NCBI GenBank assembly: GCA_002269645.1
Contig: NIVC01000275.1
Location: 62,001 to 126,000, forward strand
Length of the DNA: 64,000 nt
Direction of reading: 5' to 3'
Source of the DNA: Macrostomum lignano
Taxonomy: Eukaryota
A program made the position numbers and the translations under genes. The notes beneath the pieces are model-generated. The model was not told where the DNA came from and ran no database searches. It worked only from the letters and a program-made list of their open reading frames with translations. Positions 1-64,000 of the stretch are shown here, in pieces (within the stretch, counting starts at the first letter, position 1; each line of letters begins with the position of its first letter).

Positions 1-564
1 AGATGGTCTATATCTATTGATTTTATATATCTATTCTAGGCCTATTGATTATCTATGAGTCTATGACTATGATTTAATTGTATATATAAGCCTTAGGCTA
101 TTAGATTATGAATATGATAAATTTTATGAACTTGAATTTAATACTTTACTTCAGTAGAGCTTATGATTAGATAGACCTTTAGATTCTTATAATTTGCATT
201 TGTATTATATCTATAGATTATATATACAAGTACAACTAAATAAACACAAGGCTACCGCTTAACTCATACTTAACATTCTAAGAAAGAGTGAAGACTCTGA
301 AGAGTCAAGAGTGAAGATGTCAAAATAAAAAAGTTGAAGTTTAATGTTTATACTAATATACTAGATAAATTAAAATTATCATCATTCATCATTGATTAAA
401 AAGGCCAAATTTAATGTGATCAAAGATCAAATGATTTTTATATAACTTTTCATATATTATAATATCTTACAGACCGCACCTAAACCGCACCTACTTTTTT
501 AATTTCAGGGTGCGATTTTAAAATTTAGGGTGCATACGCACACTCTGCGCACAAAAAAAAACCC

Positions 565-715
565 TGGTAGCGCAACCATAAATTTTTTGAGGGGGGGGGG
601 CAGATTCTGGAGGGTAAAGTCCCAGGAGGGGAGGCAAAAAGGTGGCTTTGTTTTTGGCAAAAAATTGCTTGGCCTATCTATTTTTTGGGTCTTTGCCTAA
701 GGGGGGGACTGCCAT
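565..715. repeat. Dispersed ~150 bp repeat, copy 1 (copy 2 at ~4572-4724), probable MITE fragment
   Basis: GTAGCGCAACCATAAA..GGGGGCAGATTCTGGAGGGTAAAGTCCCAGGAGGGGAGGCA..GGTCTTTGCCTAAGGGGGGG occurs at both loci. Confidence 0.75.
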
Positions 716-863
716 TTAGTAGTAGTAGTAAGAGAATTTGGCTCAGGCTTTTGGCTTTCGCTATTTATTATTGAGCTATATACGAAAAAAAAATTATTAG
801 TGTCTTTGATTGGCAAAGACAGGATTAGATCGAGTTTCAGCAGAAGCACAGGCACAGACTGAA

Positions 864-2117
864 CTAGTCCTTCGGCTGGCTGCCCAAGGTTATAGGTTCG
901 AGTCCGGCCAGCTCCAGCTGCAGTTCCCGCTCCCAATCATTGTAAACAATTTCAACGACATCATCACCGACCTCGGCCTCAAGAGCCTCTCTGGACGGCA
1001 CTCGCTCAAAGCTATCGCTGCTGCAGGCTGACGAGCATTCAGAGGCCTCGGCAGGCGAATGCGCTCTCGCTTCCCTAGCAACAGTTGCTAGGGCTGGAGT
1101 GGATACTGAGAGCTGCGCGGAGCGGCGGATCACGCTAACCTGAGGTTGGGAAATGTTAACATTGTTTCCAAATACGGCTGGCCTAGCAGGGGACTCTGGG
1201 GAGCTAGCAGGGGACACTGGGGGCTAGCAGGGGACACTGGGGGGCTAGCAGGGGACTCTGGGGGCTAGCAGGGGACTCTGGGGGCTAGCAGGGGACTCTG
1301 GGGGCTAGCAGGGGACTCTGGGGGGCTAGCAGGAGACTCTGGGGGCTAGCAGGGGACTCTGGGGGCTAGCAGGGGACTCTGGGGGCTAGCAGGGAACACT
1401 GGGGGGCTAGCAGGGGACTCTTGGGGCTAGCAGGGGACACTGGGGGGCTAGCAGGGGACACTGGGGGCTAGCAGGGACACTGGGGGGCTAGCAGGGGACA
1501 CTATGGCGGCTAGCAGGGGACACTTTGGCGACTAGCAGGGGACTCTGGGGGCTAGCAGGGCACATTGGGGGCTAGCAGGAGACATGGGTAGTGGGTAGCT
1601 ACAGCATCACTTAACAGGCATGAAAGAGGCACAGCCAGCCAGCAGCCAAGACTCAGCTCCATACCCTATAGAAATAATTCCTCCAGAACTGCTCCTCGGC
1701 CAGCCGCCTCGGCACCAGCCTGAATCGCATCTGCCTGAGCGCCGGGTCGGCCTCCAGCGCGGCCATAGCCGATGGCAGTACCGGCTCCAAGCAGAACTCG
1801 AAGCCGCAGCTGGCAGGCGGTGGGCGGAGAAAATTGCGAGGATCCTCAGCCAGCGATAAAATCTGATTGCGCGGACCCGGCTCCAGGCCAGACCAGGGCG
1901 GCTCTGCAGCGGCCGAGGAGGCCAGAGAAGCTTGCTGTTGCTGCTGCTGCTGCCCAGAGTCGGTGACGGCCATGGCAGCAGCGGCAGCGGCAGCCGCAGT
2001 AGAAGCCACAGCGCTGGTGGCCCGCCGGCCCAGACAGTAGAGTGTGGTGCCCCAGCTCTTGGCAGCACTGCCTAGACTGGCTTGGCGTGGACTAGGCGCT
2101 GATGCGTCAGCTAGCAT
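864..2117 (-). CDS. SYAP1: Synapse-associated protein 1 (SAP47/SYAP1)-like, BSD domain; exons ~2117-1665 and 1139-864
   Basis: Translation PPW..QILSLAEDPRNFLRPPPA..MRFRLVPRRLAEEQFWRNYFYR splices (AGG|GTATGG at 1664, CAG|GTT at 1140) to VSVIRRSAQLS, matching the SYAP1 FWRNYFYRVSLIKQSAQL motif. Stop TAG at 864-866. The true start may lie in an upstream exon. Confidence 0.85.
1183..1585. repeat. ~19-21 bp GC-rich minisatellite (CTAGCAGGGGACTCTGGGGG) filling the SYAP1 intron
   Basis: About 20 tandem copies read directly. Confidence 0.95.
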
Positions 2118-3938
2118 GGCCAGAGTTGGCGTCTGGAAGAGCTCTGACTGAGTGATCAACAATTGAAAGTAGAGTTCCACTGTAACCAAAAATTTCCCAT
2201 AATTTATCCATAGCTAAATAATTATTTATTGTACAAAAATGGCTGGGACTGCATTTATCTTAACTTGAGTCACCAACCACCCCAACCACACAATTCACAT
2301 GTGGCATTGAAAATCTGTTGCCTAAGTCCTCAACTTTTAGGACAAAAGAAGAGTTCATCTCATAAAAAGCATTGAAACTTGCAAAGCATTCAGGTAAAGA
2401 TGATATTTACTTGTCTATTACACCTAAGATTTAGGACTTGGACTCCAAGGATAAGGCCAATTTCGAAGAAGAAAAAATTAAATTATAGAACAATAAGAAG
2501 CCTAGAATATTATATTTGAATATGATAACAATCAACTACATCCATGTATTAAATTTCTAGGAACAAATGGTTGCAATTCATCTTGGAATCTACCAGATCA
2601 AGCTAATAAAAATGCATCTTTTATTGAGAAGTTCTTGACAGGCAACAATTTTTAGCGTATTTTGGACTACAAAAATGCGAGAGCTTGGAAAGAGCTTATG
2701 AATGTTTAAGAGCCAGATATGTTACCCAAGATAGTTTAATAGAAGGACTGTAGCCCAAATGAAATTTGAAAATCTGTGGGTTTTTGTGCCTGCACAATAT
2801 ATAAGGCTAAATAAGAAGCCTAAATTGAATATTTACTAGTCAAAATTTTTTCAATCACTTCTCATATTTAAGCCAACCTTCCTACCTTTCTTATAATCAG
2901 TTTAAAAATATCATAGGCTTTATACAATTCTATAATTACAATCCCAAGAACCTAGATAATGCAATTTATAAAAATTAACCTTTTTTGCTTATGCTTGCAG
3001 CTTAAAACCTTTGTCAAACCAACTACATACTTTGCTATCAAGTATCAACATTGGCAAAAGACTAATACTATATAAAGGCAGTCAGATTTTAAGTAATATA
3101 TCTTAAAATAGAGTAGATATTAAGGTATTAACTTTACTGCTTTTGTAAATCCAATAGTGGCTATCTATAGAACCTAGCTATGTATTTTATATATTATTTG
3201 TCAAAAGAAAACTTGAAGATTGGTATCAACCTCAATTGCAATAAGGTTATTATTGAGCTATCTCAAAACTTGCTCAACTTAGGCTATTATATCCTTTTAA
3301 ATAGCTAGTTTGGCTCAAATTGCTTAGCCACTAGAGTAGGCCCTAGCATTTTGCTAATAGCATGACATATAAAGAAAGCATTATCAAGAATATATACTCA
3401 ATAGCATAAAATGATGGTCACTTTACCTTTGAGTGTCTAATAAATTCTAGCTTAGCATTGACTTTGAATGATAAAACTTGTACCACATGACAGTTGGGCT
3501 AAATAAGAAAAAATTGAAGAGTAGATAGCAAAGATTAGATATATGGATTAAAGATTCTTTCTAGGCCTAGTTTTTATTTTTTAATCATTAATATAAAAAA
3601 GAATGGCTAGGTGTTAGACTCCATTTGAAAGATATTCGGGCAAAGGATAGCAACTTTTTAATATTATTAAGTATATTCACTTGGCTACATTCTCAATTAA
3701 GAAGAGCCCCACCTGCCTAGGCAGTGAATGAATAGTTGCTAAGTAATATATTGCTAGTTTTTTTTCAACAAATATTATTATTAGCTTATAAAGGCGTAAA
3801 GATAAAGGAAATTGCTGAGAAAAGCAAAAATCACTCTAGCTAAGTTGATAATAAAGACTTGATCATTTAAAGTAAGCTTAGCACTCATCAAATAGTCTCC
3901 AAGATATAAAAGCATTTTGATAGTAAGGCAAAGGCAAA

Positions 3939-4437
3939 TAGGGATTGCAATCCTGGGATTCCAAAATCCTAGGATTGGGCCCAAATCCCAGGATTTCCAG
4001 TCCTAGGATTTGGGGTGCCAAATCCCAGGACTAATTTTTATTATTGTTTTTACAAAAAGTGCTATAATATGAACATAATTGGGCCCACAACTAGTTTATT
4101 ATACTGAACTAATTTCCATTAATTGCCTCATGTCACATGGCACCTTTTTTAAACCCCGCATTATAGATTTAAATGTGAAATTTATTCCTATATAAATTTT
4201 GATATATGATTTGCTTTTTTACTACTAATTAGTACTTTTACTTACTTGATTAAATACATCACAAGATAATGCTGCTTTCATTTACAAAAAGATCATTATC
4301 TCTAGTACAATCAAAAATAGAAGCAAAAATATATTTAGTGCATATTTTGCCTTGAAATTTCAACCCAAAAGCTTAAAAATCTGTATTTTTCTGATCCTAA
4401 TCCTAGGATCACAAAAAACTGGTATTTTGCAATCCCA
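3939..4437. mobile_element. hAT-like MITE
   Basis: Termini TAGGGATTGCAA and TTGCAATCCCA are flanked by the 8-bp direct repeat AAGGCAAA (3931-3938, 4438-4445), with subterminal ATCC(C/T)(A/G)GGAT repeats. Confidence 0.8.
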
Positions 4438-4571
4438 AAGGCAAATATAGGCCTAAGCTAAGGCCTAATCAAGAGAACATCAATAAGAAAGAAAAATAGA
4501 AAGTACATAAAGAATATAAGGAACAATCAAATTGATATAACATGGAAGCATACATATAAGATGCTTACTAT

Positions 4572-4724
4572 CAGTAGCGCAACCATAAAATTTTGGGGGG
4601 GGCAGATTCTGGAGGGTAAAGTCCCAGGAGGGGAGGCAGAAGGGTGGCTCTGTTTTTGGCAAAAATTTGCTTAGCCCATCTATTTTTTTTTGGTCTTTGC
4701 CTAAGGGGGGGGCAACTGCCATTT
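4572..4724. repeat. Dispersed ~150 bp repeat, copy 2
   Basis: Near-identical to 565-715. Confidence 0.75.
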
Positions 4725-4725
4725 T

Positions 4726-4810
4726 AAAGTGGAAAAGTGAAAAGTTCCTATCTTGCTAGTATATTTTTCTGTGAAAATCAGCCTTTAATAATTTTCCAAG
4801 AAACAAAGTG
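4726..4810. repeat. Dispersed repeat fragment, also at ~6536-6620
   Basis: AAAAGTGAAAAGTTCCTATCT(C/T)GCTAGT..GTGAAAATCAGCCTTTA is shared by both loci. Confidence 0.7.
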
Positions 4811-5567
4811 TCCCATCCTTTTTTTCCTAGTGGTCCTTGATTGAAAGCCAGTTAAGCCACCACCATCTAGGGGTTAGAGGTATAGGCATAGCCAGAGAGT
4901 GGATGCAAATTCACATCTAAATGAAATAAATGTATTTGATATGGTAGACCTAATCTCAAATTTTCAAGGGTCCAATACATACTAACTAAGCATTTGGCTT
5001 AGGCTTTAAAAATAATTAATAAGAAAATCCATAATCAATAAGCCTATCATCTAGATATCACATAGGTTCAAAAATTAAAACTAAACCCTAAGTGTGACCA
5101 CAAAGATTTTTGAAAAAGAAATAATACAACAATTGTCAAACAATGCAAGTATTAGAGGGCCTAGGTATACAATATGTATTAAAATGTTGCAAAAATTCAT
5201 GTTTTATATCAAATGAAACATTTGAATTAACTTGAATTTTACAATATCTGTTTAATCAAATACATCTATTAACTATTTATCAGCAATAGGCCCTATATCA
5301 TTAAAAAAACAATTGGCTATAATTATATAGCCAATTCACTGCTTATTTATTTTAGTTTTATACTTTTATATAAAATAAGTATTTAAATGTAGCTATCTTA
5401 GCAATACTAGCTATGTCTAGACCTAGTTACATTACATGCTTTATGTTTATCAAGACAGGATCTATTTTGCTAGCCTAAGAATTGACACTATTTTAAAATA
5501 AATGTATGAATCCAAGCAAATGATTTTAACCAAGCTTGTTCTCTCTTATTTTTAAACTTAGGCTTTT

Positions 5568-6306
5568 GGCAATCCACACTTCTGTTTGGTAAATTATTCG
5601 TACATTTGAATTCGTACCACCAAGTCAAATGATGTTGATTGGCAATGTGTCTATGGCCAAGTCTATGTCTATGTGAGGTCGAGATCAACGAGTCGAAATT
5701 TATGCATCGTAAGTATCATTAGGGGGCCTGGCGCGAGGGCCACTGGGTCCTGGGTATGGTCGAGCGTGGCTCCAACAAGTGCATGATGACAGTCATTCCT
5801 GATCGCTCTGCTGCCACCTTGGTACTAATCATCCAACAGTTTGTACTACTGGGTACGCGCATCATCACCGATGGATGGTTGGCATATACTGGTCTACCCA
5901 ACCATGTCTCGGTGAACCATCAGCTGCACTTCGTAGATCCAGCGGACCCAACAGTCCACACCAACACCATGGAGGGCACATGGGCCCATGCGAAGCGCAA
6001 GATCCGCAACATGCATCATGCATGGCACGAGCGACGCTCTCTTCAATGCATACATTGAGGAATTCCTCTGGCATTGTCTGTATCCCCAATGTCCATTTGG
6101 GGCTATCCTGTACTGGATTGGACATTACTATCCATTGTAGACACCTTAATGACCTGCAGACACACTCTAAGTGACTTAGACTATGCACTCTAACAGACTG
6201 CTACCATGTTCCACTGTTTCAGTTTTGTTTGGTTACATTGTTATTTAACACGCCTGTTCAAAATTCAGTGTCAAAATAATTTACCAAACGGAAGTGTAGG
6301 ATTGCC
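5568..6306 (+). mobile_element. Internally deleted Merlin (IS1595/ISXO2-like) DNA transposon
   Basis: ~31-bp TIRs GGCAATCC(T)ACACTTC(T/C)GTTTGGTAAATTATT, 8-bp TSD AGGCTTTT (5560-5567, 6307-6314) and an internal transposase remnant. Confidence 0.88.
5678..6075 (+). pseudogene. Merlin/ISXO2-like DDE transposase remnant
   Basis: VEINESKFMHRKYH*GAWREGHWVLGMVERG..IITDGWLAY..VNHQLHFVDP..VHTNTMEGTWAHAKR. There is an in-frame stop before the ORF-track start and a frameshift near 6020 before ..AYIEEFLW. Confidence 0.85.
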
Positions 6307-7454
6307 AGGCTTTTATTATATTAATAACTATTATCTTTACTTTAGCTAGCTATTCTATTATTTCTTAAAATTCAAGTTAGTCACTAGTTAGCTAATTAGC
6401 TTTAGCCTTTAGACGACTAAAATAATATGAAGATCAATTATTCATGAAAAAAATCTTTATAAAATCTATCGAAGCAACATGTTTTGTAATTTATATCAAA
6501 AGAAGAGCTTTTTATCTGCTTCCAATAAAAAGCTTAAAGTGAAAAAAGTGAAAAGTTCCTATCTCGCTAGTGTATTTTTCCGTGAAAATCAGCCTTTATT
6601 AAATTTTCGAAGAAACGAAGGGTTTTCAATTCGACAAGACTCTGTTGTTTTATTTTTTAAAGCAACAAAAAGTAAAATAAATTGAGGCTAGGCCTATAAA
6701 AGTTTTTGATAACTTAAATAGAAGAACACTATAAATTGGTTAGATAATTTGATTTAGTACTAAGAAATTCGCACAAAAATGACTACAGAATTTCCTTAGA
6801 ATTGTGCCGTTACAGTTTTATTATTATATGCATGGAAGAAACACTGAATTTCGAAATATAAGTATCCGAATATCCGATTAAAAGTGGTTATTTTTTTACT
6901 TTTAGCTCTATGTGTTCATACATTTTTGTCTCATTTTTTATAATGATGTAAGGATTTTCCTTTTCTTAATAAAATTTTGCTCTGTCTTTTTCTATGTCAT
7001 ACACTTGCCTAGAGATTGAGACTCAGAGACAGAGTAATATAATAGTAATAGCTAGCTCAAAATTTAAGTAAATTTTTTGGCAGCTTTCTTTTTGTTATAT
7101 TGGATAGCCTGAAACAATTAAACTAACTAGCCTGTACGCTAGTTTTGTATTTTTATAAGTTCAAGTGTAGTTAGTTATGTTCTTTGGGTCTCCAATTAGC
7201 AATGACTAGCAATCTAGTGCGGCCCCCCTTCGGGGCGCCCAATAAGAAAGGAGCAAAAATAGTTCACGGAAAACAATAAAAAAGCAAATTTTCTTAAACA
7301 CCAATTCCTTCTTCACTTTTAAAAATCACCTTAGCTTGTATTTGGGTAAAATTGTCACGGACAAAGATGTTTAAAAAGTGAAAGAATCACTTTTTCTCTA
7401 AAATTAACAAACAGACAACAAAATATAGCTTCCCCTAAATAGAAAATATTCCCA

Positions 7455-7790
7455 AGACAGCAAGCACCCCCCTCCAAAAGTAAACAACCGCAGATAGCAA
7501 GCATCCTCTAATGCTCATAGCAAGCATCACCCCAGATAGCAAGCATCTGCAGATAGCAAGCATCTGCAGATAGCAAGCATCCTGCAGATAGCAAGCACCC
7601 CCCCAGATATTATCGAAGCATCCACCCAAATAGCAAGCATCCTGCAGATAGCAAGAATCCCTAAATAGCAAGCATCCCTGGATAGAAAGAATCCCATACA
7701 TGTAGCCAGTACCCCCCCCCTCCCAAATAGCAAGTATCCCCCCTCGAGAGCAAGCATCCTCCAGATGGCAAGCATCCGCGAGACAGCAAG
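7455..7790. repeat. Degenerate minisatellite (GATAGCAAGCATCC core)
   Basis: The core recurs many times with variable spacers. Confidence 0.8.
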
Positions 7791-7945
7791 TAGCTAGTGC
7801 AAATGTTACCTCCGCAAATGCAATAATCGCTTTCTCAGGTTGTGCAACATCTAAGTATGTTTTTTACTGTAGTGTTAAAAAATTCTCAAATATCCTTTTC
7901 AGCCGCAACATCATATTCAGAAGAAACATTGTAGTTTAAATAGAC

Positions 7946-10900
7946 ATGGATAAAGCACTCGACGGTGGCTGGGGCTGGATGATTGTCCTAGCCGTCCACT
8001 TCATGCACTTTTTAACTGGCGGACTTGACAGAGCAACAGGAGTTTTCTACCGTGAAATTCTCTATGACATGCAAGAGTCTTCCGCATCGACAGCTGGATT
8101 TACTGCACTGCTTTTTTCCTCCAGGTTTCTTAGCGGTGAGTTAAAGATCTGAATCCCTGTGTTATTACTCTGTGAACGTTTCTCAGACAGGGATGTACAT
8201 GCATGAATGTTTTAACATTTATTTCGTGCAAAATATTTTTATCAAGGCCCAGTAGCGGGGGTACTATGCAAGTTTTTCTGCTGTCGAAGAGTAATGATGG
8301 CTGGAGGCCTCATATCCTTCGTCGGCGTGCTGCTGAGCTCGTTCTGCCGCAGTCTGTCGCTCATCTACCTGACCCTTGGTTTCATGACGGGAGTCGGCAA
8401 CGGCCTCGCCTACACTTCTGGCCTCTTGGCTGTCAACGACTACTTCAGCCGACGCAAGGCCACCGCCCTCGGCTTGGCGACCGCGGGCACTGGAGTGGGC
8501 AGCTTCGTGCTGCCTCTGCTCACCCAGTACCTCATCCAGGTGTACTCATTCCGCGGCTGTATGCTCATTCTGAGCGGTCTGTCGCTCAATCTGGTGGTGT
8601 GCGGCGCTCTGCTTTACCCGCTGCCGCAGGCTGCAGTCGGTGAGGAAAAGCCCGCCGAGTCAGTGGCACTGCGGGCAGTGGAAGGCGCAGAGAAGAATGG
8701 AGTCGGAATGAAACCCGATGAGGAACATTCTGCCAAGCAACCAGTGTCAGCTGATGCACAGCCGTTGCAAACAGCTGACCCTGCACCTGTGAGCCCCTGT
8801 CGTCGGTTCTTCATCCAGTTGTGGGAGAATTTCGACCTGAAACTGTTCCTCAACTGGCAGTTCAGCGTGTACGCGCTGGCGGCTCTGTTCATCTCTGCCG
8901 GCTTCAAGCCTGTCGCGGTGATTTTGCCGCACCACGGCCAGCTCAGGGGCCTGACCAGAACCACCTCCGTGCTGCTGATCTCCATTGCTGGTGAGCTGTT
9001 TGCAAGCAATCTGCGGATAAAGCAATAATTTCCTGAACTGGTGCAATGGGGGCATGGGGTAGCTCAGCCGTCTCGCTCTCGATCCACGACCCCCCTGAGT
9101 TCGTGCGATTCACGCCTGCTTGGAGAGCCAACTTCCAAGACAGAGATAGTGTACAGAGTTAGGGTTCCTTAGGTGGGTTCCGATACTCTTTCATCTTTTA
9201 TACTACGTACATTCCCTGTTCCTAAAAATCATAAAAATGCATGGCACTTACTTGACTTAGCTGCAGGGGGCTCCGTGCGTCCGGAAACAGCGAGGAGGCG
9301 TTGCCGCCCATTTCGCTAATCCCTGGCGACCACGGGCAGCTAGTGCTGCGGTGTCGCGCAGGGAGTTCCGGTGGTGCCGGTGTCCGCAGCGCGGTCCCCC
9401 TCCGGAGAGTCCAGGAGGTGGATTGTCGCTCGCCCAGTAGCCCTTAGGTAGCGGACGAGCTAGCAGAGGTTCTTGGGCCTGAAAACGTCGGAGAGGTCCG
9501 GGTTTGGGCCGAGGTAGGTAAGCCTGTCCTGAGTAAAGGCGGGGCATTCACAGATAAAGTGCTCGCATTCTCGACACCGGATAGGCAGAATGGGCATCCC
9601 TCACTGCGGATTTTTCCATGGAGGTGACGACGTCTGGAAAAACAGCCATGACCCGAGAGGGCCATGGTCACCGCCCTGATGTCCCTGCGGTTGAGTCCAA
9701 GCAGGGCCTCCCTGCGCAGGGCGGAGGAAGGACAGAGGACAGCCGCGCGGGATTGCCGGCAGTCTGGGGCGATTGCCCACCTCTCCCTGGGCTTTGAAGC
9801 CACCCACTGATTGATCCTAGTGGTGACAACGGCGATGTAAATGCATGGCACAGCTCGACTCATTGATTTTTTGAATCTATTTTATCATCTCTGTTACACA
9901 TATTGTTACACAGTCAGCTAAGAATGATAAAATAGATTTATGAAACCGATGAGCCGAGCCGTGTCATGTTAATGGTTCTTAAGCACAGGACATGTACAAT
10001 TGTACGTAGAATAAAAAATTAACACAGAATCCTAATTTTCTAAACGAAAAGCTCTATGAATATCAATGGAGCTATACGAAGGGCAAAACATATCAAAAGA
10101 TGAACACTGGGTCTGCCTCCTGCTCCTAAAATTTTCTAAGAAACGAGGTTTCCCGTCATTTTACTTGATCGTAGTCCTTGACGGGTTGTCGTGCAATTCA
10201 CAGCCACCAGGGCCAGGGGTTTCCCGTCCTTTTACTTGATCGTAGTCCTTGGCGGGTTGTCGTGCGATTCACAGCCACCAGGGCCAGGGGTTTCCCGTCC
10301 TTTTACTTGATCGTAGTCCTTGACGGGTTGTCGTGCAATTCACAGTCACCAGGGCCAGGGGTTTCCCGTCCTTTTACTTGATCGTAGTCCTTGGCGGGTT
10401 GTCGTGCGATTCACAGCCACCAGGGCCAGGGGTTTCCCGTCCTTTTACTTGATCGTAGTCCTTGGCGGGTTGTCGTGCGATTCACAGCCACCAGGGCCAG
10501 GGGTTTCCCGTCCTTTTACTTGATCGTAGTCCTTGGCGGGTTGTCGTGCGATTCACAGCCACCAGGGCCAGGGGTTTCCCGTCCTTTTACTTGATCGTAG
10601 TCCTTGACGGGTTGTCGTGCAATTCACAGCCACCAGGGCCAGGGGTTTCCCGTCCTTTTACTTGATCGTAGTCCTTGGCGGGTTGTCGTGCGATTCACAG
10701 CCACCAGGGCCAGGGGTTTCCCGTCCTTTTACTTGATCGTAGTCCTTGGCGGGTTGTCGTGCGATTCACAGCCACCAGGGCCAGGGGTTTCCCGTCCTTT
10801 TACTTGATCGTAGTCCTTGGCGGGTTGTCGTGCGATTCACAGCCACCAGGGCCAGGGGTTTCCCGTCCTTTTACTTGATCGTAGTCCTTGGCGGGTTGTC

Positions 10901-13900
10901 GTGCGACTCACAGCCACCAAGGCCAGGGGTTTCCCGTCCTTTTACTTGATCGTAGTCCTTGACGGGTTGTCGTGCGATTCACAGCCACCAGGGCCAGGGG
11001 TTTCCCGTCCTTTTACTTGATCGTAGTCCTTGGCGGGTTGTCGTGCAATTCACAGCCACCAAGGCCAGGGGTTTCCCGTCCTTTTACTTGATCGTAGTCC
11101 TTGGCGGGTTGTCGTGCGATTCACAGCCACCAGGGCCAGGGGTTTCCCGTCCTTTTACTTGATCGTAGTCCTTGACGGGTTGTCGTGCAATTCACAGCCA
11201 CCAGGGCCAGGGGTTTCCCGTCCTTTTACTTGATCGTAGTCCTTGGCGGGTTGTCGTGCAATTCACAGCCACCAGGGCCAGGGGTTTCCCGTCCTTTTAC
11301 TTGATCGTAGTCCTTGGCGGGTTGTCGTGCGATTCACAGCCACCAGGGCCAGGGGTTTCCCGTCCTTTTACTTGATCGTAGTCCTTGGCGGGTTGTCGTG
11401 CAATTCACAGCCACCAAGGCCAGGGGTTTCCCGTCCTTTTACTTGATCGTAGTCCTTGGCGGGTTGTCGTGCGATTCACAGCCACCAGGGCCAGGGGTTT
11501 CCCGTCCTTTTACTTGATCGTAGTCCTTGGCGGGTTGTCGTGCGATTCACAGCCACCAGGGCCAGGGGTTTCCCGTCCTTTTACTTGATCGTAGTCCTTG
11601 GCGGGTTGTCGTGCAATTCACAGCCACCAAGGCCAGGGGTTTCCCGTCCTTTTACTTGATCGTAGTCCTTGGCGGGTTGTCGTGCGATTCACAGCCACCA
11701 GGGCCAGGGGTTTCCCGTCCTTTTACTTGATCGTAGTCCTGGGCGGGTTGTCGTGCAATTCACAGCCACCAAGGCCAGGGGTTTCCCGTCCTTTTACTTG
11801 ATCGTAGTCCTTGGCGGGTTGTCGTGCGATTCACAGCCACCAGGGCCAGGGGTTTCCCGTCCTTTTACTTGATCGTAGTCCTTGGCGGGTTGTCGTGCGA
11901 TTCACAGCCACCAGGGCCAGGGGTTTCCCGTCCTTTTACTTGATCGTAGTCCTTGGCGGGTTGTCGTGCGACTCACAGCCACCAAGGCCAGGGGTTTCCC
12001 GTCCTTTTACTTGATCGTAGTCCTTGGCGGGTTGTCGTGCGATTCACAGCCACCAGGGCCAGGGGTTTCCCGTCCTTTTACTTGATCGTAGTCCTTGGCG
12101 GGTTGTCGTGCAATTCACAGCCACCAAGGCCAGGGGTTTCCCGTCCTTTTACTTGATCGTAGTCCTTGGCGGGTTGTCGTGCGATTCACAGCCACCAGGG
12201 CCAGGGGTTTCCCGTCCTTTTACTTGATCGTAGTCCTTGACGGGTTGTCGTGCAATTCACAGCCACCAGGGCCAGGGGTTTCCCGTCCTTTTACTTGATC
12301 GTAGTCCTTGGCGGGTTGTCGTGCAATTCACAGCCACCAGGGCCAGGGGTTTCCCGTCCTTTTACTTGATCGTAGTCCTTGGCGGGTTGTCGTGCGATTC
12401 ACAGCCACCAGGGCCAGGGGTTTCCCGTCCTTTTACTTGATCGTAGTCCTTGGCGGGTTGTCGTGCAATTCACAGCCACCAAGGCCAGGGGTTTCCCGTC
12501 CTTTTACTTGATCGTAGTCCTTGGCGGGTTGTCGTGCGATTCACAGCCACCAGGGCCAGGGGTTTCCCGTCCTTTTACTTGATCGTAGTCCTTGGCGGGT
12601 TGTCGTGCGATTCACAGCCACCAGGGCCAGGGGTTTCCCGTCCTTTTACTTGATCGTAGTCCTTGGCGGGTTGTCGTGCAATTCACAGCCACCAAGGCCA
12701 GGGGTTTCCCGTCCTTTTACTTGATCGTAGTCCTTGGCGGGTTGTCGTGCGATTCACAGCCACCAGGGCCAGGGGTTTCCCGTCCTTTTACTTGATCGTA
12801 GTCCTGGGCGGGTTGTCGTGCAATTCACAGCCACCAAGGCCAGGGGTTTCCCGTCCTTTTACTTGATCGTAGTCCTTGGCGGGTTGTCGTGCGATTCACA
12901 GCCACCAGGGCCAGGGGTTTCCCGTCCTTTTACTTGATCGTAGTCCTTGGCGGGTTGTCGTGCAATTCACAGCCACCAGGGCCAGGGGTTTCCCGTCCTT
13001 TTACTTGATCGTAGTCCTTGGCGGGTTGTCGTGCGACTCACAGCCACCAAGGCCAGGGGTTTCCCGTCCTTTTACTTGATCGTAGTCCTTGGCGGGTTGT
13101 CGTGCGATTCACAGCCACCAGGGCCAGGGGTTTTGTTCTGTTGTTGAATTAACGAACGCAGAAACAAGATAGATAATTATCCGGGCGCTCAGTGGCACCA
13201 AAAGAGGGGGCTTGGCCAATAGGAGGGCGGCTCGTATATTTATGCACGCGGGGAAGGAAAGTTCTAGAAAGACCGGGGAAGGAAACTTCTGGAACTATGC
13301 GTAAACAAGTCCGCGGTGGAAGTTTCTAGAAACGCTGTCCCCGAACTACCCCTACGCATCGCATGCCTTTGCAATACACAACATTCTTCCCCTCCTTCAA
13401 GGAGTCCAACAGTCCCCAAGCTTCACTTTAATCAGTCCCAGCGGCAGTTCATGAAGCGTATCGGCGGGTGCCTGGCTCGCTCAGATCGGCGGGGCGCTGC
13501 TGTTCTTGCCGGAGGCTCCGCCGCCGGTGCCGCCGGTGCCGCCGTGCCGGCTCCGGTCGTTGGCGCCGAGTCCACCAGTGGGTCGAACCGCTCTCTCGGC
13601 TGCGCCGGGTGCGGTGTTCGGATCAGCCGCTGCTGGTTCCATCTGGTGCCGTCGCTGAGCTCGACCGCGTGGTGTCCCGCCTGACGGAGCACTTGTAGTG
13701 GCCGTGAGAGGCGGGTACCCAGCTTGCCCTTCTTGGTGGGCCGTCGGATTCTCACCCAATCGCCGGGGTGGAACGTCTCGGGGCGGGCCCTTCGTCTGGC
13801 ATCGGTGTAGGCCTTGATCCGCTGCTGCCGCGCCTCGATTTGCTGCCGCAGTGCCTGAGGCGTCGCCTCGGTCGTTGTCATTCCCCCTCCGGGAGACAGC

Positions 13901-16900
13901 ATGGTGATCGCGGTGCGCCACTTCCGACCCAGCATGAGCTCGGCCGGTGACTTGCCCGTCAGGCTGTGCTTGGCGCTCCGGTAGGCAGACAAGAAGTTGG
14001 TCACGGCGTCTTGAAATGGCCTGTTCTCCGCCATGGCCGCTCTGATGCTGGCGAGCAGCGACCGATTGAGACGCTCCGTCTGGCCGTTGGTCTGCGGATG
14101 GTAGAGGCTGGTCTTGACGTGCCGGATGCCCTGCTCGGCCAAGAAGTCCGAGAACTCGCTGCCAAACTGCGGGCCGTTGTCCGTCAGCACCTTCTCGCAC
14201 AGCCCCCACCTTGCGAACAGGCTGCGCATCGCACGGCAGATGGTCTCCGTGGTGATGCTGGCCGTCGGGATGACCTCCGGCCACTTGCTGTGCAGGTCGG
14301 TCACGACGAGGAGGTACCTGCTAGAGGCCGGCGCCGCCTGCAGTTCTCCGACGATGTCCACGGCGATCTCTGCCCATGGTGAATCTGGCCAGCGTATGGT
14401 CTTGAGCGGGGCCGGACTGACCTTAAAGTTCTTCTCGGCTGTCTCGCACGCTACGCAGTGTCGCACGAAGGTCTCGACCGCCTTGTCCATGGCGGGCCAC
14501 CAGACTGAGTCGCGGAGCGCCTGCTTGGTGCGCACGATGCCCTGGTGCCCTTCGTGAGCCTGCTCGAGAAGCTGGCCGCGGAGAGACTCCGGGATGACCG
14601 CTCTCTCCTGGAAGGCAAGGCATTCGCCGTTGTTCCAGACGCTTAGCTGTTCGCGCACCTTCCAGAGCGCCCGCAGCTCGACGTCGTCGATGTCAGCTGG
14701 CCACCGGCCGCTAATGACGCTCCTGATGGCTGTCCTCAGTGTCTCGTCAGCTGCGGTCCCTGCGGTAAGTGCTTCCAGTGTGACCGCCTTGACTCTCGGG
14801 CCTGGAGTGTCGGGCAGGTGGATCAGGTTTAGCTCCGATCCGCTGCTCCACCGGGAAAGCAGATCGGCAACGTAGTTGCTGTTTCCTGGCAGGTAGCGCA
14901 CGTGGAAGTCGTACTGCAGCAGCCGGTCGCACCACCTGTGGATCCGCAGTGGCCGGTGTCCCGTGCCGGTCGGTCCGAGAAGTAGCTGCTGCAGCGCCTG
15001 ATGATCTGTGCGCAGCTCGAAGTGGCGACCGTAGAGGTAGAAATGCCACTTCTCCATCGCCCAGAGGCTAGCCAGTGCCTCGCGCTCGTTCGCGGCGTAG
15101 CGCTGTTCCGTCGTCGTCAGCGCTCGGGCGGCGAAGGCGACCGGTCGCTCGACGCCGTCCTGGATCTGCGACAGCTGGGCTCCGATGGCCTTGGCGCTGG
15201 CATCCGTGGTGACAATAGTGTCGGCCTTCGGGTCGAAGTGGGCGAGCGTCGGTGCCTTGCTGATGGCGTCCTTCACTGCTTCGAACGCCCGTTGGCACTC
15301 CGGCGTCCAGTCGAAGTTGGAGTCGGCCTTCAGGAGCCTTCGAAGCGGCTCTGTGATGTCGGCGTAGTGCGGCACGAAGCGCATCAGGAAGTTAGCGGCG
15401 CCTAGGAATGACTTCAACGCCTTCTGATCTCCGGGCTGCCGGATGTCCCTGATGGCCGCTGTGGCTGACTCCGTTGGCCGGATGCCGGCCTCCGAGATCA
15501 CGAATCCGAAGAATTCGACCTCTTTCTGCTTGAAGGCGCACTTCTGCTTGTTCACCGTCATGCCCTTGTCCTCGAGGCGCTGGAGCAACTTCTCCAGTCG
15601 TCGATCATGCTCCTCCTCGCTGCGCCCGTACACGATGAAGTCATCCAGGATGTGCTCCACTCCGTCGAGGTCGGCGGCCTGATCGTCGAGCATGCGCTGG
15701 AAAGCAGCTGGTGCCGATGCCAGGCCGAAGGGAACTCGACGATAGCGGAAGAGCCCCTTGTGCGTGATGAAGGCTGTCAGATTGCGGCTCGATTCATGCA
15801 GCTGCATCTGCATGTAGCCCGACTTCAGATCAATCTTGCTGAACACTCGGCCACGGCCTTTCTTGATCTTCGAGGCAATCTCGTCCAGCTGTGGCATCGG
15901 GTGCTTGTCGACGATCAGTGCCTTGTTTGGCTCGCGAACGTCGACGCAGATTCGGATGCTGCCATCCTTCTTCGCCGTCACCACTAGATTGGAGACCCAC
16001 TCGCTAGCGTTGACTCGCTCGATGATGCCGTCCTTCTCCATCTTGTCGAGTTCGGCACCGACCTGCTCCTGTCGCATGAGGGGCAGGCGGCGGAGTGGCT
16101 GCTGGACGGGTCGCACTGCTGGGTCGACCTTGGGCTGGTGTACAGCGCCGGCGCAGCATCCTATCGCACCGCTGAAGGTCGTTGGGTACCGCGCCTGCAA
16201 GTCCGCCGTCAAGTCGCTGACCTCCGCGATTCCGGGCGGCTGCCCGCTAAGGTCGACTCGGAAGCCCAGCTTCTCCATCAGGTCTCTACCGACGATGTTG
16301 TCGCCGCCTGGCGCAACGAAGAACCGGTGCTGCATCGCCTTGTCGCCGTAGCGCACCTCCAGCTCGGTGACACCACTTAGCTGGATTGGCAGTCCGCCGT
16401 AGGCACGCAGCTTCGTCGTAGTGGGAGAGGTGACTGCGCCTGAGATCCGATCGGCGGTCTGTCGGGACAGCAGCGACACCCTTGCGCCGCAGTCCACCAT
16501 CAGGCTGACAGCGGTCCTGTCCGGTCCGAGTTCCAGCGTCGCCCGGACCTCCCTGTCGCCACCCGGCACTGCGTAGACTGTGATCACCTCGTCCGCGGCA
16601 TTGACAGCAGCCTGCTGGCTGCGACAGCAACTCCGGAAGTGGTTCTTCTTGCCACAGGCCTCGCAGGTCTTGCCCTTGGCCGGACAGTGGGTCGTCGGTC
16701 CGTGGTCTCGCCCACAGCGCGTGCAGGCGCCGCCGGGTTTGGCCGTCCTGCCAGCTGGCGCTGGGCGGTGCCTCCCCTTTGCAGCGACCTTCTGGCCCCT
16801 CGGCTGTCGGATCGATTGGACGGCTGCCGTGCTCGAGGTTGATGGCGCCATCGCCTTGGCTTCTTTGGAGGCTTCCTCGATGGAGACCGCGATGCTGAGT

Positions 16901-19900
16901 GCTTTCGCCAGGTTGAGGTCCTCCACCTTCTCCGTCAGCAGCCTCTCTCGGATTCTGGGGTTACTGGTCTTCTCAGCCAGCTGGTCTCTGATGAGATCGT
17001 CCTGTATTGCGCCGTAGTTGCACAGCTCCGTCAGCTCCCTCAGGGCTGCCACGAAGGTCTTGACGTCCTCGCCGGGTAGCTGCTGGCGCTGGCGGAAGCG
17101 ATATCTGGCCACCATCACGTTGGGCTTCTCGCCGAAAATTTTCTCGAGCTCCGCCTTAGTTGCTGCGAACGTGTCGTTCTCCTTGATTGCTTGGCGTGCT
17201 CGAGCAACCCGCTGACCTTCGAATCCAAGCAGATAGAGCAGAAGGCTCTTCTTCAGCGGTTTCGCCTCTTCCTTCCCTTCGGGCTCCTTGAATTGGGCCG
17301 CCTCGTAATAAAATTCAAAGGCCTCAATCCATCGGCTCCATGGTACTGTCGGTGATCCGCAGTTCGCCAGGAAGGGCGTGGGTGCAGGGATGCTAGCCGC
17401 CATCCTCGTCGCCAATGTTCTGTTGTTGAATTAACGAACGCAGAAACAAGATAGATAATTATCCGGGCGCTCAGTGGCACCAAAAGAGGGGGCTTGGCCA
17501 ATAGGAGGGCGGCTCGTATATTTATGCACGCGGGGAAGGAAAGTTCTAGAAAGACCGGGGAAGGAAACTTCTGGAACTATGCGTAAACAAGTCCGCGGTG
17601 GAAGTTTCTAGAAACGCTGTCCCCGAACTACCCCTACGCATCGCATGCCTTTGCAATACACAACAGGTTTCCCGTCCTTTTACTTGATCGTAGTCCTTGG
17701 CGGGTTGTCGTGCAATTCACAGCCACCAAGGCCAGGGGTTTCCCGTCCTTTTACTTGATCGTAGTCCTTGGCGGGTTGTCGTGCGATTCACAGCCACCAG
17801 GGCCAGGGGTTTCCCGTCCTTTTACTTGATCGTAGTCCTTGACGGGTTGTCGTGCAATTCACAGCCACCAGGGCCAGGGGTTTCCCGTCCTTTTACTTGA
17901 TCGTAGTCCTTGGCGGGTTGTCGTGCGATTCACAGCCACCAGGGCCAGGGGTTTCCCGTCCTTTTACTTGATCGTAGTCCTTGGCGGGTTGTCGTGCGAT
18001 TCACAGCCACCAGGGCCAGGGGTTTCCCGTCCTTTTACTTGATCGTAGTCCTTGACGGGTTGTCGTGCAATTCACAGCCACCAGGGCCAGGGGTTTCCCG
18101 TCCTTTTACTTGATCGTAGTCCTTGGCGGGTTGTCGTGCGATTCACAGCCACCAGGGCCAGGGGTTTCCCGTCCTTTTACTTGATCGTAGTCCTTGGCGG
18201 GTTGTCGTGCGATTCACAGCCACCAGGGCCAGGGGTTTCCCGTCCTTTTACTTGATCGTAGTCCTTGACGGGTTGTCGTGCAATTCACAGCCACCAGGGC
18301 CAGGGGTTTCCCGTCCTTTTACTTGATCGTAGTCCTTGGCGGGTTGTCGTGCGATTCACAGCCACCAGGGCCAGGGGTTTCCCGTCCTTTTACTTGATCG
18401 TAGTCCTTGGCGGGTTGTCGTGCAATTCACAGCCACCAAGGCCAGGGGTTTCCCGTCCTTTTACTTGATCGTAGTCCTTGGCGGGTTGTCGTGCGATTCA
18501 CAGCCACCAGGGCCAGGGGTTTCCCGTCCTTTTACTTGATCGTAGTCCTTGACGGGTTGTCGTGCGATTCACAGCCACCAGGGCCAGGGGTTTCCCGTCC
18601 TTTTACTTGATCGTAGTCCTTGGCGGGTTGTCGTGCAATTCACAGCCACCAAGGCCAGGGGTTTCCCGTCCTTTTACTTGATCGTAGTCCTTGGCGGGTT
18701 GTCGTGCGATTCACAGCCACCAGGGCCAGGGGTTTCCCGTCCTTTTACTTGATCGTAGTCCTTGGCGGGTTGTCGTGCTACTCACAGCCACCAAGGCCAG
18801 GGGTTTCCCGTCCTTTTACTTGATCGTAGTCCTTGGCGGGTTGTCGTGCGACTCACAGCCACCAAGGCCAGGGGTTTCCCGTCCTTTTACTTGATCGTAG
18901 TCCTTGGCGGGTTGTCGTGCTACTCACAGCCACCAAGGCCAGGGGTTTCCCGTCCTTTTACTTGATCGTAGTCCTTGGCGGGTTGTCGTGCAATTCACAG
19001 CCACCAGGGCCAGGGGTTTCCCGTCCTTTTACTTGATCGTAGTCCTTGGCGGGTTGTCGTGCAATTCACAGCCACCAGGGCCAGGCCCCGAGACACGGTT
19101 TGCACATGCCTGACGAATCTAGAAATTCAGGGCCTCTGTACACCCTTTGTGAGCCTGTGTCCAGCATTGGCGCGCTTGTATTTGCTTTGGAGTCAGCGAA
19201 ATGGGCAGAATAGCCTCAGCGCTGGATGCGGGACCGATGTCGCCGAAGGAGAGTGCCCAAAACTTTCCCACTAAAATTAATTATTAATGTTGAAACTATT
19301 TGCGATGTTTAAATTACAGTGGACGTCTGCATAAGCAATGAGGTGCCTATAGGATTACGGCGGTGTGTCCAAAGAGACTGGAGTTGTTCTAGTAGCTGTT
19401 AGTGATCATGCAGTGTCCAGGAAAGGACGGATAGCTCCTCTCACGCACCGATCCGCAGGCGCCTGCGACACGGTGTCGCGGTTCTCCCTCGGCCTGCTGT
19501 TCGACACGTCCCGCCTGGTGCCGCACCGAAGGCGCATCTGGAGCCTCGGCATGCTGCTCACCGCCTCCAGTATCGCAGCCTTCGCATTCATGCACACCCT
19601 GGCTCCGTTTGTGCTCGTGTCGGTGGCGTTCGGCCTGACCTCCGGGCTGTTCGTCAGCCAGCTGTACTGCGTGCTTGGCGACCTGATCGGCCGGGAGCGC
19701 TGCCGCACCGGCATCGGCCTGCTGATCCTCTGCCGCGGTGTCGGCGTGGCGATCGGGCCACCTCTGGCTGGGGCAATCAAGGACATCAGCGGCTCCTATA
19801 AGCTGTCGTTCTGTGCCCTCGGCGCGGCCACTTTCGCTGGCTTCGTCTGCCTGTGCGTGCTGGACGTCGTACTGCTGCTGCGGGGTCGGCGTCAACGATT

Positions 19901-19940
19901 GTCGAATCCGGAAGCCACGACTGTTGAGATCGCCACCTGA
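7946..19940 (+). CDS. SLC16/monocarboxylate transporter family MFS protein, paralog A; exons 7946-8135, 8247-8990, 19459-19940
   Basis: [10 protein letters not shown]-terminal MCT motif, [18 protein letters not shown] motif and phase-1 GT/AG junctions. Intron 2 (~10.5 kb) holds the satellite, LINE and LTR element. Exon structure mirrors paralog B. Confidence 0.88.
9196..10016. mobile_element. Fold-back (palindromic) MITE-like element interrupted by a LINE fragment
   Basis: The left arm TTTTATACTACGTAC..ATGCATGGCAC[LINE]AGCTCGACTCATTG..AATCTATTTTATCAT pairs imperfectly with the right arm ATGATAAAATAGATTT..GATGAGCCGAGCCGTGTCATG..GTACGTAGAATAAAA. Confidence 0.65.
9248..9838 (-). mobile_element. 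5'-truncated non-LTR retrotransposon 3' end (RNase H-type LINE, I/LOA/R1-like)
   Basis: The minus strand encodes [30 protein letters not shown] and, after a frameshift, [21 protein letters not shown], typical of the post-RNase H zinc-knuckle C-terminus. TAAG-like tail and 13-bp TSD AAATGCATGGCAC (9235-9247, 9839-9851). Confidence 0.72.
10147..13133. repeat. 71-bp satellite array, left part (~42 units)
   Basis: Unit GGTTTCCCGTCCTTTTACTTGATCGTAGTCCTTGGCGGGTTGTCGTGCGATTCACAGCCACCAGGGCCAGG, with the 71-nt period also visible in the ORF track. Confidence 0.98.
13134..13383 (-). repeat. 3' LTR (250 bp)
   Basis: TGTTCTGTTG...ATACACAACA, identical by eye to 17416-17665. Confidence 0.97.
13384..13398 (-). 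other. Polypurine tract
   Basis: GAAGGAGGGGAAGAA on the minus strand directly before the 3' LTR. Confidence 0.9.
13432..17403 (-). CDS. Gag-Pol polyprotein (Gag, two Zn knuckles, protease, RT, RNase H, integrase)
   Basis: CTRCGRDH..C and [13 protein letters not shown] knuckles, LMVDCGA protease, [19 protein letters not shown] and ILDD in [13 protein letters not shown] RNase H, HEGHQG..CVAC with VDIVG, TDNGPQF and NGQTERLN in integrase. The PR-RT-RH-IN order indicates Ty3/gypsy. Confidence 0.97.
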   Translation of the reverse strand: MAASIPAPTPFLANCGSPTVPWSRWIEAFEFYYEAAQFKEPEGKEEAKPLKKSLLLYLLGFEGQRVARARQAIKENDTFAATKAELEKIFGEKPNVMVARYRFRQRQQLPGEDVKTFVAALRELTELCNYGAIQDDLIRDQLAEKTSNPRIRERLLTEKVEDLNLAKALSIAVSIEEASKEAKAMAPSTSSTAAVQSIRQPRGQKVAAKGRHRPAPAGRTAKPGGACTRCGRDHGPTTHCPAKGKTCEACGKKNHFRSCCRSQQAAVNAADEVITVYAVPGGDREVRATLELGPDRTAVSLMVDCGARVSLLSRQTADRISGAVTSPTTTKLRAYGGLPIQLSGVTELEVRYGDKAMQHRFFVAPGGDNIVGRDLMEKLGFRVDLSGQPPGIAEVSDLTADLQARYPTTFSGAIGCCAGAVHQPKVDPAVRPVQQPLRRLPLMRQEQVGAELDKMEKDGIIERVNASEWVSNLVVTAKKDGSIRICVDVREPNKALIVDKHPMPQLDEIASKIKKGRGRVFSKIDLKSGYMQMQLHESSRNLTAFITHKGLFRYRRVPFGLASAPAAFQRMLDDQAADLDGVEHILDDFIVYGRSEEEHDRRLEKLLQRLEDKGMTVNKQKCAFKQKEVEFFGFVISEAGIRPTESATAAIRDIRQPGDQKALKSFLGAANFLMRFVPHYADITEPLRRLLKADSNFDWTPECQRAFEAVKDAISKAPTLAHFDPKADTIVTTDASAKAIGAQLSQIQDGVERPVAFAARALTTTEQRYAANEREALASLWAMEKWHFYLYGRHFELRTDHQALQQLLLGPTGTGHRPLRIHRWCDRLLQYDFHVRYLPGNSNYVADLLSRWSSGSELNLIHLPDTPGPRVKAVTLEALTAGTAADETLRTAIRSVISGRWPADIDDVELRALWKVREQLSVWNNGECLAFQERAVIPESLRGQLLEQAHEGHQGIVRTKQALRDSVWWPAMDKAVETFVRHCVACETAEKNFKVSPAPLKTIRWPDSPWAEIAVDIVGELQAAPASSRYLLVVTDLHSKWPEVIPTASITTETICRAMRSLFARWGLCEKVLTDNGPQFGSEFSDFLAEQGIRHVKTSLYHPQTNGQTERLNRSLLASIRAAMAENRPFQDAVTNFLSAYRSAKHSLTGKSPAELMLGRKWRTAITMLSPGGGMTTTEATPQALRQQIEARQQRIKAYTDARRRARPETFHPGDWVRIRRPTKKGKLGTRLSRPLQVLRQAGHHAVELSDGTRWNQQRLIRTPHPAQPRERFDPLVDSAPTTGAGTAAPAAPAAEPPARTAAPRRSERARHPPIRFMNCRWD
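17400..17414 (-). other. Primer-binding site, probably tRNA-Ser(GCU)
   Basis: TGGCGACGAGGATGG follows the 5' LTR and is complementary to the 3' end ..CCATCCTCGTCGCCA of animal tRNA-Ser(GCU) as I recall it. Confidence 0.8.
17416..17665 (-). repeat. 5' LTR (250 bp)
   Basis: Direct repeat of 13134-13383. The minus strand carries a TATA-like GCATAAATATA. Confidence 0.97.
17666..19085. repeat. 71-bp satellite array, right part (~20 units)
   Basis: Same unit, resuming in phase after the TSD. Confidence 0.98.
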
Positions 19941-21098
19941 GTGACGCCTGGCAAGGTTTGCCTTGTTGGCACGCTTTAGTTCTGCCAAATATTGTAGTTC
20001 ATTTTATAAGACAATTTCTGCAGAGCTTTCTACTTAGCTTTATGCATAGCTGTTTACGCAAAAGAGCCGCATGTTCGATCGAGTTTGGGTTTTGATTTCC
20101 TACTCGTATTGCTAATTTTTGGATCAACTATAAGTAGCACTTGAGAGTTTAAATAGCTTGGCTGTAATAAACATTAATTTTGCGTTTGCGTTCACACAGA
20201 GGGTAGTTAATTGTATGATTGGCTCTCGTGTGAGGACTGGATCTCAGTGGAACAGAGTTGGGAACCGGCTTTCCCAATCCATCTGCAAAATCGCCCGTTT
20301 GCAAGTATTTAGCCGTAAACTGTTTCTAATAGAACTTAGTTAAAATAACACGGTTGATGAAGTAGTAAAGAAATGAATAAATATTAAAAATAAATGAATG
20401 CTTTGAAAAAAAACAGAAATGTCAATTTTTGTACCTTTCTTATTTTTTGTTTCTATTTTTTTGTTTTAGTGTAGCCAATATTTAAATTCAAATTTTGCTT
20501 GACGAGCTTTTTTGCTATAACCAGCATTCTAGATGCTTTTCAAACAGCTAGCCCCACAACATTTTAAAGCAAACTGTCCATTTTGGCAACAAATTTATTT
20601 GTGCTTTGTCAATTTTTCGACACCATGCACCATGCATATATTGTTTATTGTTTTCCAAGATTTTATCTCGATAACAGGCTTTTCTGTATGCAAATTTCAA
20701 TAGTATAAACTAAAACCATACTTTTGCGTAGTTGATTTACAAATAAATTTTTATATCATGTAGTCTATTTCAAATAATCGATAACTTTTGGAGCGAGCAT
20801 GTTTCAAAGAAACAAAATTTTGCAAGAGAAAAGAACTATATGTCCTTTGATTACTTGCCATTCTTACTGCATTAGCAAAGGTCACTGCAACAGGGCAGAT
20901 AAACCTTCGCTGTCTGTTTTTTTATCTCTGTCGTAACAGTCTCCTACTTTCAGAGTAGTTTGTACTTGCTGTCTGGGCTATCGTCAGCAGTGTTAGGATT
21001 CTGGGTAGGACTGACTACACATTTGCTTTAATTGTTGTAGAGCTACATGTAAATGTAATTACGGCTGCTGTGTGTATTCTGTCTCGCATGCTTAAGTG

Positions 21099-21191
<93 letters not shown>

Positions 21192-21252
21192 AACAACAAC
21201 TACTACTACTACTACTACTACAACAACAACTACTACTACTACTACTACTACT
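21099..21252. repeat. (TAC)n/(AAC)n microsatellite
   Basis: Read directly. Confidence 0.98.
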
Positions 21253-21972
21253 CAAACACACGCTCTCACAGGATGTACAGTGGTACTGACTCTCTAGCTC
21301 AAGTTGGCGTTCTCTGACACAGTTAACTTGCCGAGACCAATTCCGGCGCTCCTCCGCAGTGTCGCAGAGGATATTTGTATACAAAAAGCATTTTACTTGT
21401 ACATTATTTGATAGGCGCTTGCCTCTGCATGAAATCGTATCTGTTAAATTTCGGTCATGATCAAACCCTCAGAAATCCGTTCTGAATTGATTCATCAAGT
21501 CTTACAGCTAGACCCAGATAGTCTGAATGTCAATTGCAATCATGTTTCAACATATATCGCTTGAATATTTGAATTGAAACAAAACGTCCTAGTGTACTTT
21601 AATTGGGAATTAAGGAACCGTCGGCATTTGACAATCTAAAAGAGCTCCAGACTGCCAGAAACAAGTGCAGATAAGTCAACGGACTGGTTTTGTTATGCAG
21701 AGAATTGGCGGCGTTGAGCCGCACAATTTCACGCCAAAAACTCGTGACTGAAGAGCAGCGGTTTGTTTCAACTAGGCCTTCTATATCAACTGGTATCGTT
21801 TAAAGTTTTCTTTGCCGAGCGCCGATAAAAATTGTTAAAAGTTAACAGAAAAGCAGAAATGATAAAGTTAGCGAGCGGCTTGAAAAAACCTCGCATAGCT
21901 ACCATAAAGTTGAGTAGCGGCAATATTTGCTGAGAACTACAAGCTTCAACTGAGCGATAAAGTGCAACACGC

Positions 21973-24023
21973 ATGTCTCAAAGTGCAGCACCGGACGGTG
22001 GCTGGGGCTGGATGGTGCTGCTGGCGGGTCACTGCATGCACATTCTGGCCGGCGGGCTCGACAGGGCGTCTGGAGTGTTCTACAGGGAGATCCTCAAAGA
22101 GCTGCAGCAGTCTTCTGCCTCCACTGCCGGCTTCAGCGCTTTGCTGTTCGCTTCCAGGTTCATGAGCGGTGAGTGCATGGTTCAAGTTGCGTTTCAGATT
22201 AGATTAGATCAGATTAGAGATTTTAAGAGACTTCAGCGAAGACTGATCTAGAGCTTGTATTGTATTTGTCTGGCACACAACGTGAGTTATTCAGTTTCTG
22301 AGTCCTCCAGCAGCAAAAATGTTTACACCGATAACTTTCAGGCCCCATTACCGGCGTTCTCTGCAAGTATTTTGGCTGCCGCAGGGTCATGATGGCTGGA
22401 GGCCTCATATCCTTCGTCGGCATGCTGCTGAGCTCGTTCTGCCGCAGTCTGTCGCTCATCTACCTGACCCTCGGCTGCATGACGGGAGTCGGCAACGGCC
22501 TCGCCTACACTTCTGGCCTCTTGGCTGTCAACGACTACTTCAGCCGACGCAAGGCCACCGCCCTCGGCTTGGCGACCGCGGGCACCGGAGTGGGCAGCTT
22601 CGTGCTGCCTCTGCTCACCCAGTACCTCATCCAGGTGTACTCATTCCGCGGCTGTATGCTCATTCTGAGCGGCCTGTCGCTCAATCTGGTGGTGTGTGGC
22701 GCTCTGCTTTACCCGCTGCCCGCTGAGAAGAACTTAGCAAATGGAGCACTCGAGGCCGAGGCTGCAGACGCGACTTCTGAGGCACTCATCGATACAGCAG
22801 GTCAGAGTGAAACCGCTGAAAACAAAAACTCCAAGGATTCCACCGGCGAGAAAGTCCTGGGCCAATCCATGACAACGATCAAGTCAAGGACGTCCCTGGA
22901 GCGAAGCGGTCGAGGCTTCTGCATGGAGCTGTGGGCCAACTTCGATCTGAAGCTGTTCCTCAATCCGTACTTCTGCTTGCTGGCCGCCGCCACTCTGTTC
23001 ATCTCGTCGGGCTTCAAGTCCGTGGCGGTGATCCTGCCGCACCATGCGCAGCTTCGCGGTCTGGACGACATGACATCTGTTCTGCTCATATCCATATCCG
23101 GTAGGTTCGCATCAAGTATTTATTTAACTATGCATACTTCGTTTTGAAGACGGGTTTCGCCAAAACACACTACGGAAATAGGAGAGTTCAAATTAACTGC
23201 ACTAGACGCGCAGTTCTGCACTGACAAGCTGTAAAATGCGCGATGTATGATCTATGTCCGACTTGCCTTCGATATTATGCTCGTATTATAGATTCGGTCA
23301 ACATTCGATGCTCGTCCAAATGTATTGGTGTACTTGATGTAAATGTACTTAATTCCTATAACCCAAAGGCGATCGAAGGTTCGTAAGTCCATGCGGGACT
23401 TATGGTATAATAAGCGGGATTCTTTCTGCAGTAGGACGTTGCGGTGAAAATTTACTGTTTTGGGTGCCGTTTTTTAGTGCAGAAATGACTTGATTTCTTT
23501 TTACCATCATAAAATTATGCACATTTTCTGCCTAGGCGCCTGCGACACTGTGTCCAGATTCTCAGTGGGGCTGTTCTTCGACATCCCCCACCTGGTGCCG
23601 CACCGAAGGCGCATCTGGACACTCGGCATGCTGCTCACCGCCTCCAGCATCACAGCCTTCGTTTTCATGCAAAATTTAATACCGTTCATCCTGATCTCGG
23701 GAGCGTTCGGCCTGACCTCCGGGCTGTTCATGAGCCAGTTGTACTGCATGCTGATTGACCTGATCGGCAGGGAGCGGTCCCGCTCCGGCATCGGCCTGCT
23801 GATCCTCTGCTTCGGCTTCGGCGTGGCCGTCGGACCGCCGACAGCGGGCGCGCTGAAGGACGTCACGGACACTTACCAGCTGTCATTCTGCGTGCTCGGC
23901 GCGTCCACCTTCGTCGGCTTCGTCTGTCTGTGCGCGCTGGACGTCGCGCTGATGACGCAGCGACGACAGCGACGGCGGCTGAACTTGAACCCTACCCTGG
24001 ATATTTCCGTAGATCAAAAGTGA
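21973..24023 (+). CDS. SLC16/monocarboxylate transporter family MFS protein, paralog B; exons 21973-22168, 22342-23100, 23536-24023
   Basis: APDGGWGWMV motif and the same three-exon phase-1 structure as paralog A with canonical GT/AG sites. Confidence 0.9.
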
Positions 24024-25263
24024 CAAACCTTTCATTGCCACTTTTTCTTATTGATAGTAGCCCGATCAATACTAAGTGTCCAAGGCACAGATTCTAGTTT
24101 CACGGATTGCTAAATGCAATTTGGGAAACTACTGGGGCAAAACTGTTCTATGGTGCATTAAAATGCCCAATGTCTGGGAAAATACTGGGCAGATCAGTCG
24201 AGATTCGAGCCAAGAGGTTTGGATGACAGTTTGACCTTTTGCCCGTTTCTGTGCCAAAAATTCAATTACCCATCTTGGTGTTTAGTACTGATCGGTAATA
24301 GGATGCTCGCTAAGAAACAAACATTTTTCCCGTGCCGCATTCCAGTGCCGCATCCACCCATCATCAGTCATTAACTGATGCTAGTAACCGTTCAGAATAC
24401 AACAAAACTAATAGGTGCTAAAACGAAGTAACTCGTAGAAGATATATTTTACTCGTAAATCTGAAAACAATAGCCAATCTTATTGTCAAAATTTATTCTA
24501 GACCTGCCTCGGTCGTGTGTTGAAGTTGACCATGATCGGCGCTACTGTCTTTTTACACACTCATTTTAGTGTAGTGGACTAGCAACCTTGACACCCCGTT
24601 GGGCAGTCAACAAAGAAAGGGAAAAATTGATAAACTCTATATAGCTTTTGACCTTGTACAGTCACTATTGCTAGTTTCTTAGGAAAAATGATGTTTAAAT
24701 CAAAAAATTATCAGCCGTAAAAGTCAGTTGTCTAGCATGAGATATCAGCATCTTCTTCGAGTTTCGGCATCAAAGCCTCCTTTTAAGCTATGGCTTGACC
24801 CTAACTCTCCCGTTGATGCTTACCCTACCAACAACTCCCAATTGACCCTTTTGGCATCCCCTCGATTTCAAAACTTAACGATTGTGATGATGTGAAAATT
24901 TTCGAGTTTATTGGATTTCACGCTTGTGAACCCTCGTGCTGCGCGTCTAGCCATTTTGACAGGAAAATTCCGTTTTCTTTCACTTAATTGACCGAATTTA
25001 AAGACTAATTGCAAGCATAAAGGCTCAATCTAGCTTAATTTAGGTCTGATTCTAGTTCTACCAGTTCGACTTTGTAGCGGAAAAATAAGTTTAATTCGGT
25101 GGCTCATTCCACGCATGTAGAGAAGACTTTATAACTTTTTAATGAGGAAGGACTGGGTAGATTCGGGCGTAGACAGCCTGCGAAATTTGTTTAATCAGTG
25201 CTGCAATTCACAATCACGTGGAACTTTTACCATAGGCGCCAAATAAGCGAGTCTAAGGGGTAG

Positions 25264-25400
25264 AGAGTGGGCTGGGCCGTAGCCCAGTGGTCTGGCGCGG
25301 TGCTCTTACGTGCCAGCGGCCCAGGCTCGATTCCAAATGCAGCCGCTGTACACTCCTGTGTGAGTGTGTGCCTGCGTACGTATCCGCGCGCTTGTGTGCC
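25264..25400 (+). mobile_element. tRNA-derived SINE-like element (related fragment at ~27665-27710)
   Basis: A-box-like TAGCCCAGTGG and B-box-like GGCTCGATTCC, followed by CCGCTGTACA..GTGTGTGCCTGCGTACG, which recurs in the BTBD19 intron. Confidence 0.55.
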
Positions 25401-26446
25401 TGCTCAGGGGAGTCGGCGGAATGGGCAGCAATGCCTCTCGCTGGTTGTGTGACAATGTCGCTTAAAGTGCGCCAGGGTGCACACAGCCCCCAGCCCATAA
25501 TAAAAAGGAGTAGAGAGTTTGCTTTTAATAATCACGATCAGTGCTGACTAATTTGTAATAATTAGTCATTTCTGATTTATTTTGGACTTTTTATTAAATA
25601 TTTATTACGTAATTCAATTCCCGTTTGGCTGAGAAAACAAACAAGTCAAATCTATATTCAAGTGGTCTCATATTTGGAGCTATAAAGGTCAAATGAATTC
25701 AGCATTTCCAAAGAAGATTCCTATCTAAAAAGTACAAAATCCCCAAAAAATAGTAGCTAAACATCATTTTCCTTTGGAGTCTAAAAATAGTGACTGTAGA
25801 TTGAAAGTCTTAACCTATGTGTAGCTTATTCAAATGCGTTTAGATCCCTTTCTTAGCTGCCTCCCTAACTCCCGATTGGGGTCTCAATTTCCAATTCTGA
25901 GTGTCGAAGTAACGGTAGACGATACTACTGAATCAAAAGTAGCTTAATAGCATACGAGCTTTTGGTATTAAAATAAAAATACACTTTCATTTAAATTTTC
26001 TCGTCTATACATTCATACACTTTCATGTCCATAGTGGAGACGCAGATACTTTAAGTAGCAAGTAAGGCATTTTTCGAAATTTTTTATGTTACACAACTTA
26101 ACAACTCTGAAAAGATGGAGAACTTCGACAGCTTTGTTTTTCTACTGTCTTTGTCTCTTAAAAATCTTAAAAATTTAGAAAGACCCAAGCATTTTGCCGC
26201 TTACTTTGGGGTACCTCAATATTTGACGAACTCAACCTACTGAGTTTTGGTTTCTGCCTGTCAATGTCTTGGACTGGGAGATTGGGAAGCTCCCCGAGAG
26301 AGACGGGATGAAGGCCTCTCCATGTGTTGTACCTTCCTCGGCCTTTTGAATAATTAATTGATTTGTACGAGGGGTGGGCGCGTCCGGCTGAAGGGGATTA
26401 AATAAAGCTCTAGTGGGGCCGCTTAGCGGGGAGGCGGAAGCTGGAG

Positions 26447-28763
<2,317 letters not shown>

Positions 28764-29851
28764 GCAGATATATTATGTTAGATGACCCCGATTTTTTAAT
28801 TGTAGCCCATATTTAAAATTTACGTTTTTCGTAAACGATGAAATGAAAATTTTACATTATGGTTAAAAAATTAACGGCAGTATTTACGGTAATCAATTTT
28901 AACAAAAGATTTTTGATAGGACTAGCGAAAAATTTTTTATAAAAGCGTCATTTTTAATCGTGTCTTTAATCGTGTCTAAGCGTTAATCGTGTTTGTTAAG
29001 GTTCAAAATTAAAAATTTATCGCCATTGTTAATATCGTCAGAGTAGAAAAAAAGCAAAATAACTATAGTCAAATTATTTTGAAAATTTTCCATGTGGTAC
29101 TTTTTTAATTTTTATGATTACCCCATTGATGCAATCAAGATAAGTGAATTCTTACATTTACTTTATCTTACAACAAATTCACAACCTAATAAGTGAGTCT
29201 TGAAAAAGTTTATTTAAAGATAAAACTATTTTTATATTCGCGCGTTTCATTATACGTATAAAAGTAAAATATTTTAAATCAAGAATAATTAATTATTTAA
29301 TCGTTAGACTATTTATTCGGATGCGGCTGGATGCCAAAATATTTCACTTCAAATATAACTAAGATTTTTTTCTGTCTCCAGGTGAGATACATTATAAATT
29401 ATCAAATTATTTACTTCTAGGAGAGAAAAACATTTTTTTTTACTTTTTTAATGTCCTTTTCGATCCGGACTTCAATCCAGAATACCTTTTGTGAGTTGGT
29501 TAAAACGTGAAAATAAATCAGTTAAAATCAATTGAAACGCTATATAGTGACCGTGCATTATTAATGATAATTTTATCTACTCAGAAAAACACAGAGGCCT
29601 AAATATTTAACAACACAAGTAAAGCGCTTCTGTACAGTAGGAAGTTGGATCAATTTTCTTACTTTGTTTAAATGAGGTAATAAAAATAACTAGAAATAGC
29701 AAAGAAACTGGTTATACTACTTACTATAGTGGTTATAAGAAAATGAATATGTAGTGAAGAACAAAACTCTTTTTGGCAAAGTCCAACAACCCTAAAAGAA
29801 AATAAGTAGAAAAATGGCTAAATTCACCATTGGCTCAACAAAATGTTGCTC

Positions 29852-30016
29852 GGGTCGCCATCACAAGCTCGAAAAATCACATCGTCGAACACTGATTTAT
29901 AGCAACCACCATCACAAGCTCGAAAGGGTAGGGTTAGGCTTGTGCCTTTTCGAACTTTGATGATGGTTGCTAAATCAGTTTTCGACGATGTGATCTTTCG
30001 AGCCTGTGATGGGCCC
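29852..30016. mobile_element. Short fold-back element (MITE-like)
   Basis: ~75-bp imperfect inverted arms CCATCACAAGCTCGAAAAATCACATCGTCGAA..AGCAACCACCATCA and TGATGATGGTTGCT..TTCGACGATGTGATCTTTCGAGCCTGTGATGG around a TAGGGTTAGG centre. Confidence 0.7.
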
Positions 30017-30244
30017 CAACAAAATTAGTGGGGGGACTTTTCAAGTACAGAGTCAAAATAAATGATCACAGCTTGTTATAGAATTTTTAAATAGAATAGT
30101 AAAAGAGGCCGCACAAAACCAAGCGACGAATGAAGCTCACCTGAAGATTCATAACAGCTCTTCGGATTTCCCATCTACCCAGGATTTCTCGCCTGATCCG
30201 CGAATTTTCTGAACAAACAAAAAAAATCAGCACTTAAAGCTACA

Positions 30245-33200
30245 CTATACTACGTAGTCAGTAGTCCCGTGCAGCCGCCGCACCGCAGCCTCGGCAAAGC
30301 AGGCGGCGGCCAGGGCGGCAAACGGCTGCCAGTGCAGGCCCTGCTCTCCTGTGTGCGAGTCCGCGCAGCCCCGGATCAGCAGGAAGGAGTCGCAGCGGCT
30401 GCCTAACGCCGACTCCAGCACTTCGTCGAATCCGGCGTCCGCTCCGATCACCTTCGAGGTTGTGTTCGAGGCCAGCCGGTCGGCGGCGCCGGACAGCGCA
30501 CCGCAGGACACGGCGCCGAAAGCGACATTCGGCGCAGCGACGGTGGTCCTCGGCGGCCGAGCGAACGCTGGCGCCTCCGCGGCCAGTGACTCCAAGATGG
30601 ACGTCCAGTTGATGGCCTCCTCTGCTTTGTCCTCGACGGGTTCAGCGGCTGCTCGCGCGGCGGTCAGGAGGCGCCGATCCACAGACCGCCAGCTGCGCCC
30701 TCTGGCGACGTCCAAGTAGTCTCCACCGACGTCGCCAGCGTCCCCATCGCCGATAAAGACGTCGCCGAGTCGGCAGGCGCCGGACGGGGAACCGCCGACG
30801 CCGACCAACAGGAGATGCTCGACGTCCTGGAAGACGCCCAGCAGGCGGGTGACGACGTTTCCACAGGCGACCCGAGCCTGGAGGCCGTCGGGCGAGCCAA
30901 CAACCGCCGGCAGCTTGGTGCTGACCACACGACGCCTCCCAATGCGGCCCAGGGTGTACACGTGCGAGTCCCGGCCGCCGCCGCGGGTCTCGTACTGTAC
31001 GAAGGACTCCTTGTCCAGCGTCACCGCGTCCAGCGCCCGTTTCTCGCACATCAGCCTGGTTACCATGGCAACGGTTGGTCGGGCCCGCCGCAGCAGCTGC
31101 AGGTCGGCGAAGTTGGCCCGGTTGAAGCTGACAACACGGCCCATGCCCCAGCGGTCCGCGCCGCTCTCTGACTGCGACGGCTGTTGCAGCTTCTTGTTGC
31201 CGATTTTGCTGCTTCTAGAAATTTCGCTACCTTCCGGCTGCTCCTCCTGCAGCAGGTAGGCTGTGCCGCCGGGCACCGGCCGCATGAACAGCCGGCGCTG
31301 CCCACCAGCTCGTCCAGCGCCGATTCTGTGGCGCCCCGATCCGAGCTTGAGTCGGCCGACTCGATGGCTCTGTCGGTTGGAGCAATCGTTGTTGCTTTTG
31401 TTTGCTCAATAGCTTTTCTTCATGATTCTGGTTCACGTGATTCAGGATCACACTGACTGTCGGTTAAGCAATCCGGGATCACTAACTTCCGGTTCACTTG
31501 ATCTGGTACTATTAACTTCCAATTCACTTTATGTGGGATCACTGAGTTTCGGTTTAGCAGAACCAGGATCACTAAATTCTGGTTTAGCAGAACCGAGATC
31601 ATTAACTTCCGGTTTAGCAGATCCGGGATCACTAACTTCCGGTTTAGCAGAACCGAGATCATTAACTTCTGGTTTAGCAGAACCGGGATCACTAACTTCC
31701 GGTTTAGCAGAACAGGGAGCAGATCCGGGATCACTAACATCCGGTTTAGCAGATCCGGGATCACTAACTTCCGGTTTAGCAGATCTGGGCACAGAATATA
31801 TTCTGTGGATCTGGGATCACTGACTTCCGGTTCAGCAGATCCGGGATCGTTGACTTCTGTTTTACTTGATCCGGGATTATTGACTTCCGGTTTCCGATGA
31901 TTCGTCCTCATAAAAATTTTGGTTTTCAAGTTTCCAGGCCATATGCTTCTGGTACATAAACTTAGTGAGAGCCTCCAGTTTTGTCAATAACAGGAAGAGA
32001 AAAAATGCCCCCACACGTTTTTTTAGGCTGATACAGCTGCGAATCTCACCCGACAAGTTCGTTCCGATTGAGCACATTCGGGAACGCCGCCTCCACTAGG
32101 CTGACCAACTGGTCCTGAAGGCGCTTCGCTTCTGAAATTTAAATGATGAATTCTAACAAATTGCTAGTGGGACAAAAATGGGCTATTAAACCCTGAATTT
32201 GGAATGGGGAATTCGGAATCTGTCGAAGTCTCACCGAGCTCCCGATTTCTCTGTTCGAGTTCGGCCGCCCGATTCGCCCGCTGCTCGGCCAGCGCCTCGG
32301 CCGTCCGTCGCTCCCACTGTTCGGCATCCCACGTCAGCGGCTCAAGTCCGTCGATGGCCGCTCGGCGCCAATTCTCGCGCTGCCAACGGCGCCGCGACTC
32401 GCTGCGCGCCAGTTCCAAGCTCGCCCGACGCGCCGCCGCGCCTTCGCCCTCCACGACAGCTTCGGCGCCGGCTTCGGGCAGCAGCTCGAAGGCCAGCAGC
32501 GGCACCTCCCGGTCGGTGTCGCCAGCGGTTCGTGTCACCACCTTCAGACTCCGTCGCCTGCTGGCCGAGTTGCCGGCCTCCTGATCCAGTCGCAGGCTGC
32601 TAAGACCGGCCGGATCCGCCGCTTCGAACGGCAGTCGCCATGCCGGCCCGCCCCTGTCCTCCACGACTAGCGCCAGGAGGCTCCGACGCTCTGACGACGG
32701 CTCCAGCGACGCCAGACGGATGACGGTGGGCCGCTCCGAGCTCGACACTCGACGATTCAGCGGCTCAAGCAGCTGGAAGTCGCTGGCCGCGGCCGCATCG
32801 AGGACTTGCGGGAAGGCGGCCGGCGGGACCAACGCGGTGCACAGTGAGCGCAGCAGGAGCAGGCACAGCGGCTGTTCCACCTCCGTCTCCGTCGGCGCCG
32901 CCACATCCGCGCTGGCGTCGACTTCTTCGCGTCGTGGCAGAACCCGGATGTCGAGCAGGTAGTTGCCCGGCTGGGGAAGCGGATGTGCACCTGGAGAGGC
33001 AGGCGGAGACAAGTCATTGTAGTTGGCAGGGGGATCTTGCAAAGCGAGTCTTATGAAATCGTGTACTTGATTTGCCGAACCTGAAATCCTTCGGGCGCGC
33101 CGTTGACCATGACAAAGCTGCTCAGCGGCTCTGCCAGCAGGTCGCCAGGCCGCAGTCGCTGTAGGATCGCCCGAGCCACGTAGCGGCCCTGCGTTCTGAA

Positions 33201-36200
33201 CAGCAGCGTCAGCTCGGCCTCGTGTCGCAGGCTCAGGCACGGCTCCCCCCCGCCTCCGGGCAGCGTCGGCGACTTCAGCTGGATTTCGTCGGTCAGGCGT
33301 CTCCTTCCGAGCCGTCGCTGCTGCTGGTTGTCGACGTTGGCGGGCCAGCCGAGCAGCGAGTCGCAGCCGGGCAGGCCGAGGTGAGCACCGGAGGCGGCCG
33401 TGTCGGCGACCAGCAGCAGCTCGCAGAGCGGTCGCAGCCTGGCGGCGTCGCGCCAGATGGTCACGGCGAACCAGCCGCTGCGAGGGGCTAGAAATCGAAA
33501 GCGGCGGTCTCGGCCAGCGCGCTCCGACCACTGTAGAACATGCCGCTTGAGGCCGTCGCCGGTGTCGGTCGGACTGTCGACGTCGCCGCCGAATGTGACG
33601 CAGCAGGGTAGGGGAGCGTCGGGATTGTCTCCTATGTAGTTCAAGTAAGAGCATGGCGGATGAGTCATAAAGTGTTTCTCTAGAATCGATGAGTCATAGA
33701 AATTTAAACTTTATAGCTGATAAGTCTCATCTGTAGAATGTACACTCTAGAACTGATGAGTCATAGAATGTACACTCTAGAACTGATGAGTCATAGAATG
33801 TACAATCTAGAACTGGTGAGTCACAAGTCGCACCCAGCGGATTCGTAGAGGTCAATAGCCAAGCTGCCTCGCCATCCTCAGCCTCCAGGGTCGCCGCTTC
33901 CGCCTCTTCCGGTTGACAGCCCATCAGCTGAACTCCCTCGAGCTCGGCCTCCTCCGTCAGGCCAAACTCGGCCAGCTGGCCGGCCGGAAAATTGGCCGGC
34001 TCCGGTGCCGCGGCCGGGCAGTGAACCACGTAGGCTGCGAAGTGCTCAGTGAGCCAGTCCGGTCCGCGTTGAACTCCAACTCGAAGCTCGAAGCGGCCGG
34101 CTAGGGGGGCGAGGAATTTCAGACAGACGCGACCGCTGGCCAGTCGGATCGGCTTGCTGACTGCGGCGCCGGCTACCGGAGTGCTGCCGGAGTTTCTGCT
34201 GCCCACCTGCTCGGCCTTGGTGCGTGAGTGAATTCATGAGTGAGTTCATGAGTGAGTTCATGAGTGAGAGAGTAAGTAAGTGAGTGAGTTCATGAGTGAG
34301 TTCATGAGTGAGTTCATGAGTGAGAGAGTAAGTAATTGAGTGAGTTCATGAGTGAGTTCATGAGTGAGTTCATGAGTGAGTTCATGAGTGAGAGAGTAAG
34401 TAAGTGAGTGAGTTCATGAGTGAGTTCATGAGTGAGTTCATGAGTGAGAGAGTAAGTAAGTGAGTGAGTTCATGAGTGAGTTCATGAGTTAGAGAGTAAG
34501 TAAGTGAGTGAGTTCATGAGTGAGTTCATGAGTGAGTTCATGAGTGAGTTCATGAGTGAGAGAGTAAGTAAGTGAGTGAGTTCATGAGTGAGTTCATGAG
34601 TGAGTTCATGAGTGAGTTCATGAGTGAGAGAGTAAGTAAGTGAGTGAGTTCATGAGTGAGTTCATGAGTGAACTCATGAGGGAGTTCATGAGTGAGTTCA
34701 TGAGTTCATGAGTTCATGAATGAGTGAGTGAGTGGGTGAGTGAGTGAGTGAGTGAGTGAGTGAGTGAGTGAGTGAGTGAGTGAGTGAGTGAGTGAGTGAG
34801 TGAGTGAGTGAGTGAGTGAGTGAGTGAGTGAGTGAGTGAGTGAGTGAGTGAGTGAGTGAGTGAGTGAGTGAGTGAGTGAGTGAGTGAGTGAGCAGGTACC
34901 TGCACAATGTACCGATACCGCCCCGCGACGGTCTCCTGCAGCAGCAGGTCGGCCACTCCTCCCTGGCAGGGGATGACGCACAGCGGGCAGTTGACCGGCC
35001 GCAGTCCGCAGACCCCCATGGCGGCCCGGTTGCCATCGAAGTAGGCCGGCAGCCGGTGAAACTCGTCGAGGCTGAGCGGCCGGGCTAGTAGCTGCCAGTC
35101 AGGTCCGGCGCCCTCCGGCAGCAGCGGATGGTGCGAGAAGGCCAGCCGGGCCGGGTCAGTCAGGAAGAAGAAGTCGTTCCGCTGAGGCACCGCCGCGGCG
35201 GCCACGGCAGCCTCGGAGGCCTCAGCGTCGGCCGCCAGCGGGAGGCCCGCCGAGCCCCAGATGGCATCGACGTGGCGCCACTCGCCGTCGACGAAGCAGG
35301 CAAACCAGGCGCCGCCGACGTGCGACCGATGGCCGGTGGCATAGTTGGCGCCCTTCTTGAGGCCCTCCAGGCGCTGGCAGAGAACTCCGCTGAGGCTGAG
35401 TAGGAATGTGATGAAGAATTGAAAACTCTTCTGAGAACAAATCATTTTAGCGCAACAGCAACTACAGTGAATGATTTTGGCGCCACAACAACTACAGTAA
35501 ATGATTTCGGCGCCACAACAACTACAGTAAACGATTTTGGCGCCACAACAACTTCAGTAAATGATTTTGGCGCCATAACAACTACAGTAAATGATTTCGG
35601 CGCCACAACAACTACAGTAAACGATTTTGGCGCCACAACAACTTCAGTAAATGATTTTGGCGCCAAAAAAACTACAGTAAATGATTTCGGCGCCACAACA
35701 ACTACAGTAAACGATTTTGGCGCCACAACAACTTCAGTAAATGATTTTGGCGCCATAACAACTACAGTAAATGATTTCGGCGCCACAACAACTACAGTAA
35801 ACGATTTTGGCGCCACAACAACTACAGTTTGGCGCCACAACAACTACAGTTTGGCGCCACAACAACTACAGTTTGGCGCCACAAAAACTAGAGCTTGGCG
35901 CCACAACAACTACAGCAAATGATGATTTCGGCGCCACAACAACTACAGTAAATGATGATTTCGGCGCCACAACAACTTCAGTAAGGGATTTTGGCGCCAC
36001 AACAGCACAGACGCTCCTCACCTCATGACCGCCTCGAACACCTCGGACTGCCAGTCTGGCCGGCCGGCCGCCCGATCGGCCAGGCAGGGCAGCCGGTGCA
36101 GCTCTCGGGGCCGCTCGGCCAGACGGCAGACGAGTCCGAAAGCGGCCACTGTCCGGTCCAGATCTTCCGGACAATCCGCAAAGAGGCGACGGCAGAGGCC

Positions 36201-36521
36201 GGCCAAATCCGAACCGGATTGAAGGTCGAGAGTTCGAATCCTGGCCAGGCCGGCCTCGTACCTGGCCGGCTCCAGCAGTTCGGACTTCAGCCGGCTGGGC
36301 GGGAACGGCTGCGGCTTCTGCTGGGCGGAGGTTGGCGACGTCAGAGGCGGCTGGCCGCGGCTTCGCTGAAGCTGCTGCAGCCTGTCCGGCGTTGGAATTC
36401 CGCAGTCGGCCAGCGCGCCGGCCAGCTCTGAAGGCGAGGTCGGTAGGACGAACTCCTCCAGCGGGATTTCGTCCGGAGCGTAGCGGTAGTCGCTGTAGTA
36501 GCTGTTCTGCGGCAGCATCTT
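30245..36521 (-). CDS. KY/hillarin-type transglutaminase-like protein apparently fused to a winged-helix and a PNP/UDP nucleoside-phosphorylase-like domain; exons ~36521-36022, 35395-34900, 34215-33834, 33631-33081, ~32990-32235, 32131-32050, ~31369-30245
   Basis: KPQPFPP, AWFACFVDGEWRHVDAIWGS and FFLTDPARLAFSHHP are KY-like motifs, and (F)PQPGNYLLDI is a KY beta repeat. LVSLVEAAFPNVL..ESALDELV is WH-like. YTLGRIGRRRVVSTKLP, LLVGVGG, RLGDV and LIRGCAD are PNP-like. Splice phases are mutually consistent. The 5' end is uncertain and may include ORF 37578-37769. Confidence 0.72.
31480..31885. repeat. 30-bp minisatellite (GGATCACTAACTTCCGGTTTAGCAGATCCG), intronic
   Basis: Read directly. Confidence 0.93.
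33695..33815. repeat. 30-bp repeat (ATGAGTCATAGAATGTACACTCTAGAACTG) x ~4, intronic
   Basis: Read directly. Confidence 0.85.
34225..34890. repeat. Compound (GTGA)n-derived satellite with GAGTTCATGAGT and GAGAGTAAGTAAGT variants, intronic
   Basis: Read directly. Confidence 0.95.
35455..36003. repeat. 30-bp minisatellite (ATGATTTTGGCGCCACAACAACTACAGTAA), intronic
   Basis: Read directly. Confidence 0.95.
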
Positions 36522-36971
36522 CTGTTCTGGTATTCGGCATAAAACTCACCCGAGCTGAGCAACTGTAGGAGCTCTGCTTAAACTGAACTGCAGGCTTTTT
36601 CACCTGCCTACTCGCCGTAAGATAGCGCAGGCCGGCTGTAAAATTGACTCGCAGATAAGGCCAGAGCCAGGTGTACAGTGCAGTGTACAGATTTAAACTA
36701 CAAGAACTTGTGCGCATACTTTAGCTACTTTAAGTAGCAAGCGCAGAAAAGAGACAATGAAAAATCCAACACTTGGAAAACTACTAAAAATGACGGCAGT
36801 AAAACTTTATTTATATACAGCAGTTAAATTTATCTCATGGAAAATGTGATAAAGAATGATTGTTTGATTGGAAACTGTACATGAATTTTATATGCCTGCA
36901 GTAAAGAAAGTCATTTGGTGCCGTCAAAATTTTAGGCGCCATACATGTAAATTCTGTAGGCGTCTCCATAT

Positions 36972-37362
36972 CGACACAGTAGGGAGCCCCATTAACACAG
37001 TAGGGAGTCCAATTGACACAGTAGGGAACCCCATTAAGACAGTAGGGAACCCCATTAACACAGTACGGAGCCCCATTAACACAGTAGGAAACCCCATCAA
37101 CACAGTACGGAGCCCCATTAACACAATAAGGAGCCCCATTAACACAGTAGGGAACCCCATCAACACAGTACGGAGCCCCATTAATACAGTAGGTAACCCC
37201 ATTGACACAGTAGGGAGCCCCATTAACACAGTACGGAGCCCCATTAACACAGTAGGGAGCCCCATTAACACAGTAGAGAGCCCCATTAACACAGTAGGGA
37301 GTCCAATTGACATAGTAGGGAACCCCATTAAGACAGTAGGGAACCCCATTAACACAGTAGGG
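36972..37362. repeat. 21-bp minisatellite (ACACAGTAGGGAGCCCCATTA)
   Basis: Read directly. Confidence 0.93.
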
Positions 37363-37774
37363 AGCCGCATTATCGCAGTATTTCTCGCTTCAGCTACACC
37401 GGCTGTCGATGTTTTACAAGAAATGCAACAAAGACCGCCGGCAAAGCTGCGACCAGGTGACTGCGGCGCCAAGTCATCGCCGAGTTGATCAGCTGACGAT
37501 GACCGGCCTTCCCCTCCGGCGAGCTTCTCGACGATTCCCGACTGTCTCTGCAAATTCGGCATACGAAATCATTCGCCCTACAGACTACTGCGAGCGGTAG
37601 AGATATTCAAAAATTGTTGGAAATAAAAAACGAACTCATTTCTAGCTCGGAGCTTCTCCCACTGCTGTTTGCCGTACAGCTTTGCCCTTTCCCAGATTTC
37701 CGTCTCCTCTCTGGCGCGGCGCTGCTGCTCGGCTCGGAGTCGCGACTGGCTGGAAGGTTTCAGTGCCATTTTCA

Positions 37775-38085
37775 GGGGCCATTTTCAGTGACTTTCAGTG
37801 ACATTCCCAGTGCCATTTTCAGTGACTTTCAGTGACATTCCCAGTGCCATTTTCAGTGACTTTCAGTGATATTTTCAGTGACGGTCAGTGAAATTTTCAG
37901 TGACGGTCAGTGAAATTTTCAGTGACGGTCAGTGAAATTTTCAGTGACGGTCAGTGAAATTTTCAGTGCCATTCCCAGTGCCATTTTCAGTGACTTTCAG
38001 TGATATTTTCAGTGACGGTCAGTGAAATTTTCAGTGCCATTCCCAGTGCCATTTTCAGTGACTTCAGTGAAGTTTTCAGTGCCAA
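37775..38085. repeat. TTTTCAGTG(A/C)-based degenerate minisatellite
   Basis: Read directly; it lies between the TIKI stop codon and ORF 37578-37769. Confidence 0.88.
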
Positions 38086-38105
38086 TATCAGCGCCATCTT
38101 AATCC

Positions 38106-41935
<3,830 letters not shown>

Positions 41936-41974
41936 CTGTTGGGGATAAGGCTGGCGAAGTCAGTTGGGAGGCCG

Positions 41975-42675
41975 CCTGGTCAGTGTTTGGGTCAGTGTTT
42001 GGGTCAGTGTTTGGGTCAGTGTTTGGGTCAGTGCTTGGGTCAGTGTTTGGGTCAGTGTTTGGGTCAGTGTTTGGGTCAGTGCTTGGGTCAGTGTTTGGGT
42101 CAGTGTTTGGTTCAGTGTTTGGGTTAGTGTTTGAGTCAGTGTTTGGGTCAGTGCTTGGGTCAGTGTTTGGGTCAGTGTTTGGGTCAGTGTTTGGGTCAGT
42201 GTTTGGGTCAGTGTTTGGATCAGTGCTTGGGTCAGTGTTTGGGTCAATGTTTGGTTCAGTGTTTGGTTCAGTGTTTGGTTCAGTTCTCATGTCAGTGTTT
42301 GGGTCAGTGCTTGGGTCAGTGCTTGGGTCAGTGTTTGGGTCAGTGCTTGGGTCAGTGTTTGGGTCAGTGCTTGGGTCAGTGTTTGGTTCAGTGTTTGGGT
42401 TAGTGTTTGAGTCAGTGTTTGGGTCAGTGCTTGGGTCAGTGTTTGGGTCAGTGTTTGGGTCAGTGTTTGGGTCAGTGTTTGGGTCAGTGTTTGGATCAGT
42501 GCTTGGGTCAGTGTTTGGGTCAATGTTTGGTTCAGTGTTTGGTTCAGTGTTTGGTTCAGTTCTCATGTCAGTGTTTGGGTCAGTGCTTGGGTCAGTGCTT
42601 GGGTCAGTGTTTGGGTCAGTGCTTGGGTCAGTGTTTGGGTCAGTTCTCATGTCAGTGTTTGGGTCAGTGTTTAGG
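41975..42675. repeat. 12-bp minisatellite (GGGTCAGTGTTT), intronic
   Basis: Read directly; it contains an internal duplication of about 276 bp. Confidence 0.95.
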
Positions 42676-43254
42676 TCAACCACAGTATTTGAAGCAGATG
42701 ATTTGGAACTGTGCTCTTGTTCATCTGGTGAGATATAGATTGGACTCAAGCAAAGTGTCAACTATGTAAATAAAATGCATATTATCCTAGAGTACCCTAT
42801 GCTATACGCTCGTACAAGAGCTGTAAAGGGTGATATGGTAATTCCAGCTGTCAATTAAATGTGTGTACTCAGCAGAGAAGTGTCGCTACATGTTATGCTA
42901 TATGTTCTCAACTTGAGTACCTGGTATTCTTATCGATTCGGGGATATCATCTGGGACCAATAATATCTGAGAAGCTCTGAGCCTGATGCGCGCGAGAACA
43001 ATGGGAGCGAGAGAAGAGAGAGGAAACGGAGTGGAGTGGCTTTTCGGGGTGAAAAGGATGGCGGAATGTTGAGAAACAATATCAGGTCACATCGTGTCAT
43101 GCCGCTCTTTCACTTGGGAAAATAAACAGATACGGAATTCCCTGTTTAAATTTGATGATTGGATATGGGGGTCTCGCGCTAGCTGGGTGGGAATTGGAAG
43201 AAAAAAATAAACGAGGTGAAGACGGGTCAAACGGGGAGAAGGAGAGGAAGACGT

Positions 43255-43965
43255 AGATAGTGAGGGAGATGGAGAGGGAGATCGATATCGAGATGGAGAG
43301 GGAGATGGAGAGGGAAAGGGAGATAGAGATGGAGATAGAGATGGAGATGGAGAGGGAGATGGAGAAGTAGAGGGAGGGGAGAGGGAGAGAGAGAGGTAGC
43401 TGGAGAGGGAGAGGTAGAGGGAGGGGAGGGGAGAAGGAGAGGGAGGGAGAGGGAGAGTGAGAGGTAGCTGGAGAGGGAGAGAGAGGGAGATGGAGAGGGA
43501 GAAATAGATGGAGATGGAGATGGAGATGGAGAGGGAGATGTAGATGGAGATGGAGATGGAGAGGGAGATGTAGATGTAGATGGAGATGGAGATGGAGAGG
43601 GAGAGGTAGAGGAAGATGGAGAGGGAGAGGTTGAGGGAGGGGAGAGGGAGAGGGAGAGAGAGGGGGAGATGGAGAGGGAGAGAGAGGGAGATGGAGATGG
43701 AGATGGAGATGGAGAGGGAGATGTAGATGGAGATGGAGATGGAGATGGAGAGGTAGAGGAAGATGGAGAGGGAGGGAGAGGTTGAGGGAGGGGAGAGGGA
43801 GAGGGAGAGAGAGGGGGAGATGGAGAGGGAGAGAGAGGGAGATGGAGAAGGAGAGATAAAGGGAGGGGAGGGGAGAGGGAGAGGGAGAGAGAAAGAGGGA
43901 GATGGAGAGGGAGAGGGAGAGGGAGAGGGAGAGGGAGAGGGAGGGAGAGAAGGAGGGTGATGGGG
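43255..43965. repeat. Purine-rich (GAGAGG/GATGGA) low-complexity repeat
   Basis: Read directly. Confidence 0.93.
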
Positions 43966-45339
43966 AGGCTGAGCAGCCGCCTAGACACAAGGTAGTGAAA
44001 GCAGAGCAGGCGGCAAGATGAAAGCAGAGGAAACTCAAGGCAATAAAAAGAATAATGCGACGCGGAGTCACGCAATAATTGTTCCTGGCGCGGCCATTCT
44101 CCCCTCCGCAAACAAAAAACAACCACCAGGATGAAAGGGCCGCCCAAAAAACATCAGAGGGGAAATTTTAGCCGCACAGGAAAGACCGCGGTCAAACAGT
44201 TTTATCCACTGGCTTCGCAGCATCGCTGCAGAGTTCTGCACAGATGGGTGGCCGTCTGCGGGGTGGACATGCAGGATCAAACACAGACGGCGCGACTCCA
44301 GTGGGATTTAAATGCGATGAAAGACAGACAGGGAGACACAGAGCGATGCTATGGGGATTTTTCCTGTGCGCGTTCGCGTCACTGATTGACGCCGGCGCGC
44401 AATTAAGACGCAACAAAGCGGGCCGGGCCGGCATCGTGAAATCCGTCAGTCCGTGGAGTTCTAGAATATCTGGTGTCTGGAGTGCGGGCTAACTAGCTAA
44501 ACGCAAAATTGGAAACTGTGAATTTATTCGTTATTTTTACATTTCGTATTCGTTAACTTGCTGCTATTTTTGAAAATCACTGTCTAAGGCAGCCGTTATT
44601 TCGCCGATTTTAAAAAAATAAGTCCAAAATAGTTTTTGTTAAAAATGGTGACTTTGAAGGAAACCTGTGGGGTGAAAAAGTTGGTGCTGTATCTTCAACA
44701 TTTGTTTAGGTTTAAATACAGTAAATTGTGCTGGCGTGCATTGTTTAAAGTAATTGTTATTTAGTTTAAATTTCTAGTTGGATCATCATTGTCAGTGTAC
44801 TATTTTCTCAATCAATAACCTTTAATAACATTAATTAATTAATTAATTAGCATTCCTTTTAGTGTTATTTAATGTCCGGTTAAAACAGTTCTTGCTAAGC
44901 TTTATCCGACAATTATCTGAGTGTTCATAAGAAATTATTGTCACAATAGACACAAAACTATTGATTTTGTTTAAAAGATAAAATGCTTACATAAAAACAT
45001 TGACTTACTTACCTTACTTGCAAAAGATAATTATATAAAAGTAAAATTTTGTTTTAATAATATCTCCATTAATGTTTAACAATAATTTGAATCAACAATA
45101 ATGAATGACTATGTAATTTGAATAATGGTTATAAAAACTGGTTTTATTTTGTTTTTCTACTCAGGTTCTTAAGCTTGGTCTGAAAAAAACTATTTCTACA
45201 ATCAGAGGAATAGTTCGTTTATTTGCGGCTTTTGCGGTCAGCGATAATTGCGGTTTATGAGGTACATCCCAGTCATCTTATTTTAGAACTCCACAATCAT
45301 TCCAATGCAGTTCCATTTTGTCTCTCTATCCCCCCATAC

Positions 45340-47901
45340 CTACCTCTCAGAATTCTTTATCAAGACTGCGTTTCGCTTATTCGCAAGGCGGGCCTCGGAC
45401 AGCCGGGCATCAACAAACTCAGCAGGTGGCCAATCGTCAGGGCCGCCACTCGAGGACCGCCTGCAGTGGTGGTGGCCCCGGCGCGTACGATTCGCGGCGC
45501 CCATTAAAAGGGAAAATGGCTATTCAGTTATTCAATGCTTAGTTGTCCCGGGGTGGAGGGCTGGAATGAATTATCGAGACTGCTGGGCCTGATAGCATAG
45601 GCCATTAACTTCATATTGCATTTGGTCAACGCCTCAGCGCCATCTGTCAGTGTCTGCAGTTCCAAAGCATATCCCAAAAAGCTTTAACTTTTCACAGAAC
45701 GTAGGCAATGTCCGGTTAAGAGCTGTGCTTGAATTGTATGTGAAATGGACAAAGCAGCGAGTGAAGGGTCATGACCGTGAATGGTGGGTCATAACAGTGA
45801 GGGAGAGGTCATAACAGTGAGGGAGAGGTCATAACAGTGAGGGAGAGTTCATAACAGTGAGGGAGAGATCATAACAGTGAGGGAGAGTTCATAACAGTGA
45901 GGGAGAGGTCATAACAGTGAGGGAGAGGTCATAACAGTGAGGGAGAGGTCATAACAGTGAGGGAGAGGTCATAACAGTGAGGGAGAGGTCATAACAGTGA
46001 GGGAGAGGTCATAACAGTGAGGGAGAGGTCATAAAAGTGAGGGCGGGATCATACCGGAGTCAAAAATAGGGGATGAGGATCATATCCGGGACTGTAGGAG
46101 TGCATGATGACGAGCCGAAGGTCGTGACAGTGACGCAAGAAGTTAATTCCTGCCAAATACTCCTCACTGTAAGTGGCTTGGGTGAGCGGTTGGACGGTAG
46201 TACAGTGAGTGATTGATGGCTGCCGCCAGCTCCAACCCGAGGCAGACCAGAAAGCCGAGTCAAAAAGATCGTGGATTCAAACCCGAACGCTCTGCCGCAT
46301 TTTTCCACTAAAAGCATTCTTTTGCCTCGAGCGTATCGGGTCTAAAGAAAAGCTTGGTTGCCATGGTGATGGGTATCATCATTTGCTTATTTTCCCCTAT
46401 ACTCGTCTGTTAGCTTTTAGAATCGGAAGTTTAGTTTGTTGCAAAGCTCTTCAGCTTAACAGAATTCGACGAGTTCAATAAACATAATTTGCTCCCATTT
46501 TAGGAAATCCCCGCCGCCCTACCGCAATTCCAAAGGGGATTTTTTTACCGAAATGGGAGAGGCATGAAGAATCCTCTACTGCCCCCTGGCTCAAGTGTTT
46601 TATGGCTTGGTGCGCTTTGGGGGAAGTTAAACTCGAAATTTTCATGCCGAATTGGCTTGGGGATTATTGTTAAACTGGCTTTCCAATCCAGAATCAGCTG
46701 ATCGTCAAGGACTACTAATTTTGTCGAGAATTGGGGAATAAAGTAAGTCTCTAATCTGCGTAGATGATAAGGCAAATGTCGGGTCTGCCGCTCACCAAGC
46801 TTAGTTCATTCGGCCTTTTTATCAAATATTCTTTTGTTTTTCTATGCTGTCTGCTGCTTTGTCAAGAAATCGATTCTCTAGTGCAAAGAATATTGGAGAT
46901 TAGAGAAATTATTCGCCTCGAATGCAAGTTAAAGATCTTAGCCGCTTCAAATAGAGTCTGCATAAAGAGTTTTTAGAGATTCTACAGAGCGTCTACAAGT
47001 TGTCTACAGAGAGTCTACAGAGAGTCTACAGAAAGTCTACAGAGCGTCTACAGAGAGTCTACAGAGAGTCTACAGAGAGTCTACAGAGAGTCTACAGAGA
47101 GTCTACAGAGAGTCTACAGAGAGTCTACAGAGAGTCTATAGAGAGTCTATAGAGAGTTTACAGAGATTCTACAGAGAGTCTACAGAGAGTCTACAGAGAG
47201 TCTACAGAGAGTCTACAGAGAGTCTATAGAGAGTCTACAGAAAGTCTACAGAGCTTCTACAGAGAGTCTACAGAGAGTCTACAGAGCGTCTACAGAAAGT
47301 CTACAGAGAGTCTACAGAGAGTCTACAGAGAGTCTACAGAGATTCTACAGAGCGTCTACAGAGAGTCTACAGAGCGTCTACAGAGAGTCTACAGAGAGTC
47401 TACAGAGAGTCTATAGAGAGTCTATAGAGAGTCTACAGAGAGTCTACAGAGAGTCTACAGAGAGTCTATAGAGAGTCTACAGAGAGTTTACAGAGCGTCT
47501 ACAGAGAATCTACATAAAGTCTACAGAAAGTTTACAGAGAATCTATAGACTACATGGAGTCTACAGAGAATCTACAGAATACATGGAGTCTACAGAGAAT
47601 CTAAAGAATACATGGAGTCTACAGAACATCTATACAGATTACAGGCAGTCTACAGAGAATCTACAGACTACAGGTAGTCTACAGAGCATCTACAGACTAC
47701 AGGGAGTCTATAGAGAGTCTACAGAAGGTCTACAGAGTCTAGAAAGAATCAGAACCAGAACATGGTTTCTAGCTGGTCATCCTTGATTCGGCATCCAGCC
47801 TCACAGCAGGTTACCCAACTCACCACATCGCACATCTCGGCCATCGCAGACACGCTCAGCGCCAGCAACAAGGCCCAGTGATTCACCAAGCGAGTAGCCA
47901 T
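45340..47901 (-). CDS. Putative orphan secreted protein (signal-peptide exon 47901-47824; downstream exons uncertain)
   Basis: MATRLVNHWALLLALSVSAMAEMCDV ends at a strong GTGAGT donor. Coding-like patches lie at ~46240-46070 (ITHCTTVQPLTQATYSEEYLAGINFLRHCHDLRLVIMHSY) and ~45500-45345. I do not recognise a family. Confidence 0.3.
45790..46042. repeat. 20-bp minisatellite (ATAACAGTGAGGGAGAGGTC)
   Basis: Read directly. Confidence 0.95.
46975..47740. repeat. 12-bp minisatellite (GAGAGTCTACAG)
   Basis: Read directly. Confidence 0.95.
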
Positions 47902-48109
47902 CCGGATATTAAAGCTGTTCAGTTCAGTGCAAACTTCAGCAGGAAATTCTAATCCATGCAGAACCGGCTTGTTTGCACAGTTTCGACTCTATTAAAGCAG
48001 AGTTGATGGCTGATCGCCTCTCATTGGTCTCCGATATTGGTAGGGCAGCGAATGGGAGAAAGGATTGGGATTTAGCAAAAGGAAGAAAATGATGACGGGA
48101 AGGAAGGCG

Positions 48110-48123
48110 GTTCCTATAGCAAC
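48110..48123. promoter_or_regulatory. Candidate RFX X-box
   Basis: GTTCCTATAGCAAC fits GTTNCY-AT-RGNAAC and lies ~210 bp upstream of the ATG at 47901, with ATTGG motifs nearby. Confidence 0.45.
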
Positions 48124-48292
48124 AACCAGGACGCTTGGCAAGCTGTAATTACTATTTTAGGAGGCCAAAATCTTTTAATCTTTTAAAAGTTTTCGGCATT
48201 TCTAAATACAACTTCGAGTTTATACCTCTTTTGCTTTTTTCCGACGTTTTTTTATCGCATGTTTTTGCAAACTATCAGCCACGGAACTTCTC

Positions 48293-48606
48293 AATAATAA
48301 TAATAATAATAATAATTGATTATACCTGACCCAATTAAGCCAGATGTGCAACCAACAGCTCAGCCGCAGCTGTTGCGCGGCGCATCTGAAGGCTGCGTAC
48401 GGCTGTTCAGTCCAAGGACTGGGGGGGGGGGTCGTCACACACATCCTCAATTACCCCAGCTAATGCTGGCACCCATTTTACAGCTGGGTGAACTGAAGCA
48501 ATGCAGAGTTAAGTGTCTTGCTCAAATTGATCCAGTGGAATGAGGAATCGAACCCCCGACCCTCAAATCGTGAGTCCGACGCTCTAACCACTAGGCTACA
48601 ACCCCT
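48293..48606 (-). mobile_element. tRNA-derived CORE-like SINE
   Basis: tRNA-like head (TAGCCTAGTGG, GGTTCGATTCC), central GAGCAAGACACTTAACTCTGCATTGCTTCAGTTCACCCAGCTGTAAAATGGGT resembling the CORE domain, and an (ATT)n tail. Homologous to 62050-62323. Confidence 0.75.
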
Positions 48607-49234
48607 ACCACTAGGCCACAACCCCTACCACTAGTCTACAACCCCTACCACTAGTACCACTAGACTGACATTTAAATTAAGCGATCAAACCTCACAAGCT
48701 CCTGTCGAGTCAGAGCTCCGTTTCATGTCCAGAGTATTGGCTTGAAGCCTCCATGTCCAGGGAGGTTTGATTGACAGAGCGAGTCGCTCAGGCTGTGGAG
48801 GCTCCGTCGCGACAAGGCGGCGACTTGGCTGGCCAATGCAAAAGCCATATTGAGCAATCTTGATGATGCGGCTCCAGCGGTATAGATTTCAAGCTGAGAT
48901 GCCGGACGGAGAGAATCGATATGAATCAATCAGGTATTAAATCTTGCTGGCCCTGCTTCTCCTCAGCGCCCGAGCTGTGTGGCCTGCTTGCGATCTAAGA
49001 AATGCTAAAAGCACTGATTGACAGGTGCTTGTCGCGACTCAAAATATTTAGAGTCTTCGCCTCCGGCTTGAGAGATATTTGCGAAGAAAAACGCATAATT
49101 GTTACTGAGAATGAGTAGGCAGCTGCGAATTTTTAACGAAGAATGATACACTCAGCTAAATTGATGCAGCAAAACCTTCAGAGATTTTCAAATATATGTT
49201 TAAACGGTTCCTTCATTTTGACATAAAAATTCTG

Positions 49235-49462
49235 TAGACAGGGTATTGGGGTTCGAGGTTCTACATGTATAAACAGGGTATTTTTAATCTATTATATTCA
49301 GGGTATTGGGGGTTCTATAGACAGGGTATTGGGAGTTCTATAGACAGGGTATAGGGTACTCTATAGACAGGGTATTGGGAGTTCTATAGACAAGGTATTG
49401 GGAGTTCTATAGACAGGGTATTGGGAGTTCTATAGAGAGGGTATTGGGGGATCTGTAGACAA
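49235..49462. repeat. ~23-bp minisatellite (GGGTATTGGGAGTTCTATAGACA)
   Basis: Read directly. Confidence 0.88.
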
Positions 49463-49545
49463 GGGTTGTAGCCTAGTGGTTAAAGCATTGGACTCACAAC
49501 TTGAAGGTCGGGGGTTCGATTCCCGATCCCACTGGATTAATTTGT
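49463..49545 (+). mobile_element. 5' fragment of the same SINE family
   Basis: GGGTTGTAGCCTAGTGGTTAAAGC..GGTTCGATTCCCGATCCCACTGGA matches the SINE head. Confidence 0.7.
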
Positions 49546-49574
49546 GTCCAGTGGTGTAAAGTGTCCAGTCTCAC

Positions 49575-49945
49575 CAGGTGTAGAGTGGGGCTGGTGTAGA
49601 GTGGGGTTGGTGTAGAGTGTGGTTGGTGTAGAGTGGGGCTGGTGTAGAGTGGGGTTGGTGTAGAGTGGGGTTGGTGTAGAGTGGGGTTGGTGTAGAGTGG
49701 GGTTGGTGTAGAGTGGGGTTGGTGTAGAGTGGGGTTGGTGTAGAGTGGGGTTGATGTAGTGGGGTTGGTGTAGGATGGGGTTGATGTAGAGTGGGGTTGG
49801 TGTAGAGTGGGGTTGGTGTAGAATGGGGTTGATGTAGTGGGGTTGGTGTAGAATGGGGTTGATGTAGAGTGGGGCTGGTGCACAGTGGGGTTGGTGTAGA
49901 GTGGGGCTGGTGTAGAGTGGGGTTGGTGTACAGTGGGGTTGGTGT
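49575..49945. repeat. 16-bp G-rich minisatellite (TGTAGAGTGGGGTTGG)
   Basis: Read directly. Confidence 0.95.
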
Positions 49946-50538
49946 AAAGTCAAATTTCAAAGTTCAAAGTTCAAATTCAAATTTCTCCTCTTTTCGAAAC
50001 AGCACACACGTTCTCCTCCAAAGTAACAAATATTGGTTTATAATTAGAAAAGGAATCTTCCGGCATGCAGTTTATAACTGATGGTACATTATTTATAGTT
50101 TCCCAGATAAAAATGGATCAGGTGAGCAATTTTCGATGCAGGCGGCTTAGAGAGGATAGAAAATCGATACTCGTATAAACTTGTAATTAATCAACAATAG
50201 AAAATAAAAATAATAATCAACGGAGAGGCAATTACGGGGCATGATAGGCTGATAATCGGGACAACTTAGAAAGCGTAGTGAAGTAAAAGTAATAAAATTA
50301 ATATCTTCTGATAAGAAAATAAGCTATTAATTCTAGTTTACCGCAGCACAGATAAAAAATCTGCGTTAAAAGTTAAAGTACAAAAAGTTTTCTATATTCT
50401 TAGAACACCGCTGTTTTGAAGGCCGATTATTTTGCAATGGCAAAAATTTCTTATTTTAATGCAATGATTAAAAAAAACATTCTATTCTCTCCTTGCAATT
50501 TTCTGTTTGGTTTCCAATCTAGTTAGAGCGGCCAAGGA

Positions 50539-53500
50539 TCACTGGATGACCAGAGGGTCCCTGGCTGCGAACAGGGGCTGAATATTAACGAATGGCTCCT
50601 TCTCGGTGGCCACGTGGTCGACCCGGAACCTGCGGCCCGGCGGGATGTCCTTGTCGCGGAGTCGCTCCCTGCGGCGGGGGAGATAATGGAAGACAGTGTC
50701 AGGCTGATGAAGATTATATTTATCGTATGATAGAAACGAGAAACGAGAAACTCACCTGTACACCTGCTGCTGGCCGTGCGATAGGCGAGCCTCAGTCTTG
50801 GACACGAAGTCGTTGGTGTGAGCGTTCACGTGAGCCGTGTCCTCCTGGCGCTGGATGTCGTAGCGGCCCGGCCCGACTTGGTTCTACGGGTCAAGGTTGA
50901 GTCAGTAAGTCAAGTTGGTCAAGTGAGACAGTTGGGTCAGTGGGTCAGATATTAGGTGGACTATCGTGGTTGAGTTTGAAATTTGTTTTCAATTGTTCTT
51001 AAACCAAGGCCAACCTTCCAAATCACTGAAAGCGGGTTTTCCTCATATTTTCGAAGGATACAATCAGAATCTAGCCCCGGGGTTTGTTTCCACGGAAATT
51101 CCACGGATTTCCCGTCAAAACTTACGAAGTTCTTTGTAAAGAACATTAGCGAACGCTTGTCCTGTCTGTTTGAAGTGCTCAAGAAGCCGGCTTCGCTCTT
51201 GGAGAAAGACTCCTTCTTGAAGTTTGGATCGGTCGGGTGGTAGGAGGCAGCGGAGACCTTGTTCTGAAATTTTCAATATAAACATGAGATTAACTTTAAA
51301 AATAAAGTTTACTATGAGTACCGTATGTAGCATTTCAAAGGAAGGAGTTAAGATTTAATTATCATTAGATAGAAGATTTTTAGAGATTAGGGGAATCCCA
51401 AAGAGTATTTCGGGAGGCTGGGGAATCCCAGAGAGTATTTCTGGAGGCTGGGGAATCCAGAGAGCATCACAGGAGGCTGGGGAATCCCAGAGAGTATTTC
51501 TGGAGGCTGGGGAATCCAGAGAGCATCACAGGAGGCTGGGGAATCCCAGAGTATTTCAGGAGGCTGGGGAATCCAGAGAGTATCCCAGGAGGCTGGGGAA
51601 TCCCAGAGAGTATCCCAGGAGGCTGGGGAATCCCAGAGAGTATCCCAGGAGGCTGGGGAATCCCAGAGAGTATCACAGGAGGCTGGGGAATCCCAGAGAG
51701 TATCACAAGAGCCTGGGGAATCTCAGAGAGTATCACAGGAGGCTGGGGAATGCAGATAATATTTCGGGAGGCTGGGGAATCCCAGAGAGTATCACAAGAG
51801 CCTGGGGAATCTCAGAGAGGATCACAGGAGGCTGGGGAATGCAGATAATATTTCGGGAGGCTGGGGAATCCCAGAGAGTATTTCGGGAGGCTAGGGAATC
51901 CCAGAGAGCATCACAGGAGGCTGGGGAATGTTACCGTGGGATCAGGTGGCACAGTGGCAGGCGTCATCCAGTAGATTCGGTCGCACGGCTTGGCCGGGTA
52001 CTGCACCATCTTGAGGAATTTGCCGTGGTTGCGCTTCTCCGGCCTATTGAGATCGGCCACGCCGTCTTTAAAGTTGTACTGGCCTGGGCCCAGGTTGCCG
52101 GTTGACATGCGAGCGTAGTGTCCGGTTTTTACCGGCTGGTCCCTGAGCCGTTGTGGATGAGTAAGGCGATGAAGTTTTATATACGGTTTTCATAGTCACG
52201 TGACTCTGGACCAGTTAAGCTACGCGATCCGTCTCTGAATGTACACCACCCCTGTCCCATTGAATGTACATCATCGCTGCCCCACTGAATGTACACCATC
52301 GTCTATCCCTGTCCCACTGAATGTACACCATCCCTGCCCCACTGAATGTACAACATCCCTACCCCACTGATGTACACCACCCTTGTCCGACTGAATGTAC
52401 ACCACCCCTGTCCGACTGAATGTACACCATCTCTGCCTCAGTGAATGGAATGAAAAATAATAAGACGACTATCTAGTCATTTCAGACACCGGTCCCGTAC
52501 CCCAACAGAACGCAAGCCTCACCGATCCAATGAGAAAACTTCGTAGGGGCCTCGGGAATTCTTTCCAGCCTTCTTAGCCGCTAGCAGGTCCGTGAAGCTG
52601 GGGATCTGGTAGGTGCCCGGCCCGAGGTCGGTTCCCTGCTGGGGCGGGGCGCGGCTGCCGCCGCAGTCGAGCATGCCGACCCGGCCGCAGTGGCGCCGTT
52701 TCTCATCCATCTCCTCCTTGTGCAGATGTGGCACGCCGCTTTTTCCGTAGCTGCCGGGACCCGGGTTGCCCTCCTGCCCGGTGTGGCCGCGGAACCGGGG
52801 CTCCCGGGCTTCCAGGAGGCCGCGCTTTGATACCTGGGGGAGTTTTATTGGTTCATTCAAATCGATAGTTCTTTTATATTGATTTTCTGACCGAAATCTT
52901 TGTTTCATCAGTCAGCCTTCAATCGGTTTTTGTAAATATCAATTTCCTGAAATCGCTAAAGTCCTTTGCTACGAGACAGACAGAGACAGATCTCCGTTCA
53001 TTTGGTGTTCGTGAGAGCGAACGATTCTCTGGCTGACCTCATTTCTACCTACATTTTCCGGGCTCCTGTCGGGGTTTTATCGATTTTCTTATCAGTGTAC
53101 GTGTCTCTCTCATTTTCTGCCCCCCCCCTAACCCCGGCGCAAGCGCCTGTCGCTTTGAGGTGGGTGAATTTTTATCGATTTTCTTATCAATGTACATGTC
53201 CCTCCCTCTGATTTTCTGCCCCCTAACCCCCGCACAAGCGATGGGTGAATTTTTATCGATTTTCATATATGGTGCATCCCCAACTCTTCTCTATCTCTCT
53301 CTAATCATCGGCCTGCACTTTTGTTTTACTGACTTGTTAGTTGTTGCTAAAAACTTTAAAATACCAAATAAAGCTAGATTACTACACAGCTCAACATCAG
53401 GAGAGGTGAAAAAGTCATTAATTTGCTGTGTATACATGTATATTGAGCACTTGAGCTAAAGTTAGATCAGCATTTTCTTAATAGATTCTATCCAAATAAC

Positions 53501-55067
53501 AGCTTCAGGCACCTCTAGCCGGTAGTCCTGCGATCCAGCTACATCATAGTATCCGGGTCCCAGCTTCCGCTTCTGTTCCTCTTTCTCGGCGTGCTGCTCT
53601 TTGTACAGCAGATGCGGAATCTGGCTTTGTCTGTGCACATCGTAGGCCCGCTTCCAGTTGGGACCCTGGGCTCGTGAGGCGACTCTTTTGTCGCTGAACT
53701 CGTTGTATTGGAGCACATCGTAGCTGCCTGGGCCGAGGTCCTGCTAAATTAGTCCGAGCGAGTGTTGTTTTGTTTTAAATTAAAAATAAAAAGGCGTAAA
53801 TATGCTCGTATTATAACAAAACTCACGGCGCTGATTCCACCAGGCACTTGAGTCAGAGTTCCCGGCAGTTTTCGCTTGGGATGAATTCCGGACACGTCGA
53901 ATCTGTTTATTTTACCGATTCGTTAATTCCGGATTTATTTGACGAGTAAATAATAAAAAACAAATTGAATTATAGCAACTATAACTAAAAATCGGTAGCT
54001 AATTCAGTGGTAATATAAACGTACGAGCTAGTATGGCTATAGTTCTAAGGGAGGGGTGCAAAAAATCAATCGGTTGCAACATTCAGCATTTAAAAAGTGT
54101 TTTGCTACTTTATTACTAGTACTAGCCTATTAATTCTCATGCAATGTTAATCAAGTATCAAATGATAATAGAGCTCATCAGCTAAAGCAGATTTTTTCAG
54201 ACTGATTTACTATACTCATGTGTGTAGAGTGCGCGGCTGTATGACTGGAATTTTAAAATGATATCACCTTATCAATTCAAATAGAATTGAATGTCCCGAA
54301 ACTCTCATTTCAACAAGAAACCCATCGAATTAGTTAACCTACTAATTCCAATTTTTTATTTCTCATGGGTCTTTCACTGAAGAAATAAAGATATTTGCTT
54401 GAAAGGTGTAATGAGAAATGTAGCTACTATCATTTGTGTTCGCATAGATAAAAAGAGACACTCCAGACACCTGAAAGTAAAAGTGCAGATATTAGCATTA
54501 AAAATAAGTTTTTACTTAAGACAAAAATTTTCACATCTGTCTTATGTATGATACGAGACAGATTATCGTATTATAAACAAATTATTCACAGATTTTTCGC
54601 ATTCACTGAACTTACAGGAGAAAAACTGCAACCAATCAGAATAATTTTAATCAAAAAAGTATATTTAAACAATTGTTTTGAAACATGTAAAAAAACATTG
54701 CAGTGTGCTTTGAAGTAAAATATTTTTCACAAAAAATTCTGTTTTCACCTTCACCATATTAAAAAAACATCTACGAACTTGTAAGTAACATTTTGATGCA
54801 CTTAAATTTAGTAAAAGTACACATTCATGAGAATAAAAAACTCATTAACTGGCTTAAAAACATAAAATGTAATAACACAACATTCCCTAATTTCCCTTTT
54901 AAAAGGAATTTTTAGCATTATAAATACGAAGATAACAGACTGCAGTCGTGAAGACAATGCAAAATTATGTTTTTGGTTATTTTTAGAATGAGTTTTTTTA
55001 CTTACCGTGTTGACTGAAAACCGAAAGGAGCGCCGCTATACCCCTTTTTATCTTTTTCTGAACTCAT
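50539..55067 (-). CDS. CIMAP2: LEXM/CIMAP2-like ciliary PGPGxY (SHIPPO-type) repeat protein; exons 55067-55006, 53902-53827, 53740-53513, 52833-52523, 52142-51935, 51263-51126, 50883-50756, 50668-50539
   Basis: GAPFGFQSTRFDVSGIHP, KLGPGYY, RGLLEAREPRFRG..NPGPGSYG, RGPYEVFSLDR, HGKF..DRIYW and VGPGRY match the LEXM pattern. All eight exons join in phase. Confidence 0.85.
51385..51930. repeat. 30-bp minisatellite (GGAGGCTGGGGAATCCCAGAGAGTATCACA), intronic
   Basis: Read directly. Confidence 0.95.
52235..52450. repeat. ~24-bp minisatellite (ACTGAATGTACACCATCCCTGTCCC), intronic
   Basis: Read directly. Confidence 0.88.
53065..53265. repeat. ~80-90 bp tandem duplication (TTTTATCGATTTTCTTATCA..CCCCTAACCCC), intronic
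   Basis: Two full copies and one partial copy. Confidence 0.7.
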
Positions 55068-56127
55068 ATTTTAGTTTTCCTCGTAACAGACGTGGTATTA
55101 TAATATATTATTATTTTGGTACCAGTACGGCCCACGTCTTGAATTAAATATACCAGTTCACAACGTTGTTAGGGTTAAACTTCTAAAGATAATATCATGA
55201 AAAGATGTTTTTAAAAGTTACGAAGAACTATTGACTCGTCTTACTGCATAATATATTTCTGATCAAAACACTGAAGCCGCAAAAAGTATATTTTTATATT
55301 CAATTCAGCAACTTTATATGAACTTAAGAAAGCTTTTGTCAGTAAACAGATATAGCTTGTTATAATTTGAATACTTTTATTGTAACACAACACCGGAAAA
55401 CTGTACTGCTAAAATTAATAGCTCATTTAATAGCCGTAATTAGTCAGGGTCCACTTGAAGCTCGTTTAACTCTGTGAATGGTAACCGATTTAATATATAT
55501 TTGTTACAAAGAACGCCAAGACTTCAATTTCATCTGATCTTTGATGCTTTGTATAAGAGTATATATGCTGGCAAAAAGATTGTTTTTTTAATCAAACCAA
55601 GGACCAAAAGTCTAGTCTTTGAATCATGTGACTTTAGAAGTGCTAAGCAAATAAAAGCGAGAAAGTTTTTAGACTAATGTATATCCATCAAAGGTGTCAA
55701 AAAGCCGAGCTGTTAAAAGCCCTTTGACTAAACGCATACAATTAATGGTCAATTTCGTTTCCATTCATTTATATTAGTAGGTTCTTTTCGTAAAACGGGA
55801 AAAAATTGTTGTGATAAGGTTTGCTTTTCAATTTTCATCTTTCATTTTTTGTTTCTTTTTCTACTGATTGTCGAGCTACAGTATGTACAGGCGAGATAGA
55901 AGTTTGACTCAGAAATAAAAACTCAATAAAAGGCACCAAAGGTGGGCACGTTAATTTGGTTTAAAGAGATAACAAACATAGTGCGTTCAACTATGATCGT
56001 TTGTGCAGGATTTTTATTGTCAAAAAAATTATACTGCTATGGTGCAATAGTAGACAAACGCAGTGCCAAGAAATAACCGAAGGAAAGGAAACAATGTTTT
56101 CAATCATGACTTTCCTCATGACTATCG

Positions 56128-58233
56128 CTAGTTGTCGCCTTCGACAGTTGAAGGAGCAGCAGCTTCTGCCAAGCCAAACAGCCGGCAGGTGTTGGCAAAA
56201 GCCGCCGATGCCACCTTCTCGGCTGGCTGGCCCAAGGTGGCCGCCACCACCTGCAGCACCTGCAGAATGCAAGCCGGCTCGTTTCGGCCCTTCACCATGC
56301 AGCCGGGCGACCAGCGCTCCGCTTTGCGCGACTCGAACCTCGAACTGGGAGTCACGTGACTATGACCGGCGTGGCTGGGCTTCACCTCGCACCAGGGCGC
56401 GTCCGTCTCCAGTAGCAGACGATCCAGCGGCAGGCCGGACACCACGCGGAGATTGTCGGCGGTCTTCAGGCTGCACCCGTTCAGGCCGAGATAGAACCCC
56501 ATGGCCAGCAGCTCGGCCGCGTCCTCCGCCGAGCCGTCGAAGGTGTGCACAACGCCTGGCGGCGAGGGCAGCTGGCTGGCGAATTCGGACAGCACGGCTC
56601 GGAATTCAGCGTGGCTGGCGCGGCAGTGCAGGAACAGCGGCAGGCGCAGCTGGCAGGCCAGGGACACCTGGGAGCTGGCGGGGGAGTGGCTAGCGACGTG
56701 AGAAACGCGAGCCTGATGCTTCTCTCGTGGGGTTTCAACTTGGAGACCCTGAGTAGCCCAACCTGAACAACCTGAGTAGCCCAACCAGAACAACCTGAGT
56801 AGCCCAACCAGAACAATCTAAGTAGCCGAACCTGAACAACCTGAGCAGCCCAACCCGAAGACTCTGAGCAGCTCAACCTGAAGACTCTGAGCAGCTCAAC
56901 CTGAAGACTCTGAGCAGCCCAACCTGAAGACTCTGAGCAGCCCAACCTGAAGACTCTGAGCAGCTCAACCTGAAGACTCTGAGCAGCTCAACCTGAAGAC
57001 TCTGAGCAGCCCAACCTGAAGACTCTGAGTAGCCCAACCTGAAGACTCTGAGCAGCCCAACCTGAAGACTCTGAGTAGCCCAACCTGAAGACCCAGGGAA
57101 GGCAACCTGGGAGCCCACTAAACAGTCTCTAAATACACCAAAATCACCCAGCTGGCCAAACCAACCGGAAGTGTCGCATCTGCACCTCCCTGGGTGCAAA
57201 GTGCTCCCTATCGTAGTCCAGCCCGGTCTCTCCCACGGCCGACACCAGATCCCTGTTGGCCTCCACCAGCTGCCGCAGTGAGTTCAGGTAGCCGGCCGGG
57301 TCCGACTCCATCTCTGATGACCTGTTGTTGCAGGAAATTCAACAAAAAATTAACAATTTGTTGGTACGCTAAAATCATGATCGTCAAGCTAATTTATAGA
57401 TTGCTAAGCAAGCAGGATGACTTTAGCTGGTTGCTTAGCAACAGGTATAAGAAAATCTGTATATGAACGTCTTTTAATTTCGTAACTAGGTAATTTTTTG
57501 GTTGCTAAGCAACGGTTACGACCGTAGCTTACTGCCAGTTTGGGTTGCTAAGCAACGGTTACGACCATAGCTACTGCTAGTCTGGGTTGCTAAGCAACGG
57601 TTACGACCGTAGCTACTGCCAGTCTGGGTTGCTAAGCAACGGTTACGACCATAGCTACTGCTAGTCTGGGTTGCTAAGCAACGGTTACGACCGTAGCTAC
57701 TGCCAGTCTGGGTTGCTAAGCAACGGTTACGACCGTAGCTACTGCCAGTCTGGGTTGCTAAGCAACGGTTACGACCATAGCTACTGCTAGTCTGGGTTGC
57801 TAAGCAACGGTTACGACCGTAGCTACTGCCAGTCTGGGTTGCTAAGCAACGGCTGTGGCCATTGCTAAGGCGATTTCAAGAAGTTGCTAAGGGACTTTTA
57901 TAGTTGTACCTAAGGCTCACTCTAGTTGCTAAGCAACAGTTGGCCCGACACGGACCTGGTGGGGTGACAGCCGACTGTGCAGGTCAGTCGCACCTGACGG
58001 TCCCCGCCGGCTGTCAGCTGGTCGCGGCAGAGGTGCAGCGCCGCTTTACTCTCCGACAAGCTGCCGCCGGTGACGATGATTCGCTCGACGCCGACTTCGG
58101 CCGCCCGACGCAGTACAGCGTCGAAGTCGTCCTGGTGAAGCTGGCGGCCGCGATAGACGCCGCGGAACACCGGGTCAGTCAGGTTCGCGCCGATGTCGAT
58201 GAAGCGGTACTGCGGCCGCGGCCCCGAAGCCAT
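56128..58233 (-). CDS. TATDN1: TatD-family DNase TATDN1; exons 58233-57956, 57321-57166, 56674-56128
   Basis: [67 protein letters not shown] and GRNEP motifs with phase-2 junctions. Confidence 0.93.
56750..57105. repeat. ~23-27 bp minisatellite (CAACCTGAAGACTCTGAGCAGCC), TATDN1 intron 2
   Basis: Read directly. Confidence 0.93.
57495..57852. repeat. 42-bp minisatellite carrying GTTGCTAAGCAAC in every unit, TATDN1 intron 1
   Basis: Motif starts at 57501, 57544, 57586, 57628, 57670, 57712, 57754, 57796 and 57838. Confidence 0.95.
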
Positions 58234-58271
58234 GCTGTGCAGAGCTGTGTAAGCCGAGCAGGGAATGAAGT

Positions 58272-61005
58272 GTGTGTTCAGTGACAGATTCTGTTTGTGT
58301 TCAGTGACAGATCCTGTCTGTTCAGTGACAGATTGTGTGTTCAGTGACAGATTCTGCCTGTGCTCAGTGACAGATTCTGCCTGTGCTCAGTGACAGATTC
58401 TGTCTGTGTTCAGTGACAGATTCTGTGTTCAGTGACAGATTCTGCCTGTGCTCAGTGACAGATTATGTGTTCAGTGATAGATTCTGCCTGTGTTCAGTGA
58501 CAGATTCTGCCTGTGTTCAGTGACAGATTCTGTGTTCAGTGACAGATTCTGTCTGTGTTCAGTGACAGATTCTGTGTTCAGTGATAGATTCTGCCTGTGT
58601 TCAGTGACAGATTCTGTGTTCAGTGACAGATTCTGTCTGTGTTCAGTGACAGATTCTGTGTTCAGTGACAGATTCTGTGTTCAGTGACAGATTCTGTCTG
58701 TGTTCAGTGACAGATTCTGTCTGTGTTCAGTGACAGATTCTGTGTTCAGTGACAGATTCTGTGTTCAGTGACAGAGTCTGTGTTCAGTGACAGATTCTGT
58801 CTGTGTTCAGTGACAGATTCTGTCTGTGTTCAGTGACAGATTCTGTGTTCAGTGACAGATTCTGTGTTCAGTGACAGAGTCTGTGTTCAGTGATAGATTC
58901 TGCCTGTGTTCAGTGACAGATTCTGTGTTCAGTGACAGATTCTGCCTGTGTTCAGTGACAGATTCTGTGTTCAGTGACAGATTCTGTGTTCAGTGACAGA
59001 TTCTGCCTGTGTTCAGTGACAGATTCTGTGTTCAGTGACAGATTCTGTGTTCAGTGACAGATTCTGTCTGTGTTCAGTGACAGATTCTGTCTGTGTTCAG
59101 TGACAGATTCTGTCTGTGTTCAGTGACTGACAGATTCTGTGTTCAGTGATAGATTCTGTCTGTGTTCAGTGACAGATTCTGTGTTCAGTGACAGATTCTG
59201 CCTGTGTTCAGTGACAGATTCTGTCTGTGTTCAGTGACAGATTCTGCCTGTGTTCAGTGACAGATTCTGTCAGTGTTCAGTGACAGATTTTGTGTTCAGT
59301 GATAGATTCTGTGTTCAGTGACAGATTCTGTCTGTGTTCAGTGACAAATTTTGTGTTCAGTGATAGATTCTGTGTTCAGTGACAGATTCTGTGTTCAGTG
59401 ACAGATTCTGTCTGTGTTCAGTGACAGATTTTGTGTTCAGTGACAGATTCTGTGTTCAGTGATAGATTCTGCCTGTGTTCAGTGACAGATTCTGCCTGTG
59501 TTCAGTGACAGATTCTGTGTTCAGTGACAGATTCTGTCTGTGTTCAGTGACAGATTTTGTGTTCAGTGACAGATTCTGTGTTCAGTGACAGATTCTGTCT
59601 GTGTTCAGTGACAGATTTTGTGTTCAGTGACAGATTCTGTGTTCAGTGACAGATTCTGTCTGTGTTCAGTGACAGATTTTGTGTTCAGTGACAGATTCTG
59701 TGTTCAGTGACAGATTCTGTCTGTGTTCAGTGACAGATTTTGTGTTCAGTGACAGATTCTGTGTTCAGTGACAGATTCTGTGTTCAGTGACAGATTCTGT
59801 GTTCAGTGACAGATTCTGTGTTCAGTGACAGATTTTGTGTTCAGTGACAGATTCTGTCTGTGTTCAGTGACAGATTCTGCCTGTGTTCAGTGACAGATTC
59901 TGTGTTCAGTGACAGATTCTGTCTGTGTTCAGTGACAGATTCTGCCTGTGTTCAGTGACAGATTCTGTGTTCAGTGACAGATTCTGTGTTCAGTGACAGA
60001 TTCTGTCTGTGTTCAGTGACAGATTCTGTCTGTGTTCAGTGACAGATTTTGTGTTCAGTGACAGATTCTGTCTGTGTTCAGTGACAGATTCTGTCTGTGT
60101 TCAGTGACAGATTTTGTGTTCCGTGACAGATTCTGTGTTCAGTGACAGATTCTGTGTTCAGTGACAGATTCTGTGTTCAGTGACAGATTCTGTGTTCAGT
60201 GACAGATTTTGTGTTCAGTGACAGATTCTGTCTGTGTTCAGTGACAGATTCTGTGTTCAGTGACAGATTCTGTCTGTGTTCAGTGACAGATTCTGCCTGT
60301 GTTCAGTGACAGATTCTGTGTTCAGTGACAGATTCTGTGTTCAGTGACAGATTCTGTGTTCAGTGACAGATTCTGTCTGTGTTCAGTGACAGATTCTGTC
60401 TGTGTTCAGTGACAGATTTTGTGTTCAGTGACAGATTCTGTCTGTGTTCAGTGACAGATTCTGTCTGTGTTCAGTGACAGATTTTGTGTTCCGTGACAGA
60501 TTCTGTGTTCAGTGACAGATTCTGTGTTCAGTGACAGATTCTGTGTTCAGTGACAGATTCTGTGTTCAGTGACAGATTTTGTGTTCAGTGACAGATTCTG
60601 TGTTCAGTGACAGATTCTGTGTTCAGTGACAGATTTTGTGTTCAGTGACAGATTCTGTCAGTGTTAAGTGACAGATTCTGCCTGTGTTCAGTGACAGATT
60701 CTGTGTTCAGTGACAGATTCTGCCTGTGTTCAGTGACAGATTCTGTGTTCAGTGACAGATTCTGCCTGTGTTCAGTGACAGATTCTGTCTGTGTTCAGTG
60801 ACAGATTCTGTCTGTGTTCAGTGACAGATTCTGCCTGTGTTCAGTGACAGATTCTGTCTGTGTTCAGTGACAGATTCTGTGTTCAGTGACAGATTCTGTG
60901 TTCAGTGACAGATTCTGTGTTCAGTGACAGATTCTGTGTTCAGTGACAGATTCTGTGTTCAGTGACAGATTCTGCCTGTGTTCAGTGACAGGTTCTGTCA
61001 GTGTT
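58272..61005. repeat. ~2.7 kb 19/23-bp satellite (GTGTTCAGTGACAGATTCT[GTCT])
   Basis: Read directly. Confidence 0.98.
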
Positions 61006-62049
61006 CAGTGCTGAATTCACTACCCAGAACCCAGGTTCCACTGGTACTGAAGCACGCAGGTGCACACTTACCTTCGAATTCCAAAGCAAGTTCACAACGA
61101 CCAGCTGAAGCGACAGTGAGCAGTTTAGCTAATGCTGATGCAACGATGCTCTGAGACCTAAGCTGAAACAGAATGCATTGAAGGATGCTCTGAGCGAATG
61201 TAAACACCCCCCTACCTGCCTTCTACTACACAATAAGCACTCCATTGCTACCTAGCTCAGATACAGCCTGAACTAAATTAGGCAACCCGATGAAACTCCA
61301 TTCAGTTTAACAGAAATAACAATCAACAAAGAAGCAAATCAATTGACTTGATATTTCAAAAATAATTTTTGTGACAATTGCTGGGTCAAAAAGTTCAGGT
61401 AAGCAAGCACCCTCAGTGCTTCATTTATTTAATTAATAGTAATACGAAAATCCAAGAAAAAGAAAATTAAGTGAGTACTAATTCTCGATTAAGGAAATAG
61501 CTGAAATTTAAATAGACCGAAAATATTTTTTTTACTACTACTTATTAGCAGTACTGAAAATATAATTTCAACCAACCATCCTCGTTGATGAGCACAAAAC
61601 TCAATGCTTATTAATTAATAAAAAAAGTTAATGGAAGACTAACTAAAAATACAGTATATCATTTACAGATTGTGTCATTTGATACTCGATAGTTACTAAA
61701 ATATTACTGGAGTACAAATCTATATACTCGTAACTAAGCCAATTAGCCATATTTTTACTATTGTACTCGTAATTGCATTTATAAGCGGCGAATCATGAAG
61801 CATTTAAATAATGCTGAGGCTATTTTTAGATTGGGTGTACATCTGGATAGGAAGACATGGTTACTATTTTTAGATTAAGTGTACAATGCAACATCTACAT
61901 TGGGGGAGGATGTTGCTGTTGCTATTTTTAGATTAGTGTACAATATTCATGTACACTGGGGTGAGAATGCTGTTGCTATTTTTAGATTGCAATCATTAGT
62001 CAATGATTGTCTTAAAAAGGAATAAAATTTAGGAGTACCCCCTAGTATA

Positions 62050-62323
62050 GGGGCTGTAGCGTAGTGGTTAGAGTGTCGGACTCACGACTTGAAGGTCGAA
62101 GGTTTGATTCCCGATCCCACTGGAACAATTTGTATCGTTGAGCAAGACACTTAACTCTGCATTGCTTCAGTTCACCCAGCTGTAAAATGGGTGCGTGTTG
62201 TGACTCCCCCCATCCACGGACTGAACAGCCTTCAGATGCGCCGCGCAATAGCTGCGGCTGAGCTGTCGGCTGCACACCTGGCTTTATTGGGGCCGGTGTA
62301 ATCAATTATAATTATGTTATCAT
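62050..62323 (+). mobile_element. tRNA-derived CORE-like SINE
   Basis: Same head, central domain and AT-rich tail as 48293-48606. Confidence 0.75.
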
Positions 62324-62967
62324 TAAAAAGAAGGTATACAATAGTGAACTCCCAAACGAGTATGAACAGAATAATTCGAAAATTATGAACCTGAACAACA
62401 ATTTGGCAGCATATAATCGAACGAAAGAAATTAACTAATGAAAATTTAGCATCATGCGTCATGTGGAGAGGAAATGGGTTATAAAATCGACAAGAAGGAA
62501 TAGAACAGCCAATTAGATCTGCTGGGAAGTAAAAATATTGGATACAAAAATAGCCAACAAGCAGTACCTGAAAAAATATTAAGCTTGATGTGACTCCTTC
62601 ACTAAAAAGCGCAAGTATAACTTTGACAGACATGAAAAGGAAAAACGGCTCCAAAAATCATGAAAGTACAATATGCACTTACGGGAAGAGAGCCAAGTTA
62701 GTGAGGTTAAACAAAAAAACAGGAACACCGCCTTTATACAGACAATGAATTGCATTGCATTTTTATTGGAGATAAAAATTAGATATGCACAGTTAATAAA
62801 TTAATTCATTTGCAAAGCATATTACTAGAAAAATATAATGGCAATCTCTGAACAATCAAGTAAAAAACCCATGCCCCTCGATAGATGAAAAATGAAAGTA
62901 CACAATAGCACTTTAAATAAAAATAGCACAAAAATGTTTTGACTTAGGAGAGACAAAGGAGATGAGG

Positions 62968-63138
62968 TCAGGCTTCAGACTCCTCTCTGAGCATGCCCTG
63001 CTCAATTTCGAGCTGCCTGCTGGCGAGTGCGCAGCGCAAGTCGTGAAACTTTTTACGAATATTCCGCTCGTGCTGCTGCTGCTCCAGGCTGAGGATCTGT
63101 AGGAAGTTCAGCAGCTCCGGGACGCTGAACAGATCCCA
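62968..63138 (-). CDS. Last exon (SARAH domain) of a RASSF1/3/5-like gene continuing beyond the window
   Basis: After a TTTCCTCAG acceptor, WDLFSVPELLNFLQILSLEQQQHERNIRKKF matches the RASSF SARAH motif WDAFSxPELxNFLxIL. Confidence 0.8.
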   Translation of the reverse strand, partial: WDLFSVPELLNFLQILSLEQQQHERNIRKKFHDLRCALASRQLEIEQGMLREESEA

Positions 63139-63304
63139 CTGAGGAAATTGGGATGCGATTTGCAAACTTTTGAAATCTGTACTAGAACGGTGGGCTTAAA
63201 AGACTACCAGGGAGATTTTATTTTCTGATTTGCTCCTGATAATTGTTTTCTACCGGGAAGTAACGAAAAGCACGTAATACTCGTATTTAATCAGTGTACC
63301 TTCC

Positions 63305-64000
63305 ATATGTACCTTACCCTCCGCCTACCCTTCCCTCTGTACCCTCCGCCTACCCTCCCCTCTGTACCCTCCGCCTACCCTCCCCTCTGTACCCTCCGCC
63401 TACCCTCCCCTCTGTACCCTCCCCCTACCCTCGCCTCTGTACCCTCCGCCTACCCTCCCCTCTGTACCCTCCGCCTACCCTCCCCTCTGTACCCTCCCCC
63501 TACCCTCGCCTCTGTACCCTCCGCCTACCCTCCCCTCTGTACCCTCCGCCTACCCTCCCCTCTGTACCCTCCCCCTACCCTCGCCTCTGTACCCTCCGCC
63601 TACTCTCTCCTCTGTACCCTCCGCCTACCCTCCCCTCTGTACCCTCCGCCTACCCTCCCCTCTGTACCCTCCGCCTACCCTCCCCTCTGTACCCTCCGCC
63701 TACCCTCCCCTCTGTACCCTCCGCCTACCCTCCCCTCTGTACCCTCCGCCTACCCTCTCCTCTGTACCCTCCGCCTACCCTCCCCTCTGTACCCTCCGCC
63801 TACCCTCCCCTCTGTACCCTCCCCCTACCCTCGCATCTGTACCCTCCGCCTACCCTCCCCTCTGTACCCTCCGCCTACCCTCCCCTCTGTACCCTCCGCC
63901 TACCCTCCCCTCTGTACCCTCCGCCTACCCTCTCCTCTGTACCCTCCGCCTACCCTCCCCTCTGTGACCCTTCGCCTACCCTCCCCTCCCCTCTGTACCC
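63305..64000. repeat. 24-bp C-rich minisatellite (CTCTGTACCCTCCGCCTACCCTCC)
   Basis: Read directly; it runs off the window end. Confidence 0.97.

Follow-up and report, generated by a model that had tools for sequence, protein, structure and literature searches.

The window, that is the whole 64-kb stretch of M. lignano DNA analysed here, carries on its minus strand an open reading frame that resembles KY/hillarin proteins, and just downstream of it lie exons for a winged helix and a PNP-like nucleosidase domain. In the Mlig_3_7 assembly the window lies on contig NIVC01000275.1, to which it is 100% identical over 23.7 kb. The question raised by this locus is whether the two parts are spliced into one coding sequence, and what kind of protein would result. 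The explanation that we favor, with a probability of about 75%, is a fusion gene specific to the M. lignano lineage (cluster Mlig026044). Its source would be a conserved protostome gene composed of an N-domain, a winged helix (Pfam HTH_69, Zalpha-like) and a Cap17-like PNP nucleosidase. A duplicated 3' portion of this gene, from the mini-exon of helix 1 onwards, would now sit just downstream of a KY-like gene, where a phase-1 GT donor inside the last coding exon of the KY gene joins the phase-1 acceptor that the mini-exon inherited. This splice would exchange the usual N-terminal domain of ~170 aa for about 890 aa of KY-like sequence, in which a degenerate transglutaminase-like core is probably accompanied by beta domains of the Ig-like_KY type and by a tail that is charged and helix-like.

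Exon structure of the window copy and its sister gene

The gene extends on the minus strand from an ATG at 36518 to a stop codon at 30247-30245, as defined by translation and splice context. Exon 1 (36022-36518) opens the KY-like gene with the ATG at 36518-36516 and ends in a phase-2 donor, AG/GTGAGG; its translation is identical to residues 1-165 of PAA86533.1. Exon 2 (34900-35395), placed by translation and splice context, encodes the putative degenerate transglutaminase-like core (…SEVFEAV…GGAWFACFVDGEWRHVDAIWG…). Exon 3 (33834-34215) encodes a beta-rich region of probable Ig-like_KY type, paralogs of which give weak Ig-like_KY matches in the homologous stretch, and exon 4 (33081-33631) is defined by its translation and by a match to the annotated protein. 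Exon 5 (32235-32990) starts at the annotated acceptor ctctccag/GTGCAC and ends at the internal phase-1 donor CTCG/GTGAGA. The intron that follows is only 103 nt long (32132-32234, GTGAGA…TTTCAG); if it is retained, the KY frame would run into a TAG at 32166-32164. Joining the last exon base at 32235 with the first exon base at 32131 gives the junction peptide ...RNREL-E-AKRLQDQLVSLVEAAFPNVLNRNELV.

The predicted first helix of the winged helix (QDQLVSLVEAAFPNVLNRNELV) is encoded by mini-exon 6 (32050-32131), which has a phase-1 acceptor, a phase-2 donor and no in-frame ATG; tblastn aligns it with tick and scorpion homologs, and it matches helix 1 of HTH_69 proteins (…E.AYPN…). A 680-nt intron (31370-32049) with a 30-nt minisatellite separates it from exon 7 (30245-31369, TAG at 30247-30245), which encodes what remains of the winged helix, followed by a linker and the complete PNP-like domain. 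The donor at 32050 makes an in-frame join with the acceptor at 31369. The initial annotation had proposed both junctions. The first, with its phase-1 donor, 103-bp intron and TTTCAG acceptor, is present and in phase, and is the same in the coding sequence of the sister copy g1. The second is likewise in phase, but the PNP domain to which it was thought to lead lies outside the spliced frame in the window.

The near-identical sister copy, BOX15_Mlig026044g1 (PAA65175.1), has an annotated coding sequence of 1296 aa in the order KY-like part, winged helix, PNP domain, and this length replaces the earlier estimate of ~950 aa. Both predicted junction peptides occur in the g1 protein, and the g1 exons map to homologous splice sites. 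A gene model from the independent ML2 assembly, A0A1I8HJZ6, also spans both junctions. If the 103-nt intron were retained, a KY-only isoform of 910 aa would be produced beside the 1296-aa product.

Frameshifts, divergence and the possibility of decay

The window copy is g2 (PAA86533.1), annotated at 719 aa, and its reading frame is not continuous. The first frameshift lies in exon 5, where the C-run at 32976-32973 is one C shorter than in g1; together with the annotated acceptor at 32990 it truncates the GenBank g2 protein at 719 aa. The second lies in exon 7, with one C fewer than g1 between 31302 and 31301. The spliced frame is off by one base after ...ALDELVGSAG, its last sense codon ends at 31063 and it stops at 31062-31060. 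The PNP domain of the window copy is found in another reading frame of exon 7, out of frame with the start of the winged helix because of the missing C's. Because of these two one-base frameshifts, the window copy as assembled cannot encode the fusion. An AG at 32971 was considered as an alternative acceptor that would restore the g2 frame, and is regarded as a possible rescue only, since 32990 is the acceptor in the annotated proteins of g1 and g2 alike. Between 33747 and 28247, the single-base differences between g1 and g2 comprise six indels, five of them in homopolymers, versus one substitution. This predominance of homopolymer-length differences indicates PacBio assembly error, and the deficits of g2 most probably represent PacBio/Pilon indel errors that went uncorrected in a duplicated region rather than real inactivating mutations.

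By homology, the winged-helix and PNP module belongs to a protostome-wide family. Its canonical members include M. lignano Mlig017830g1-3 (PAA70171.1) and tick, insect, nematode, tardigrade, chiton, nemertean and brachiopod homologs. In phmmer searches the window PNP domain matches Mlig017830g1 with an E value of 3e-51, and arthropod and other protostome members with E values of 1e-35 to 1e-30. The homologous mini-exon of Mlig017830g1 likewise combines a phase-1 acceptor with a phase-2 donor, and the downstream intron position is as in the fusion. Judged from their sequences, the fused PNP domain and winged helix are both divergent from this family. Pfam PNP_UDP_1 is sub-threshold on the fused module (E 0.02-0.14), HTH_69 gives no match in the 1296-aa protein at E<=5, and PADLOC gives no match on the window PNP domain, Cap17-type models included. 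PDB sequence and profile searches return no match for the PNP domain and weak matches only for the winged helix, and the AlphaFold2 model of the window PNP domain (18-sequence alignment) is unusable, with a mean pLDDT of 36.6. The canonical N-domain (~170 aa; …GDHxGIVINK…FPRDYVGFIKKIMKLMQ…) is found neither in PAA65175.1 nor, by tblastn with 23 family members at E<=10, in the 64-kb window.

This divergence bears on an alternative in which the winged helix and PNP domain would be a dead fragment of Mlig017830 type, accidentally spliced to KY transcripts; the fused frame would be functionless and the frameshifts real decay. Several features fit such a history: the module matches the canonical paralog at only about 52% identity in the stretches that align and has lost several loops that other family members keep, Pfam and PADLOC models either miss it or score it below threshold, exon 7 is without the three introns present in the PNP region of the Mlig017830-type parent gene, and the window copy has its two frameshifts. 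Yet the 1296-aa frame of g1 stays open across about 416 module codons in the correct phase, and UniRef100_A0A267EUF2, the PAA65175.1 sequence, has 3 members in UniRef100. In the family alignment 53 of 79 conserved columns are kept, with most of the invariant motif residues, including the CEK Glu and the TKLP, GVGG, RLGD and RGxxD motifs. We take the Asp of RGxxD to be equivalent to D472 of Cap17 and D353 of DtcC. An apparent loss of the ribose-binding Glu (DTEFD to DAGFD) was discounted, since canonical members have E, G, D or H at this position. The copies differ by indels in homopolymers and hardly at all by substitutions, a pattern typical of sequencing error rather than decay; in exons 1-2 they are separated by 10 synonymous and 4 non-synonymous changes. 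We consider decay unlikely.

One transcript or two genes

The close spacing of the two parts also suggests an operon, in which the KY-like gene would end at the TAG at 32166-32164 and the winged helix and PNP domain would form a separate cistron receiving a spliced leader at the TTTCAG (32131). The layout is suited to this. Operons are estimated to contain ~15% of M. lignano genes, and the distances between their genes peak near 100 bp; the KY stop codon is only 33 nt upstream of acceptor 32131; and TTTCAG fits [T/C]TNCAG, the top motif at M. lignano spliced-leader acceptors. Translation of such a cistron is harder to accommodate, since no in-frame ATG exists in the mini-exon or in the first 26 codons of exon 7. 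The spliced leader itself ends in ATG, but this ATG would read MKRSAFRTSWSA-stop, in a frame other than that of the winged helix and with a stop after 12 codons, and a start at the first in-frame Met (LFMRPV) would lose helices 1-3 of the winged helix, though they are conserved. None of the poly(A) signals AATAAA, ATTAAA, AATATA and TATAAA is present in the 103 nt, and the phase of the acceptor is inherited from an internal exon (phases 1/2, as in Mlig017830). A separate trans-spliced gene is very unlikely, given a mini-exon without an in-frame start, a spliced-leader ATG in the wrong frame and phases that match those of an internal exon in the canonical paralog.

The annotation agrees with this. 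Mlig_3_7 was built from RNA-seq transcripts that had been split wherever experiments mapped a spliced-leader or poly(A) site; the TBONE pipeline, which splits transcripts at spliced-leader peaks, left the g1 model uncut, and no separate downstream gene is annotated at the g1 or the g2 locus. The support that this transcript-derived annotation gives to the junctions is one of provenance, not of read counts. The g1 model has exactly the junctions by which the KY-like frame had been proposed to be cis-spliced to the winged-helix and PNP module. That this model is an annotation chimera, a StringTie/TACO merger of two overlapping transcripts through a rare read-through splice from exon 5 to the mini-exon that yields no stable protein, is highly improbable: in compact genomes, genome-guided assembly frequently joins adjacent genes, and precursor RNAs for several proteins make up about 7% of the assembled transcripts of M. 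lignano, but the join requires a donor inside the KY frame, preserves the reading frame over two introns and leads into a part without its own start codon, and the same joins recur in A0A1I8HJZ6 from a different assembly.

On the annotated sequences, then, the fusion of KY-like, winged-helix and PNP parts is real, and GenBank already lists it as a hypothetical protein, unstudied so far. The initial annotation treated KY/hillarin proteins and winged-helix PNP proteins as separate families; their combination proves to be present in databases (PAA65175.1 / UniRef100_A0A267EUF2), but searching the literature by gene id brought up no paper on it. The representative of its 90% cluster is the frameshift-truncated window copy, and for this reason the fusion escaped the first search.

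The fusion compared with KY proteins, immune nucleosidases and the canonical family

Assignment of the N-terminal part relies on faint similarities. Pfam Ig-like_KY (PF23265) matches residues 625-663 of PAA65175.1, in the stretch encoded by exon 5, with an E value of 2.9e-5 and 24.6 bits, below the cut-off of 27; in two M. lignano paralogs the E values are 0.12-0.2. Automatic UniRef names of fragments and paralogs read 'Transglutaminase-like / TGc domain-containing protein'. Pfam Transglut_core gives no match in the KY-like part even at E<=5, and on visual inspection the catalytic Cys and His appear not to be conserved (…SEVF…, …GGAWF…). In sequence searches the only detectable relatives of the KY-like part are M. 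lignano paralogs, a profile of these paralogs returns only the window's own protein, and PDB sequence and profile searches give no match. AlphaFold2 with a 4-sequence alignment yields an unusable model (mean pLDDT 33.8). These weak signals hint at membership in the KY/hillarin family. KY (kyphoscoliosis peptidase), hillarin and C. elegans LTD-1 would share with the fusion the layout of a transglutaminase-like core followed by beta-sandwich repeats; they differ in that Pfam Transglut_core is undetected in the M. lignano protein. To our knowledge, no KY-family protein carries a winged-helix and PNP tail.

The C-terminal PNP domain may split purine nucleotides at the N-glycosidic bond. Its most likely substrate would be (d)ATP, which Cap17, DtcC and sponge DDAN cleave, and the products would then be adenine and ribose-5'-triphosphate. 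A possible role of the winged helix would be that of a nucleic-acid binder or regulator, and the KY-like part could serve localisation or bind a partner or sensor. In bacteria, PNP domains of the Cap17-like clade have been proven to act as immune effectors that degrade (d)ATP, and such domains are also active in one sponge and one fungal protein. Animal proteins with a Zalpha-like domain and a PNP domain have been placed in this Cap17-like ATP-nucleosidase (defensive) clade, and Drosophila melanogaster Q8MRM6 and Caenorhabditis elegans H2L0A5 are cited as proteins of the canonical type (Rousset et al. 2023, bioRxiv 10.1101/2023.01.24.525353). The animal winged-helix and PNP family is mentioned in the literature but unstudied. 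PADLOC assigns canonical relatives to PDLC00759, the CBASS 'PN-superfamily' effector model (E 1e-5 to 2e-6), and fungal NLR-type PNP proteins are among the distant matches of the window PNP domain. The initial idea of a scaffold-tethered nucleosidase effector would agree with the published work on the wider family. A stronger version, in which the KY-like module goes beyond a passive tether and does the sensing or gating for an ATP-nucleosidase immune effector of an animal, seems to us quite unlikely. If true, a conserved Zalpha-like/PNP effector would have been rewired in a flatworm, with a cytoskeletal or protein cue replacing the usual trigger of the N-terminal domain, and metabolite-depletion immunity in animals would have a new type of trigger.

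Like Cap17 (CBASS), DtcC (Detocs), sponge DDAN (Death and PNP) and fungal NLRN (PNP and NLR), the fusion has a domain of the PNP_UDP_1 superfamily; unlike these immune ATP nucleosidases, it is without a sensor-type partner (NACHT, Death, receiver, SAVED). Among family relatives, none of the 57 scanned has a KY-type N-terminus and none of the best 150 matches does so as judged by length; no ortholog of the fusion was found outside M. lignano among the relatives searched. A natural swap of the N-terminal domain and a canonical paralog in one flatworm open to transgenesis and RNAi make a side-by-side system, which could reveal what the N-terminal part is for, be it sensing, localisation or auto-inhibition. 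Compared with the canonical family, the PNP domain is homologous and the winged helix probably so, and the motif residues and the phases of the helix-1 mini-exon are common to both, whereas the ~170-aa N-domain is replaced in the fusion by the KY-like sequence of about 890 aa.

Gene structure and the intact sister copy

The window carries a GC-rich, multi-exon gene on the minus strand (36518-30245) with minisatellites crowding its introns, in which a KY-like part, resembling the KY/hillarin inactive transglutaminase-type scaffold proteins, is followed by a winged helix and a PNP/UDP-type nucleosidase (PNP) domain. Exons E1 (36518-36022), E2 (35395-34900), E3 (34215-33834), E4 (33631-33081), E5 (32990-32235), the 82-nt mini-exon E6 (32131-32050) and E7 (31369-30248, TAG at 30247-30245) have GT-AG borders. 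The E5 donor (CTCG/GTGAGA) is in phase 1 and the following 103-nt intron ends in TTTCAG. E6 translates as E-AKRLQDQLVSLVEAAFPNVLNRNELV-G, and its phase 2 donor keeps the frame at the junction with 31369. The PNP-coding part is a single 1.1-kb exon (31369-30248). With the 103-nt intron retained, the KY ORF stops at TAG 32166-32164.

The window is identical to NIVC01000275.1 (Mlig_3_7) across 23.7 kb, and the KY-like part matches BOX15_Mlig026044g2 of Macrostomum lignano (g2; PAA86533.1, 719 aa) at 100%. The 90% cluster of this protein includes its sister copy BOX15_Mlig026044g1 (g1; PAA65175.1, UniRef100_A0A267EUF2, 1296 aa), whose sequence includes …EGFQVHIRFPQPGNYLLDIRV…, then …RNRELEAKRLQDQLVSLVEAAFPNVLNRNELVGAIESADSSSDRGATESALDELVAQRRLFMRPVPGG…, and the C-terminal …DYVV. 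PAA65175.1 is the fusion that the initial annotation proposed, with both frames intact. The g1 exons on NIVC01001676.1 correspond to homologous splice sites, and an independent gene model of the ML2 assembly, A0A1I8HJZ6 (205 aa), covers both the E5-E6 and E6-E7 junctions. These two junctions are as originally claimed, fitting in phase in the window and present in the g1 protein; a single spliced product is supported by the 1296-aa annotation and by A0A1I8HJZ6. The representative of the cluster is the frameshift-truncated 719-aa g2 protein, and the fusion is therefore unseen in searches with the PNP half. Further fusions may be masked likewise by truncated cluster representatives.

Frameshifts and genomic surroundings of the window copy

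The proposed spliced ORF does not run into the PNP domain in the window itself. After …ESALDELVGSAG the g2 frame is off by one base and meets a stop at 31062-31060 (last sense codon ending at 31063), while the PNP domain (RLFMRPVPGG…DYVV) lies in a different frame of E7. A second one-base fault is at the start of E5, where acceptor 32990 gives VHIRFP and the frame is then lost. PAA86533.1 uses this acceptor and runs on in the wrong frame until it stops at 32757, hence its junk C-terminus. Between 33747 and 28247 the two copies differ by one intronic substitution, six single-base indels and one 12-nt minisatellite length difference. In five of these indels it is the length of a homopolymer that differs (C4/C5, G5/G6, T8/T7, C3/C4 and C4/C3). 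Of all six, two fall in exons, and these are the two frameshifts. Mlig_3_7 was assembled from PacBio reads with Canu and polished with Pilon; it includes large duplicated blocks, in which short reads place ambiguously. Consensus errors characteristically leave more indels than substitutions, so both g2 frameshifts are most likely artefacts of the assembly consensus.

The two copies are 91-95% identical over exons 1-3 and their introns (36518-33834) and 99.5% identical from exon 4 on (33823-26000), with nearly no substitutions. Gene conversion, a recombinant haplotype or assembly collapse may account for this difference. Mini- and microsatellites are dense in introns and intergenic DNA (35960-35470, 34890-34240, 31900-31500, 26400-27240 and 38100-44200). 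Intron 1 has an array of a ~24-nt unit, intron 2 has (CTCA)n and CTCATGAA units, the E6-E7 intron has a 30-nt unit, and (GTCT)n-type arrays occur elsewhere; array lengths are not equal between g1 and g2.

Elsewhere in the window, an uninterrupted 1332-aa Ty3/Gypsy-type pol ORF (13435-17430, minus strand) encodes protease, RVT_1, RNase H, integrase zinc finger and integrase core. On the plus strand, MFS_1 transporter exons occur as two copies in tandem (8216-9025 with 19353-19937, and 22335-23144 with 23478-24020); the retrotransposon at 13-17 kb appears to interrupt the first copy. A BSD domain ORF piece (1656-2213, minus strand, Pfam E 4e-12) is probably an exon of another gene.

Cis-splicing and origin of the fused module

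An operon, in which the KY-like gene ends upstream and the winged helix and PNP domain form a separate trans-spliced downstream cistron, is a serious alternative, since ~30% of M. lignano genes are trans-spliced, its operons have ~100 bp spacers, and the TTTCAG of the 103-nt intron agrees with the spliced-leader acceptor motif. However, no in-frame ATG occurs in E6 or in the first 26 codons of E7, the terminal ATG of the spliced leader joined to E6 reads MKRSAFRTSWSA-stop, and a start at the first in-frame Met (LFMRPV) loses the conserved winged-helix helices 1-3. No poly(A) signal is found in the 103-nt intron. The annotation pipeline, which splits transcripts wherever spliced-leader or poly(A) peaks map, kept g1 as a single 1296-aa gene, and neither locus has a separate downstream gene annotated. 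E6 is also an ancestrally internal exon, with phases as in Mlig017830g1. The intact copy is thus one cis-spliced gene for a 1296-aa protein of KY-like part, winged helix and PNP domain.

The best match of the window PNP domain is the canonical paralog Mlig017830g1-3 (589 aa; E 3e-51, 52% identity), which consists of an N-domain, winged helix and PNP. Its mini-exon encodes …VRVQEQVMRTIEEAYPNVLTTEELSK with a phase 1 acceptor and a phase 2 donor, and the intron after it is at the equal codon position in the fusion. E6 is therefore a retained internal exon requiring an upstream phase 1 donor, which the KY-like ORF provides. The canonical ~170 aa N-terminal domain (…FPRDYVGFIKKIMKLMQ…) was not found within the 64-kb window. 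Mlig017830g1 has three introns in the PNP region whereas the fused gene has none, so the fused copy shows 3'-biased intron loss.

The KY-like part and the winged helix and PNP family

The KY/hillarin identity is the weaker assignment. It draws on a sub-threshold Pfam match to Ig-like_KY (E 2.9e-5, 24.6 vs 27 bits), the automatic UniRef names ('TGc / transglutaminase-like') and the overall layout, but Pfam Transglut_core is not detected in this part. On visual inspection the catalytic Cys and His seem replaced, which would make the protein a pseudo-enzyme scaffold. The true substitutions in exons 1-2 of g1 and g2 (10 synonymous vs 4 non-synonymous) fit purifying selection on the KY-like part.

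The initial annotation treated KY/hillarin proteins and winged helix and PNP proteins as separate families. None of 57 scanned PNP relatives has a transglutaminase-like or Ig-like_KY domain, and among the best 150 of 426 matches, the long proteins with a far C- or N-terminal PNP that were looked up are fungal NLR-like only. The combination looks confined to M. lignano, judging from these searches. GenBank already lists the fusion as a hypothetical protein; a literature search found no mention of its gene ids.

We predict that the PNP domain acts as an N-glycosidase on purine nucleotides, with (d)ATP the most likely substrate, and that the winged helix binds nucleic acid or has a regulatory role. 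The KY-like module may take the place of the family N-terminal domain, localising or controlling the enzyme, and transcripts that alternatively retain the 103-nt intron would yield a KY-only isoform.

The winged helix and PNP family occurs in ticks, scorpions, mites, insects, nematodes, a nematomorph, a tardigrade, a rotifer, a chiton, a nemertean, a brachiopod and a cestode. Pfam finds HTH_69 in 38 and PNP_UDP_1 in 24 of the 57 scanned relatives. Some spiralian members (chiton, nemertean) have Methyltransf_FA (farnesoic acid O-methyltransferase-like) inserted between N-domain and winged helix, so N-terminal remodelling in this family is not unique to M. lignano. Arthropod and nematode 'Zalpha-like + PNP' proteins have been placed in a defensive Cap17-like ATP nucleosidase clade, in which ATP/dATP cleavage is demonstrated for one sponge and one fungal member (Rousset et al. 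2023, bioRxiv 10.1101/2023.01.24.525353). Canonical members weakly match the PADLOC CBASS 'PN-superfamily' effector model and also MTA/SAH nucleosidase; Pfam and PADLOC models do not directly recognize the fused copy, and PDB searches gave no matches to its PNP domain or KY-like part and only weak ones to the winged helix. Compared with the family, the fused copy has lost some loops and retains 53 of 79 conserved columns, 13 of the lost ones being the missing N-domain, and it keeps the CEK Glu, TKLP, GN..TRLLG, GVGG, RLGD and RGxAD motifs.
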